Below are positions 1 to 64,000 of a DNA stretch of 64,000 bases, piece by piece; the stretch's first letter is position 1; every line of letters begins with the position of its first letter. The stretch covers positions 55,366,001 to 55,430,000 of the forward strand of contig NW_027361697.1 in the NCBI RefSeq assembly GCF_039654945.1, given 5' to 3'. The DNA comes from Dendrobates tinctorius. Its lineage: Eukaryota. Under the pieces are notes generated by a model, which saw nothing but the letters and a program-made list of their open reading frames with translations, searched no databases and was not told where the DNA came from. A program made the position numbers and the translations under genes.

Positions 1-156
1 CATCTCCTGATCCCTTACCCTCCAAGACCACTGAGAAAGGCAATACATTTGACTTATTCTTATTGAATAGTATGCATTGTATTAACTAATTAATATAGGA
101 TAAAATACAGCACCTAAGATACAATGATGATTTGCAAGATATTACGAATGCCTCAC

Positions 157-283
157 CATCTTTATTTTTATCCAGGCTGGTAAATGCAATTCTCATTTTT
201 TTCTCATGCTCTTCCAAATATTTCATAAATTCCCCAAAATCCAACTGTCCATCCTTGTTTGTATCTCCAGCTGCAACGATTTT
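157..283 (-). CDS. slc25a24: slc25a24 (SCaMC-1, Ca2+-binding mitochondrial ATP-Mg/Pi carrier) coding exon 2
   Basis: 127-nt exon bounded by tccatAG (284-285) and G|GTGAGG (155-156); translates [43 protein letters not shown] (EF-hand 2 and start of EF-hand 3); phase 0 join with exon 1. Confidence 0.95.
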
Positions 284-641
284 CTATGGAGAAAAATGCT
301 AGTCATCAGTGTAAAAAACAAAAACATGGATTTTTGTGAGTACTCACCGTAAAATCCTTTTCTCCGAGACGCTCATTGGGGGACACAGAGACTGTGGGTG
401 TGTGCTTCTGCCGTCTGGAGGCCGACACTAAGTGTACAAAAAAAGAGTTAGCTCCTCCTCCGCCGCATACACCCTCGCCCCTAGGCCGGGCGTAACTCAG
501 TTTAGTGCATAAGCAGTAGGAGAACGCGCCTTAAACTCAGGCAAGAAACTATATGTCTGAAAAAGGGGGCCACCCTAAACCTTGTACAAGGATTTGTAAA
601 ACTCAAAATAAGCAAATGCCAACTGGCTGATAGGGTGGGTG

Positions 642-744
642 CTGTGTCCCCCAATGAGCGTCTCGGAGAAAAGGATTTTACGGTGAGTACTCACAAAAAT
701 CCATGTTTCTCCTTCGTCTCATTGGGGGACACAGAGACTGTGGG
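642..744. repeat. DIRS copy 1 internal complementary region (ICR)
   Basis: 642-708 is the reverse complement of 322-388 (3' end); 706-744 is the reverse complement of 6198-6236 (5' end); shared TTT at 706-708 represents the circle junction. Confidence 0.95.
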
Positions 745-810
745 ACGTCCTAAAGCAGTCCTCTGGGCGGGATCTTAGCTCACCCAATCCCTGCTAATTT
801 GCGCCCCTGA

Positions 811-3672
811 TTAGAGGTGCGCAACTGCTGCCTGGAGAATCTTTCTTCCCAGGCTTGCATCCGAGGATGCCTGGGTATGTACGTTATAATGTTTGACAAA
901 CGTATGTAAACTGGACCAGGTAGCTGCTTTGCATACCTGCTCCGCTGAAGCCTGGTGTCGTAGTGCCCATGAGGCACCCACTGCCCGTGCCGAGTGAGCC
1001 TTGATCCCTGCCGGAACCGGCGTGCCACTGATTTGATAAGCTTCTTGGACCGTCAGGCGAACCCATCTGGCCAAAGTCGCTCTGGACGCAGCAAGCCCCT
1101 TCCGCCGTCCCTCTGGAACCACGAATAGAGCGTCTGTCTGGCGGAATGGCGCCGTCCTTGTCACATACCTCCTAAGAGCTCTTACCAGATCCAGGGTGTG
1201 CAAAGCCTTCTCTACCCTGTGCACCGGTGCCGGGCAAAACGAGGGTAAGACGATGTCTTCGTTGATATGAAATGCAGACACAACCTTCGGCAAGAAGGGG
1301 GGAGCTGGCCTTAAAACTACCTTATCCTTATAAAAGGTTAGGAACGGTGGTTTACAAGATAAGGCCGCCAATTCCGAAACCCGCCTAATAGACGTTATGG
1401 CTACTAGAAAAACGACCTTCCTGGACAGGTAAGGTAAGGAGACCTCTTGCAATGGTTCGAAAGGGGCCTCCTGAAGGGCTCTGAGCACCAAGTTCAGGTC
1501 CCATGATTCCGTCGGCGCCTTATAGGGGGGTACTAAATGTGCGACCCCCTGCATAAACGTCCTAACCTGCCAGACGGAAGCGACTTTTCGTTGGAAAAGT
1601 ACCGACAGGGCCGAGATTTGCGTTCTGAGGGAACTCGGGGCCAACCCTGCGTCCAGCCCTGCCTGTAGAAAAGCCAGTACGTTGGGGATCGAAAAAACCA
1701 GAGGAGCCACTTCACGATCCCTACACCAACGGAAGAAAACTTCCCAAGTTCGATGATACACCCTCGCCGAGGAAGGCTTTCGGGCACTCACCATCGTGGC
1801 CGCCACATCGCGTCTGAATCCTGCCTGTGTTAACAGCCAAGATTCAATGGCCACGCCGTCAAACACAGGGCCCCTAAGTTCGGATGGCAGATCGGCCCTT
1901 GGGACAGTAAGTCCGGCCGATCTGGAAGACGCCAGGGTACGTCCACCACTAGTTGGACCAGATCTGCGTACCAGGCCCGCCGGGGCCAGTCTGGGGCCAG
2001 CAGAATTGCTGGAACCTTCTCTCTCCTTATTTTCCTGATAACTCTTGGAAGCAGCGGCAGCGGGGGGAACAAGTACGGGAGACGAAACTGGTTCCACGGG
2101 AGCACCAGCGCGTCTGCTGCGATTGCCTGCGGATCGAGGGATCGAGCGACAAACCTTAGTACTTTGGCATTCTCTCTGGATGCCATAAGGTCCACGTCTG
2201 GTGTCCCCCACCGTTGGCAGATCTGCTGAAAGATCTCGGGGTGCAGGGACCATTCTCCTGCCGCGACCCCCTGTCGGCTGAGAAAATCTGCCGCCCAGTT
2301 TTCGACTCCTGGAATGTGCACCGCTGAAATTACCACGCGGTTCTTCTCCGCCCAACGTAGTACCAGTCCGACCTCGCGCATGGCTGCCTGGCTGCGCGTG
2401 CCCCCTTGATGGTTGACATATGCTACTGCTGTAGCATTGTCCGTCTGGATGCGCACCGGCCGGTGTCTCAGGAAACACTGGAAATGTTGTAGGGCCAATC
2501 GTATTGCCCGTATCTCCAGAATGTTGATCGGGAGAACTATCTCCTGAACGGACCACCGCCCCTGGGCTATGTGACTCTGGAAAACTGCTCCCCAACCTTG
2601 CAGGCCTGCATCGGTCGTCACCACCAACCATTGTTCCGGGGGAAAGGGTTTCCCCTGGACCAGAGACGAGTCGCGAGTCCACCACCGGAGTGAACCCCGT
2701 ACCAGCGGAGACAACTTGCACCGATGACTGAGAGACAGCAGCCTCCGGTCCCATGCTGTCAAGAGCGCATGCTGAAGCGGACGGAGATGGAACTGGGCAA
2801 ACGGGATTGCTTCTATCGCCGCCACCATTCTGCCCAAAACACTCATGCCATACCGGATGGATCTGGAGCCCGGCTGTAGAAGGTTCCGTATCCCTTGCTT
2901 GATTTTTTGCGCCTTGTCCTGAGGGAGGATCACCAGCCCCCGGGAGGTGTCGAAAATCATGCCCAGGAACACGATTTTTTGGGCTGGAACCAAAGACGAC
3001 TTGCTCCAATTGATCAGCCAGCCCAGACGGGCCAGGGTATCCAGAGTAATACTGACATTGTCCTGGCACTCCTGAAACGACGGCCCCTTTACCAAAAGGT
3101 CGTCCAGGTAAGGTAACACCGTTATGCCCCGTGCATGCAGGATGGCCATAACCACCGCCATTATCTTTGTAAAGACTCTGGGGGCAGTGGCCAGACCGAA
3201 GGGCAGAGCCACGAATTGGAAGTGACGTCCTCCGATCGCAAATCGCAGGAACCTCTGGTGTGGGGGGAATATCGGAATATGCAGATATGCATCCTGCACA
3301 TCGATTGAGGCCAGGAATTCCCCTGGATCCATGGCTGCAATGACCGAGCGGAGGGATTCCATCCGGAATCGCCTGACCCTGATGAATCTGTTTAGGATCT
3401 TTAGATCCAGAACCGGCCTCACAGTCCCGTCTTTTTTGGGGACCGAAAAAAGATTGGAGTAAAACCCCTGCGACTCTTCGCCCTGCGGCACTGGGGCGAT
3501 GACCCCTTTGTGCTGTAGCGATGTTACAGCCTGTAACAAACTCTCCGCCTGCGAATCTGTTTTGGAAAGTCGCGAACGGAAGAATCGCTGAGGTGGCCGT
3601 CCGACAAACTCTATCTTGTACCCGGACGATACAAGTTCTGCCACCCAAGTGTCGCGTGTCACTGCGACCCAA
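811..3672 (-). CDS. DIRS copy 1 tyrosine recombinase ORF with long N-terminal extension overlapping Pol
   Basis: C-terminal about 340 aa have YR catalytic motifs (IRRVSEL, HSAR, ATW, KHY); frame is stop-free back to the gag TGA at 3738-3736. Confidence 0.93.
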   Translation of the reverse strand: MGRSDTRHLGGRTCIVRVQDRVCRTATSAILPFATFQNRFAGGEFVTGCNIATAQRGHRPSAAGRRVAGVLLQSFFGPQKRRDCEAGSGSKDPKQIHQGQAIPDGIPPLGHCSHGSRGIPGLNRCAGCISAYSDIPPTPEVPAICDRRTSLPIRGSALRSGHCPQSLYKDNGGGYGHPACTGHNGVTLPGRPFGKGAVVSGVPGQCQYYSGYPGPSGLADQLEQVVFGSSPKNRVPGHDFRHLPGAGDPPSGQGAKNQARDTEPSTAGLQIHPVWHECFGQNGGGDRSNPVCPVPSPSASACALDSMGPEAAVSQSSVQVVSAGTGFTPVVDSRLVSGPGETLSPGTMVGGDDRCRPARLGSSFPESHSPGAVVRSGDSSPDQHSGDTGNTIGPTTFPVFPETPAGAHPDGQCYSSSICQPSRGHAQPGSHARGRTGTTLGGEEPRGNFSGAHSRSRKLGGRFSQPTGGRGRRMVPAPRDLSADLPTVGDTRRGPYGIQRECQSTKVCRSIPRSAGNRSRRAGAPVEPVSSPVLVPPAAAASKSYQENKEREGSSNSAGPRLAPAGLVRRSGPTSGGRTLASSRSAGLTVPRADLPSELRGPVFDGVAIESWLLTQAGFRRDVAATMVSARKPSSARVYHRTWEVFFRWCRDREVAPLVFSIPNVLAFLQAGLDAGLAPSSLRTQISALSVLFQRKVASVWQVRTFMQGVAHLVPPYKAPTESWDLNLVLRALQEAPFEPLQEVSLPYLSRKVVFLVAITSIRRVSELAALSCKPPFLTFYKDKVVLRPAPPFLPKVVSAFHINEDIVLPSFCPAPVHRVEKALHTLDLVRALRRYVTRTAPFRQTDALFVVPEGRRKGLAASRATLARWVRLTVQEAYQISGTPVPAGIKAHSARAVGASWALRHQASAEQVCKAATWSSLHTFVKHYNVHTQASSDASLGRKILQAAVAHL

Positions 3673-3737
3673 ACGTGGCTGAACCTTAGTAGGCGTCCGC
3701 CCACTCTGTCGTCCGTAGGTACGGAGTGCCTCCAGTC
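1830..3737 (-). CDS. DIRS copy 1 Pol: reverse transcriptase, RNase H, Dam-like methyltransferase domain (true start uncertain)
   Basis: VGGRL N-terminal motif, LPFGL, YLDD, TTDA..GWG, LEIRA, TDN, N..AD.LSR, and DLMAS...YLFPP methyltransferase-like motifs; frame open from 4010. Confidence 0.95.
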   Translation of the reverse strand, partial: DWRHSVPTDDRVGGRLLRFSHVWVAVTRDTWVAELVSSGYKIEFVGRPPQRFFRSRLSKTDSQAESLLQAVTSLQHKGVIAPVPQGEESQGFYSNLFSVPKKDGTVRPVLDLKILNRFIRVRRFRMESLRSVIAAMDPGEFLASIDVQDAYLHIPIFPPHQRFLRFAIGGRHFQFVALPFGLATAPRVFTKIMAVVMAILHARGITVLPYLDDLLVKGPSFQECQDNVSITLDTLARLGWLINWSKSSLVPAQKIVFLGMIFDTSRGLVILPQDKAQKIKQGIRNLLQPGSRSIRYGMSVLGRMVAAIEAIPFAQFHLRPLQHALLTAWDRRLLSLSHRCKLSPLVRGSLRWWTRDSSLVQGKPFPPEQWLVVTTDAGLQGWGAVFQSHIAQGRWSVQEIVLPINILEIRAIRLALQHFQCFLRHRPVRIQTDNATAVAYVNHQGGTRSQAAMREVGLVLRWAEKNRVVISAVHIPGVENWAADFLSRQGVAAGEWSLHPEIFQQICQRWGTPDVDLMASRENAKVLRFVARSLDPQAIAADALVLPWNQFRLPYLFPPLPLLPRVIRKIRREKVPAILLAPDWPRRAWYADLVQLVVDVPWRLPDRPDLLSQGPICHPNLGALCLTAWPLNLGC

Positions 3738-5178
3738 ATTTAGCTGGAGGCTTTTGGGGCTTGGCCCCCTTCGCTCTGGGTAAATGGCCTCGGCCTCTAC
3801 CCAGCGGATTGGCCCTGTAAGAGACTTGTTTTTCCCTACTCTGGCCATCGTTTGCGGAGGAGTACGCCCTGGCCGAAGTCCCCCCCCAGGGGCTACGAAA
3901 GGGTCGAAAACGCCTTTGCGTTTGCCTGAATGCCGGGCAACTTCTCTGCTGCGGAAGGAAACTACTTTTCCCCCCTGTGGCTTCTGAGATAAGCTTGTCC
4001 AGCTTCTCACCGAACAGTCGATTGCCCTGAAACGGCAATGAGGTTAAGGATTTTTTAGAGATAGAATCCGCTTTCCACAGTCTCAGCCATAATGCACGCC
4101 TAATGGCGATCGCATTTGCCGCCGCCACCGCCGAGCACTCGGCCGCGTCCAGTGAGGCGCTGACAAGATAATCACTTGCTCCTGACATCTGATTTGCCAC
4201 CTCTACGACCTCCGCGGGGAGATCCCTGTCCTGGAGGGCCTTATACAGAGCGTCCCCCCACGAAACCATGGCCTTAGCCACCCAAGTCGCCGCAAAGGAG
4301 GGGGCCAGAGCCGACCCTGCTGCCTCATATACCGAGCGGGCAAGCCCGTCCATGAGGCGATCAGTTGGGTCCTTTATAGAGGAAACACTGGGTATCGACA
4401 ATAGCGATCTTGATGCTAAACGTGATACCGGAGGGTCCACTACTGGCGACTCTACCCAAGCCTTATGGAGCTCAGGAGGAAACGGATACTTTGCCTGCAG
4501 CGCTTTTTGCATTGCAAAACGCTTATCCGGGTGATCTCTATGTTTCTGGACTAGCTCCTCAAACTCCGGATGCGTGGCAAATCTTCTATGTGGTCGCCTG
4601 GATTTCTTAAAAGAGACCTTGTGACCTGAGGCTGTGGGCACATCGTCCTCGATCTCTAATGTCTGGTTGACTGCCTCAATGAGACTGTCCACCGAATCCT
4701 GGAACCCCAGACTTTCTAGATTCCAGGCCTCTTCCTCCTCTCCTTCATCCTGATCGCTCCCAGAGCTCAGTGACGGGGAACGGGATGCCCTAATACCCGC
4801 CGCCGAAGCCCCGGAGGGTCCGGCTGACGGGGAACGAACCCTCTTGATATGAGCTTGCCTGGTACTGGAGCGACCTCTAATGGTTGGAGGGTCCTGAGAC
4901 GAGGACGAGCTCTCTTCCGCCGGCAGACCCCCCTCCCTGCTCCTGCCCGGGCCCTGAAGGGATTCAATTGCCCTTGTAAGGGACAGCATAGACTGCGATA
5001 AGGACACCGCCCATTCCGGGGGGTCCTGACCCCTGGGTTCAGAAACAGTGGGGGGCTCCTGGGCGCGCTCCGACTCACAGGCTTCACAATATTTACCCGC
5101 CTGTGCCTTTGGCAGCCTGACCCCACAGGACACGCAAACCGCGTAAAGGAAAGAGTGAGCTTTCCCTTTGGCAGACAT
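3736..5178 (-). CDS. DIRS copy 1 ORF1 Gag (N-terminal CxxC...CxxC finger; LAP2alpha-like C-terminal domain)
   Basis: First ATG 5178 (MSAKGKAHSF...CVSC...CEAC) within ORF 3736..5265; P-x-VDPPV, RRALWL, LFG motifs typical of vertebrate DIRS Gag. Confidence 0.88.
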   Translation of the reverse strand: MSAKGKAHSFLYAVCVSCGVRLPKAQAGKYCEACESERAQEPPTVSEPRGQDPPEWAVSLSQSMLSLTRAIESLQGPGRSREGGLPAEESSSSSQDPPTIRGRSSTRQAHIKRVRSPSAGPSGASAAGIRASRSPSLSSGSDQDEGEEEEAWNLESLGFQDSVDSLIEAVNQTLEIEDDVPTASGHKVSFKKSRRPHRRFATHPEFEELVQKHRDHPDKRFAMQKALQAKYPFPPELHKAWVESPVVDPPVSRLASRSLLSIPSVSSIKDPTDRLMDGLARSVYEAAGSALAPSFAATWVAKAMVSWGDALYKALQDRDLPAEVVEVANQMSGASDYLVSASLDAAECSAVAAANAIAIRRALWLRLWKADSISKKSLTSLPFQGNRLFGEKLDKLISEATGGKSSFLPQQRSCPAFRQTQRRFRPFRSPWGGTSARAYSSANDGQSREKQVSYRANPLGRGRGHLPRAKGAKPQKPPAK

Positions 5179-6629
5179 ACTTGCACAGGCTGAAGGCAGA
5201 GTAGAAGGAGGAGGAGGGTAACCTCTTCCCTGACAAGCAGCGTGGTTCTCCAAACGGAGATACACTCACCCACCGGCTCCTGTCTGCAGTACCCCTGCGT
5301 GGATGCGAGGTGTTAGGGCGGAAGTCTCTCCGGAACCTATATCGCGCGTCTCCGCATTCGCCGCCGCCACCGCCACGTCAGCGGGCGGGATTTCCGGCTA
5401 CCACCGGAAGTCAGCGGGCGGGACTTCCGGCTACCACCGGAAGTCGGCGCGCGACTTCGCGCGATTGCAGCGGGGCCGCGACCGCCGGCGGGCTTCCGGC
5501 CGCGCTCCGATACACGCGGCGTGCGGAGCCCGGGTGCAACGCCAACTTGCGGTGCGCTCCAGGAGCGGATCCCCCATATATTAAAAGGTGAGCAGGACCA
5601 TCCGCCGTGCAGGCGGGGGGGGGGGGGGGCTCTGTCGGTTTTACTCGCGGCCTCTTCCCCCTGTACCGGAACCCCCGCTCCCGCTCTCACCTGCGCCTCC
5701 GATTCAGCCCCCTGGACTCACAACCAAGGGGTGGACGGGGCCTCCATACACTGCTGTTGTAGGAGAGGAACAACGTGGAGGCTGACCACTGGTTCTGCTC
5801 ACACGCGCCTGATGAAGTTGTGGGGAAACCGAGTCCTCTAATCAGGACGCGTTGCCCCTCTTTCGTTAAAAAATAGATGTCTGGAAAAAAGTCCCAGATG
5901 TGTCCCTCGGTGCGGGAGAGGACACGTGGAGGGTTACTCACACGTGGTCGCCCGTTGGTGATTTGGGGAGATCGGATCCTCTCTATAGGATCCGTCGCCC
6001 CTATCTTATCTTCATAGAAAAAAGGGAAAGAAAAAAAAAAAAATCTAGTCTGGAACTCCAGACTGCGTGTGCCTCCATCAGACACTAAGCAAAAACTGAG
6101 TTACGCCCGGCCTAGGGGCGAGGGTGTATGCGGCGGAGGAGGAGCTAACTCTTTTTTTGTACACTTAGTGTCGGCCTCCAGACGGCAGAAGCACACACCC
6201 ACAGTCTCTGTGTCCCCCAATGAGACGAAGGAGAAACTGCACATTTAAAGAACATTAGAAAATATAACATGCAAAATGACGCAAAAGCAGCGAGGTTCAA
6301 AGGTATAACGATCGCGGTCAAAGAGGCTGCAACTTCAACTGGGTCCATGAGGGAGAGGGCCCCGCAGATGCCAAAGGCTATTTCAGCTGGATGTGCGTAC
6401 GAGGATACACATTCAATTGAAATACTTTATGGTGCAGAGACCTGCTGAGTCCCTGCACTGCAATATACTAAACCGGCTAATGAGAGGCCAGCAGCTGACA
6501 TCGGCCATACGTCACCCATAGCAGGCACACCAATATTAGCGGCAATCATCTGTGCTGGCTACAGAAGAGGACGCCGCATGACATGGGAGCGGGGGTAAGT
6601 GAGTAGAATGAACGTTTACTTATTATGGG

Positions 6630-7130
6630 TTAGAGATCAGCAGCAGGAAGGAACCCAGCATGGGGGAGTTATATGACAGGAAGGAACACAGGATGAAGAG
6701 CATATATACCAGGATGGGAACATGCAATATATAGCAAAAGGGGTTCAGGATGGGGGGCATATATATCAGGATGATGGCTTTATATACTAGGGAGGAACCC
6801 AGGATGGAGAATATATACCAGAATGGAGGACATATACCAGTATATCAGGAAGGAACCCAGGACGAAGGGCATATCAACTAGGAAAGGGCCCAGGATTGGG
6901 GACATATTAACCAGAAAGTGACACATATATACCAGGAAGGAACCCAGGTTGAAGGGCAGGATGATGGCTTTACATACAAGGAAGGAACCCAGGATGAAGA
7001 GTGTATATACCAGAATGGAGGACACATATCAGGAAGGAACCCAAGATGTGGGACATATATACCAGGAAGAGTCTCAGGATGAGGGACATTACTACATAAT
7101 GGAGAGGGGACAACATATAGGTATGCCCTT
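6630..7130. repeat. Degenerate minisatellite, about 35-bp unit (ATACCAGGAAGGAACCCAGGATGGGGACATAT-like)
   Basis: Repeated aggaaggaacccagga / catatatacc motifs. Confidence 0.75.
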
Positions 7131-7716
7131 ATAGGGTTTAGAATGCTACAAGGGTCCATACATTTGAAAAAACATGCAGGGGGGGGGGGGGGAGGGACAG
7201 GTCCAAATTTTGAACCGGAGCCCATCAGACTTTAGTTACGCTATTGATGAGGACCATGCTTACTGTAGTTATTCTCAGCAGGGAAGCAACCCATTGCCTC
7301 ATGTAGAAAAATTAGCACAGCAAAGAACTGGAGGAGTTGCCATTAGCAAGAGGTCTGATCACCTCTTACTTGTCCAATGTTATAAAGAATAAAAAAGGAA
7401 AAATCTGGTCGCTATTGGTAACAAGTTCGACCAATTCTTGAATTATTCCTGAATATGTCCTGTAACCTACTTACTGTACAGTATCCAAAAAAAAAGATAT
7501 TGGTAATCTGTCACATGATTCATGCCACCTGAACCACAAGCAGCACAAGTGTGAGATGCCTACAACCATTGACAGTAAGTTTTACTCAGAAATTCATAGT
7601 TAAAAACTGGATGAAGAGACTCGTCCCAAAGAAAGTTCCCTTCTGCCTCCCAGATCGTGGAGGAATGTCACTGCGGGCTTCTTCTCACCCTCTCACATAG
7701 ACCAACTGGTCCCTTC

Positions 7717-8007
7717 TAGTGATGAGCAAGTATACTCACTGCTCGGGTGGTCTCCGAGTATTTTGGCGTGCTCGGAGATTTAGTTTTCGTCGTCTCAGCT
7801 GTATGATTTGTGACTTGCAGACAGCCTAATACATGTGTGGAATGCCTGTTTGTTAAGGAATTCCCACCATGTATTCAGCCTGTCTACAAGTCACAAATCA
7901 TGCAGCTGAGACGACGAAAACTAAATCTACGAGCACGCCAAAATACTCAGAGACCACCCGAGCATGCTCGGGAAAACCTGAGCAACAATGCTACTCGCTC
8001 ATCACTA
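7717..8007. mobile_element. hAT-type MITE
   Basis: TAGTGATGAGC...GCTCATCACTA termini, internal palindrome, exact 8-bp TSD GTCCCTTC (7709-7716, 8008-8015). Confidence 0.9.
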
Positions 8008-9194
8008 GTCCCTTCCTATGTGTGTATGGGGAGAATAGGGCAGGGAGGAGTTCAAGTGGATGTTTTTATTGTGGGCATGTACTACTTTTTCCTGTATAAA
8101 CTGTTATCTGATAACTTTTGTTAAGTACAAGTGGCTGCTGACTCATTAGATGCCAAATACTTTGATTGCTAATATCTAAGCAACAGTGAGACAAACTTAA
8201 AAAGAAAAAAAAAAATTGTGAAAAGGTTCTTGATGGGATTCTCTATTTTTGGGTTTTTTGGGGGACAGTTTTGTTAGTTTATTTGTTGTTCTTTAAATTC
8301 AGGTTTTTGTGGATAATTATTTTTGCAATTGGGTTTCATTTTGCAGGTTTTATGTTCCATCCACATTTAACTTAGATGTGGTCTGTGGCTATTAATCAGC
8401 TGAAAAGAGTTCAGAAAAAGACAGATAAAAAGTTACTAACTTTCCCATCAGAACAGGCAGATTGACATACTCACAGTTAGGATGGAATCAGACTTGAGCA
8501 TCAGATGTGATGTACTAATGACCCTAGTCTCCAGCTCTGCTGCGAGCGTGATCCGAGTGTCAGTGCTCTGTGCTCCGATCCTCTCACATGACAAAATTGC
8601 GGCACAGGTGTGGAGGAGACGGAGAAATTAATTTCTCAGTCTCCTCCATTGCCTGCCTTGGCATATATTGGACTGCACTCGGATGACATCTGAGTGCAGT
8701 CCAATTTCACACGCACTCAGACTTGTATGGGTGCCTGTGAGCAGAGTTTGGTTGTCAATCGCAACATGCTATGATTCGGTATTACAAAATAGTCGCTGAC
8801 CTGCACTGCCCCATAGTATAACACTGGGGAGAGTGCTATCTTATATAACATGGCCACGGACTACACAATGTTTTATGTTCATGTGACCCCGGCCTTAAAG
8901 TGACTGTCAGCAGAGAATGATTTTTTAAGTCATGTTGCGATAGATGGAAATCCAGCAGGGGGGAAAGTGTATATAAATGTTTGATGATGATGGACCGAGC
9001 GCCTGTACTTGGGTTTAAACAGTCATTCTGTCCAGAGTGCCTTTTACTTATTTTGCAGTCAACAATGTGCAATGCAGCAGAAAGAATGTAAAGGCAAACT
9101 GCTAAATTTTCATGAAACTCAAAAAAAAAAAAAAAATTGAAAAAAAAATAATAATTTTTACTACAAATTACGAGAGTTTGAGTAAAAAAAAAAA

Positions 9195-9330
9195 TCCCCA
9201 ATTGCTGATCTATAAAGTTCCATATGTGCTCAATGGGAGACAAGTCTGGAGACCCTGCAGGCCATGGCAGCAAGTTCAGGCACTCACAGTAACACCAGCA
9301 ACATATGAAGTGCAACATTCATATTGAAAA
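9195..9330 (-). pseudogene. Tc1/mariner transposase remnant
   Basis: LLPWPAGSPDLSPIEHIW motif in ORF 8836..9318. Confidence 0.65.
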
Positions 9331-10373
9331 ACAGCTCCTGGCACACTCTTGGACAAATGGTGGTACCATTGGTTCCACCACCCATTATAATTCCATTTTT
9401 TCATCAGCTGCATATTATTCACATAATTATCGATTCTGCCATATTCATAATTCCATGAGCTTTCCTTCTGGGTTTTGAAATTTCAAATGTTGAGTGTAAA
9501 TATGTCCAAATGTGACATTGACAACAATAGTTGCTGTCCATACAGGGGTTATAGTAACTAAATGTAACAAACTGCAAACAACTATTGTGCCAGAAATAGG
9601 AATAATGTTTGCATTATGATGTTATAGTTTGGCTTTCCTTTGTCTGTATTGTAAGCTGTAGCTTCTGGGTTTTCTCGCCGAACTGATCAAGTGAAGTCAG
9701 GACCTGGAATCCACAGGGAAATCCACAGAGTAAATCTATACAGACAGTCTGATGCTTGCTATGTGCAGCAGACTGGAGAAGGCCATTATCTGCACATACT
9801 GATATGGAAGCACAATCAGCTGGTGGGAGCGAAATGAAAACCTGCTACATTGTGTAGCTATACAGCGAAGGCCGATTCACACCTGAGGTCCTAAACGGGA
9901 CAAAAAGAATTTATGTGAAAACCAGAAACGATGCACAACTCATGGAGATGGAAGCAGACGTGCACCACTTATTATTGCGCCCAATTCTGTGTGGGGGCTG
10001 GCCGCCTGAATGTGTCACGTTATAAATGGGGGAAACTAAATCTCTGCTGGAACAGATGTCGCTGACCGCTCCTGCCAGTGATTCAGCGGCCTCCGCTGAC
10101 GTCACATGGAAAGAGGTGGCTTCACATGCACTCTGCTCTATTGACGGGGCATGACTGTAGACATCATGCTGATTGACAGTCGGCTCCCTACTAACTGTGG
10201 GGAACCAGCTGTCAGTAATGTCGGCAAGTCATGCCCAGTTGACAGTAGACTGGAAGAAGAAGAGATGCTCAGTTGACGTGGTGGAGCAGCTGAATCGCTG
10301 GCAGAAGTGCTCGGTGATCACTCTTGAGCCGATGCCAGATCAAATTATTATAATATGCATAGTATAATTTTTT

Positions 10374-13336
<2,963 letters not shown>

Positions 13337-13505
13337 ATCGGCTCAAGAGTGATCGCCGACCACTTCTGCCAGCGATTCAGCTGCTCCTGGACGTCAACTG
13401 AGCAGCTCTTCTTCCAGTCTACTCTGTCAACTGGGCATGACTGCCAACATTACTGACAGCTGGTTCTATCTATCTATCGATAGATAGAGATTATATATAT
13501 ATATA

Positions 13506-14995
13506 ATCAAACTGTCCCACTTAGGAAGCAACACTGATTGACAATCAATTTCACATGCTGTTGTGCAATTGGAATAGACAACAGATGGAAATTATTGGCA
13601 ATTATCAAGACACCCTCAATAAAGGAGTGGTTCTGCAGGTGGGGACCACAGGCTACATCTCAGTACCAATGCTTTCTGGTTGATGTTTTGGTCACTTTTG
13701 AATGTTGGTTGTGCTTTCACACTCGTGGTAGCTCAGCTACTCACGCAAGTTGCTCAGGTAGCACAGCTCATCCAGAATGGCACATCAATGCAAGCTGTGG
13801 CAAGAAGTTTGTGGTGTCTGTCAGCGCAGTGTCCAGAGGCTGGAGGCACTACCAGGAGACAGGCCAGTACACCAGGAGACGTGGAGGGGGCCGTAGGAGG
13901 GCAATAACCCAGCAGCAGGGCCGCTACCTCAGCCTTTGTGCAAAGAGGAACAGGAGGAGAACTGCCAGAGCTCTGCAAAATGACTTCCAGCAGGCCACAA
14001 ATGTGCATGTGTCTGCCCAAACGGTTAGAAACTGACTCCATGAGGATGGTCTTAGTGCCCAACGTCCACAGATGGGGGTTGTGCTCATAGCCCAACACTG
14101 TGCAGGACGCTTGGCATTTGCCACAGAACACCAGGATTGGCAAATTTGCCACTGGCGCCCCTGTGCTCTTCACAGATGAAAGCAGGTTCACACTGAGCAG
14201 ATGTGACAGAGTCTAGAGATGTCGTGGAGAGTGATCTGCTGCCTGCAACAACCTTCAGCATGACCGGTTTGGCAATGGATCAGTAATGGTGTGGGGTGGC
14301 ATTTCTTTGGAGGGCTGCACGGTGTTGGGCTGTGAATACAACCCCCATCTCTGGACGTCAGGCACTCATATCATCCTCATGGAGTAGGTTTCTAACTGTT
14401 TGTGCAGACACATGCACATTTGTGGCCTGTTGGAGGTCATTTTACAGGGCTCTGGCAGTGCTCCTCCTGTTCCTCCTTGCACAAAGGCGGAGGTAGCGGT
14501 CCTGCTGCTAGGTTGTTGCCCTCCTACAGCCCCCTCCACGTCTCATGGTGTACTGGCCTGTCTCCTGGTAGCGCCTCCAGCCTCTGGACACTACGCTGAC
14601 AGACAGCAAACCTTCTTGCCACAGCTTGCATTGATGTGCCATCCTGGATGAGCTGCACTACCTGAGCCACTTGTGTGGCTTGTAGACTCCATCTCATGCT
14701 ACCACGAGTGTGAAAGAACAACCAACATTCAAAAGTGACCAAAACATCGGCCAGAAAGAATTGGTACTGAGATGTGGTCTGTGGTCCCCACCTGCAGAAC
14801 CACTCCTTTATTGAGGGTGTCTTGATAATTGCCTATAATTTCCATCTGTTGTCTATTCCATTTGCACAACAGCATGTGAAATTGATTGTCAATCAGTGTT
14901 GCTTCCTAAGTGGAAAGGTTGATTTCACAGAAGTTTGATTTACTTGAAGTTATATTCTGCTCTTTAAGTGTTCCCTTTATTTTTTTAGAGCAGTG
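13506..14995. mobile_element. Fold-back Tc1 derivative made of two inverted 5' halves
   Basis: 13506-14106 is the reverse complement of about 14315-14922; both arms encode the same decayed transposase N-terminus; intact CACTGCTC terminus only at 14995. Confidence 0.88.
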
Positions 14996-15011
14996 TGTAT
15001 ATTATATATGT

Positions 15012-15048
<37 letters not shown>

Positions 15049-15051
15049 ATA

Positions 15052-16652
15052 CAGTGGGGCAAAAAAGTATTTAGTCAGTCAGCAATAGTGCAAGTTCCAC
15101 CACTTAAAAAGATGAGAGGCGTCTGTAATTTACATCATAGGTAGACCTCAACTATGGGAGACAAACTGAGAAAAAAAAATCCAGAAAATCACATTGTCTG
15201 TTTTTTTTTCATTTGATTTGCATATTATGGTGGAAAATAAGTATTTGGTCAGAAACAAGCAATCAAGATTTCTGGCTCTCACAGACCTGTACTTCTTCTT
15301 TAAGAGTCTCCTCTTTCCTCCACTCATTACCTGTAGTAATGGCACCTGTTTAAACTTGTTATCAGTATAAAAAGACACCTGTGCACACCCTCAAACAGTC
15401 TGACTCCAAACTCCACTATGGTGAAGACCAAAGAGCTGTCAAAGGACACCAGAAACAAAATTGTAGCCCTGCACCAGGCTGGGAAGTCTGAATCTGCAAT
15501 AGCCAACCAGCTTGGAGTGAAGAAATCAACTGTGGGAGCAATAATTAGAAAATGGAAGACATACAAGACCACTGAATCTCCCTCGATCTGGTGCTCCACG
15601 CAAAATCCCACCCCGTGGGGTCAGAATGATCACAAGAACGGTGAGCAAAAATCCCAGAACCACGCGGGGGGACCTAGTGAATGAACTGCAGAGAGCTGGG
15701 ACCAATGTAACAAGGCCTACCATAAGTAACACACTACGCCACCATCGACTCAGATCCTGCAGTGCCAGACGTGTCCCACTGCTTAAGCCTGTACATGTCC
15801 GGGCCCGTCTGAAGTTTGCTAGAGAGCATTTGGATGATCCAGAGGAGTTTTGGGAGAATGTCCTATGGTCTGATGAAACCAAACTGGAACTGTTTGGTAG
15901 AAACACAACTTGTCGTGTTTGGAGGAAAAAGAATACTGAGTTGCATCCATCAAACACCATACCTACTGTAAAGCATGGTGGTGGAAACATCATGCTTTGG
16001 GGCTGTTTCTCTGCAAAGGGGCCAGGACGACTGATCCTGGTACATGAAAGAATGAATGGGGCCATGTATCGTGAGATTTTGAGTGCAAACCTCCTTCCAT
16101 CAGCAAGGGCATTGATGATGAAACATGGCTGGGTCTTTCAACATGACAATGATCCAAAGCACACCGCCAGGGCAACGAAGGAGTGGCTTTGTAAGAAGCA
16201 TTTCAAGGTCCTGGAGTGGCCTAGCCAGTCTCCAGATCTCAACCCTATAGAAAACCTTTGGAGGGAGTTGAAAGTCCGTGTTGCCAAGCGAAAAGCCAAA
16301 AACATCACTGCTCTAGAGGAGATCTGCATGGAGGAATGGGCCAACATACCAACAACAGTGTGTGGCAACCTTGTGAAGACTTACAGAAAACGTTTGACCT
16401 CTGTCATTGCCAACAAAGGATATATCACAAAGTATTGAGATGAAATTTTGTTTCTGACCAAATACTTATTTTCCACCATAATATGCAAATCAAATGAAAA
16501 AAAAACAGACAATGATTTTCTGGATTTTTTTTTCTCAGTTTGTCTCCCATAGTTGAGGTCTACCTATGACGTAAATTACAGACGCCTCTCATCTTTTTAA
16601 GTGGTGGAACTTGCACTATTGCTGACTGACTAAATACTTTTTTGCCCCACTG
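15052..16652 (+). mobile_element. Tc1 (DD34E) transposon, transposase 15418-16438 with one frameshift near 15575
   Basis: CAGTGGGGCAAAAAAAG...TTTTTTGCCCCACTG about 200-bp TIRs, TA flanks; MVKTKELSKDTR..., [22 protein letters not shown]. Confidence 0.95.
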
Positions 16653-16686
16653 TATATATACACACATATACACACACACATACACA

Positions 16687-16754
16687 CTAGCTGAAGAGCC
16701 CGGCGCTGCCCGGGCATAGTAACTAACTACGGTTAGTTATAACAAATTATAATG

Positions 16755-16760
<6 letters not shown>
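16687..16760 (-). mobile_element. Helitron-like 3' terminus
   Basis: Minus strand ends GCCCGG-GCAGCG-CCGGGC hairpin, short spacer, CTAG followed by T; same sequence family as 23745-23821. Confidence 0.65.
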
Positions 16761-16804
<44 letters not shown>

Positions 16805-16807
<3 letters not shown>

Positions 16808-18379
16808 TGCCTACAAGTAGTATTCAACCCCCTGCAGATTTAGCAGGTTTACACATTCGGAATTAACTTGGCATTGTGACATTTGGACTGTAGATCAGCC
16901 TGGAAGTGTGAAATGCACTGCAGCAAAAAAGAATGTTATTTCTTTGTTTAATTTTTTTTTAAATTGTGAAAAGTTTATTCAGAGGGTCATTTATTATTCA
17001 ACCCCTCAAACCACCAGAATTCTGTTTGGTTCCCCTAAAGTATTAAGAAGTATTTCAGGCACAAAGAACAATGAGCTTCACATGTTTGGATTAATTATCT
17101 CTTTTTCCAGCCTTTTCTGACTATTTAAGACCCTCCCCAAACTTGTGAACAGCACTCATACATGGTCAACATGGGAAAGACAAAGGAGCATTCCAAGGCC
17201 ATCAGAGACAAGATCGTGGAGGGTCACAAGGCTGGCAAGGGGTACAAAACCCTTTCCAAGGAGTTGGGCCTACCTGTCTCCACTGTTGGGAGCATCATCC
17301 GGAAGTGGAAGGCTTATGGAACTACTGTTAGCCTTCCACGGCCTGGACAGCCTTTGAAAGTTTCCTCCCGTGCCGAGGCCAGGCTTGTCCGAAGAGTCAA
17401 GGCTAACCCAAGGACAACAAGGAAGGAGCTCCGGGAAGATCTCATGGCTGTGGGGACATTGGTTTCAGTCAATACCATAAGTAACGTACTCCACCGCAAT
17501 GGTCTCCGTTCCAGACGAGCCCGTAAGGTACCTTTACTTTCAAAGCGTCATGTCAAGGCTCGTCTACAGTTTGCTCATGATCACTTGGAGGACTCTGAGA
17601 CAGACTGGTTCAAGGTTCTCTGGTCTGATGAGACCAAGATCGAGATCTTTGGTGCCAACCACACACGTGACGTTTGGATGGATGGCACTGCATACGACCC
17701 CAAGAATACCATCCCTACAGTCAAGCATGATGGTGGCAGCATCATGCTGTGGGGCTGTTTCTCAGCCAAGGGGCCTGGCCATCTGGTCCGCATCCATGGG
17801 AAGATGGATAGCACGGTCTACCTGGAGATTTTGGCCAAGAACCTCCGCTCCTCTATCAAGGATCTTAAGATGGGTCGTCATTTCATCTTTCAACAAGACA
17901 ACGACCCAAAGCACACAGCCAAGAAAACCAAGGCCTGGTTCAAGAGGCAAAAAATCAAGGTGTTGGAGTGGCCTAGTCAGTCTCCTGACCTTAACCCAAT
18001 TGAAAACTTGTGGAAGGAGCTCAAGATTAAAGTTCACATGAGACACCCAAAGAACCTAGATAACTTGGAGAAGATCTGCATGGAGGAGTGGGCCAAGATA
18101 ACTCCAGAGACCTGTGCCGGCCTGATCAGGTCTTATAAAAGACGATTATTAGCTGTAATTGCAAACAAGGGTTATTCAACAAAATATTAAACTTAGGGGT
18201 TGAATAATAATTGACCCACACTTGTATGTTTAAGATTTATTAAAATTTAACTGAGCAACATAACTTTTTGGTTTGTAAGATTTATGCATCTGTTAATAAA
18301 TCCTGCTCTTGTGTGAAGTTTGAAGGCTCTAACTTATTTGCATCTTATCAAACCTGCTAAATCTGCAGGGGGTTGAATA
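16805..18379 (+). mobile_element. Tc1 transposon, right TIR runs into the assembly gap
   Basis: CAGTGCCTACAAGTAGTATTCAACCCCCTGCAGATTTAGCAGGTTT left end; its reverse complement reappears at 18350-18379. Confidence 0.93.
17171..18190 (+). CDS. Tc1 transposase, uninterrupted ORF, DD34E
   Basis: MGKTKEHSKAIRD paired-like HTH; WSDETK; QQDNDPKH followed by E exactly 34 residues after the D (NPIE). Confidence 0.92.
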   Translation: MGKTKEHSKAIRDKIVEGHKAGKGYKTLSKELGLPVSTVGSIIRKWKAYGTTVSLPRPGQPLKVSSRAEARLVRRVKANPRTTRKELREDLMAVGTLVSVNTISNVLHRNGLRSRRARKVPLLSKRHVKARLQFAHDHLEDSETDWFKVLWSDETKIEIFGANHTRDVWMDGTAYDPKNTIPTVKHDGGSIMLWGCFSAKGPGHLVRIHGKMDSTVYLEILAKNLRSSIKDLKMGRHFIFQQDNDPKHTAKKTKAWFKRQKIKVLEWPSQSPDLNPIENLWKELKIKVHMRHPKNLDNLEKICMEEWAKITPETCAGLIRSYKRRLLAVIANKGYSTKY

Positions 18380-18529
18380 NNNNNNNNNNNNNNNNNNNNN
18401 NNNNNNNNNNNNNNNNNNNNNNNNNNNNNNNNNNNNNNNNNNNNNNNNNNNNNNNNNNNNNNNNNNNNNNNNNNNNNNNNNNNNNNNNNNNNNNNNNNNN
18501 NNNNNNNNNNNNNNNNNNNNNNNNNNNNN
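18380..18529. other. Assembly gap (150 N)
   Basis: Run of N. Confidence 1.
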
Positions 18530-18607
18530 CGGGGCTCTACACTCAGCTTATATATATATAAAGCTGAGTGTAGAGCCCCGCCCATTCTGCATAACCACAT
18601 TCACTAT

Positions 18608-18960
18608 AATATCACACATCATCCCGTCAGTCAGAGCCACCGGACTACTACCCCTAATATCCCCCATCATCCTGTCAGCCAGAGCCAACGGACAACTACC
18701 ACTAATATCCCACATCATCCCGACAGCCAGAGCCACCGGACTACTACCTCTAATATCCAACATCATTCCTTCAGCCAGAGCCACCGGACAACTACCACTA
18801 ATATCCCACATCCCGTCAGCCAGAGCCACCGGACTACTACCCCTAATATCCAACATCATTCCTTCAGCCAGAGCCACCGGACAACTACCACAAATATCCC
18901 ACATCCCGTCAGCCAGAGCCACCGGACTACTACCCCCAATATCCCACATCATCCTGTCAG
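18608..18960. repeat. Minisatellite, 45-48-bp unit, about 7 copies
   Basis: TAATATCCCACATCATCCCGTCAGCCAGAGCCACCGGACTACTACCCC repeats. Confidence 0.92.
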
Positions 18961-19650
18961 TCTGGGGTCAGAACCAGAGCGCTAAGTGGAACGTTCCTAA
19001 CTTCCATACCTTTAAGAGAGGCCTTGTGTCAGAACCAGAGCACTGAGTGGATTTGCCCTGACTTCCATGCCAATGATCCCTTTAATAGAAGCCTGGGGTG
19101 AGAATCAGAGCGCTGAGGGATTTACCATAACTTCCATACAGGAGATCCCTTTACGAAGAGGCCTGGGGTCAGTACCAAAGTGCAGAGTGGATTTGTCCTC
19201 ACTTCCATACCGGGGATCCCTTTAAGAGGGGCCTTGGGTCAGAACCAGAGCGCTGAGTGGATTTCCACTGACTTGCATACGAATGATTCCTTTAATAGAA
19301 CACTGGGGTCAGAATCAGAGCGCTGAGGGATTTGCCCTAACTTCCATACAGGAGATCCCTTTAAGAGAGCCTGGAGTCAGTACCAGAGAATTTGAAGGCA
19401 ATTATCCTGACTTCCATTCTGGAGATCCATTTAAGAAAGGCCTGGGGTCAGTACCAAAGCGCAGAGTAGATTTGCCCTAAATTCCATACCAATGATCCCT
19501 TTAAGAGAAACTGGGGTCAGAACCACAGAGCTGAGTGGAACGGTCCTAACTTCCATACCGGAGATCCCTTTAAGAGGGTCCTGGGGTCAAGACCAAAGCG
19601 CTGGATGAATTTGCTTTGACTTCCATACCAATGATCCCTTTAAGAGGGAA
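18961..19650. repeat. Minisatellite, about 70-bp unit, about 10 copies
   Basis: CTGGGGTCAGAACCAGAGCGCTGAGTGGATTTGCCCTGACTTCCATACC...GATCCCTTTAAGAG repeats. Confidence 0.9.
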
Positions 19651-20778
19651 GATGTGCCTATATGATGGAGGATGTGTGATATGTAAATGGTTACAGGAGG
19701 GGGGGGGATTCATTTCTGTCATGTGCTCTCTGCTCCTTTTTGGGGGGCAGACAATGGCTGGGAGCTTATGTTTCCAGGGATGCTAGATTTCTCCTACCAT
19801 GTCAGAGTCTGCTGAGGTGTTGTCAAGTGGGAAAACTTGCTCATACCAACCAATCATAGCTCGGCTTCTTTTAACCAGCTCTGTTGAAATGAAAGATGCT
19901 TCGTGATTGGTTGGTGATACACACACACATTCAGTATATATAATTATTTATATAGCACCATTGATTCCATGGTGCTGTACATAAGAAGGGGGTTACATAC
20001 AAATTACAGATATCACTTACAGTAAACAAACTTACAATCACAGACTGATACAGAGGGGAGAGGACAGTGCCCTTTTGGGCTTACATGCTACAGCATGGTG
20101 GGGAAGGAGACAGTAGGTTGGGGGGGGTTGCAGCATTTCCATGTTGGTTGAGGTGATATCTCCAGTAGTGGTGAGGAGGTAGTGGGGTCATTACAGGCTG
20201 TAGGCTTTCTTGAAGAGGTGGGTTTTTAGATTCCGTCTGAAGGATCCGAATGTGGTTGATAGTCGGACATGGTGGGGCAAAGAATTCCAGAGGATGGGGG
20301 CTATTCGGGAGAAGTCTTGGAGGCGGTTGGGTGAGGAGCAAATAAGTGTGGAGGACAGAAGGAGGTCTTGGGAGGATCAGAGATTACGTGAGGGAAGGTA
20401 TCGGGAGATTAGTTCAGAGACAGGTTATAGATGGCTTTGTAGGTCAGTATTAGTTATTTGAACTGGATACGCTGAAGGAATGGAAGCCAGTGAAGAGATT
20501 TGCTGAGGGGAGAAGCGGAGGAGTAGCGAGGAGAGAGATGGATTTGTCGGACAGCCGAGTTAAGGATGGACTGGAGAGGTGCGAGGGTGTTAGCAGGGAG
20601 ACCACAGAAAAGGATGTTAAAAACATATGTGACATGCACAAGTGTGAACAAGTCAGTAAGACAATGCTCACACCACCCAATGGCTGAAACACAACAAAAG
20701 AACACAAAATGACAAATTTGCAAAAATACTCTGCAGTAAAAACATGACAATAATCAGCAAGTGCTGTATAACAAATAC

Positions 20779-20859
20779 AGGGCATTTAGTCGATACGTTT
20801 TTTGCAAAAAATGTATACCAAGCCGCTTCACCACGTCACGGTAACCCTTCACGAAGCAG
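20779..20859 (-). ncRNA. Putative HDV-like self-cleaving ribozyme (A1)
   Basis: P1 CTGCTTC/GAAGCGG, P2 AGGGTT/ATGCCCT (one bulge), P3 ACC/GGT, L3 GTGACGT, P4 ATAC-A-T6-GC-A6-C-GTAT, J4/2 A-C-T-A-A. Confidence 0.62.
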
Positions 20860-21192
20860 TCCCTATCTAATGTATTTAAAACCTGAACATGTGAACAGTG
20901 TCTAAATGAACAGGATACAGACAGGCGCCTCCTAGTATATGGGCTTGTGGTGTAAGACAGCTCATTTATGTGCATGTCACACAGGAGAGGGGTGCGGTCT
21001 CCCAAACCATGCTTAGCAAGGAAAAACGGATTAAAAACATATGTGACATGCACAAGTGTGAACAAGTCAGTAAGACAATGCTCACACCACACAATGGCTG
21101 AAACACAACAAAAGAACACAAAATGACAAATTTGCAAAAATACTCTGCAGTAAAAACATGACAGTAATCAGCAAGTGCTGTATAACAAATAC

Positions 21193-21273
21193 AGGGCATT
21201 TAGTCAATACGTTTTTTGCAAAAAATGTATACCAAGCCGCTTCACCACGTCACGGTAACCCTTCACGAAGCAG
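21193..21273 (-). ncRNA. Putative HDV-like self-cleaving ribozyme (A2)
   Basis: Near-identical tandem copy of A1. Confidence 0.62.
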
Positions 21274-22728
21274 TCCCTATCCGTGACGTGGTGAAGCGGC
21301 TTGGTATACATTTTTTGCAAAAAACGTATAGACTAAATGCCCTGTATTTGTTATACAGCACTTGCTGATTACTGGACGTGCAGCTCCAGGAGTTTGGAAA
21401 CGAATGGGAGCAGCAATATTCGGCGATAGCTGGACATAGCGGTTGGGTCGAGGGTTGGCTTTTTAAGGATAGGCGTGATTGTATATATGTTTTATAACAT
21501 AACAAAAGTGAGTGCTTCATTGCTGTCAGGAGTTCTATAGTCATTGTATAAAACATAATTTTATGGAGTCATACAGCCAGGGAGGAGGAGAGTAGATGAG
21601 CCCATGGTGTATTTGGAGACCGTGTTTATTTAAAGGTGTGTGCGGCATGACAGTGCTTGCAGGCACAGATGACGTGTTCTGAGATCGGGGAACTGAACAT
21701 AGATAATATCCTGGCAGACTATGTGATAATGGGATAGTTCATTATTATGTAGTGCAGCACATATACTATTCTATATGGTAACCTCTATGCAGTATTTGGC
21801 CCTTTAGGCTGTGTTCACATGTTGCAGCCACATAAATATCATGTTTTGCTTTTGATAAGTGCTAAAAGCAGCTTCATCATTAATACAATGTACATCCATT
21901 GCGCTGCAAAATCAAGTTATTTGCTATCCCTTTGCAGATCGCTTGGGATCCAACTGCTGGATCTCTCAGCGATCTTGAAATTGGTGTACTGAAATCCTGT
22001 GAGCTCTGCGGTCCAATCCTGAATGAAGCAGAGATACACAGGCATGACCTCCGCTCCATTCACTGCCTATGAGACTGTACTCCGCAGCCCCACAGATAAT
22101 GGATGGACCTGAATGCACACCTCTGCGCCATTTAGCAAGAGACCAGTCAATCACCTGGAGCTGCAATCGTGTAGTCAGACTCTGGTTCATGCTGCCCGTG
22201 ACTTGGGCCACCTGAATCAGCCAACAGGTTCCCTTTAAAGCACAATAGCCATCATTTATCAAGTGTAGCAGTTTGTATGCCATTCCAGATGACGTGTGTA
22301 CTGGAGTAAAATGCACCAAATTTATAAAGAAAAGTGAGCCCCTTAATTAATTTTGAGTATATTTTAGCTGCCATGCACCACCGCAAGAAATGTATGTGTG
22401 TGTCAGAAATTATGATGAATTTGTCAAGTATGCTCAGTCACGCCCCATTTTCCCACTTTTCGAAAAGTCAGTGATGTGGCCGAAACTGGTATTAAAATGT
22501 AAAAATGTTGCAATATTTTTGAGCAACTATGAGTTTCAGAAAAAAATTTACAAAATTTCAAGTAGTTTAACTCCAGGAAACTGGAAAAACTGATGAATCG
22601 GGTTTGATGAATATTACTATAGTAATAAGTAACACTGTATAGAAAGTTACTGTGTGCAGACGGCGACAACACTCTGAAATGATACCATGATCGTGGTGAT
22701 CATCAAAGTATCTTTGCATGCAAATAAA

Positions 22729-22749
22729 TCTAATATATAAAGCTCAATG

Positions 22750-22814
<65 letters not shown>

Positions 22815-23821
22815 ATATATGTTTGTGTGTGTGTATGTCCGGGATTGGCATCCGCACCGTTGCAGTTACAGCCACAAAATTTTGCACAGTCACACGTCTG
22901 GACCCCGAGAGCGTCATAGGCTATGTTGTGAGGCAAAATTTTAACCCCGCGCATTCTAATTCACCAAACAATTTTGCCCCTATTTACATAATGGGGAAAA
23001 AGTGAAAGGAAAAGTGTTGGAGGCAAATTGGCAGCTGCCAGATGTGAACAAGGGGGGACTTAAAGAATGAGAGCGATGGCGCCAAAGAGTATATACCGTA
23101 CAGTTGCTAAGGTGGGGCCCTGACATGAGATACTCACCACACACGGGATATGAGCACACACACACAAAATGCGCCACACACTACCATGTGCTTCAACACA
23201 TATACCACCCTCAGCACACATTTCACCACACATACACCAACCTCGCCACATAAAAGTCGAAACACAAAAGTTGCCACTCAAAACTCATCACGCTGTCCCA
23301 GAGCTGTTTAAAAGATGAAAAATGAGCTGTGATTGGTTGCTATCAGCAACAGTTTTCTTTGTAGACAGTTGTGGTAACTGAGGCCTATTATTCTTATCAT
23401 TTCTATGGTGTTATCGTCCTTCTGTAAAGCTGGAAATAACACAATTTATTACCGTGCCAACACAGACCACCCTCTGACACAGACTGCAGGGTGAGCCCAG
23501 TATCACACAGGACAGGATTAGATACACAGCTCAGCAGTCAGTATCACACAGAATAGGATTAGATACACGGCTCACTAGTCAGTATCACACAGGATAGGAT
23601 TAGATACACAGCTCAGCAGACAGTATCACACAGAATAGGATTAGATACACGGCTCAGCAGACAGTATCACACAGAATAGGATTAGATACACGGCTCAGCA
23701 GTCAGTATCATACAGGATAGGATTAGATGCACAGTTTTTATGTGCAATATAATCATTATAATTTGTTATAACTATCCACAGTTGGTTACTATACCCAGGC
23801 AACGCCGTGCTCATCAGCTAG
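22729..23821 (+). mobile_element. Non-autonomous Helitron-like element (possibly composite)
   Basis: A|TC start, (GT)n near the 5' end, subterminal hairpin and CTAG|T end; no TSD. Confidence 0.65.
23498..23735. repeat. Minisatellite, about 41-bp unit, about 6 copies
   Basis: CAGTATCACACAGAATAGGATTAGATACACGGCTCAGCAGT repeats. Confidence 0.92.
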
Positions 23822-24405
23822 TAAGCTATAAGTCTGATCAGATTGGTGCTGGTTTAATGGCTGGCATCAAAGCAGATCAGCCGCTAGCGAGGGCTGCCAT
23901 GTACACGACAGGCGAGCATGTATGTGTTCTCAAATGGGAGGGAATTATGCCACTGCCAGATACATCTTTCCTCTGACATTTGCCATGGTGATGAGTAGTG
24001 GGAAAACCATTGTTGTTTTGTCCCAGCAATGTCTAAGGCCGGTTTCACATTTGCGTTAAAGGCCGCAGCGTCGGCCCCGCCCCCTGCCACGCCTCCGCCG
24101 GTAGCTCCGCCTCCGGGCGCATGACGCTGCATGCGTCCCCTCTCTTTATCACTGAGGACGCAGGCCGTGCGCAGTATGTGTTTTGGCGGCGCCTGCGTCC
24201 TTTTGACGGTGCGCCGATCAGCGCCAAACGCAACCTGTTGCAATTTGGTTACGCTCGTGAGATAACGTCACGCTCGCGAGAGCGCGACGTCATCGCAGTC
24301 ATTCGCGCAAAGCATTACTGGAACCGGAAGATGCCAGGAGCGCCGCAGAGCAGATCGGGGGCCGTCGCAGCGGAATATCGCCGCGAAAACATGAAAAAAA
24401 TGCAA

Positions 24406-25084
24406 TGTGTGAATGCAGGTGGGGAAGGGGGGCCTCAAACTGTCCCTAGAACTGGAACCCTGACTATCACTGTCCCAAGGGTACTCTTGATGGTAGAGCG
24501 GCCTGAGCCTCCAACCTTACTATGCTCCTGTTAATCCCTGATCTGTCTCTTCCCCCATGGAGCCTGGGAAAGAAATGTAATGTGAACAAGACACAAAAGA
24601 CAAAACTGGTATCAACCCTCTATCATACAAAAGCACCAACCAACAATAGGAAGGAGGATAGGGACAGGACATAAAACTACATGGGAACAGGGACCAGGAG
24701 ATAAATACACAAATACTACAGAACATGACCACAATAACTTCTCTCCAAACACTTAAGCACACAGCACAGGTAGACAAATCTCCAATAGCAACAACGAACT
24801 TCTATTCAGCACAGCGTCTCCTAAGAGCAAGCAAGCAAAGCTTTCACTGGCAAGACAGAGAGGTATGGCCAGGTTTTATAGGAAGAGGCAACAACCCAAC
24901 CAGAAGCAGCTGAAAATGGAGCTGCACGTTTCTGACCAGCATAGAAATGGTCATTAACCTCTTCAGCACCAAAGGAAACCAAATTAATTTAATATAGGAC
25001 CCAAAAACTCAAGTTAAATGGAAGATATGCAACTCACAATATGCAATGATCTTCTACCCCCAGATCTCCCAGAAGGACGTGACA
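24406..25084 (-). mobile_element. Probable solo LTR fragment
   Basis: TG...CA-like ends (minus strand begins TGTCACG), TATAAAA on the minus strand near 24875; no TSD found. Confidence 0.4.
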
Positions 25085-27936
25085 CACTAGTGATTGATGG
25101 GGGGCTCCAAGGACTGGACTTGGGAAATGCTGATCTAAAGAATCAAGTGAATATGCGGATGCACACTGCCTGCAATACAAACACAATGTTACAGCTGAGC
25201 TCTCAATGCAGCCAAATAATTTTATGTTGGATCGTTCCTACAAACGTTCCAAATTGAAACATCCCAGAATGACCTGAGATTACAGATTTGAAGATTTTTT
25301 CCAACCTATGATGTGCTATTACTGGAGAGGCTGTTGGTGCATATAGCAGGTTCAGTAGATGAGCCTGCTGAAATGGTAGATATCGGTTGTGTAATAAAGT
25401 AAACTCCTGTCTCTAACAGCAGCGATAGAAGCTTGCTCTGATTGCTGCACTTTATCTACTTAAATGCTCCTGTCAAATCTCTAACAACAGTTACTAGTTT
25501 TTTTGTTTGTTTTTTTAAAGAATTTTGTCCTAAATAAAAGCTAGGAAACTTTGCAAATCACTTTATTAGGAGATTTGTCTTCCTGTAAAATAAATGCATG
25601 TATATAGCTTCCAAACCCCTGCTTTTCCCCAGTCTATTTGCCTGCTTTTAGCTCCATTGCTATAAGAACACATTTGGAGTACAGATGATTGCAGTGAAAG
25701 GGTCAGCAACTGTGTCTCACTATTTCTGGGGATAAGCTGCTGCAGAGGTAAAGGTAATTCTGAGAACACTCATGAGGAGACAAGTGCTGAACCTTTCACT
25801 GTCATCATCTGTACTCAAAGTGAGTACATTTTGATAGCATGCAGCTAATTGCAGGCACATAGACTGGGGAAAAGCAGAGGTTTGGAAGCCACATTCAATT
25901 TTTTTTTTACAGGACTAACGACAAATAAAGGGATCTGAACAATTTAATATCTTTTCGTGTTGGGCAAAACTATTTAAAAAATAATATGAAAGTTTAGCTA
26001 TTCTTAAGTAGCGCAATCCTGATGGGGTGTCAGTTCGGGTGCCCATTGGCCCCCTCCCACCATGATGTAACTGAGGGTTGTGATACCAGCCGAGAACCTG
26101 CTGAAGCCACTGTTGGTGCCAGGCTGGGTTTCATAAGAGACCATGATTTATCTATATACTGCTAAACTGAATTATTGCTGTATACAGGACAAGTGATCTA
26201 ATGGTTATAGTGTAAAGTCCCCTACAAATAAAACAAAGTGGAATGAAAAAAAAAAAAAGTAAAATCAAATAAATACCGTAAGTAAAATAGGCCATTACCA
26301 GTGGTATACATATAGTAAATTCGGGGAGGGGATGAGGCTAGCATTCACACCTGTGACCCTGGAGCCTGAAGGGGACAAAAGGCTCCTTCTGTGCATAAAA
26401 GACTACAATATGATAGCACACAGTCTGTTTAGGCCCGGTTGCAGATTTTATACTGGGGCCAAGGAGGTTTAGGTTCTGACTGTGACCACTACTGATAAAA
26501 CATAGATACATACACACCAGGCCACACTTAACCCCTGCTTTACAGTGAATGCCTATCAATATGGCATCGGCCTGATTTATAGTCTGCAGAGTTAAATACA
26601 GAGATCAAAGTAACAACCTCCTCATCCAGATGACAGGCCTCACCACTCCCTGCAGATATTGATCCTGCAGAGATCACACAAAACAACTCAGCATAACCTC
26701 CCGAGACATGGCAGAAAGCTTAGGGAGTCTAAAGCCAGTGTTACACAACACAATCACGGCCATTAATCGAGCAGCTACATGCAACTCGTCATTTATTGGC
26801 TAGCGTAAAACAGCCACAATTCTATGTGCACAGAACGACCATTAAGACGATTGTTCTGTGTTCACATAACATTATCTTGTCGGCAGCACTAATCCCATTA
26901 CATGATGTGCTGACGAGAACAATACTAAAAACCATCACGCCCGATGAACGAGCATTATGTGTGGTTGATCAGCTGTTCAGATGGGACTATAGTTTGGGGA
27001 CCAGCTTTTCTGTGAACGCTCATTCCCAGATTATTAGACCAGCTAAATGGGGGATTTTAAAAAATGCTCCATAGTAACAATTACTAAAACCACAGAAAAA
27101 AAATAACGATCAGGTCTGAAATGTCATAACTGTTAGACAATGGTCACATGTTCATTATTTGGTCAGTATTATACCTCAGTATTTGTAAGTCGAAACCAGG
27201 AGTGCTGACGTGTTTCTATTATTAAACTCTTCCTCTGAGTGTTCCTCTCCTGATTTTGGCTTACAAATACTGAGTGTGTGAACGTGGCCTTATTGCTATT
27301 TTGTCTCTCAGAAGCAGATTATATGTAACATGTCACTCCTACTGCCAGCACCAGCCTAAGAGGCCCTGCACAACGGTGTCATGGCTCCCATTCATAACCA
27401 CGCTATCCCAGCTATCAGAGCCAATTTTAACTCATAATGGAGTCTGTCAGCGTTCAGTATTTTTGACAGCAAGGAGTGCTGGAGCCATTTTTGTCAACCA
27501 AAGTAACGAGTCAGTGAACAGAAATGACAGAATCCAATGTGAGCCGAGCCTTCAAGGGATTTTCTGGGTTTATGACACTAACACTAAATTACTGTATATT
27601 AAAATCCAACTTTCAGATATTATCTGCTAAACCCACCAAGTGCAAATCCTGACTGTGTGAACAGATCTCACTTTCTAGGTGAATGGGATCTTTAAAATTC
27701 CAGTTTTAGGAAAAAAAAAAAAAAATGTGATTTACGACGTGTTTCTAATTATTGTGCAAACATTTTACAAATCTCAGCATTTCAACTGAATGTCAAAATC
27801 TGCATGAAACATATATACGGATATAATATTAAAAGGAACCTGACAGGCAGCATGTATCAGGCACTGGCTGTATGATTTCAACCATGTATGTTTGACTCGG
27901 AAATGTTGCAGCAATTCAGAGAAAAACTTACTTTGA

Positions 27937-28262
27937 GGGTGTGTGCACACGCTGCGGATCTGCAGCGGATTTGGCCCTGCGGATCCGCAGCAGTTTCTGC
28001 TGCGTTGTACAGTACCTTTATAGCCTATGGAAAATGAAAACCGCAGTGCAGACGCTGCGGAATTATCAGCGCGGATTTGCTGCGGTTTCCAAACCGCGCG
28101 GATTCCGCTGCGGTTTACCATCTGCTCCATTGTAGAGATGGAAAACCGCAGGGCAAACCCGCAGGCTAATCCGCAGATAAACCGCCGGTCTTCTGACCTG
28201 CGGATTTTACAAAATCCGCGCGGGCAAATCCGCAGAGCATTCCGCAGCATGTGCACACACCC
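27937..28262. mobile_element. PIF/Harbinger-type MITE
   Basis: GGGTGTGTGCACAC...GTGCACACACCC TIRs, 3-bp TSD TGA, internal GCGGATT/AATCCGC repeats. Confidence 0.8.
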
Positions 28263-28399
28263 TGAAAGTCACCATGGACTGATCTGCACAGGTGACTAGT
28301 CAGATAGGCAGGTCCCTGCTGCTTCTCCCCGCCACTGCCAATGACTAAGGGTATGTTTCCACTGTGAGGGAACACTGCGGATTGGACGCTGTCCAATCT

Positions 28400-28927
28400 C
28401 GGGGACCGGGCCCCGGCCTTGCGCTTAGAACTCCTAGGCAGGGTTCTTCCTCTAACCCACGTCCTCTGTTCCCTTTTTCTCCTACTTTCCGTACTTGTCT
28501 TTTCTTCTTATGGAAGATCAGGTTTCTGTTCAATGACTTTCTCCTTCTTTCCTTTCTTGTGCCAGCTGGCTCAGATCACTGAGGCAGCTGCAGCACTCCT
28601 TCCTCCATCCCTCTCTCAGGGATCCTCACTCCTCCCCGAGTGACTCTCTGACTAATTGCCCTGAAATCCTATCCCTTCCCGCTCTTTTATGTATTCTAAC
28701 TCAACCTGCCTCCCAGCACGTTTCGTGTTCCAAGCAGGGAGCCACCAAAGGTGCTCTGCTACACTCCAAGCAGGGAGCCACAATGTGGCTTTGCTGAACT
28801 ACCGTGTTGTGTGGGATGCGAGTGTTGGAGCGTGGTCAGGAGTTTCCACCTTACCTGGATGGTGGGGCACCACACCTCAGGAGGAGGTGCAGTACCTCTG
28901 TGGCGACTGAGCCTCAGGGGCGCCACA
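28400..28927 (-). mobile_element. Probable LTR fragment
   Basis: Minus strand begins TGTGGCGCCCC; other boundary unclear. Confidence 0.4.
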
Positions 28928-29765
28928 TATACATAACACATTCAGGCTAGAGGTGAATAGCCCAAAGAAATGAAGAGAACCACAGTTAAAAGTGTAAATT
29001 AATCTTTATTGAAATTAAAAATTTGTAAAAAAAAAAAATACAAGGTGCCTTGTATGAAGGACGCCACTGTGTCCTGACCCAAAGTTTAAATGCCGAGGTT
29101 ATAAGACAATAATGTAAGGTAACTCCCGATATACACTGTCATAGTAATGTCCTTCGAGCCTCTCGCACAGAGCGGATCAGAGCACAGCTGCAGAGGAGGC
29201 GGAGAAACTAATTTCTCCATCTCTTCCATTGTCGGAATATATCGCACAGCACTCGGATGATATTCGAGTGACGTGCACTGTGTCACTTGCACCCATAGAC
29301 TTATATGGCTGCGAGTGAGCCGAGACTCGCTGCCAATCGGCATGCGAGAGCAATCTAAGATATGATATGCTCCATAGATTAACACTGGCCCAGTGCTATG
29401 CGATGTTTTCTCGCATAGCACTCGTCCGTATTCTACGCTAGTGTGACCCCAGCCTTATGGTGCAATTTGTGCAGTGTATACTGACCAAGCTAGTTATGAT
29501 GTAAAAACCAGGCCAGCCTATACAATGAAGTAACTTCTAGCAAACAAGTTTAAGTAAAGGGCATCATCTGTTAAAATAGCCAGATACTACAGTTATTCCA
29601 CATGCACAAATAATCTCATGAATATGACTGTTAATAAAAGGAGACAGTCACATGAATCTACATAAAAAAAAAATTGAAGAGCCCAATAAACAACTTGCTA
29701 ATAAGGAATGTTATAAGGAGCCAGCCGTGGATAACGTCAGGACAGGTCACACAGGCATCCCCACA

Positions 29766-29802
29766 CCTCAACACGCATTTCGCCATAAGCTTCTTCCAGG
29801 GG
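29766..29802 (-). ncRNA. Degenerate minimal type I hammerhead motif
   Basis: CCC-CTGGAAGA-AGCTTATGGC-GAAA-TGCGTG-TT-GAGG; extra G in the core and CpG decay relative to the 43116 motif. Confidence 0.4.
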
Positions 29803-32254
29803 CCTTCCCTATACCTGCAGTCAGGGAGAGATCTATCATCCAGTGGAGCGGGCGGGGAGAATCCACTGTGGACTCGCCTTTTCAACAAGTCACCCTTGAG
29901 GATCTGTCCTCGGCAGCTTTTAATGTATGATTGTCTCTGAAATGCTCCAGCGTTTCAGAATCAAACATACCTGGTTGAGATTATACAGCTAGTGTCAGAT
30001 ACATGCCGCTCAGGTGGCATGTATAGGCTGTAAGGTTCCCTTTATTCACAGACATCAGTATCCAGTGAGCCTAGCCCAAAAAGTTATCTAAAATTGGTAC
30101 AAAATATTAAAGGAGGAAGGTCATCGGATTATTTTGAATGGCTGAATGTAGGAATTTCTGGGACATGTTTTGCAAATTATGGTGGCTATATGCATCATAA
30201 GAATGTCCAGCCCACCTCTAATTTGTATGGGGAACTCCCAACTTTTACGCAGATGGCAGATTTCATGGGGAAGAAGGATCAGGCACATGGATTTTAAAAT
30301 TCCTGATCCTTTTGTGGAGATCAGTTGATGACCAAGGTGTCAGGAAGGAGAGATGCTTCCTGCTCTGTCCCCATTAAAAACACAGATGTGAAAGTGTGCC
30401 CTATATACCCACCATGTCTTGTGCTTAGGACATCATTTTACTGGTATGTATGGGGGTGGTGTTTGACTAACTTGAAGTGAATCACCTGGGTTAAAAACGG
30501 CGCACATCCTCAGGACTGTGGACACTAAAAAAGGATGAAACTGGGGGCCTCTTGGACATTTAAACAGTTTAGTTAGTCGTAGGTTTCTGTTGGTTGGGCA
30601 CCCTGCAGTGAAGTTGTCAAACGTGAGGTAAATAGGCATGCTAGACTTTACAAAGGGTAATATGGATCTTATGAAGCACGCTAGGCTTAGTCTTTAGATT
30701 TGTTGGGCATTTGCCTCTAGTGTGAGCTATTCCTGAGAAAGTAGAGTTTATCAGTAGGACACAGGACCAAACCAGTCTAGGGAGAGAAGAGTCCTGCGAA
30801 ATGGGTAGCTATGTAGGAGAGAAACTTGCCTTAAGACCCCCACACAGATTAGATAGCTGTTGGGTGAAGAATCATTCAACCGACAGCCATCTCCCTCATA
30901 CACAATAATGCTCAGATCTGCCGAAAGTTCTCATGTTCTCGATGAGAGAAGCACTGTCAGTCTCCTCTGGGTTAACTCAACAACAAGATCAGCCATTGGC
31001 AATCTAACACGCCGCATTCTTCTCACCATCAGGCGGCAAGGAAGGCTTAGGAAGTCCTTCACACATTACACTGTCATCCGATCCTGCCAATATCATCAGC
31101 TTCAGACAACTTTCGACAAAGTGTATGTTGGCCTTAAGTTTGTCAGAAGAGAGTGAGAATGTACCTAAAAAGTTGAGGTCCAAATTGTTGTAAATGTGGC
31201 TTTGGTAGTTGAGGGAGAGGCTTGATGTGTAGTGGTAGCACAGTATTATCACAGCAAGTTACCCTATTGTTTCAGTGCAGAGGGGAAGCCCCAACAAGTT
31301 GACCCTAAAGTAGACTAATGTCGACTGAACCCGCTGATGTTGATGGGTTTAGCTGACTCTCTACTGTGTATGGGCATGCGAACCAACTGATTGTTCTCCT
31401 GGAGGTAAGCCGTCAGTATGAGAGAGTTAAATATGGGAGAGACAGCCAAGATGGCTGTCGGCTAAACGATCAGCCGAAGGATTGTTTGTACGACAACCAT
31501 CTATGGTTTATGGCTGGCTTTAGACTGTGAAACAAATGCTAGCACTTATGAGTAGTTGCCAAAATTTTCCTATCCATAGGATAGGTGATAAATGTCTGAT
31601 CACTGACAGCCTCACTGAAGGTAATCAAACAGATACTCTAAAATGGAGATCCAAAGGCCCTAGTTCCTTCTCAAGGTACAATCATGGAGGGGTCTGAACA
31701 GAGCATTTATGGGCAGCTTTATACTGGGACACAAGCGCAGCTAGCTTTATTGCTCATTCAGACGGGCATATATTCCATTTTTGTGAGCCAGAGACTCCAC
31801 ACAAACAGCACATGGACCCATTACAGCCCATGTGCACATGGCATGGGGAGGCGATCCATGAGGAAATCATAGCATTTTCCACAAGGCTCATTGGGAAGCT
31901 GCAGCTAGCATTATTTTGTTTTATACACCAGAATAGTTCATGCAATGGAAAAATGGCTCTGGCACCTGTCTGCAATGTGCACAAGCGCAAAGAGCTTTAC
32001 AAGGAGGAAGTTATGTCTGCAATTTATGGATGTGACTGGACTGCCTTTCATTAGGGTTGGCTCAACCCGGCCTCAGGCCTCATTCAGACGACAGTGATTT
32101 TTTTTTTAGATCCGAGTATTATCAGCGCTTGGCCTGTGTCTCAATTTTTACCATCAGCATTTCATCAGTGATTTTCTCATTTGAAAAATTAAAAAGGGAC
32201 TGTCAACACAGAATGACTGTTCAAACCAGGTACAGGAGCTCAGTGCTTCACGGC

Positions 32255-33442
32255 AGAAGTGGGCAGCAACTAACAGAATGGTTTTTAACAGGGAGAAATG
32301 CAAAGTACTACATCTGGGCAATAAAAATGAAAAAAGCATATACAGAATGGGAGGAATAGGGCTAAGTGACAGCACATGTGAAAAAGACTTGGGTATACTA
32401 ATAGATCACAGACTGAATATGAGTCAACAGTGTGATGCAGCAGCAAAAAAGGCAAATGCAATTCTAGGATGTATTAACAGAAGCATACAGTCTAGATCAC
32501 GTGAAGTCATTATTTCCCTCTACTCCTCTTTGGTCAGACCTCATCTGGAATATTGTGTCCAGTTTTGGGCACCACATTTTAAAAAAGACATCAACAAACT
32601 GGAGCAAGTTCAGAAAAGAGCGACCAGAATGGTGACCGGTCTGCAAACCTGTCTTATGAGGAAAGGTTGCAGGATTTGGGAATGTTTAGTTTGCAAAATA
32701 GAAGACTGAGAGGAGACTTAATAGCTGTCTACAAATATCTAAAGGGCTGTCACATTGTAGAAGGATCAACTTTATTCTCATTTGCACAAGGAAAGACTAG
32801 AAGCAATGGGATGAAACTGAATGGGAGGAGACACAGATTAGATATTAGAAAAAACTTTTTGACAGTTAAGGTACTGTCACACTTAGCGATGTACCAGCGA
32901 TCCCGACCAGCGATATGACGCGGTCAGGATCTCTGGTACATCGCTAAGTGGTCGCTAGTGAGCTGCCACACAGGCAGATCTCACCAGCGACATCGCTGGG
33001 GACGGGGGTCGCTACTTACCTGTCACACCAGGCGATCCTGCGTCCTCCCGCCCGGCTCCACGCGTCGCTCGTCTTCACAGCAGGAAGCGCCGCAGGAAGC
33101 TGACGACGAGAAACAGTCCAGCCTGTTCTCGCGCGATCAGCGATAACCAGCGGGGGAGTCGGTCGTAGGTAAGTATCAAACACAGCGATATCGCTAGCAA
33201 TATCGCTATAACGTCACAAGTTATAGCGATATTGCTAGCGATATCGCTTAGTGTGACATGCCCTTTAGAGTGATCAATGAGTGGAACAGGCTGCCACGAG
33301 AAGTGGTGAGTTCTCCTTCAATGGAAGTCTTCAAACAGAGGCTGGACAGACATCTGACTGGGATGATTTAGCGAATCCTGCTTTGAGCAGGGGGTTGGAC
33401 CAGATGGCCCAGGAGGTCCCTTCCAACTCTACGATTCTATGA
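32255..33442 (+). mobile_element. 5'-truncated CR1 LINE (copy B), near-identical to copy A, interrupted by a MITE
   Basis: FNREKCKVLHLG...RPHLEYCVQFW...RRLRGDLIAVYKYL; ATTCTATG tail. Confidence 0.93.
32869..33264. mobile_element. PIF/Harbinger-type MITE inside CR1 copy B
   Basis: AGGTACTGTCACACTTAGCGAT...ATCGCTTAGTGTGACATGCCCT termini, TTA duplication; CR1 frame resumes afterwards. Confidence 0.85.
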
Positions 33443-34141
33443 GTCAATCATTTATATACACCACCTGCTTGGTTCCATTGATCTCCTTTCTCTGGGTCTA
33501 TAAAGCCAAAAGTGTCAAAGAGGGGGGATGGAGATAGGGAGAAACCAAGCAGGTGGATATAAATGATTGGTCCCGCCATGAAGCACTGAGTGGCAGGACT
33601 TGGTTTGAACAGTCGCTCTGTGCTGACAGAGTGCCTTTAAACGACAAACCTCCTCCAATTTATTACAGTGTTAAGTATGGCCAGCACATGGATTGTACAC
33701 TGATGTCATCTGTGTACCGACAGTGATTTTCAGAGACAATTACACTAGTATGTGTATAGATTGTTCTATCCATGAAAACCAGATAGAAACACATACCCAT
33801 TATTGTTAAGGGGCTGTTCACATGTACCTGTTTTTTTATGCAGGCAGTTTGTCTGCAAAACAAATCAGAGACACGTCAGATTTTGATCCCTGTCATGGAA
33901 AGAACCTTACCCATACCTAGTGTTAGTTTAATGGTCCGTGAAAAACACAGATAAAAAAACATACGTGAAAAACAGTTGTCTACATTGTGCATTAGACAAG
34001 GACAACATCAGTGCCAACAACTAATGCATCTACTGTGTAGCACAGGGGGCCCCAACCTGCGGCTTGCGGGCCCGTGATGTGCGGCTCGCGGCTGTCTGCC
34101 AGCTTGGTGCATTAGCACCAGATGTTACAAACAGCTATTAA

Positions 34142-34691
34142 AGGGAATCTGTCACCCTATTTTTGCTCTATGAGCTGCGGCCTCCGCCATCAGGGGCTTA
34201 TCTACAGCATTCTGCAATGCTATAGATAAGCCCCAATGTAACCTGAAAGATAAGAAAAACAAGTTAGATTATACTCACCGGGGGGTGCCGCGGTCCAATC
34301 CGGCGCCTCCCATCTTCATACGATGACGTCCTCCTTCTTACTTCTGCTGCGGCTCCTGTGCAGGCGTACTTTATCTGCCCTGTTGAGGGCAGAGCAGAGT
34401 ACTGCAGTGGGCAGGCACCTCTCTGACCTTTCCTGATGCCTGCGCACTGCAGTACTTTACTCTGCCACGCAAGAGCCGAGGCAGAAGTAAGAAGGAGGAT
34501 GTCATTGCTAAAAGATGTGAGCCGCCGGACCGGACCGCGACACCCACCCCCCTGTGAGTATAGTCTAACTTGTTTTTCTTCTCTTTCAGGTTACATCGGG
34601 GGCTTATCTACAGCATTACAGAATGCTGTAGATGAGCCTCTGATGGCGGTGGCCGCAGCTCATACAGCAAACATGGGGTGACAGATTCCCT
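34142..34691. mobile_element. T2/Kolobok-type palindromic MITE
   Basis: TTAA|AGGGAATCTGTCACC...GGTGACAGATTCCCT|TTAG; long inverted arms. Confidence 0.85.
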
Positions 34692-36172
34692 TTAGTAGAT
34701 CTCTAGATGGTGACTTGAGTGTAGCTCTGCACAGAAGAGTAGATCTAAATTGGAGTAAGAGAGGAAACCCTGGAGTTTAACACACTGACGGTGTGATTTC
34801 AGTGGAAAAGCTTTGGGGGCTGTGGGTGTTACTACTGTTAGTGGGTCAGGAGCTGGATGTGGCTCGTGACCCTCTCTCAGAACTGAGTGTAGCTCTTAGG
34901 CCAGAGTCACACTACCGTACAATACTGCCGAGCGCTAGGAGTTAAAACATCACATAGCACTCGGCCCAACGATACTCTATGGGTACCTCAGATCTGCGAT
35001 TATTTTCTCATGACAAATCGGCATGCAAGAACAATTGCAGCTTGCTGCGAGTGGCACTGAGACTCGGTAGAGTCTCAGCTCACTCGAACCCATATAGGTC
35101 TATGGGTGTGAAAGACAATGCACAGCCCTCGGATATCATCCGAGTACGGTGCGATATACGCCGACACCGCAGGAGATGGAGAAATTAATTTCTCCGCAGC
35201 TCTGCTCCGATCCTCTCTGCACAAGAGGACCGGAGCACAGTAGAATGACACTCGGCTCCCGCTCGCAGAAGATTAGGAGCCGAGGGTCTTGCATCGGATG
35301 CCATACGCTAGTGTGACTCCAGCCTTAAAGTCAGAAAGGTTGGGGACCTATGCTGTAGCACAATCTTCTAATTGAAGTACATGCTGTACCTACACCATTC
35401 AGGTAACATTTAGGGATCATGCAGAAGATGTCCGTGCAACGCAGTCTGAGCACCGACTGCAATGCACAGACTTGCGCGGGACTCTGGACAGGAGGGTGAC
35501 CACTTTCTATGAGGTTGTCACACTTAAGCCAGGAGACCGGTCTGTGTATAGTGGTCTATGCTCGGACCGTGTTGCACGGACATCTGCATGAGCCCTTGGG
35601 TTAACTTAGCATGAACATATGAGAAAAATCATCCAATTTTCATCCATAACAATCGGATGATTTTTCATCTGTATTGTGATCCGTTTTTATACTTCAGCAG
35701 GGAATACCCATAGACCTGAACGGGCGGGTCTCATCCAACACACATAAAAGATTAGTGTATGCTGCAATTTTTGTCATGTGCACATTCTATCCATGAAACA
35801 ATGGCCATCTGAATACGGATACACACCGTCCCAAGTGCTGTCAGTTGTTTTTTTTTTCACAAACAGCACTCGGACCGAAATAGGTCTGTGTGAACACAGC
35901 CTTATGCTATGGAGTGTACAGCCCAGGCCCAGTTTTAGGGATTCGTACCCGAGCATTGATCATACAGATGGCAGTGCAGGAATATGGGCGGTGTATAGCC
36001 AGGACAGTGAATGCACCACAATTACTGACATCACCATATCATTACATGGCTCATACTAAACTAATATCGCTGGAATTACCTCCCACAAAGGTAACGCAGA
36101 TACTAAGGCAGGCAGCGTACACACTAGTGCTCCAGGAAGCTGGAACTCTATGGCCATACATGATAATCTCAC

Positions 36173-36355
36173 CTCCTCGGCGCCTGGCCCGACTGCCATG
36201 CCCATCGCCTTCAGGCCCTGCTGGAGCTCCAAGATGTCCACCTTGCCATCCTTATTGATATCCAGCTTATTGAAGAGCTCGGCATACTTAGCCGGGGAGT
36301 CTGATCCCTCGCAGACAGCTCTGCTCAGCACCGCTCGCCTGATGTACTCGTACAT
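36173..36355 (-). CDS. slc25a24: slc25a24 coding exon 1
   Basis: ATG at 36355; [61 protein letters not shown] (EF-hand [12 protein letters not shown]); GAG|GTGAGA donor at 36172-36171; 183 nt; closely resembles amphibian SCaMC-1 N-terminus. Confidence 0.95.
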
Positions 36356-38587
36356 TGCAGATGTGGAAGACTTGGAAAAAGAAGAGAATACAGAGTTACG
36401 AGAAGTGGGAAGGATTGGGACTGTAGAAAAGGAGCAAGACACTGCAGGCCAAAATAAGAAATGTAGAAAAGCAAGTCCTAGAGCAGTGACAGGACACCGC
36501 CCAGGCTAAGGGAGGACTGGGCCGCCTCTGGGAGGACCACATAGGGATTCCCTGCATGTAGGAGGAGGGACTGGGGGATCACTTTGTAGGTCTCCTCCCT
36601 GGCTGCCTTCTCTACACACAAACCTCTCCAGCCATTGATGTTAGCGCATAGACTGTGCAGAGTTTCCTCATTAACCCCTCCCTAACCAGAACTCTATGCT
36701 GAGCAAAGTATGCCAAGTAGGAACTGGGGGGTCCTTGTGTTACAGATGCATCTAGACCACACGGAACAATTCTGCAATTTTCTGACTGGTAATAGGCCAC
36801 ATAAAGAAGCATCAATAGGATGTGAGCAATTACTTACAGCAGTGGTTACTAATGCAAGCCCCTCCGTATTGCCATCCATGTGCCATCTGTCTTCATACAT
36901 CAGTAGATGATGTCTGTAAAGCGCCGTGGAACTAATGGCACAATATAAGTGAGGAAAGTCAATAAACCAGCAGTGAAGACGTTTACAAGACGAAAAACCA
37001 TTTCCTATGGGAATAACGGCAAAGTCCAGGCGTACCTGTAAGAATCAGAGGCTCCACAGTTGGTCCCTATGGGATCTGGTTTTTATTGCACCCAAAGACG
37101 CAAATGGGCAAGTGTCATTCAGTACGGAGGAGAATGGTGCACGCTGCGATTTAGGCCATGTGCACACGATGCAGATATTCAGCGGATCCGCAGCGGATTT
37201 TAACGCGCAGAAACGTTGCATATCCGCATTGTGATGTACAGTAGCATTTAAATCAATGAAAAAAAAAACGCTGTGCAGACGCTGCGGATTTTTCCACACG
37301 GTTTTCCTGCAGTACAAAATCCGCAGCATGTTACTTCTTTTGTGCGGTTTTCCACCTCCCCTGTCACCAAATCTGCAGGGGGAAAACCACAGTGGAAAAC
37401 CGCACAAACAGGTCATTTGACCTGCGGATTTCTTCAATTCTGCGCGGAAAAATTCGCAGGGCAAAAAAGTCTGTCTGCACTCAGCCTTATTGTTTCCCAC
37501 GGTCCGAATGCCGTCTGGATAGCCCCAATAAATAACATTGGTGCTGTGCGTGTGGGGAAAGCGCTGGGACTGAAAATACTGTCGTGTCACTGTAACCTAA
37601 GGCCGTGTTCACACTGATTTCTTTACACAGTTTGGGCTACGTTACCATGATGAGTATTTGGTGCATTTTTGATGTTGCAGATTTTCTTCACCTCCATAAA
37701 TTGTTACTTTTTTATTGCGCTTTTTCACACTGCAGTTTGTGTTTCTTGTTGGTGTGTCATGTTATAAATAAAGCTGCTCTGTTTTTGATACTTCCTGGTA
37801 TTTAGCTTTGACAAAACTTTATCGATACAGTCATTTGCAGATTACATGAGTGTTTAGTGCATTTTCACTGCAGAAATGCAGTAAAAACAGATGTGTTTTT
37901 TACCCGCGGATTCTCTGCATTTGGTGTAAATCTGCACATGAAACTCAGCATATCAGTTAGGCCATGTTCACACAATGAGTTTTTGGTGCGTTTTTGAAAC
38001 CTCATGTTTTTGCTGTGTCAAAAACACAGTGTCTTACAGTGCTAGCAAAGTGGATGGGATTTCTAGAGACCTCATGCCCCCTGTGCTTTTATTTTACTCA
38101 GCATAAACTGAGCTGCGGTGCGTGTTTCACATCCACAACATGTCAATTTCTCTTGAGTTTTCTGTGCAGAGTTTCCCTATAGACGTCACTTGCATTAGGT
38201 GCGGAAAATCCACAGGTAAAAAACCACACATGCGTTTTTAGAGCATTTCCACAACATAAATGTTTCAAAAACGCATCTAATCCGTGCCTAACCATAGCAA
38301 TAAAGCTTTGTGAAAGCAAAAAAAACAGTAAGTATAAAAAACAAGCAGCTTTATTTACATAAAAATGTGTGGTAAACACAAGTTAAAAAAACTGCACACA
38401 AAAACACAATGAAAAAACGCAAGAAACCTAATTTAAATAATAGGTGCAGAAATTCTGGAACATCAAAAACGCACCAGAAGGCTGATCATGGGAACGTAAC
38501 CTAAGAGACACGTTGTCGATGTGAAACACACACCACAGGTCAGTATACGCTGAGTAAAAAGAAATCCAGCGGGCATGAGATTTCTAT

Positions 38588-38807
38588 TAGTGCTGAGTGA
38601 ATGTGCTTGTATAAGATGTTATCTGAGCATGCTCGGGTGCTAACAGAATGACTTCGACGTGCTCGAATACTGTGTTCTAGTCCCCGCGCCTGCATGTGTT
38701 GTGGCTGTCTAACAACTGCGAGACATGCAGTATTCGAGCAGGCTGAAGATACTTGGTCAGCACCCGAGCGTTCTCTGATAACACCTGAGCACATTCGCTT
38801 ATCACTA
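38588..38807. mobile_element. hAT-type MITE
   Basis: TAGTGCTGAG...CTTATCACTA termini; exact 8-bp TSD ATTTCTAT. Confidence 0.85.
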
Positions 38808-38989
38808 ATTTCTATAAATCACATCCACTGTCCTGGAACTGTAAGACGCACAGCGAAAATATAGAGCACTAAAAACTCATCATGGGAGCTTAAAGGGGTT
38901 GTCCAGGTTTTTCAAGAAAGTCAGTCTATATGGCCGGGGTCACACATGCGAGGAACTCGGACGAGTCTGGCATCTTAATACCCGGCACT

Positions 38990-39148
38990 GCCGCCGGCAC
39001 TCGGGAGCGGAGCGTGCGGCCGCATAGAAAGACATGCAGCCAAGTGCCGGCACTCGGGAGCGGAGCATGCGGCTGCACAGAAAGACATGCAGCCAAGTGC
39101 CGGCACTCGGGAGCGGAGCATGCGGCTGCACAGAAAGACATGCAGCCA
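38990..39148. repeat. 53-bp tandem repeat x3 inside a MITE
   Basis: GCCGGCACTCGGGAGCGGAGCRTGCGGCYGCAYAGAAAGACATGCAGCCAAGT. Confidence 0.85.
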
Positions 39149-40337
39149 CACGTTCCACTCCCGAGGTGTGTTTTACGCACCAACATCTTGTTTTTGGTGG
39201 GTTTGTGTATGATTTTTGCAATGGATACATACCCCGCCTGTATGCATCCATGTACAGCACTGCTAGACAAAGCCTGTGCAAGGACAATATATGGGACCTT
39301 TCCAGCCCACGAGCTCCTAAAAATGCAATATTGCACCTTTGAAGGTAGAAATGTCCCCCTTTATCTCCTGGGCCCCAATGTCCGCCCCTGATGTACAGAT
39401 ACACACCATATTATAATTAATAAAGCATTAAAAACACACTGGGGAAAAAAGGTCACAAATTGCATCAAAACCGCAAGAAAACCGCACCAAAAACACGTGT
39501 CTTTTTGAAGCAGTCTTTGAATATGGATTTTTCAGCCAGCAAAAAAATTGCTTTACGAAACTCAGTGAATGCACCATATATACACGGCTTCTTTGGGTGA
39601 AAAGTGCAACAAAAATGCTGCAAAAAGTGAACATAATGCACCAGAAAAATCAAGATTTGCACTAAACTCGTTAATTTCCACCAGAATGTGTCACTTCTGG
39701 TGTATGCCGTGGCTAAAGACGTCCTCTAGGTAATATTGCACATTTTTCCTCTCAGCGTGGTTCACACACAAAGGTTTTTGGAAAATACCACTAATATTTT
39801 TCACATTTTTCATGTAGTATTTGTAGCATTGGTTCAGATTTGTTTCTTACTTTCGCTGTTTTTTTCCGCCTTAGTAAAAGTATTGGACGTGCTGAATCCC
39901 CGACATCTTGGATGCCGCAGACCCCATTATTTTACCGGGGGGCCGTATGGTCTCCATTTGCCTCTTACTGGCACGCTGCGCTATTTTGTTCAGTATTTCG
40001 GGCCAGATCTGCAGTAAGGTCTCCAACACAGTTATGAAGAGAAACCGCTGAGTGTGAACCCAACACAGTACTTTCTGCTCCATGGGCCATAATATACTGA
40101 TGGCTGTTTCTTCTGAACAACTCTATGAAGTGAACTAAAATCACGTTTACACATTCAGTATTTGCTCAGTATTTTACCTCAGTATTTGTAAGGCAAAACC
40201 AGGAGAGGAACAATTAGAGGAAAGTATAATAAAGACACGTCACCACTTCTGTATTTATCACCCACTCCTGGTGATACTGAGGTAAATACTGACCGAATAC
40301 TGAACGAGATCCAATTTCCTTACGTAACTACTTGTGT

Positions 40338-40432
40338 CCAGTAGATGTCGCCCTACGCACACTGCGTGCCGTGTTTCCGCTCCGTTCAAAGATCGGTTCT
40401 CTGCATTACCCGAGAACGTCGCTAGATGTCAC
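40338..40432 (+). promoter_or_regulatory. Candidate CTCF-like motifs in the slc25a24/eeig2 intergenic region
   Basis: CCAGTAGATGTCGCC (40338) and TCGCTAGATGTCAC (40419) resemble the CTCF core; CpG-richer non-repeat DNA. Confidence 0.3.
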
Positions 40433-41349
40433 AAAAAAATAATATAGATTTAGAGCCTGCAACCTTACTTGTAGCCTGCGGAGGTCACTAGTGAGACAAC
40501 GCCTATACATGACACACAGACAGATACGGAAGCCGAGAGAAGACAGATCAGGGCGATCCGGGAGGGACACAAGGACAGGAGCAGACTGTGCAATCCAGGT
40601 GAGAGCGGAGCATTGATGCTACCTGCGGGGACCCGGGCTGCACGGATCGCAGGCTGCTCTGCAGTGCTGGTATACACAGCTGGGTGAGTGCGGTCCAGGC
40701 TGTATGTGTATATGTGCACTGTATACAATATATATGTGTATTCCTCTGTGTATATATAATTATGCAGGCTGTGCGTGTATACATCGCTCATGCACCCATT
40801 AGATGACATTGGGGCGTGCATGTGTGGGTCAGGGGTGATCCTGACAATGTTGCAGTCTCCTGTCCCAGCCCGGGTCTTGGGGTGCACCTGGTCCCCAAAT
40901 GATCAGACACTGGGCATTCACTGAGGCTCATCTTTATATTCCAGGGCTGGATCCTCGCACACAGGGCAGATTATGGCTGTAAATGGATCTGGCAGTACCT
41001 GGAGACCATCATAATGAAGTCCTCTTCTGGATCCTCCAGCAGGACTGGTGGATAAAGGATGTCTGCGGGACAGGAGCAGCTCTGAGCCCTCACACCTACA
41101 ATTCCTGGGAAATAACTGGCATTTCTAGAACTTTTTTTTTCCTGAAAACTTTTCCCCATTGCTCAGATCTCCACATGACCATCCCAGAAAGGGAAGGCGA
41201 ATCACAGCGACTGACCACCCATCACAAGGAGAAGTATTGGAAATAATTGTGTCTGGTGTCGCTCACAAACACTACATATTGTATCCAGCGTGGCATACAG
41301 ACGCCACATATTGTGTCTGGAGTGGCACCGTCATCCTGTGGCCCTCTGA

Positions 41350-41508
<159 letters not shown>

Positions 41509-41650
41509 TGAGGAACTATGAAAACCATCAGTGGGGAGAAGGGGCAGAGCTATGGGAACAGTGAGCGTGGCCAAGAGTCCTGGGACATTATGTAGATTGC
41601 TGGGGGATCTTATAGTCTAATGGGGGCCATTATCGCTCAGTTTTCCCTGA

Positions 41651-41733
41651 ATAGAATCATAGAGTTGGAAGGGACCTCCTGGGCCATCTGGTCCAACACC
41701 TTGCTCAAAGCAGGATTTGCTAAATCATCCCAG
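41651..41733 (-). mobile_element. CR1 3'-end fragment (same family as copies A and B)
   Basis: Matches 10379-10461. Confidence 0.85.
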
Positions 41734-43115
41734 AATAGTTGTTGGCCAGTGAAAGCCTTGTGTTCATCTCAAGGGTGTGACTCAAGACTGTGTTCCTTGG
41801 TTCCCGGGCGAGGTAGACCACGCTAGGAGCCGGCCTTATGTAGCTGGTCATTATTTCTAGTAGGCAAGGCATCTTGTCAGTATGAATTTTGGGCAAGGCC
41901 ACGTTTTCAAATATCTGTGCCCATTACAGTGACGGTGGTCAGTAAGGCCGGGTTCAGACGAGTGCATTTCATAGACCACTTATGGCCAGCAATGTGTGTA
42001 CTGATAGCAGGTCTGCCAACTCAAACTTGCAGCATTATTTGTGTCTGAGACTAAAGGTTCTGGTCGGGAGACCCCGAGTCAGTCGGGTCATTGCCGTATG
42101 TGGACTGTGAAATACTCCTGTGTGGACCCAGCCCAATGCTTCTGCTGTGGGCATCCACCCATTAGGTAGCATCTCAGACAGGCTTTTGGTGATAATTATA
42201 ATACAGTATGGTGTTCCTCTTCACGTGCTCTAGTGGACATTGAAGGGGAAATTTTGTGCACCCATATTATTTGGACTTAACGAAGCCCCATTTATTGCTA
42301 CTATTTAGTAACGGTCAGGCCACATGTAGTGACTGTAGAGGAGGCATCAGGGAAACATGAGCCCTGGTTTTGGATATATTAGCCAGCTCCCCTTACAACA
42401 TATCGGCAGTGCCCAGATTCCTGTACATTGCTGATCTACATTTATCAAGAGAGCAGTTTGAAGAAGAGATGATTCAGCATAGGATTGCGGTTTATTGTGC
42501 CCATTTCCTCGGTATTATGACTGCGGGGTTGTCCACTGCTATGAAATCAATCCTCTGGATAGGTCAATGACACCCAGCACGCTCATCGAGTATCGGAGCA
42601 GGTACACATGCACCAATTTATGTTTCTTACTCGGGGATCCCATTAACAAAGCCCTGATACCCTCTCATATATAATTAGTGATGCTTCCCTTGTAGCCCTG
42701 CTCCTTGATGTGTAACTTATTGTCTCACAGAAGTTTTCGGTAGTCTAATATCCACATCCTGTACCGTCAGTGACTTAGTTTGCATTTCTTTCCTTCCCCA
42801 TGCTTTACACTGCTGCTGTTTGTTCATATAAACACACAGCGATCTCACTGGCCTGCAGTCATTAACAGATCTCTTCTTGTAATATAATCTCTGAGATCCC
42901 CTACCAACATGGACCTGGGCATGGTGGGCACATTCTGACGCTGCCTGAACCCTCTTGATACATCTGCTTAGTTCCTGAAAAAACGCAGTGAAACTGTCCA
43001 TATAAATACTGCAAAATTTTATTGATACAAAATCATCATGACAAAGACACTACAACAATGGGGTAGACTAAAAAGACACAGGAACAAAAAACCGCATATG
43101 CTATGGCAGAGGAAC

Positions 43116-43155
43116 GCCCCCTGAGGAAGGAAAGTGCCGAAACGCGCGTCGGGGT
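43116..43155 (+). ncRNA. Minimal type I hammerhead ribozyme motif (Penelope-like-element type)
   Basis: GCCCC-CTGAGGA-AGGAAAGTGCC-GAAA-CGCGCG-TC-GGGGT: intact CUGANGA/GAAA core, GUC cleavage triplet, stem I, palindromic stem III. Confidence 0.7.
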
Positions 43156-45246
43156 TGGCAGGATACAGCAGGGTATCCTGAATACCTACATCTGGTATGT
43201 CCACCCACTATTATAGATATATATCTATATCTGTATATCCATTTAGTCCCTCCGTTTGGCATACGGGTTTTTTTTTTTGTGTGTGTCTGTGAAAAATGCC
43301 TATGGCATGCTGACTCGTATGTCATCCATGGTTTTTTTTTTTTTTTAACTAATTGACTTATAATGGGTGAAACTGATCCGGAATACAGATCCAGTGCATG
43401 CTGCGTTTTGAGGGGTTTTGTTCTCTCGGACGATGTTTACATGAATTATCACATTGACTTCCATCGGGCCATGTTCTATTCGTTTGCCGTCAGTTTTATA
43501 TACAGACAAGACAGCATAATTTCAGATGTGACTGCCTCCTCCATTGTGTCTGGTGATGGCTGCATCTGTGCAGGTGCAGAACGCTCCTCACTTTGCCTGT
43601 ACGATGTCACAAAAAACTTAGGAGATGCGAGTCATATAACTCGGACAAGGACCTCGACACAATGCTCGGCCTGGCCGGCGGCTCTCCTGACCTGAGCATG
43701 TCAGCATGTATTTCTGTGCAGCTGTCATGCTTTGGCTGGGAGAGCCGCCGGCCAGTCCAAGCATTGCGTCGAGATCCTTGTCGGAGTTATAAGGCCTTCT
43801 GACTCTCCCTTAGGCTTGGGTTACACTTGCGAGTGCAATGCGAGAGTCTCGCGCATCAATACCCGGCACTGGCTCTCAGGACCGGAGTGTGCGGCTACAC
43901 ATATTTCTATGCAGCTGAATGCTCCGGTCCCGAGTGCCGGCAGCAGTGCCGGGTATTGATGCGCGAGACTCTCGCATTGCACTCACAAGTGTGACCCCGG
44001 CTTTAGAATGGGCTTATGACGGGGTCAGCATGCAATCCATTTTATCCATTTGTGGCTGTTGCTTATATAGACCTAAATCGGAAGAGAGAGACAGCGAATA
44101 AGCTCTTAATGTCTAGATTTTGTTTTTTTTACCTAAAGTTGGGGCAGAAGCCTCAGAGATGGGCCCCTTTTTGGATTGCGTGTCAGCAAAATAAAATGGA
44201 CATGTCTGTTTTTGATCCTAGTCATGCATACCCTTCCATGAAATCCGTGACTGATAGGTGACATTTGAAAAACCTCATTTTATTTTTATTTTTTCATACA
44301 AGAAAAACTGATGAATTACTGATGCTAAAACCAGGCCCAACACTGATGAAAAACGGATCCAAAACACAAAATCGGTCTGTTTTTCACATGCACACAAAAC
44401 ATATATAAAATAGACTTGTATAACCGGCCTTCTAATGAAAAATATGGAACACATTAAAATAATCCCTGTCAGATATTTAAGGAAGGAAATGAAGATGAGC
44501 CGCCATGATGAGCCTGTGGTTGCCGGGCAGTATTGTGTCTGCGGCTCACGACCTCGGACTATGACTGTCTCAGGCCCACAAGGCTGACATGGACAATAGA
44601 GTTTCTCTGCAAAAAGGAAGGAATCTGCTCTGGTGTGACTCCTGAGGAAGCGATGAGTCAGATTCTCAGAAGCCATGTCCTACATCGGCTGGGCGATGAG
44701 CAGTTCTGTTTTGTTGCCATGAGTGACCAAAATGGCCGCAACCACATCTGCCGCCGGATGTAATGCTGAAGGGCTGAGGCATAGCAATCCTTATTCTAGG
44801 TATCACTTTGGGGCACCAGCTGTGTATGGAGTCTTTTTGGCAATGATCCATGGGAAAAAGTATGCCACAAAAAAGGAGGCGGCTGCCCTGTAAGTCAGTG
44901 CTAGCCATGCAGCGTGATTAGGGATGGAAGCCGCTCCTGACGCCCATGTTGGCGAATATCCCTCGTCACGTTGTCATGTGCGTGCTCTATTCCGTACGCC
45001 CTGACTAGAATACATCACCTAGTAAAGGTGTAGGAAGGATGATATTATACGGAAGAACATAACTACCTGGAGTTTACTCTTCAGGAAGTGATTTCTGGGA
45101 ATTGTCCATTTCAAGGCTCCAAAAAAGAGTGCGCCCCATTCATTAATGTCAAAGTCCACTCATTGCCAGATTGAAGGGTTTTCTGAGAGAACCTAGATAA
45201 ATCCACTTCCCCTTAAACAGCACTTTCCATTCTGCTCGGTACTTAA

Positions 45247-45435
<189 letters not shown>

Positions 45436-46041
45436 TGATGACACAGGATGTTTCTAGGGAGAGAAACTTGCTGATCACTAGGGTTCTGACAGCTGGGACC
45501 CCCGCTTTTCCCAAGAACCAGGTGTGAATAGAGCCGTGATTAGTCGTACACACCCCCTCTCCATTAATTTTTAAAGGTGGGCTAAAGACCAGGTGAGTGC
45601 CGCATTCAGTTATCTCCGGTGGTCCCAATAAGAGTGAATGGATCGGATTTGCGCATGATCAACCACCTCTCCACTCACTCGGGATTCTTCAATGCGCCAA
45701 TGCTAAGGATCAGTGGAGCCCCAACGATCAAGAAGATAGCCCTTAGCCTTAGAATAGAGAGTAACAGCTAAACTTGCGGATACCTGTTTAAGACTCCATC
45801 CGTCATACAATGATGGCCCATGGACTTAATTAACTTTCACTAGCGTCCAATAGGTTTCCGTAGTGTCCATGGTTATGACAGCAAGAATAGCTCTGCGTAG
45901 CACAGTGTTTTCTGTTGATAGTGATGGATGTCCTAACATCCTGGTGCATGTGTGAACAAAGCCCTAGCGTTGTGTGTAATGTCTTAATGCTTCCAGTTAC
46001 ATGCATAATTCACCGGTGTGCTTCTCTCCTACTTGTTTCAG

Positions 46042-46071
46042 GAGCTTAAAGGCGGGAAAGCCTATGCAAAG
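46042..46071 (+). CDS. eeig2: eeig2 coding exon 3 (30-nt micro-exon)
   Basis: tttcAG|ELKGGKAYAK|GTAAAA; conserved EEIG motif. Confidence 0.92.
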
Positions 46072-46134
46072 GTAAAATGCTTACTACTATTCAAAAACCC
46101 TCTTGTATTTTTTTTTGTTTAAATTTACATTTAA

Positions 46135-46582
46135 TGGGAATCTGTCCCCCCTTTTTTGAGATATCATATAATGATATCATTCAATTGTGTGTCACATAAG
46201 GATTCTCTTAGTACTTTTGCTTCCCCCTGACCCCGCACCTTTTATGCATAAATACCTTTTTTATATCGGTTCAGATGTATGTAAACTGCCGCTGTCCGGT
46301 CCGCTGGGCGGGGCTTATTCACCTGCTCCCCCTCCCCCCTGTCTTGCTCTACACAAGAAGAAATGTGTATAGCAAGAGAGGGAGGGGGGAGCAGGTGAAT
46401 AAGCCCCGCCCAGCGGACCGGACAGCGGCAGTTTACATACATCTGAACCGATATAAAAAAGGTATTTATGCATGAAAGGTGCGGGATCAGGGGGAAGCAA
46501 AAGTACTAAGAGAATCCTTATGTGACACACAATTGAATTATATCATTATATGATATCTCAAAAAAGGGGTGACAGATTCCCT
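46135..46582. mobile_element. T2/Kolobok-type MITE, near-perfect 450-bp palindrome
   Basis: TTAA flanks on both sides; about 210-bp arms almost identical in reverse complement. Confidence 0.9.
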
Positions 46583-46745
46583 TTAAAGGGGTCATCCTAC
46601 AAAGGCAACACAATACCGATTTCCAGGATAGGCAATAGATTGCTGATCGCTAGGTGTCTCACCATTGGGACCACCACAGATCACAATGATAGTCCGGAGG
46701 CCCCTTTTAGTTGTGTCCAGCATGCATATTTGCTGCTCAGTTCTA

Positions 46746-49056
46746 CAGTGGGTACGGAGAGTATTCAGACTCCTATAAATTTTTCACTTTGTTTGATTGC
46801 AGCCATTTGGTAAATTCAAAAAAGTTCAATTTTTTTTTTCTCATTATTGTACACTTTGCACCCCATCTTGACTGAAAAAAAACATAAATGTAGATTATTA
46901 AATGTATTAAAACAAAAATTGAAAGATCACATGGTCATAAGTATTTAGACCCTTTGCTCATACACTCGTAAATAAGTCACATGCTGTCCATTTCCTTGTG
47001 ATCCTCCTTGAGATGGTTCTACTCCTTCATTGGAGTCCAGCTGTGTTTAATTAAACTGATAGGACTTGATTCGGAAAGGCACACACCTGTCTATATAAGA
47101 CCTCACAGTGCATGTCAGACAAAATGAGAATCATGAGGTCAAAGGAACTAGCCAAGGAGCTCAGAGACAGAATTGTGGCAAAGCCCTCATCTGGCCAAGG
47201 TTACAAAAGAATTTCTGCAGTACTCAAGGTTCCTAAGAGCACAATGGCCTCCATAATCCTTAAATGGAAGACGTTTGGGACCACCAGAAGTCTTCCTAGA
47301 CCTGGCTGTCCAGCCAAACTGAGCAATCGTGGGAGAAGAGCCTTGGTGAGCGAGGTAAAGAATAACCCCAAGATCACTGTGGCTATGCTCCACAGATGCA
47401 GTAGGAAGATGGGAGAAAGTATCACAAAGTCAACTATCACTGCAGCCCTCCACCAGTCGGACCTTTGTAGAGGTGGGTGGGCCGAGCTGGGGGGTGGTCC
47501 CTCTTTATGCCGCGCAGAGATGTAACAGAGACAAGATGAGGCAGGTTCTGGGTGCAACAGGTCCAAGTTTATTCACGCTCACCGTCCGCCTGACGGCCTC
47601 AAAAGCACACTGTACTTCCTTCAACTCACGGCCCTCCGTTTCCAGGGCCGCTTCTCACACACCGTACGTTACACTGGGGAGGTGTATGCACACACCGTCC
47701 CCTCCTCACTCGTCGACGCTCCTGACAGGTCCGTCACTGTGGCCGCCTTAGGCCCGTAAACCAACAGCGCTTCCACTGATCAGTCGTCGTGTCAAATACG
47801 GTGTCTCACACCCAGTGCCTCGTCCCTTCTGCGGTTCTTCCTGTCAGGACCACCCCCCTGACGTTCTCCCTCCTCAGTCCCCCTGGTTTAGATTCTCCTC
47901 ACAGCGCACAGACTGTCGCAGTCCTCCTGTCACTGGAGCTCCCCCTGGGGACTGGAACTTTCTGGAACCCTCCCTCAGTATTTATAGCTCTCCCGATCCC
48001 CTGTCACTGTAACCCCGCCCCCCCATGACAAACGTTTTCTAAAGCCCTAAGCTGATGTCAAGTCCTTTGCTCACACTCCTCCCTGCCATCTAATGGTCAA
48101 CCCAAGGTACTGCACGTCCACTACACTTTCCTAGCTGTTTCCCCACTGTAATAACTGACACCTACCTACACTGTGCAAACCTTTCCTTCTTCACTCTGAC
48201 TAGTCCGTCCGTCCGTCAGGTCACCTTCCCTACACCTTTATGGCAGAGTGTCCCGACGGAAGCCTCTCCTCAATGCCAGACTTATGAAAGCCTGCATAGA
48301 GTTTGCTATGAGAAATAAGATTCTCTGGTCTGATGAGACGAAGATAGAACTTTTTGGTGATAATTCTAAGCGGTATGTGTGGAGAAAACCAGGCACTGCT
48401 CATCACCTGCCCAATACAATCCCAACAGTGAAACATGGTGGTGGCAGCACCATGCTATGGGGGTGTTTTTCAGCTGCAGAGACAGGACGACTGGTTGCAA
48501 TTGATGGAAACATGAATGTCGCCAAGTACAGAGATATCCTGGATGAAAACCTCTTCCAGAATGCTCTGGACTTCAGACTTGGCCGAAGGTTCACCTTACA
48601 ACAAGACAATGACCCTAAGCACACAGCTAAAATAACAAAGGAGTGGCTTCAGAACAACTGTGACCATTCTTGACTGGTCCAGCCAGAGCCCTGACCTAAA
48701 CCCAATTGAGCATCTCTGGAGAAACTTGAAAGTGGCTGTCCACCAACGTTCACCATCCAACCTGGAGAGGATTTGCAAGGAAGAATGGCAAAGGATCCCC
48801 AAATCCAGGTGTGAAAAACTTGTGGCATCAAGAAGACTCATGGCTGTACCAGCTCAAAAGGGTGCTTCTACTCAATACTGAGCAAAGGGTCTGAATACTT
48901 ATGACCATGTGATATTTCAGGTTTTCTTTTTAATATATTTGCAAACATTTCTATATTTCTGTGTTTTGTTTTTTTGTTTGTTTTTTTATTAGTCAAGATG
49001 GCTGCAATGAAACAGTGAAAAATTTAAAGGGGTCTGAATACTTTCCGTACCCACTA
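46746..49056 (+). mobile_element. Decayed Tc1 transposon interrupted by a solo LTR
   Basis: CAGTGGGTACGGAGAGTATTCAGAC / GTCTGAATACTTTCCGTACCCACT TIRs; [37 protein letters not shown] fragments. Confidence 0.9.
47466..48234 (-). mobile_element. Solo LTR (769 bp)
   Basis: TGTAG...CTACA ends, 4-bp TSD CCTT, TATAAATA (47986-47979) and AATAAA (47573-47568) on the minus strand; removal restores the Tc1 DLYGRV frame. Confidence 0.88.
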
Positions 49057-49334
49057 TCTGTCTATGGGACTGGCAGAGATGTTTGAGCACTGTACTCAGA
49101 TTTATCCATCTGTCCGATAGACTCAGAATGGAGTGGCAGTGCACCTAAGGTGGCCCGAAATGTTCAAAGGGTTGCCTCTGATCGGTTGGTAGCCTTGGAC
49201 CTATTTTTTTTTTTTTTTGCATTGGGTCAGTTTGTGTAGAATTTTGCCAAAATTTTGGTGTCCAAAATGGTGTCCCATTTTTGTAGAATGTTACTTTTCT
49301 GGTTAACGCAGTGCTGATATTTCTGTTTTCTTAG

Positions 49335-49472
<138 letters not shown>

Positions 49473-50269
49473 TGATGTGCCTGTGCTGTGACAGTTGTAT
49501 AGATGGAGGACTAGGCAGTTCCACAAGACACGGAGCCCATACAGCTGACAGTTTGCTGATGGCAATGATCTTTTTTCCTGTTTGCCCTCAGTCATTTTTC
49601 CATCGCTGTACGGAGATGATTTCTATTGCATTGCATTTGCTGACCTTATGAATTATTGCATTACAGCTCAGCACAGAAGCAGTCCTGCTTCTTATTACAT
49701 TATTGGGTTATGTCGGTTTTCATCAGAGCCCCACTTTAGCATCTCTTGTCAGATTCTATTAGCTCTCTTGGGAAGAACCCAAATTGCTGATTTATATAGA
49801 ACATTTCCAGTGGTCAATGTCATTCTTATTTGTATTATATTTTAAGTTTAGGACAATCTGTCCTATAGTTGTATTGTCTGTGATGAATATTGGAGGGATA
49901 TTTCGAAGACCTATACACAGTACGGCACAGATGTGGCCCACCTCTGAGACCATTATGCATATTAGAATTGGAATCCTCTGACTTAAAGGTTCAGTCCGAG
50001 AATGACAGAAGAGGTGGCCAGGTACAGTGACATGTGAAAGTTTGGACACCCCTGGTCAAAATTACTGTTAGGTTATGAGCACACGATGTGTTTTTTACAC
50101 ACATAAATGGTTCAAAAATGCAATGGAATGCTTATGCAAGGTAATTCAATGACAATCCTGAAATGTTGTGCACATAATCAGTAAATTTCCGTCTGTAATT
50201 GCAGTGTTTTATTTTCAGCAGCATGTCAATTCTTTTTGCGTTTCTGCAGCGTTTTTGACTCATTGATTT

Positions 50270-50533
50270 AATAATAATAATCTTTATTTTTATATAGCGC
50301 TAACATATTCCGCAGCGCTTTACAGTTTGCACACATTTTCATCACTGTCCCCAATGGGGCTCACAGTCTAAATTCCCTATCAGTATGTCTTTGGAGTGTG
50401 GGAGGAAACCCACGCAAACACGGGGAGAACATACAAACTCCTTGCAGATGTTGTCCTTGGTGGGATTCGAACCCAGGACAACATCTGGCTAACAGGACAA
50501 CATCTGGCTAACCACTGAGCCACCGTGCTGCCC
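50270..50533 (-). mobile_element. tRNA-derived V-SINE-like element with L2-type tail
   Basis: A box TGGCTCAGTGG, B box GGTTCGAATCC, V-domain-like TGTTCTCCCCGTGTTTGCGTGGGTTTCCTCC, 3' TGTAAAGCGCTGCGGAA...GCGCTATATAAA and (TTA)n tail. Confidence 0.85.
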
Positions 50534-53425
50534 CATTGATTTCAATTGAGTCAGTCAAATCTGCAGCAAAAACGCGGGTGTAAAAAGGTTTGCGTTTTTG
50601 CTGCGTATTTACTGCTTATTTGCTGCAGATTTGCTGCCAAAAACGCTGCAAATTGTCAAAGGAAATTATGTCAGAAGGAGGAAGTGTGTGTGGGCGGAGA
50701 ATGTGTGTCTCTGTCTGTACCCATGCAACGAACAGCCCATAGTGATTGTACTTAGGCGTCGTCTGATGGGACTACTACTCCCATCCGGCTACGTCTTTTG
50801 TCACATATAATAGACAGCATGAGCCGATGATGGGAGAATAGTCTCATCATCCGGCACATGAGTTCAATTGTAAAAAAAAAAAAAAAAAAAAATTAATTAC
50901 ATACATATTCACATACAAAATACATACTCACAGATCACCTAATCCCCGAAGCCCGGATTTCCTGCAAACAATCAAAAATGGTAAACCAACATATACTCGC
51001 CTTTCCGCCATAGTCCATTTAATACCGAGTGTCCCATGACAGATCTCATGCTGTATCACTGTGCTGCCGTGTTAGTTCACCGGAGTTCAGCAGCTGATCA
51101 GCTCCGGTTCTCGCGCAGCGGTGCCCTAAGTGAGAGCACCGGAGCTGATGAATTTCGGTGAACTCGAACAGTAGCGATGCACTGCAGGAGCGATTACCTC
51201 CTGTCTATCACCGGAGGCTGGATAGAGCGGTGTGTTACACGTGAGATCGCCGGTGGACACTCAGTAATAAGTGGACTACGTCGGACAGGATAGTATTATA
51301 TGTTTTATTTTTTTATTTTTTTTTTATTATTTGCAGAAGACGAGGGTGTCGGGGATTAGGCATTCAGTATGGTAACGTCTCTCCATTACTAACCTGTGGG
51401 CTTGATGTCACCTGACAACACAAAGGTGACATCAACTCCACAAATGTGAACTCCACTTGCGACTCCTACAGGGCAAGTGGGAAGATCGAGGCTAAGTGCC
51501 AGAATTGGTATGTAATGATATTATGATCTTCAATAGAGAATGAAAAAGAAGAGGTTAAACAAGGAAATTACATCACAAATTCTTTTTTTAGCTCTATGGA
51601 TTTAAAAAAAAAAAAATGCATGAAAAAGTGCATGCAAAAACATAGAAGCCTATCTTCATAATTTTTATATAGGAGTTACTAAAACACATGAGTTCAGTTG
51701 CACGGCTATGTCCATAACTTTCATAGCGAATATAGTGAGTACCATAGACATGTGCGGCCTCTTCTCTATTTACTCTCTGCCTGGATGCGATGGCATGAGC
51801 TCGTCACACCGTTTGGTTCACAGGACCCCTGTTCATTACGTTATTGAGTCCCACATCTATCAGTAGATAAGTCACAATGGATAGTCATAGATAATTTCCC
51901 GGCTGTCTAACAATTGTCTTTGTCTGTGATTTCCCTTTGCGTTGAGTAGTAAATCCTGGTTCAGCAAATGAGCAAGTTGTGCTAATATTAAGCATATGAA
52001 AATGTATTCACAATCACAGCACTGCTTGCAGAATTGAATGGGTTGTCCACTACTCACCACCCCCCCCCCCCCCCCCCGTAAAATAAATACACTTTATACT
52101 CCCCTTCTGTGCTGGCATTGTTCCAGTGGTGTCGGCACTAGTTCTTCTAGAGCTCTCAAGATATTGTCACACAATGGCAGCGGCCGCCTCACTCTCCTTT
52201 GCTATGGGCATAATTGATATCCAGAGGAGTTGAGGGACCAGCTGCAGCTCTGACTTCTTCCAGATGACATTTACGTCCAAAGGAGAGTGAAGGGACCACT
52301 GATTGACCCCAGGGATTGTGTGACAACATAATGTCAAGGAAGCCCTGGGAGAGCCAGTGCCAACGCCATTGGATTTGCGCTGGCATCGGAGGTGAGTTCA
52401 ACTGTTATTTTTCTAGAGGGAACATGGGGATTGAGAAGGTGATGTCTGAGTTGTGGACAACCTCTTTAATGTAGCCCACATACACTTGTAAAATGATCTG
52501 CCTGCGGGATCTTATGCAGTATATAGAATAGCAGCTAATTATACTGCACTATTACGGTAATTAAGAACACGACGAAACACAGTAAATATGTTTACTTGAC
52601 TTCCACTTCAGGTAGTCGTCATTATATGGCTGCAGAAAAATCTATTTAATATGACGTCAGACAAGTGGATACAGGTTGTGAAATGGCCTTCACTGATAAT
52701 TTTATACCTGTAGTGAAAACGAAAAGGATTTGTGCTTATTACATTCAGAGACCTTCATTCCCTGGTATGATCATTTGGAGGATAAAAAAGTCCAGTTTCT
52801 GACACGTCTCTGCTTATAGAGTCGGGGTCCTGATCAGTGGATCCATGTGGCTTAGTAGGGCGTGTAGTCAGAGATTGTACAGATTAAGAGCAGCTCCTCT
52901 AATCTGATATTGTCTTTTTAAGTGTTTTATTTCTTCAGTGCAAGTCTCCTTATTTAGGAGTCTTTGGAATAAGGAATCTCCAGATTTCACATGATAAACT
53001 ACATACATGAAAGGAGTATACTCTTCTCAAGTTCGACTGCTAGGCCCACACTTCCCAATGCCGGCTAAGGAAGTTGGCTACCACACGGTAGCAACATGGA
53101 CGACTGACCAGGATCTTGCTAATCCTTTTGATCTACTCTACTGTGTACTTACTTTAAACATATACGTAAGAGTGACTATAAGAACGTTTTTTCCACTTGA
53201 TATTAGATTCAGCCTTCTAATACTGCAGATCTCTGATGCTAATGACACATCCTCTCTGATCCACGGTTCTCCAGCGCCATCAGGTCATTGACCATTACCA
53301 ACTGAAATTAAACACATGGTCCATGCACACAGTGAACAACACAGTACAACAAACATATAAAAATACTCTGTTGTAAAAAAAAAGTAACAGTAAACAGCAA
53401 GTGCTAGTAAAAAGATAACAAAACA

Positions 53426-53509
53426 GGGTATTTGGTTGAAACGTTTTTTTGTAAAAAATGTATACTTAGCCGCTCTACCAAACATCAAGGTATACCCATA
53501 TCAGAGCAG
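53426..53509 (-). ncRNA. Putative HDV-like self-cleaving ribozyme (B1)
   Basis: P1 CTGCTCT/AGAGCGG, P2 GGGTAT/ATACCC, P3 ACC/GGT, L3 TTGATGTTT, T6/A7 P4, J4/2 A-C-C-A-A. Confidence 0.62.
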
Positions 53510-53857
53510 TCCGTAACCGATGTACGTATTTAAAAACCTGACCATGTGTATGGTACCTATATGAGCAGGATGCAGAAAGGTAATGTCCGGGGTGGACACG
53601 CTGTGGAAGACGGCTTATATGTGCACCGCCCACAAGGGAGGGGTGAGACCTCCCTAATCTTGCAGAAACAAGAAACCAATTGAAAATAAACACATGGGCC
53701 ATGCACACAGTGAACAAGTCTGTATGACAGGGATCACACCACCAAAAGACTGAAACACAGGAAAACACAGTACAACAAACGTATAAAAATACTGTTGAAA
53801 AAAAAAAAAAAAAAAGGTAACAGTAAACAGCACGTGCTAGTAAAAAGATAACAAAAC

Positions 53858-53942
53858 GGTATTTGGTTGAAACGTTTATTTGCAAAAAATGTATACTAAG
53901 CCACTCTACCAAACGTCAAGGTATGCCCCCATATCAGAGCAG
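53858..53942 (-). ncRNA. Putative HDV-like self-cleaving ribozyme (B2)
   Basis: Tandem copy; L3 TTGACGTTT; P2 has one mismatch; the array ends at the predicted cleavage site. Confidence 0.55.
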
Positions 53943-56900
53943 AGTATTTTTATACGTTTGTTGTACTGTGTTTTTCTGTGTTTCATTGACCACAACCAGT
54001 CCACTGTCAGCACGTAGAGGGAAATGATGTATCCTCATAGGGCTGGATGGGTCACGCCTGGAATAAATATTCATGGTGCACAGGGTTGTTTTTCTATTCT
54101 CCTCCAGTGATCTGTGCAGATAACAGACCTGGTAAGAGTCGGACAGGTGACGTTTTGGAGAAACCTGATAATCTACTTTGTATTTGGCTGATGAATACAA
54201 GAGTTTCATGGAGTAAATTGCTAGAAGCCTAAGTCCTGCACTGTGCTCGCTGCACCCGAGCCGCCTCCAGCAGATCTGCCGCCATTCCGGGAATGGTAAT
54301 CGCAGCCAATCTGAGGAGATGATTGTGAATTATTAAGTTGGCTTCTTCCTGGCTAATGCGCTTGCAGCTCCGGCATGGAAACACTTTTGCAGTCGTTCCT
54401 GTTGCCATTATAGATTTCATGCTCATCCGGGAGGCACTGTATCGAAATATATTATTCCTAAAAGCTGTGGACAGAGACTGCTGTGGTTTTCCATTGTTTC
54501 ACCAGCTGGTTTTTATTACATTGTCGAGGGGAATAACAGGATGTGAGCCGGGCTGTTTTGTGATGATTGGAGCCAGCTTATGTACTAGTTTTTCATCAGA
54601 AATTATTAACTTGGGGTCTGTGCCCATGATACAGATTTGTCACAAAACCTGATTGCAGCAAAGTGACAGAGTCCTGAAGTCTTGTACACATTGCTTATGC
54701 TGTGCAGAGTGAATTCTGCAGCATGGCAATTCTGTCAGTGTTTTTTGCTGCAGGTTTCACCCATACTAATGAATGGGGAAATTCTGCAACAAAAAAAAGC
54801 GTGTTTAAAAAAAAAAAAGCACATATTTTACTCGGGGTTTTTTTTTTTTGCCCCAAATACTTAGTTTGCACATTCTCTAATAGAGATTACTGCATTTTAT
54901 ACAGTAAGTTGACTCTTAAAGCCCAATTCGTTATTGAATTTGTGTGTTTTTTTTCATTTTGGCGTTTTTCATTTGTGCCTTCTTGTAATGACTCTTTTAT
55001 ATGCATTTCCCTGGTGTGTGTGTGTTTTTTATTTATTTTTTTAAGAGTTGTCCACTACTAGGACAACCTCTCTTCACTTCTCTGAGTGTTTTCCCCTGTT
55101 AAAATAAAAACATCTATATTCTCCTCCCGTGCCGGCGTCATTCCAGCGGTGTCAGCACTCACTTTCCAGGGCTCACATGAGGTTATGTCACGTGCGCCCA
55201 GTCAGCGGCAGTATCACTGTCCCCTTTTTCTCCTTCGCCTCATTGGGGGACACAGACCATGGGTGTTATGCTGCTGACAATAAGTAATACAAAGAAAGTT
55301 AGCTGCTCCTCTGCAGTATACACCCGCATGCTGGCTCCCAGAAAACCAGTTCTTACTTAGTGTCCGTATGTTAAAGCGGATGGTACAAGGAGGCAGTTGG
55401 TCCCTCTCCACCTCCCTATTAAAGGGATGGTGGATTGAGGGTTACCCCTTTACCTCTGCACCATCCAAGACCAGCAGCAGCAGGAGGACCTGCAACATAC
55501 CTGGTTTACCTGCCACCCGGCAGTTTCTCCGGGTATGTGCCAGGTCTGGAGGGCTCTTTTCAGGAGGTCTGGGGCGGCGCTGGCATAAGGAGGCTCATAC
55601 TGCAGCCGGGGGGGCACGACATCCGACCCCTTCTTGCGTTGGCCGGCACTGAAAAATTTAGCCCGCGGCTTCGGTCTACAAGAAGCGGCTCTGAGATTCT
55701 CGTTGGCCTTCTCGCTCTCCCCCACGACTGCCTCACGAGCTGGCATCCGGAAGCGGCTGCGGCATATTATCCGACGGCATTCAGCGCTGAGGACAGCGCT
55801 AATCCAAAATCCAACGGACTCAAGATCCGGGTAAGGAGGCGCTGCCCCCCCCCCCCCCCCCGCAGTACCTCCGGCAGAGAAATGAAGTAAGGGCAAAAGA
55901 AGAATAAAAAAAAAAAACTGTACACTTTTGCCCCAGTGACGGCATGTCTTTAGCTGGTTTTCTTTACGCAGAAATCTCCGTGTAACTGCAGGGGTGCCGC
56001 CATGTAAACTATTGCAGCACCAGTAAGCCTTTACAAACTGCAGTCACTTAAAATACTGTTCTGCCTACTGTGGTTAGAGTACTCACTGGTCTTAAAGGCG
56101 CATGACCAGTCTAGAGTCCCCAATTACAGTCTTCTTAATCCGCCAGTCACTTCTCGCCCACTGCGAGAGTGTCTTTGTTGATTCACGCCGACTATCTTGG
56201 ACTCAGGTGATGGGCAAGCGGCTCCAGTGGTACTTAAGTCCCACAAGCCGTCATACTATAGCGTACAGCATTTCTTTCCCCAAGGAGGAAAACGACTGTC
56301 CTCAGGGGCACAGCATCTGGGTAAGTGCTGCACATACAAATTACTCACATGCTTCCCCTTTTTAGTCAAAGTACTCTGCTGTACAACTTTGCAGGGCTAC
56401 GCTGCCTTACAGCTGCGCTGGTGTATACCTCTAGCATTCCCTGCAGTGTACAAACTATGCCGCTCTGTGTCACCTGTGATCCTAAACACGGCTTGTGACC
56501 CCTAATACGCTCAGGAGCCCTCCACTGTCACCAAGTCTGGTGTACTTAGTCCCCTCAAGTGGGCTTCGTCAATGTCACAATTCATGGCCTCTCTGGCCAA
56601 AGGCAGAGGGATTCCCCTCTTTAGATCGGCCAGCTTCCAGCTGACTGAGGTAGATGGATCCTCTCCTACAAGGGAGTCGTCTCCTTGCGGCCCCTGCTAG
56701 CCTTCTACAATCGTGCAAGCGTCTAGAAAAGGGATCCGTAGTACTCCTACTGAGCTATCATGTGTCTTGGCATCCGAGCTCCGCTGCTCGCTCTCTCTCA
56801 CCAGAGGTCTGTAGCGAACATGATTCTGAGTATGATTCGGAGGTTTACTGGCTCTGGTTCTGACAGTTTTCCAGAAACCGGCGGATTCACTTTCTTGAGG

Positions 56901-58824
56901 CCGTCAACCAATCTCTGTAGGTTTACAAGAACTCCGGCCCTGCTCCGGATCACGCAGTGTCCTTCAAAACTGCTAAACTCCCTCATAGTACATTTGCATT
57001 CACCCGGATGGGAGCGGCCGGATAAGCGATTCACTCGGCAGAAACCTCCTGAAGCGCGGTATTCTTTTCAGGCAACAGACGTGCACATGGAGTGTCGCCT
57101 CCATGAATCCTCCCCTGCAATGTGGGATGCCATGCCGGGTCTGATTTTCAGATCAAAAATCTTTTTTCATCTTTCATCGGATAACAGGGGCAACAGATCC
57201 TTTCAAGGTTTCGATCTCCCCAAATCAACAACAGGCGAGCACGCAGAGTGTCGCCTCCACGTATCCTCTCCTGCAATGTGTGATGCCATGCCTGGGTTGA
57301 TTTTTAAGTGAGACGGGTCCCTTAAACAGCACCGATCTCCCCACACCATCAACAGACGAGCACATAGTGTCGCCTCTATGTATCCTCTTCAGCCAGACCA
57401 TTGCCGGACAACTAGCCCTGTCCCCCTGGGGGCTTGAACTCCGTGGATGTACAAAAGCACCCACCCCCTTTTTTGGCGTCCCTCTCCACCTCCATGTTAT
57501 GGGGATGATGGATCAAGGGTTCATCACCTTAATTCTGCACCGTCCCAAGACAGCAGTGACGACAAGAGACGGTTTATCCTGACCTGCTGGATACAACTGC
57601 GTATTCCACCACCCGGCAGTTTCTCCGGGTACGTGACTATGGATCCACGCCTCTTTGGATGCGTCTACTTATGCGGCGCTGTCAGCAGCGAACACCATTA
57701 CATTCAGAAGGGCATTATGGCTCAGAAAATGGAAATCGGACTCTGCGTCCAAAACAGTCTCCAACACCTCTCCCTTACCAGAGTGGTCGGTTATTCGGTG
57801 AGAAGTGGGAACCAATCCAGGCAGGCCCACTACTTCCTCGCAATCAGGGTGTTCCCCATGCAGGGACAAAGCACCGATCCGGGACCTCAAATTTCTAACA
57901 AGTTTATTAAGGTCTGTCTTTTTGGGATGGAATTCCTCCGTTCGGTTATTACCTCAACGAGAAAAGTTTTCCCGTCTCCCATGACGGCACACATGAGAGA
58001 GGGGATCCGCCCAGTCAGGACAGGAATCCTACTGAAGATAAAAGGGCGGTACCTCTCCCTCGCTTCAGTTGGGTTTCCTGTCCTGACAGGGACCCGTGTA
58101 CTGAAGACGTACCTGCCCCTCTCTCGTGCCGGCGTGGAAGAACAGGCAGGGTCCTGGACGCCGTGCGTCGGGGGAGGGAAGCGCCGTCCGCGGGTCCCCC
58201 GGGGGCTCAGCGTCCGAGCGGGCGCAGGAGCAGCACGGCCTGGGGTCCTGGGGCTCTGCCGTGGCTGCCGCGCCGCCCTCTACCCCTCTGCCGCATCCAG
58301 GAGCATCAGGGAATGGTCACTTCCGGGTCGTTCTCCCCTGACGTCACACGCAGGGCACGATGGGAGGGAGGCGGCGCCGGCAATCCAAGATGGCAGCGCC
58401 CATAGCAAATAACGCCGGCCGGCGAAAGGAGATCCCGGCGGCATGGCGGGGGGGGGGGACTGTGGGGTAACCAGAGGAGGCGGAGAGTGCAGTGGATCCC
58501 CATTACAAAAGGGGGATGACCACAGAAGACGCACTCATGCCCAAGGCTTCATGATGGAAGTGGGGCAAGACGAGCAGCGTCAGCAGCAAGACCTCTCGCC
58601 AGATGCCAGGCCGAGCCGCCAACATACCAGGAGCAGTCGCTCGAGTGGTGGGAGCAGCAGTCATAAACGCAATCGGCATGACTCTGAGACGTCCTGGAGA
58701 AACGTCACGAGTGCATCTGAGGAGCCTCCGAGATCGGTACCCCTGATTGACAGGGGTGGTGAGTGATCTACGTGAATGTCACCCTTATGGTAACGGGGTT
58801 CCATTTTCTCTGTTTGATCACTAG

Positions 58825-60092
58825 GGGTCGAGGAAGGCCAGCAGCAAAACCAAAAATAGAGAATGCGCCCTATGTAAACACCCGCTGGCAGATCAGTGGC
58901 AGAAAGACCTCTGCGCTGACTGTATAAATAAAACTATACATGAGGAGACCCCTGATTTGGTGACTAGCCTTAAACAGTTAATTCAACAGGAGGTGAAAGG
59001 TTCCCTAAAGGCAGCCCTTAAAAAGAAAGATAAAAGAAATCGTAGAAGAAGCTCCGATTCAGAGGCCTCGCCAAGGCAGAAGGGGCGGGATAGATCCTTG
59101 TCCCCCTCCACCTCCTCTTCCTCTACTCAGTCCTCAGAATCCTCCTCGGACAGCGATATAGGCGGCCGTCCATGTTTCCCAACAGAGGATGTGGAAAAAC
59201 TGGTCAGAGCAATTAGGGCTACAATGGGCCTTAAAGAGGAAAATGCTCCCAAATCATTAGAGGATGTAATGTTTGGAGGACTGGAGGAAAAACGAAAACG
59301 TACCTTCCCTGTAAATGATAAAATAAAAGCACTAATTGACAGGGAATTGAAAAAACCGGGGAGGTAAGGGGGCTTACCTTCCGCATCAAAGAGGAGGTAC
59401 CCTTTTGAGCAGAAGGATTCAGAAGCCTGGGAAAAAGTCCCAAAAATTGATGGGGCCGTAGCCAGATCCTCAAAAAAAGGTATCCCTACCATTAGAGGAC
59501 TCTGGTGTGTTGAAAGACCTGCTTGACAAAAAAGCAGACGGTTTCCTGAAGCACATCTGGGAAGCTTCAGCAGGTGGATTGAAACCAGCGATAGCTGGTA
59601 CCTGTACCGCTTGTGCCCTCATGGTCTGGCTGCAACAAATAGAGGACCAGATCAAGGATAGAGTTCCTAGGGACGAAATTCTGGCTAATTTGACACTGGT
59701 GCACGGAGCAGCGGCTTTCCTAGCAGATTCCTCTGCAGACTCCGCAAGATTGACAGCTAGGGCAGCAAGCCTGTCAAACGCGGCAAGACGAGCCCTGTGG
59801 CTTAAAGGGTGTCCCGGAGATTTACCATCAAAGCATATGTTATGTTCCATTCCATGCGATGGCCAATTCCTCTTTGGGAAAAAACTAGAAGAGATTTTGG
59901 AACATGCGGGGGATAGGAAGAAAAGCTTTCCCCGATTTCCGGGAGAACCTAAAAAGCAGCCCTTTCGGAGGAGGAGATTTAACAGGGGTCGTCCCCCGGG
60001 AGATAGAAAAAGCTGGGACTTTAAAGAAAGAAGAGGATCGGGCTATATGTTTAAAGGGCCCTCCACTTCCTCCAAAAAAATATCCCCAATGA
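58825..60092 (+). pseudogene. DIRS copy 2 gag (frameshifted)
   Basis: CALC...CADC finger, YPF...W..VPKIDGAV, RRALWL, LFG motifs spread over several frames. Confidence 0.85.
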
Positions 60093-61989
60093 CATTGGGC
60101 CGGAAGTAGGGGGAAGGCTTTCTCTCTTCCTTTCCGCCTGGGCAAATATCTCCCCCAGTACATGGGTCCTAAATATAATCAAGGACGGCTTAAAAATAAA
60201 ATTCATCCGTCCGCCCAGGCATACCTTCATAATGACACCCAGAAGGAAAGCCCAAGAGCAACAGCTGGCCCTGGAGACGGAAGTCTTGGGACTAGTGAAA
60301 AAACAAGTCCTACAGGAAGTCCCAGTGCAAGAAGAAGGAAGGGGGTTCTACTCCCCCCTCTTCTTAATACAAAAACCAGATGGCTCTTGGAGAACCATTG
60401 TCAACCTGAGGAGACTCAATCAGTGGGTAGACAATTGCTCCTTCAAAATGGAGTCAATCAACACGGCCACAAAGATCCTGTCCCAGCATTGCCTCATGGC
60501 ATTGATAGACTTAAAAGATGCCTACTATCACATCCCAATTCATCGGGAGTATCAAAAATATTTGAGAGTAGCGCTCTATGTCCAGGGGCAGGTGAAACAC
60601 TACCAGTACGGATCCCTTCCATTTGGCCTGTCTACAGCCCCCAGAGTATTCACCAAAGTGATGGCCGAAGTAATGTCTTTTCTGCGTTCCAGGGACATAG
60701 TGATTGTCCCATACCTAGACGACTTTCTGGTAATAGGGAGGTCGGAGTCCCACTGCACACATCAAGTGAAGGAAGTGATAGCAATTCTAGTAGAACTAGG
60801 ATGGATAGTAAACATCCCCAAGTCAAGGCTAACCCCAGTAAAAGAGCAATCCTTCCTAGGGTTGATATTGGACTCCGAGTAACAACACTGCCTCCTACAA
60901 GAGAGCAAAGTGACCAAGATAAGGGGCCTAGCTCGCACAGCAATACAAAGGCCAAATATGACACTGAGGAACGCAATGTCCCTTTTAGGCTCGTTGACAT
61001 CATGCATACCCGCAGTAGCATGGGCGCAGTACCACTTAAGGCAACTACAGTGGGAAGTTCTGTCAGCACAGAAACAATTAAAAGGGCATTTAGAAGGCAA
61101 ACTATGTCTCTCAGTGGCTGTAAGAGATTCCCTGCTCTGGTGGACTGTAGAAAAGAATCTAACAGCCGGTGTCCCGTGGCAAAAACCAGTCGAGGACATC
61201 ATTACAACAGACGCGAGTGCCACAGGATGGGGAGCACACCTGAGATCCCACTCAATACAGGGGACCTGGTCCTCGCTAGAAAGGGATTACGGTTCAAATG
61301 TAAAAGAACTATGGGCAGTGGAAAAAGCCGTGAAACATTTCCTTCCCTTACTTCGGGGCCGCCACAACTGGGTCATGACGGACAATCAAGCAGTAGTAGC
61401 CTACATCAATCACCAGGGGGGAACAAGATCTCGGGGCCTCATGCAAATATCGGATCTACTCTTCCAGCTAGCAGAACAACATCTGTTATCCATCACAGCA
61501 CTGCACATAAAGGGGGCAGAAAATATCCATGCAGATTTCCTGAGTCGCAGGCACCTAAGACAAGGGGAATGGTCCCTAAACCCCCAAGTCTTCCAACAAA
61601 TAGTTCAGGCCTGGGGCAAACCAGAAATAGACCTGTTCGCTACCGCACACAACCGGAAGGTCAGGAAGTTCTGCTCACTAAACCCAAGGGAAAACCCCTT
61701 CGCAGTAGATGCCCTACAAATACCCTGGAAGTTCATCCTGGCCTATGCATTTCCCCCGATAACAATGATCCCAGTAGTGGTCAGGAAAATCGGGGAGGAT
61801 CGAGCGAGAATAATTCTTATAGCTCCGATTTGGCCGAGAAGGCCTTGGTTCTCCCTTCTGAGGCTTATGTCAGTGACAGATCCATGGATACTACCAGAGA
61901 TTCCAGACCTGCTCTCCCAGGGACCAGTGGTCCACTCTCAGGTGAAGGGCTTCCATCTAGCAGCCTGGAATTTGAGAGGGCGCTACTGA
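60091..61989 (+). pseudogene. DIRS copy 2 pol (RT-RNaseH-MT), one in-frame TAA at 60880-60882
   Basis: VGGRL, LPFGL, YLDD, TTDAS..GWG, DLFA...YAFPP. Confidence 0.92.
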
Positions 61990-62991
61990 GTCGCCAGGGA
62001 TTCTCTCCAGGGTTAGTCTCCACCCTGTTGAAAAGTAGGAAACCTATAACATCCCAAATCTACGGTAGAACGTGGAAAAAGTTCCTAGACTTCCTGGGGG
62101 AACCCTTGGGGGATGTAGCGCCACTGGGATCTATTCTAGAGTTCTTACAGTCGGGGCTACAACTGGGGTTAGCCACTAACACACTCAAAGTTCAAGTCTC
62201 AGCTTTGGGGGCCCTATATAACTGCAACTTAGCAGCCAATAGGTGGGTGTCCAGATTCATAAAGTCCTGTGGCAGGTCAAGGCCGGTCATTATCCAAAAG
62301 ATACCACCCTGGGACCTCAACCTAGTCTTAGAGGCCTTAACCAAAGACCCCTTTGAACCACTAATAGAACTGTCACCAAAGCTACTTACACTTAAAACTG
62401 TCTTCCTTAACATCAGCCCGAAGAGTCAGCGACATTCAAGCTCTGTCTATATGTCCTCCATATACACAGATCTTGGAGGACCGAGTGGTTCTAAGACCAG
62501 ACCCGGCCTATCTCCCCAAGGTAGTCCAAAAGTTTCATAGGACTCAGGAGATCTCCTTGCCATCTTTCTGTAACATTCCTAGAAACCCTGGGAAGCAAAA
62601 GTTCCATACATTAGATGTAAGAAGAGCCATATTACAATATATGTCAGTAACTAGTCAGTGGAGGAAAGATCAGTCCCTTTTTGTAGCCTTTCAGGGTAGT
62701 AGACAAGGGCACTGGGTAGCTAAGAGTACCATTGCCAGATGGATCAGGGAGGCCATTATGTTATCCTACTCCGCAAGTGGCGCTCCGGTTCCAGAAGGCA
62801 TCAAGGCTCACTCCACCAGAGCCGTGGCTACCTCCTGGGCAGAGAAGGCTAAGGTATCAATTGAAAAAATTTGTAAAGCCGCTACTTGGTCCTCACCTTC
62901 CACCTTTTTTAAGCACTACCGACTTGATCTGTCTTCCTCTACTGACCTAACCTTTGGTAGAAGGGTGCTGCAAGCGGTGGTCCCTCCCTAA
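60093..62991 (+). pseudogene. DIRS copy 2 tyrosine recombinase ORF with long overlap extension; frameshift near 62408
   Basis: ORFs 60162..62540 and 62473..62991; WDLNLVL, HSTR, ATW, KHY motifs. Confidence 0.9.
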
Positions 62992-64000
62992 GGTGTCTTA
63001 TTCTACAAAAGTCTCTCATGTGTGCCGTCATAGGAGACTGGAAAACACCAAGGTTACTTACCGGTAGCCGGTTTTTCCGGAGCCCATGACGGCACCTGTA
63101 TATTCCCCCCCCCTTTTCACTCCTTTGGTGTGCACTATAGTTTGGGTGTTTTTTTTAGTTAGATATAATGTGATAGTTTTACCATGTGTACTAACCCGGG
63201 GGGCCTCTCATGCTCTGTAAACCATCTGAAGCGAGGGAGAGGTACCGCCCTTTTAACTTCAGTAGGGTTCCTGTCCTGACTGGGCGGATCCCCTCTCATG
63301 TGTGCCATCATGGGCTCCGGAAAAAATGGCTACCGGTAAGTAACCTTGGTGTTTCTGACATCCATCGTCATTCGGGATGCTTACCTCCACATTCCAATTT
63401 TTTTCCCCTCGCCGAAGATTTCTCGCTTCCCCATTCTCGAACATCATTTTTGGTTCACGGCCTTGCTACCGTTCCCATAGTGTTCACAAGGGTCATGGCA
63501 GCTGTCATATCCATCTTGCACTCTCTGGGCATGGTCGTCCTATCCTATTGGGACGATTTTCTAGTCAAGGGACTGTACTTCCAGAACTGTGCTGAGTTTG
63601 TATGTATCATTTGCGATACCCTTTCTCGCCTGGGCTGGCTGTTAAGCCTAACCAAGTCTTTACTATTTCCAGCCCAGCGGTTATCCTTTTTGAGGATGTT
63701 CCTAGACACAACCAGAGGTTGGTGCTTCTCCCTCGAGACAAGGTCTTGGTACTCCACCAGGGAGCTTGCTCGCTGTGTCCCTGGCAATAGAGGCAGTCCC
63801 CTTGCCTCTGCAGGTCAGACTGGCTCTCAGTCAGTGGACTTGCCCCTTGTTGCCAAGGTGGTATTGTACTTCCACAACGCGGAACGGGTTCTCCATACCC
63901 TGAGCAAAGTGAGAGCTCTCACAAGGTACGTATCGAGGACAACATCCTTCCGAAGGTCGGACGCTCTATTCAGGCTTCCTGATGGTTACAGGAAGGGTTT

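What the first reader, a model, noticed from the sequence alone, without database searches (positions are those of the whole stretch)
20617..21374. Candidate new mobile RNA: non-coding ~414-bp tandem repeats, each carrying an HDV-like ribozyme fold (locus A)
Seen: on the minus strand each unit contains (20859->20779 and 21273->21193) CTGCTTC-gtga-AGGGTT-ACC-gtgacgt-GGT-GAAGCGG-ct-[P4 hairpin]-aCtAA-ATGCCCT. This is the exact order P1-J1/2-P2-P3-L3-P3'-P1'-J1/4-P4-J4/2-P2' with a 7-bp P1, 3-bp P3, 7-nt L3 ending ACGT, a single potential P1.1 pair (G22-C38 in HDV numbering) and the C-N-A-A strand that carries the catalytic cytosine. Established: this is the HDV/CPEB3 fold; as I recall it, the trypanosome L1Tc ribozyme also starts with a C-G pair and has an ACC-UCAACGU-GGU P3/L3; animal non-LTR retrozymes such as newt satellite 2 are tandem repeats of a few hundred bp, but with hammerheads. 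Inference: read-through transcription would release a 414-nt monomer, so this may be an HDV-type retrozyme or a Penelope-mobilised element; the partial tandem plus inverted fragment resembles Penelope-type insertions. I know of no description of such an element in frogs, but cannot search the literature. Caveats: L3 starts with G rather than U, P2 is bulged, an alternative TTGGT/ACTAA pairing could sequester J4/2, and the array extends 8 nt past the predicted cut site.
Basis: partly seen in the sequence, partly recalled or inferred. Interest (0 to 1): 0.92.

Follow-up and report, generated by a model that had tools for sequence, protein, structure and literature searches.

The report
Frog tandem retroelement with HDV-like fold
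This is one insertion of a very abundant, non-coding, tandem-unit retroelement whose RNA can fold like the hepatitis-delta/CPEB3 self-cutting ribozyme; if it really cuts, it is the first "retrozyme" with a delta-type ribozyme instead of a hammerhead, but cutting has not been shown.

Summary
Observation confirmed. Window 20617-21374 holds 1.6 direct copies of a 414-nt unit plus a 94-nt inverted piece. Each full copy carries the stated P1-J1/2-P2-P3-L3-P3'-P1'-P4-J4/2-P2' string.

It is a mobile family. The genome holds at least 4,000 units in at least 7 subfamilies (404-433 nt, 66-86% alike). They form dispersed short arrays with fixed 3' ends, variable 5' ends, frequent head-to-head arms and 7-34 bp target duplications, which is a Penelope-type insertion style.

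The fold is kept across subfamilies. All six P1 variants stay 7 bp, and two pairs are compensated on both sides. C-N-A-A, P3, the L3 core and the single P1.1 G-C pair never change, while J1/2 is hypervariable. Most subfamilies have L3 UUGACGU, which is the CPEB3 loop with the P1.1 pair swapped.

Weak points:
- P2, P3 and P4 show no covariation.
- No Rfam ribozyme family matches.
- No RNA data exist.
- The first pair is C-G, not G.U.
- Locus A's own subfamily has G at L3 position 1, which slowed HDV about 470-fold.
- 5' ends do not pile up at the predicted cut.

Verdict: a retrozyme-like element with a plausible (about 0.6) HDV-type ribozyme, which is a new variant of a known kind. The scan noted the same family before, at locus B of this window and on another piece of this genome.

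The parts
20617..21374 (-). Whole composite insertion: inverted 94-nt arm, one full 414-nt unit and the first 251 nt of a second unit
20868..21281 (-). Full 414-nt unit (unit position 1 = 21281). Subfamily S1, 96-98% identical to other genomic copies
20617..20867 (-). Partial second unit (unit positions 1-251). It ends at one of the family's two canonical 3' ends (...AUGUUUUUAA)
21281..21374 (+). Inverted 5' arm (unit positions 27-120). It lacks the P1 and P2 5' strands, so it is not a complete ribozyme. Its outer end is non-canonical, and no TSD is visible at this locus
21193..21273 (-). HDV-like motif, copy 1. Predicted cut between 21274 and 21273; candidate catalytic C at 21203
20779..20859 (-). 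HDV-like motif, copy 2. Predicted cut between 20860 and 20859
20853..20859 (-). P1 5' strand CUGCUUC (copy 2)
   Evidence: 95% of cells paired; two pairs compensated on both sides
20823..20829 (-). P1 3' strand GAAGCGG (copy 2), directly after P3'
20843..20848 (-). P2 5' strand AGGGUU (copy 2)
   Evidence: GGGU/ACCC never changes; no covariation
20779..20785 (-). P2 3' strand AUGCCCU (copy 2). The family majority has AUACCCU
20830..20842 (-). P3 ACC, L3 GUGACGU and P3' GGU (copy 2). Other subfamilies have L3 UUGACGU(U)(U)
20821..20822 (-). J1/4 CU. C38 is the partner of L3 G for the single P1.1 pair
   Evidence: G-C in 127 of 134 copies
20791..20820 (-). P4 hairpin (AUAC-A-UUUUU / AAAAA-C-GUAU)
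20786..20790 (-). J4/2 aCUAA, with the candidate catalytic cytosine at 20789
   Evidence: ACUAA in 124 copies and ACCAA in 56, so C-N-A-A is kept
53297..53985 (-). Locus B: an older insertion of subfamily S5 of the same family. P1 is CUGCUCU/AGAGCGG, P2 is contiguous, and the array starts at the predicted cut

Best explanation
Locus A is one insertion of a non-autonomous, non-coding retroelement family built of 404-433-nt units, the same kind of element as animal non-LTR retrozymes.

Shown here:
- The family spreads by target-primed reverse transcription.
- New copies are short head-to-tail arrays whose 3' end is fixed at one of two sites, each just after a UGUGUUU motif.
- The 5' end is variable, and a second array is often primed from the other target strand, giving head-to-head arms inside one target-site duplication.
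- Because the fixed 3' end lies 95-160 nt downstream of the motif, a typical insertion, locus A included, holds two complete copies of the motif flanking exactly one unit.

Inferred:
- The motif is an HDV/CPEB3-type self-cleaving ribozyme that cuts GGGA|CUGC.
- Read-through transcripts would then be cut into unit-length RNAs with 5'-OH and 2',3'-cyclic phosphate ends.
- These would be circularised by the tRNA ligase RtcB, as shown for hammerhead retrozymes.
- The circles would be copied round and round by a reverse transcriptase supplied in trans, most likely by one of the genome's many Penelope-like elements.
- Locus A's own subfamily carries G instead of U at the first L3 position, so it is probably a slow cutter.
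For: Mobility:
- The unit query finds 2,344 first-look candidates at 92-100% identity in dispersed arrays.
- Exact core words occur 1,066 + 2,512 + 450 times, against 2-21 for the controls.
- Target duplications are 7-34 bp, 3' ends sit at unit positions ~180-191 or ~250-263 in every subfamily, and head-to-head arms share one TSD.

Non-coding and no other ribozyme:
- There is no conserved ORF and no CUGANGA hammerhead core on either strand; GC is 38-41%.
- No Rfam ribozyme family matches.

Fold:
- 93.4% of cells are paired, against 43-54% when the partners are slid.
- The six P1 states CUGCUUC/GAAGCGG, /GAAGCAG, /GAGGCAG, /GGAGCAG, CUGUUCC/GGAGCAG and CUGCUCU/AGAGCGG all keep 7 bp. Pair 6-32 goes U-A, U.G, C-G, and pair 7-31 goes C-G to U-A.
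- C-N-A-A is kept while N varies. P3, the L3 core UGACG and the P1.1 G-C pair never change, while J1/2 takes at least 6 forms.
- Subfamily S5 has an extra A that makes P2 a contiguous GGGUAU/AUACCC and J4/2 exactly 4 nt.
- The family's L3 UUGACGU equals the CPEB3 L3 U20-U21-C22-A23-C24-G25-U26, with position 22 and its J1/4 partner swapped C-G to G-C and the same U.U beside it.
- L1TcRz is active with C1 and a 1-bp P1.1.
- The whole monomer is more stable than shuffles, z = -2.8 and -3.8.

Context:
- GIY-YIG ORFs of Penelope type are abundant, with open frames up to ~855 aa, often in head-to-head pairs.
- Known animal retrozymes are 150-450-bp, low-GC tandem repeats with TSDs, are ligated by RtcB and derive from Penelope-like elements.
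Against: - Only two adjacent P1 pairs show changes on both sides, and these trace to one or two events. P2, P3, P4 and P1.1 show none.
- RNAalifold prefers a nested alternative in which the P1 3' strand pairs with unit positions ~320-330, and that helix has a compensated pair too.
- The isolated domain is not more stable than shuffles.
- Locus A's young and successful subfamily has G at L3 position 1. The equivalent G23/G28 mutant of the antigenomic HDV ribozyme is 470-fold slower.
- Only 3 of about 97 array 5' ends lie at r1 or r2. Most cluster at unit positions ~330-385.
- No RNA run holds the sequence, so neither transcription, nor cut ends, nor circles are shown.
- No sequence or positional link to a Penelope-like element was found.
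Confidence: 0.6

Rival explanations
1. Same retroelement, but the HDV-like string does not cut. Its conserved pairings belong to the RNA's global branched or rod-like structure, or to a site bound by the reverse transcriptase. The resemblance to HDV/CPEB3 is then a coincidence helped by short helices.
For: - Covariation is confined to P1, and P1 plus P3 is simply a hairpin with an internal loop.
- A competing long-range helix uses the P1 3' strand and has its own compensated pair. Other long stems of the unit covary as well.
- The ribozyme region is no better conserved than the rest of the unit.
- The descriptor is expected 0.1-0.3 times per 64 kb by chance.
- There is no G.U at the cut site, and a young subfamily has G at L3 position 1.
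- 5' ends do not peak at the predicted cut.
- No Rfam ribozyme family matches.
Against: - Every variable position in the 81 nt falls where the HDV fold tolerates change (J1/2, the 3' side of L3, the P4 loop, N of C-N-A-A) or is pair-preserving.
- L3 plus P1.1 mirror CPEB3 with a swapped pair.
- The extra A in S5 repairs P2 exactly.
- The family's fixed 3' end guarantees two full motifs around one unit.
- Comparable elements in animals all carry a self-cleaving ribozyme.
Confidence: 0.3
2. The ribozyme is real, but the element is a SINE-like passenger of a LINE (R2, RTE, L1Tc or CR1/L2 style), not of a Penelope-like element. The motif would serve as 5'-end processing, as in those LINEs, and not to make circles.
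For: - All published HDV-like ribozymes in retroelements sit at LINE 5' ends.
- A few arrays start at or next to the predicted cut: L012, L032 and locus B.
- No link to a Penelope-like element was found.
Against: - Arrays hold more than one unit and run through internal cut sites. The 3' end lies inside the unit, not at the cut, and there is no poly(A) or microsatellite tail.
- Head-to-head arms within one TSD and TSDs of very variable length are Penelope hallmarks, and the GIY-YIG ORFs here show the same head-to-head layout.
- Animal retrozymes derive from Penelope pLTRs.
Confidence: 0.08
3. An ordinary satellite or segmental duplication with no RNA intermediate, or an integrated deltavirus-like or viroid-like agent.
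For: Tandem units of a few hundred bp and an HDV-like motif.
Against: - Thousands of dispersed short arrays, each with its own TSD, a fixed 3' end and 5' truncation.
- No conserved ORF such as a delta antigen.
- No match in viral or metagenome contigs beyond chance.
Confidence: 0.02

Closest known systems
Animal non-LTR retrozymes (Cervera & de la Pena 2020, PMC7229834; Li, Clavereau & Pollet 2026, bioRxiv 10.64898/2026.07.22.740005)
   Same: Non-coding tandem units of a few hundred bp with low GC, TSDs longer than 4 bp, dispersed short arrays, one candidate small ribozyme per unit and a highly structured RNA. They are present in amphibians. The proposed cycle is self-cleavage, RtcB circularisation, then reverse transcription by a Penelope-like element.
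   Different: All described members carry type I hammerheads. This family has no hammerhead core on either strand and carries an HDV-type motif instead. Circular RNA and cleavage are not shown here.
HDV-like ribozymes of non-LTR retrotransposons (R2, L1Tc/NARTc, RTE, Baggins)
   Same: The nested double-pseudoknot layout inside a retroelement. L1TcRz likewise cuts 5' of a C, has a 3-bp P3 and a single-pair P1.1 (PMC3185411).
   Different: Those ribozymes sit once at the 5' end of a LINE, or its SINE-like derivative, and define its 5' terminus. Here the motif recurs in every tandem unit, the insertions run through it, and the insertion style is Penelope-like.
Mammalian CPEB3 ribozyme
   Same: A 7-nt L3 with U-U-N-A-C-G-U. 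P1.1 is one G-C pair plus a U.U. P3' abuts P1', and J1/4 residues can be captured by J4/2 to extend P4 (bioRxiv 10.1101/2022.09.22.508989).
   Different: CPEB3 is a single-copy intronic element with G1.U at the cut site. Here the P1.1 pair is inverted (G-C instead of C-G), the first pair is C-G, and there is no detectable sequence homology (no Rfam hit).
Penelope-like elements (PLEs)
   Same: Partial tandem copies with a fixed 3' end and 5' truncation, head-to-head inverted arms inside one TSD, and TSDs of variable length. PLE-type GIY-YIG ORFs are abundant and often head-to-head in this genome.
   Different: This family has no RT/GIY-YIG ORF. PLE terminal repeats carry minimal hammerheads, not HDV-like motifs. 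No homology between this unit and a PLE terminus has been shown.
HDV and deltavirus-like circular RNAs
   Same: The candidate ribozyme type. J4/2 is CUAA and P3 is ACC/GGU, as I recall for the antigenomic HDV ribozyme (from memory, not checked). The active fold competes with a stable global structure.
   Different: The family is DNA-encoded and has no antigen ORF. The unit is ~0.4 kb, not ~1.7 kb, and carries a motif on one strand only.

Membership tests
HDV-like self-cleaving ribozyme | Segment order P1-J1/2-P2-P3-L3-P3'-P1'-J1/4-P4-J4/2-P2', giving a nested double pseudoknot, with a 7-bp P1 directly abutting a 3-bp P3 | tested here: met
   Read directly. The descriptor hits 20859, 21273 and 53509 only. 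93.4% of cells are paired over 134 copies.
HDV-like self-cleaving ribozyme | Catalytic cytosine in J4/2 (C-N-R-A) just before P2' | tested here: met
   ACUAA in 124 copies and ACCAA in 56 of 203. In S1-S4 two extra nucleotides or a bulge separate it from P2'. In S5 the spacing is canonical.
HDV-like self-cleaving ribozyme | Trans G25.U20 pair in L3 (U at the first position and G at the sixth) | tested here: inconclusive
   Met in subfamilies S2-S5 (UUGACGU...). Not met at locus A and its subfamily S1 (GUGACGU). The G/G combination keeps only residual activity in HDV, 470-fold slower.
HDV-like self-cleaving ribozyme | G1.U37 wobble at the cleavage site | tested here: not met
   C1-G37 in 119 of 134 copies. 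Not universal in the class: L1TcRz cuts 5' of C1.
HDV-like self-cleaving ribozyme | P1.1 mini-helix between L3 and J1/4 | tested here: met
   A single G-C pair in 127 of 134 copies with a U.U beside it. This is the same strength as in CPEB3 and L1TcRz.
HDV-like self-cleaving ribozyme | Covariation supporting each helix | tested here: inconclusive
   In P1, 2 pairs changed on both sides and 5 of 7 pairs vary, all pair-preserving. P2, P3, P4 and P1.1 have no double changes. A competing helix also covaries.
HDV-like self-cleaving ribozyme | Match to a curated model (Rfam HDV, CPEB3, drz-type families) | tested here: not met
   No ribozyme family at gathering score or at E <= 10. These models are narrow and ignore the pseudoknots.
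HDV-like self-cleaving ribozyme | Site-specific self-cleavage giving 5'-OH and 2',3'-cyclic phosphate ends, dependent on the J4/2 cytosine | not testable with these tools
   No RNA run is available, only Logan contigs.
Animal non-LTR retrozyme | Dispersed head-to-tail repeats of ~150-450 bp, low GC, no LTR/PBS/PPT, non-coding | tested here: met
   Units of 404-433 nt, GC 38-41%, no conserved ORF.
Animal non-LTR retrozyme | Target-site duplications around arrays | tested here: met
   TSDs of 7-34 bp in many family members. None is visible at locus A itself.
Animal non-LTR retrozyme | Type I hammerhead ribozyme in each unit | tested here: not met
   No CUGANGA core on either strand in 8 subfamily representatives, and no Rfam hammerhead.
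Animal non-LTR retrozyme | Expression as unit-length circular RNA | not testable with these tools
   No RNA holder was found.
Animal non-LTR retrozyme | Sequence kinship with the terminal repeat (pLTR) of a Penelope-like element | not tested
Penelope-type insertion | More than one unit with a fixed 3' end and 5' truncation, an optional inverted 5' arm, and a variable TSD | tested here: met

The most novel reading that the evidence does not exclude
The family is an active HDV-ribozyme retrozyme: genome-encoded, delta-type self-cleaving circular RNAs of about 0.4 kb, copied by Penelope reverse transcriptase. Its ribozyme is truly homologous to the CPEB3 and deltavirus ribozymes and not convergent with them. 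Vertebrate retroelements of this kind would then be the reservoir from which those ribozymes were drawn.
Probability: 0.12. Interest if true: 0.9.

Novelty: new variant of a known kind. Interest (0 to 1): 0.62.

Why it matters
Every animal retrozyme and every Penelope-like element described so far uses a hammerhead. HDV-like ribozymes are known from LINE 5' ends, one mammalian intron, and delta-like agents. A tandem, retrozyme-style element built around an HDV-type ribozyme would show that the ribozyme module in these circle-forming retroelements can be swapped.

It would also give vertebrates a genomic source of delta-type ribozymes close in loop sequence to CPEB3. And it would provide thousands of natural variants, including a U-to-G change at the metal-binding L3 position, for testing what the HDV fold tolerates.

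If the motif does not cut, the family is still a well-defined, very abundant Penelope-style non-autonomous element with a conserved RNA structure.

Tried and rejected
- **Rfam.** No ribozyme family at gathering score over the window, or at E <= 10 over locus A and over four other subfamilies. The only hits were spurious miRNA-hairpin matches caused by the palindromes.
- **Hammerhead core and ORF scan.** Nothing found.
- **RNA evidence.** No run on record as RNA holds the sequence. The four runs laid are contigs and show only presence and variants in two coded organisms.
- **Pattern scans of metagenome and viral contigs** for the conserved P3-L3-P1' core. The 119 and 25 hits all match only the pattern itself, which is chance.
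- **Rare variants seen in contig loose ends.** Only 4-6 genomic copies each, so they are decayed copies and not subfamilies. One of these searches failed on the server.
- **A pile-up of cDNA 5' ends at the predicted cut.** 3 of about 97 at r1 or r2, against about 0.7 expected. This is suggestive only. The main cluster is at unit positions ~330-385.
- **Thermodynamic support for the isolated 85-nt domain.** z-scores from +0.5 to -1.6, and pseudoknots are not modelled.
- **A Penelope ORF next to arrays.** None in the 90 loci or in the window. The listed GIY-YIG coordinates do not adjoin the listed family coordinates (checked by eye).
- **Literature.** No paper holds the core sequence or describes an HDV-type retrozyme or an amphibian HDV-like ribozyme.
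Full report
**1. What is at the coordinates**

Read on the minus strand, window 21374-20617 holds three pieces:
- a 94-nt inverted piece (21374-21281 on the plus strand, unit positions 27-120);
- one complete 414-nt unit (21281 down to 20868);
- the first 251 nt of a second unit (20867 down to 20617).

The repeat finder gives a 251-nt direct repeat at 414-nt spacing (99%). It also shows the inverted arm to be 99% complementary to 21162-21255. The 37-nt core of the motif occurs exactly twice, at 20823-20859 and 21237-21273, with none expected in shuffles.

With r1 at 20859 (or 21273), the string reads:
- P1 CUGCUUC (r1-7)
- J1/2 GUGA
- P2 AGGGUU
- P3 ACC
- L3 GUGACGU
- P3' GGU
- P1' GAAGCGG (r31-37)
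- CU
- a P4 hairpin
- aCUAA, with the candidate catalytic C at r71
- AUGCCCU (r75-81)

**2. It is a mobile family, not a local duplication**

The window's genome is 6.36 Gb. The unit finds 2,344 first-look candidates. Every scored match is 92-100% identical, in short arrays on many contigs.

Exact 15- and 16-nt words spanning P2-P3-L3 occur as follows:

| Word type | Genome count | Control count |
|---|---|---|
| Locus A type | 1,066 | 21 |
| UUGACGU type | 2,512 | 4 |
| Type with a contiguous P2 | 450 | 2 |

In 90 fetched loci I mapped about 100 arrays:
- The 3' ends fall at two homologous sites in every subfamily: unit positions ~180-191 (...UGUGUUUCA) and ~250-263 (...UGUGUUUUUAA, or ...UGUGUUUAUAUUC in S5). 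The junctions show 1-4 nt of microhomology with the target.
- The 5' ends vary.
- Simple arrays are flanked by target-site duplications of 7-34 bp (L015 has 34 bp; see also L002, L007, L020, L023, L027).
- About half of the insertions are two arrays joined head to head, each with its 3' end outward. The pair lies inside a single duplication (L004, L005, L009, L012, L014, L029), so both target strands primed cDNA synthesis.

Locus A is such a composite. However, its inverted arm ends at the non-canonical position 120, no duplication is visible, and its two flanks are non-adjacent pieces of LINE-like coding sequence. I infer a later deletion on that side.

**3. The unit is non-coding and has no other known ribozyme**

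- Eight natural subfamily representatives (404-433 nt, 66-86% identical) share no ORF.
- Their GC content is 38-41%.
- They lack the hammerhead core CUGANGA on both strands.
- Rfam finds no ribozyme family at gathering score or at E <= 10.

**4. Does the HDV-like fold hold up across the family?**

I aligned 134 distinct ribozyme regions, filtered only for completeness (A1), and counted the pseudoknotted structure.

- 93.4% of cells are standard pairs, against 43-54% when the 3' partners are slid by 1-3 columns.
- P1 exists in six states: CUGCUUC/GAAGCGG, /GAAGCAG, /GAGGCAG, /GGAGCAG, CUGUUCC/GGAGCAG and CUGCUCU/AGAGCGG. Five of its seven pairs vary, and all states keep 7 bp.
- Pair r6-r32 passes U-A, U.G, C-G. 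Pair r7-r31 switches C-G to U-A. These account for 49 and 51 doubly changed cells.
- All other subfamily-level differences sit where the HDV fold is tolerant:
  - J1/2, in at least six forms;
  - the 3' side of L3, with one to three U;
  - the P4 loop, plus a paired U/A insertion in the stem;
  - the N of C-N-A-A, which is U or C.
- P3 (ACC/GGU), the L3 core UGACG, the P1.1 pair G-C38 and the C..AA of J4/2 never change.
- In subfamily S5 (locus B of this window, 53297-53985), an extra A turns the mismatched P2 of the other subfamilies into a contiguous GGGUAU/AUACCC. That leaves J4/2 exactly four nucleotides long. This is why only the S5 form passes a strict descriptor.
- Contigs of two coded organisms show the same variant spectrum, with U at L3 position 1 in most copies.

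**5. Comparison with characterised ribozymes**

- The majority L3, UUGACGU, is the CPEB3 loop U20-U21-C22-A23-C24-G25-U26 with position 22 changed C to G, and the J1/4 partner changed G to C. The weak P1.1 (one G-C pair plus a U.U) is therefore reproduced with the pair inverted.
- The active L1Tc ribozyme also cleaves 5' of a C, has a 3-bp P3 and a single-pair P1.1. The missing G1.U37 wobble is a departure from HDV and CPEB3 but does not disqualify the motif.
- The position -1 A cannot extend P1 against C38. In L1Tc and R2, such an extension lowers activity.

**6. What weakens the ribozyme reading**

- Double changes occur in only two adjacent P1 pairs and trace to one or two events. P2, which is the helix that makes the fold a pseudoknot, and P3, P4 and P1.1 simply never change.
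- RNAalifold on whole units prefers nested alternatives. The P1 3' strand (r32-r40) pairs with unit positions ~320-330 with one compensated pair. Other long stems of the unit, such as ~225-240 with ~295-310, covary too. The whole RNA is under structural selection (z = -2.8 and -3.8). This is expected for a retrozyme or viroid-like RNA, but it also feeds the rival that no catalysis is involved.
- The ribozyme region is not better conserved than the rest of the unit.
- The isolated domain is not unusually stable in a pseudoknot-free model.
- My descriptor, written after seeing the motif, is expected 0.1-0.3 times per shuffled 64 kb.
- Locus A's subfamily S1 has G at the first L3 position. Its copies are young (median 96.9% to the window copy) and about as recent as the canonical S2 (97.9%); S5 is older at 91.9%. 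In the antigenomic HDV ribozyme, the equivalent G23/G28 variant retains activity but is 470-fold slower, and U/G is universal in 508 natural HDV sequences. So fast cutting is not needed for this lineage's success, or it cuts slowly, or the rule does not transfer.
- Only 3 of about 97 array 5' ends lie at r1 or r2 (L012, L032, locus B), against about 0.7 expected. Most cluster at unit positions ~330-385.
- No RNA data exist.

**7. Most likely mechanism**

*Shown:* spread by target-primed reverse transcription, with the 3' end primed at one of two UGUGUUU-adjacent sites; multi-unit cDNAs; frequent priming from both target strands; variable duplications.

*Inferred:* the fixed 3' end lies 95-160 nt past the motif. 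A typical insertion (x + 1 unit + 183 or 251 nt) therefore carries two complete motifs around exactly one unit. Read-through transcription followed by double self-cleavage would release a unit-length RNA. RtcB would circularise it, as shown for hammerhead retrozymes. A reverse transcriptase supplied in trans would copy it by rolling circle. This explains why arrays keep more than one unit from generation to generation, even though a linear transcript from an internal start would shorten each time.

The likeliest supplier is a Penelope-like element:
- The GIY-YIG domain has 5,686 first-look candidates.
- All 150 scored are above Pfam's cut-off.
- Open frames reach ~855 aa, often in head-to-head pairs a few kb apart.
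- Animal retrozymes have been traced to Penelope terminal repeats.

No direct link between this family and a Penelope-like element was obtained.

**8. Novelty**

Animal non-LTR retrozymes and Penelope-like elements are described only with hammerheads. HDV-like ribozymes in retroelements are described only at LINE 5' ends. Seven literature searches, including one for the core sequence itself, found no HDV-type retrozyme and no amphibian HDV-like ribozyme.

The scan itself has met this family before. A follow-up on locus B of this window reached the same provisional reading, and a first-stage note exists on another piece of the genome. I re-tested the locus B claims here. The compensatory P1 holds, and the array does start at the predicted cut. 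I find that start weak as population-level evidence.

**9. Verdict**

- The mobile-element reading is essentially certain.
- The Penelope-style mobilisation is likely.
- The HDV-type self-cleaving ribozyme is plausible at about 0.6 and unproven.
- I class it as a new variant of a known kind, worth a simple cleavage assay.

Noticed in passing
window 53297-53985 (-): Locus B is an older insertion of subfamily S5 of the same family (69-74% identical to locus A). It has a short inverted piece (unit ~143-185) joined exactly at the predicted cleavage site (...AAAAAUACU|CUGCUCU).
   Followed up: yes
all subfamilies, e.g. L001:1493-1906:-, L073:1501-1921:-: Both canonical array 3' ends follow the same short motif UGUGUUU, about 68 nt apart in the unit. 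The junctions show 1-4 nt of microhomology with the target. This may be the site where the reverse transcriptase starts.
   Followed up: partly
alignment A2 (8 whole units), columns 37-45 with 354-363 and 256-272 with 335-351: Long-range helices outside the ribozyme model carry compensated pairs. One of them uses the P1 3' strand, so the RNA may switch between a cutting fold and a stable global fold.
   Followed up: partly
array 5' ends in loci L001-L090: The 5' ends are not random. The main cluster lies at unit positions ~330-385, and a second loose cluster runs from 24 nt upstream of the predicted cut to 2 nt past it. The cause is unknown; it could be a reverse-transcriptase stop, a transcription start or a template switch.
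   Followed up: partly
window 20290-20616 and 21375-21470 (-): The flanks of locus A read as two non-adjacent LINE-like coding pieces (...LLPFVSKLLELHV upstream; ILFCGLP...SLHWLPFLQRIQFK downstream). No target duplication is visible. This suggests a deletion at or after insertion.
   Followed up: partly
window 19009-19646: A tandem repeat of 70-bp (or 139-bp) period, about 9 copies, 73-75% matches. It is unrelated to the finding.
   Followed up: no
window 22753-22838: A (GT)43 microsatellite.
   Followed up: no
window 15626-16438 (+) and 17162-18190 (+): Two Tc1/mariner (Sleeping-Beauty-like) transposase ORFs with HTH_Tnp_Tc3_2 and DDE_3 domains. The 342-aa ORF looks intact.
   Followed up: partly
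window 1833-4010 (-) and 3739-5265 (-): An ORF with RVT_1 and a weak RT_RNaseH match. Upstream of it lies an ORF with a LAP2alpha-like domain. The neighbourhood is rich in transposons.
   Followed up: no
G000, e.g. C8:61968290(-)/61974548(+), C129:35736502(-)/35745552(+), C126:1469209(-)/1470966(+): GIY-YIG matches in long open frames often come in head-to-head pairs a few kb apart. Dozens of near-identical copies are clustered on contigs C39 and C345.
   Followed up: no
G000:C5:24315719-24320049 and C3:68942258-68945949: Large palindromic arrays of the UUGACGU subfamily: 5-6 units on one strand followed by 5 units on the other, at ~426-nt spacing.
   Followed up: no

What the first reader, a model, noticed from the sequence alone, without database searches (positions are those of the whole stretch)
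53297..53985. Second, diverged subfamily of the same repeat keeps the HDV fold by compensatory change and ends at the predicted cleavage site (locus B)
Seen: ~433-bp unit, co-linear with locus A but clearly diverged. P1 changes from CTGCTTC/GAAGCGG to CTGCTCT/AGAGCGG (two compensatory pairs), P2 is a perfect GGGTAT/ATACCC in B1, and P3 ACC/GGT, L3 TGA(C/T)GT, the CT after P1' and C-N-A-A are retained. The array has the same architecture as locus A (partial tandem plus short inverted piece). Its minus-strand 5' boundary (53942, within a 3-nt CAG microhomology) coincides with the first nucleotide of P1. A second hairpin also appears preserved with different sequence (GGAGA..TCTCC in A, GGGAGG..CCTCCC in B). 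Inference: structure is under selection, and the inserted cDNA was copied from a self-cleaved RNA. L3 is 9 nt here, longer than canonical.
Basis: partly seen in the sequence, partly recalled or inferred. Interest (0 to 1): 0.88.

Follow-up and report, generated by a model that had tools for sequence, protein, structure and literature searches.

The report
Frog tandem retroelement with HDV-like fold
This is one old insertion of a very abundant, non-coding, tandem-unit retroelement of frogs whose RNA can fold like the HDV/CPEB3 self-cutting ribozyme and whose copied part starts exactly where that ribozyme would cut; it would be a new kind of "retrozyme" if the cutting is real, but that is not yet shown.

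Summary
Locus B (53295-53982) is a diverged (~70%) co-linear relative of locus A. It consists of one full unit, a 3' partial unit and a 40-nt inverted piece. I add a perfect 10-bp target-site duplication, so it is a single insertion. The RNA sense is the minus strand.

The HDV-like double pseudoknot can be drawn at the homologous place in both subfamilies, with two compensatory P1 pairs. The direct array begins at P1 nucleotide 1, within a 3-nt microhomology. The same junction recurs in at least 10 contigs of other sequencing runs. The family is very high-copy in three species labels.

The fold is atypical. It has C1-G instead of G1.U and a swapped P1.1 pair, with a CPEB3-like L3. Rfam does not recognise it, and the candidate catalytic C shifts by one position between subfamilies. 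Locus A starts 8 nt upstream of the predicted cut. B1 and B2 each carry a disabling change. Only contigs were available, so RNA ends and circles could not be tested.

Verdict: it is a retrozyme-like, Penelope-style insertion (confident) with a plausible but unproven HDV-type ribozyme (about even odds). First-stage readers flagged the same family in other windows of this genome; none was followed up.

The parts
53285..53294 (.). Target-site duplication, left copy (TCATTGACCA)
   Evidence: Exact 10-mer shared with 53983-53992 and lying exactly at the repeat boundaries. About 0.003 such matches are expected by chance in the flanks searched (my arithmetic).
53295..53982 (-). The whole insertion. 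On the minus (sense) strand it reads: 40-nt inverted piece, then one full unit, then a 3' partial unit.
   Evidence: blastn and nhmmer coordinates; TSD.
53295..53509 (-). 3'-terminal partial unit (B1). It covers profile positions 1-270 and has a ~46-nt internal deletion. Its 3' end is the inferred start of reverse transcription.
   Evidence: nhmmer maps 53509-53299 to profile 1-270. Locus A ends at profile 265. Deletion seen in the alignment.
53510..53942 (-). Full 433-nt unit (5' part from B2). It begins at P1 nucleotide 1.
   Evidence: nhmmer maps profile 1-441 to 53942-53510. Junction read directly.
53425..53509 (-). HDV/CPEB3-like motif, copy B1. P1 53509-53503; J1/2 53502-53498; P2 53497-53492; P3 53491-53489; L3 53488-53480; P3' 53479-53477; P1' 53476-53470; J1/4 53469-53468; P4 about 53467-53438; J4/2 53437-53431; P2' 53430-53425.
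   Evidence: Descriptor scan and coordinates read. L3 has T where most family copies have C (53484). P4 is weakened by private changes at 53440, 53452 and 53467.
53857..53942 (-). HDV/CPEB3-like motif, copy B2. L3 is intact (TTGACGTTT), P1 has one extra G.U, and P2' is damaged by a 2-nt deletion.
   Evidence: Alignments. It fails the descriptor on P2 only.
53620..53707 (-). Conserved long hairpin. The stem is 53707-53694 paired with 53633-53620, and it encloses the GGGAGG/CCTCCC hairpin at 53636-53654.
   Evidence: It is the only helix shared by the independent MFE folds of A and B: 13 pairs, 2 changed on both sides and 1 on one side. The array 3' ends of both loci fall just 3' of the 5' arm.
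53943..53982 (+). Inverted 40-nt piece. Here the plus strand carries unit sense, positions ~146-195. It is joined to P1 nucleotide 1 through a CAG microhomology.
   Evidence: blastn and nhmmer. Joints between opposite strands at 53376-8 and 53938-40 recur in other runs.
53983..53992 (.). Target-site duplication, right copy
53798..53815 (+). A18 run (U18 in the sense RNA), an expansion of a short run that is 9 nt in B1 and 5 nt in A.
   Evidence: TRF; alignment.
20617..21374 (-). Locus A, the younger sister insertion used for comparison. It has a 414-nt unit, 1.6 copies that are 99% alike, and a 94-nt snap-back piece.

Best explanation
Locus B is a single, fairly old retrotransposition event of a non-coding, non-autonomous retroelement built of ~415-435-nt units. 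The family has on the order of 10^4 copies in this frog and its relatives.

Shown:
- The insertion is flanked by a 10-bp target-site duplication.
- It consists of one full unit plus a 3' partial unit, with a short inverted piece at the 5' end of the minus-strand sense.
- In both loci the 3' end falls at nearly the same unit position, just inside a conserved long hairpin.

Inferred:
- A multimeric minus-sense transcript was copied by target-primed reverse transcription.
- Copying started at an internal, structure-defined site, as described for Penelope-like elements.
- The cDNA ran through one and a half units to the 5' end of the RNA. Its 3' end then snapped back on a 3-nt microhomology and copied 40 nt before joining the target.
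- Each unit carries, 5' of everything else, a CPEB3/HDV-like nested double pseudoknot: P1 of 7 bp, P2, P3 of 3 bp, L3 UUGACGU, P1.1 made of G-C plus U.U, an AU-rich P4, and J4/2 with C-N-A-A.
- The most likely reason the B array starts at P1 nucleotide 1 is that the template had been self-cleaved there while the internal site stayed uncut. That would make the element a retrozyme that uses an HDV-type ribozyme in place of a hammerhead.
- The two copies in locus B are decayed and probably inactive now.
For: Insertion and mechanism:
- TSD.
- Tandem plus inverted layout.
- Array 3' ends at profile positions 265 (A) and 270 (B) of 441, and 5' ends at -8 and +1.
- Conserved long stem with 2 compensatory pairs.
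- The minus-strand monomer folds better than shuffles (z -2.8 for both A and B), against -1.3 for the A plus strand.
- The literature describes partial tandems, an inverted 5' copy and internal RT initiation for Penelope-like elements (PMC8557442, PMC11167929). It also describes snap-back 5' junctions in R2 TPRT (PMC11331408).

Copy number and spread:
- Word depth is up to 1e5 against ~7 in the flanks in run X12.
- Contigs were laid from three species labels.
- Tandem joints of 427-435 nt are seen.

Ribozyme:
- RNAalifold predicts P1 and P3, with 2 pairs changed on both sides and none broken.
- All helices can be drawn in A1, A2 and B1.
- P1 contains U.G (and G.U in B2), pairs that exist only on the minus strand.
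- The family-majority L3 is UUGACGU. CPEB3 has U20, C22, A23 and G25 in L3, and a P1.1 of one G-C plus one U-U (PMC4836649). Here the G-C is swapped on both sides.
- The strict descriptor finds only this family in the window, against 0.14 hits per 128 kb in shuffles.
- The B array starts at P1 nucleotide 1, and the same junction is in 8 contigs of X12 and 2 of X2.
- There is no hammerhead core anywhere in the units, so no other known ribozyme explains the layout.
Against: - C1-G at the cleavage site, instead of the G1-Y pair fixed in published HDV descriptors (PMC6326823).
- No Rfam family matches at E up to 10.
- Covariation is limited to P1. P2, P3 and P1.1 never vary on both sides.
- The candidate catalytic C sits at neighbouring columns: CU in A, CC in B, and UC in ~45% of B-type depth.
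- Subfamily A has G, not U, as the first L3 letter.
- P4, which is dispensable in known HDV-like ribozymes, is the best-conserved part.
- Nested folding of the 81-86-nt motif is no better than shuffles, z about 0.
- Locus A starts 8 nt upstream of the predicted cut.
- Both sides of the recurrent B junction are fixed, as expected if one composite copy was amplified.
- Transcription is not shown. Depth in the 'RNA?' runs could come from trace DNA of a 10^4-copy repeat.
Confidence: 0.5

Rival explanations
1. It is the same retroelement, but the 5' domain is a structured, non-catalytic RNA module, for example a binding site for the mobilising protein, a stabilising 5' fold or a promoter-proximal element. 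The resemblance to HDV/CPEB3 is then coincidental. The 5' ends near P1 reflect a transcription start inside each unit, or a favoured stop or template-switch point of the reverse transcriptase.
For: - The 5' ends are at -8 in A and +1 in B, which looks like a fuzzy start site rather than one cut.
- C1-G, no fixed catalytic C column, and G at L3 position 1 in A.
- No Rfam hit.
- P4 is the most conserved part.
- The loose fold is common by chance, ~43 places per 128 kb.
- In the one Penelope-like element tested in vitro, ribozyme cleavage was not needed for insertion and no RNA ends were found at the ribozyme site (PMC11167929).
Against: - With the canonical L3 letters and a P1.1 pair added, chance matches drop to 0.14 per 128 kb.
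- L3 is identical to CPEB3 except for one letter, and that letter is compensated in J1/4.
- The B boundary falls on P1 nucleotide 1 to within 3 nt, about 1% by chance per locus.
Confidence: 0.38
2. It is a DNA-level repeat, a small satellite or segmental duplication shaped by unequal crossing-over and local inversion, with no RNA intermediate and no function for the fold.
For: Tandem units and inverted pieces can arise by replication slippage or fold-back repair. B1 and B2 differ by 13%.
Against: - A perfect 10-bp TSD sits exactly at the ends.
- Two unlinked loci share the same layout and nearly the same unit end points.
- There are thousands of dispersed copies.
- Compensatory changes occur in two helices.
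Confidence: 0.04
3. The plus strand is the RNA sense. The element is then an A-rich SINE-like repeat, and the minus-strand fold is irrelevant.
For: - The plus strand carries an A18 run and AC-rich stretches.
- The P4 palindrome is a slightly better helix on the plus strand, where G.U replaces A.C.
Against: - The A run is internal, not terminal, and is only 5-9 nt in A and B1.
- The inverted pieces lie at the same end in both loci, which fits cDNA 3'-end snap-back only if the minus strand is sense.
- The U.G pairs in P1 become A.C on the plus strand.
- The plus-strand monomer folds less well, z -1.3 against -2.8.
Confidence: 0.06

Closest known systems
Metazoan non-LTR retrozymes (tandem 150-450-bp repeats with type I hammerhead ribozymes; PMC7229834; bioRxiv 10.64898/2026.07.22.740005)
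   Same: Non-coding units of a few hundred nt; short dispersed tandem arrays; low GC; TSD longer than 4 bp; abundant in amphibians; one candidate self-cleaving motif per unit; insertion layout like that of Penelope-like elements.
   Different: No hammerhead core on either strand and no Rfam hammerhead hit. The candidate ribozyme is of the HDV class. Circular RNA is not shown here. No sequence link to an autonomous Penelope-like element could be tested.
HDV-like ribozymes at the 5' end of non-LTR retrotransposons (R2, RTE, L1Tc and others; PMC3308841 as cited in PMC7761336; PMC11331408)
   Same: A double-pseudoknot motif lies at the very 5' end of the retrotransposed RNA, so full-length cDNA begins at ribozyme nucleotide 1. 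Snap-back and microhomology 5' junctions occur.
   Different: Those are single-copy 5' modules of protein-coding LINEs. Here the motif recurs in every unit of a non-coding tandem element, and it is atypical (C1-G, swapped P1.1).
Mammalian CPEB3 ribozyme (PMC4836649)
   Same: L3 has U20, A23 and G25. P1.1 is made of one G-C and one U-U pair. J4/2 is 4 nt of the type C-N-A-A. P1 is 7 bp and P3 is 3 bp.
   Different: CPEB3 has G1.U36 and C22-G37; here the pairs are C1-G and G22-C37. CPEB3 is a single conserved intronic copy, not a mobile repeat. The Rfam CPEB3 model does not match.
Penelope-like element insertions (PMC8557442, PMC11167929)
   Same: [quoted passage not shown]
   Different: No ORF, and no GIY-YIG or RT nearby: the window's RT ORFs are of LTR/DIRS type. 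The inverted pieces do not start at the canonical 3' end, so they look like snap-backs rather than second, 5'-truncated copies. There is no hammerhead.

Membership tests
HDV-like self-cleaving ribozymes | Nested double pseudoknot: P1 (7 bp), P2, P3 (3 bp), P1.1, P4 in the canonical order | tested here: met
   It can be drawn in A1, A2 and B1. RNAalifold predicts P1 and P3 independently. B2 fails on P2 because of a 2-nt deletion. This is an in-silico test only.
HDV-like self-cleaving ribozymes | G at +1, paired with a pyrimidine (G1.U or G1-C), at the cleavage site | tested here: not met
   All copies have C1 paired with G and U2 paired with G. The published descriptor fixes G1-Y35 (PMC6326823).
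HDV-like self-cleaving ribozymes | L3 with U at the first position and C-G near its 3' side (U20.G25 reverse wobble) | tested here: inconclusive
   B2 and the family majority have UUGACGU(UU). B1 has lost the C through CpG decay at 53484. Subfamily A has GUGACGU, with U second rather than first.
HDV-like self-cleaving ribozymes | P1.1: two pairs between L3 and J1/4 | tested here: inconclusive
   There is one Watson-Crick pair, G in L3 with C in J1/4 (the reverse of the usual C-G), plus a U.U. CPEB3 has this composition, and the Ackermannviridae (U:U) and C. briggsae (C:U) ribozymes also carry a non-Watson-Crick pair at the second P1.1 position (PMC4836649, PMC13635239). The pair is invariant here, so there is no covariation.
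HDV-like self-cleaving ribozymes | Catalytic cytosine at the start of J4/2 (C-R-R-A) | tested here: inconclusive
   B has CAAA before UACCC, or CCAA before AUACCC. A has CUAA followed by AU. About 45% of B-type depth has UCAA. A C is always present, but in neighbouring columns.
HDV-like self-cleaving ribozymes | Match to a curated covariance model (HDV, CPEB3 and the drz families in Rfam) | tested here: not met
   No hit at E up to 10, even on 100-nt pieces. These pseudoknot-blind models are known to miss divergent members.
HDV-like self-cleaving ribozymes | Site-specific self-cleavage giving a 5'-OH at +1 | not testable with these tools
   Only contigs were served, so there is no table of molecule ends. 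The one indirect sign is the B array starting at +1.
Non-LTR retrozymes | Short non-coding units in dispersed tandem arrays with TSDs | tested here: met
   Units of 414 and 433 nt, 1.6 copies, 10-bp TSD in B. There is no codon-position bias, at 0.25/0.24/0.25. Tandem joints are seen in other copies.
Non-LTR retrozymes | Type I hammerhead ribozyme in each unit | tested here: not met
   There is no CUGANGA-type box on either strand and no Rfam hammerhead hit.
Non-LTR retrozymes | Expressed as monomeric circular RNA | not testable with these tools
   Contigs from 'RNA?' runs cover the unit, but direction, ends and back-joints cannot be told apart from genomic tandem joints.
Penelope-like element (non-autonomous derivative) | Partial tandem with an inverted 5' piece, and a fixed 3' end from internal RT initiation | tested here: met
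   Both loci show the layout. The 3' ends are at profile 265 and 270 of 441.
Penelope-like element (non-autonomous derivative) | Sequence shared with the pLTR or 3' end of an autonomous PLE | not testable with these tools
   No eukaryotic repeat library or genome is searchable here, and there is no PLE-type RT or GIY-YIG in the window.

The most novel reading that the evidence does not exclude
Frogs harbour a so far undescribed class of retrozyme, present in about 10^4 copies. Its units are processed by an HDV/CPEB3-type ribozyme with a non-canonical active-site frame (C1-G37 with a U.G wobble shifted to pair 2, and a flipped P1.1 pair) rather than by a hammerhead. Such an element would link the vertebrate CPEB3 ribozyme to a mobile-element source and would show that G1.U37 is dispensable in nature.
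Probability: 0.4. Interest if true: 0.8.

Novelty: new variant of a known kind. Interest (0 to 1): 0.6.

Why it matters
All animal retrozymes described so far carry hammerhead ribozymes. HDV-like ribozymes in retroelements are known only as single 5' modules of coding LINEs. In the held library, none of the six papers that mention both "HDV-like ribozyme" and "retrozyme" reports such an element, judging from their titles and abstracts and from passages of two of them.

A non-coding tandem element that uses an HDV-type ribozyme would matter in three ways:
- It would extend the retrozyme concept to a second ribozyme class.
- It would give a natural test of how far the HDV active site tolerates a C1-G pair and a flipped P1.1.
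- It would offer a mobile-element relative of the CPEB3 ribozyme, whose origin is unknown.

If the fold is not catalytic, the locus is still a clean example of a Penelope-style insertion with a TSD, a fixed internal RT start and a snap-back 5' junction. That would be ordinary repeat biology.

Tried and rejected
1. Rfam, at gathering cut-offs on the whole window and at E up to 10 on both loci and on 100-nt pieces. No ribozyme family matched. The only hits were miRNA-model matches to the locus A fold-back, which simply reflect a long inverted repeat.
2. Hammerhead core search on both strands: nothing.
3. RNA-end test. The only runs served were Logan contigs, so there was no table of molecule ends, no read direction, and no way to tell RNA circles from genomic tandem joints. 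Depth in the 'RNA?' runs is roughly proportional to depth in the DNA-like run, so transcription is not shown.
4. More family members from public collections. Two metagenome scans with conserved P4 patterns gave either nothing or four unrelated chance matches.
5. Coding hypothesis. The minus strand has stop-free frames of 137 codons (A) and 146 codons (B). However, substitutions are even over codon positions, half of the alignment is out of phase, and the strand is 38-41% T. I rejected this as a composition artefact.
6. Alternative P1 registers that would put a G at +1. One exists in A (GCUUCGU/GUGAAGC followed by GG), but it is not conserved in B.
7. Nested thermodynamic folding of the motif alone gives z about 0. 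The HDV-like nested part plus the P2 duplex is about equal to the MFE, which is neither support nor refutation.
8. TSD for locus A: none found.
9. An autonomous partner in the window: only LTR/DIRS-type RT and Tc1-type transposase remnants, none sharing sequence with the unit.

Full report
**What is there.**
Reading 52900-54400 and self-comparing the window shows two unlinked loci built from the same ~415-435-nt unit.
- Locus A (20617-21374) has 1.6 tandem copies that are 99% alike, plus a 94-nt inverted piece.
- Locus B is 70-74% identical to A and co-linear with it. Its two copies, B1 and B2, are 86.6% alike.
- A profile of the two monomers finds no further copy in the window.

**Locus B is one insertion.**
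- A perfect 10-bp duplication, TCATTGACCA, lies at 53285-53294 and 53983-53992, exactly at the repeat boundaries. I expect about 0.003 such matches by chance in the flanks searched.
- The insertion is therefore 53295-53982.
- No TSD was found for locus A.

**Orientation and layout.**
Several things point to the minus strand as the RNA sense.
- In both loci the inverted piece lies at the same end.
- P1 contains U.G pairs that would be A.C on the other strand.
- Minus-sense monomers fold better than shuffles, at z -2.8 for both subfamilies. The plus strand, folded for subfamily A only, gave z -1.3.

In that sense, B reads as follows:
- TSD;
- a 40-nt antisense piece, from unit positions ~146-195;
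- a full unit, 53942 to 53510;
- a partial unit, 53509 to 53295, covering profile positions 1-270 with a ~46-nt internal deletion;
- TSD.

Locus A has the same plan. It runs from -8 through a full unit to profile position 265, preceded by an antisense copy of positions 22-122 that forms a fold-back with a 25-nt loop.
- The 3' ends of two independent insertions from diverged subfamilies lie 5 profile positions apart.
- Their 5' ends lie 9 positions apart.
- By my arithmetic each coincidence is about 3-4% by chance.

**A conserved hairpin at the 3' end.**
- The independent MFE folds of A and B share exactly one helix. It is a 13-14-bp stem (B: 53707-53694 with 53633-53620), with two pairs changed on both sides and one changed on one side.
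- Both arrays end just 3' of the 5' arm of this stem.

This matches what is described for Penelope-like elements:
- partial tandems with an inverted piece at the 5' end (PMC8557442);
- reverse transcription that starts at an internal stem-loop rather than at the RNA 3' end (PMC11167929).

Inverted sequence at 5' junctions from snap-back synthesis is documented for R2 TPRT (PMC11331408). The locus A piece is a textbook snap-back. The B piece fits a snap-back primed by the CAG microhomology.

**Not coding.**
- The minus strand has long stop-free frames of 137 and 146 codons.
- Substitutions between A and B are even over codon positions (0.25/0.24/0.25).
- Half the alignment is out of phase.
- The strand is 38-41% T.

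**The family.**
I laid the contigs of four public runs on 53200-54050 at 80% likeness.
- The repeat is very abundant. Word depth reaches 1e5 in run X12, against ~7 in the flanks.
- Contigs were laid from three species labels.
- Joints of 427-435 nt show tandem units elsewhere.
- The two 'RNA?' runs cover the unit and not the flanks. Their depth tracks the DNA-like run within about threefold, so trace DNA of a 10^4-copy repeat cannot be excluded. Transcription is not shown.
- No raw reads were served. There is therefore no information on molecule ends, strand or RNA circles.
- Joints between opposite strands at 53376-8 and 53938-40, the same junction as in the window, occur in 8 contigs of X12 and 2 of X2. 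The junction is thus multi-copy. Because both of its sides are fixed, it may be one composite copy that was amplified, rather than many independent events.

**The ribozyme question: evidence for.**
- RNAalifold on four rows predicts P1 and P3 without prompting. It counts two P1 pairs changed on both sides (U-A to C-G, and C-G to U-A) and none broken.
- A descriptor scan draws the whole HDV order in A1, A2 and B1.
- The family-majority L3 is UUGACGU, taken from B2 and from the majority letter at 53484.
- CPEB3 has U20, C22, A23 and G25 in L3, a P1.1 of one G-C plus one U-U, and a 4-nt J4/2 (PMC4836649).
- Here the third L3 letter is G and the first J1/4 letter is C. The single Watson-Crick pair of P1.1 is thus flipped on both sides, and the U.U is kept.
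- Weak P1.1 helices with U:U or C:U occur in fast natural HDV ribozymes (PMC13635239).
- Statistically, the bare fold is cheap, at ~43 places in the window's two strands. Adding U and CG in L3 leaves only the locus A copies in the real window, against 0.86 per 128 kb in 14 dinucleotide shuffles. Adding the P1.1 pair gives 0.14 per 128 kb. The descriptor was tuned after seeing the sequence, so these figures are generous.
- B1 fails only through a CpG-to-TpG change in L3. B2 fails only through a 2-nt loss in P2'.
- The direct array of B begins at P1 nucleotide 1, within 3 nt.

**The ribozyme question: evidence against.**
- The cleavage-site pair is C1-G, whereas the published descriptors fix G1-Y (PMC6326823).
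- No Rfam model matches, even on 100-nt pieces at E up to 10.
- The candidate catalytic cytosine occupies neighbouring columns: CU in A, CC in B, and UC in about 45% of B-type depth.
- Subfamily A, the younger one, has G as the first L3 letter.
- P4 is the best-conserved segment, although it is dispensable in known members.
- The covariation concerns only P1, which any hairpin model shares.
- Nested folding of the motif is no better than shuffles. The HDV-like nested part plus the P2 duplex only equals the MFE.
- Locus A includes 8 templated nucleotides upstream of the predicted cut.
- In the one Penelope-like element studied in vitro, ribozyme cleavage was not needed for insertion (PMC11167929).

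**Other ribozymes.**
No hammerhead core box exists on either strand of either locus.

**Reading.**
- I am confident (about 0.9) that locus B is a single target-primed insertion of a non-autonomous, retrozyme-like, Penelope-style tandem element.
- Whether its 5' domain is a working HDV-type ribozyme is about even odds.
- The main rival is a structured but non-catalytic 5' module, with RNA 5' ends set by a start site or a favoured RT stop.

**Prior knowledge.**
- Published animal retrozymes carry type I hammerheads and derive from Penelope-like elements (PMC7229834; bioRxiv 10.64898/2026.07.22.740005).
- HDV-like ribozymes are known at the 5' ends of coding LINEs (PMC7761336 and the references in it).
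- Six papers in the held library mention both terms, and none reports an HDV-type retrozyme as far as their titles, abstracts and the passages I read show. A search for "HDV-like" with "Xenopus" also turned up none.
- First-stage readers of this scan flagged the same kind of element in several other windows of this genome. Those notes are unchecked, come from the same kind of reader, and I did not count them as evidence.

**Limits.**
- I could not obtain other genomic copies. Metagenome scans gave only chance matches.
- The truncation-point histogram, the cross-species covariation and the search for an autonomous partner remain to be done.

Noticed in passing
window 20617-21374: Locus A, the younger sister insertion. 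Its two units are 99% alike. The 94-nt inverted piece is a snap-back of positions 22-122 with a 25-nt loop, and it gives spurious high-scoring matches to plant miRNA models in Rfam. No TSD was found. The direct array starts 8 nt upstream of the predicted ribozyme cut.
   Followed up: partly
window 811-5265 (minus strand): Overlapping long ORFs with reverse transcriptase (RVT_1, E 5e-19), an RNase H-like domain and a LAP2alpha-like domain. This is a retroelement of LTR/DIRS type, unrelated to the repeat studied.
   Followed up: partly
window 60162-62540: A second set of long ORFs with RT-associated RNase H domains (E 4e-8), another LTR-type retroelement remnant.
   Followed up: no
window 11446-12075, 15626-16438, 17162-18190: Three Tc1/Sleeping-Beauty-type transposase ORFs (HTH_Tnp_Tc3_2, DDE_3), surrounded by long inverted repeats: 13510-14920 and 15022-16682.
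   Followed up: no
window 10363-11108 versus 32309-33456: Inverted repeat arms, 97-99% complementary and about 21 kb apart (I1, I3, I6). These are two young copies of one element in opposite orientation, or a large inverted duplication.
   Followed up: no
window 18572-19646 and 23457-23775: Minisatellite-like tandem arrays with periods 45-48, 70/139 and 41 nt.
   Followed up: no
window 53478-53915 and 20757-21167 (minus strand): Stop-free frames of 146 and 137 codons spanning about one unit. In A the unit is 414 nt, which is 138 codons with one stop. There is no codon-position bias, so I judged this an artefact of the T-rich strand.
   Followed up: yes
window 53200-53300 and 53990-54050, run X12 (organism C) and X10 (organism B): Single-copy-depth contigs run from the flanks into the repeat on both sides. 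The insertion is therefore present at what looks like the orthologous site under other species labels, which fits an old insertion.
   Followed up: no
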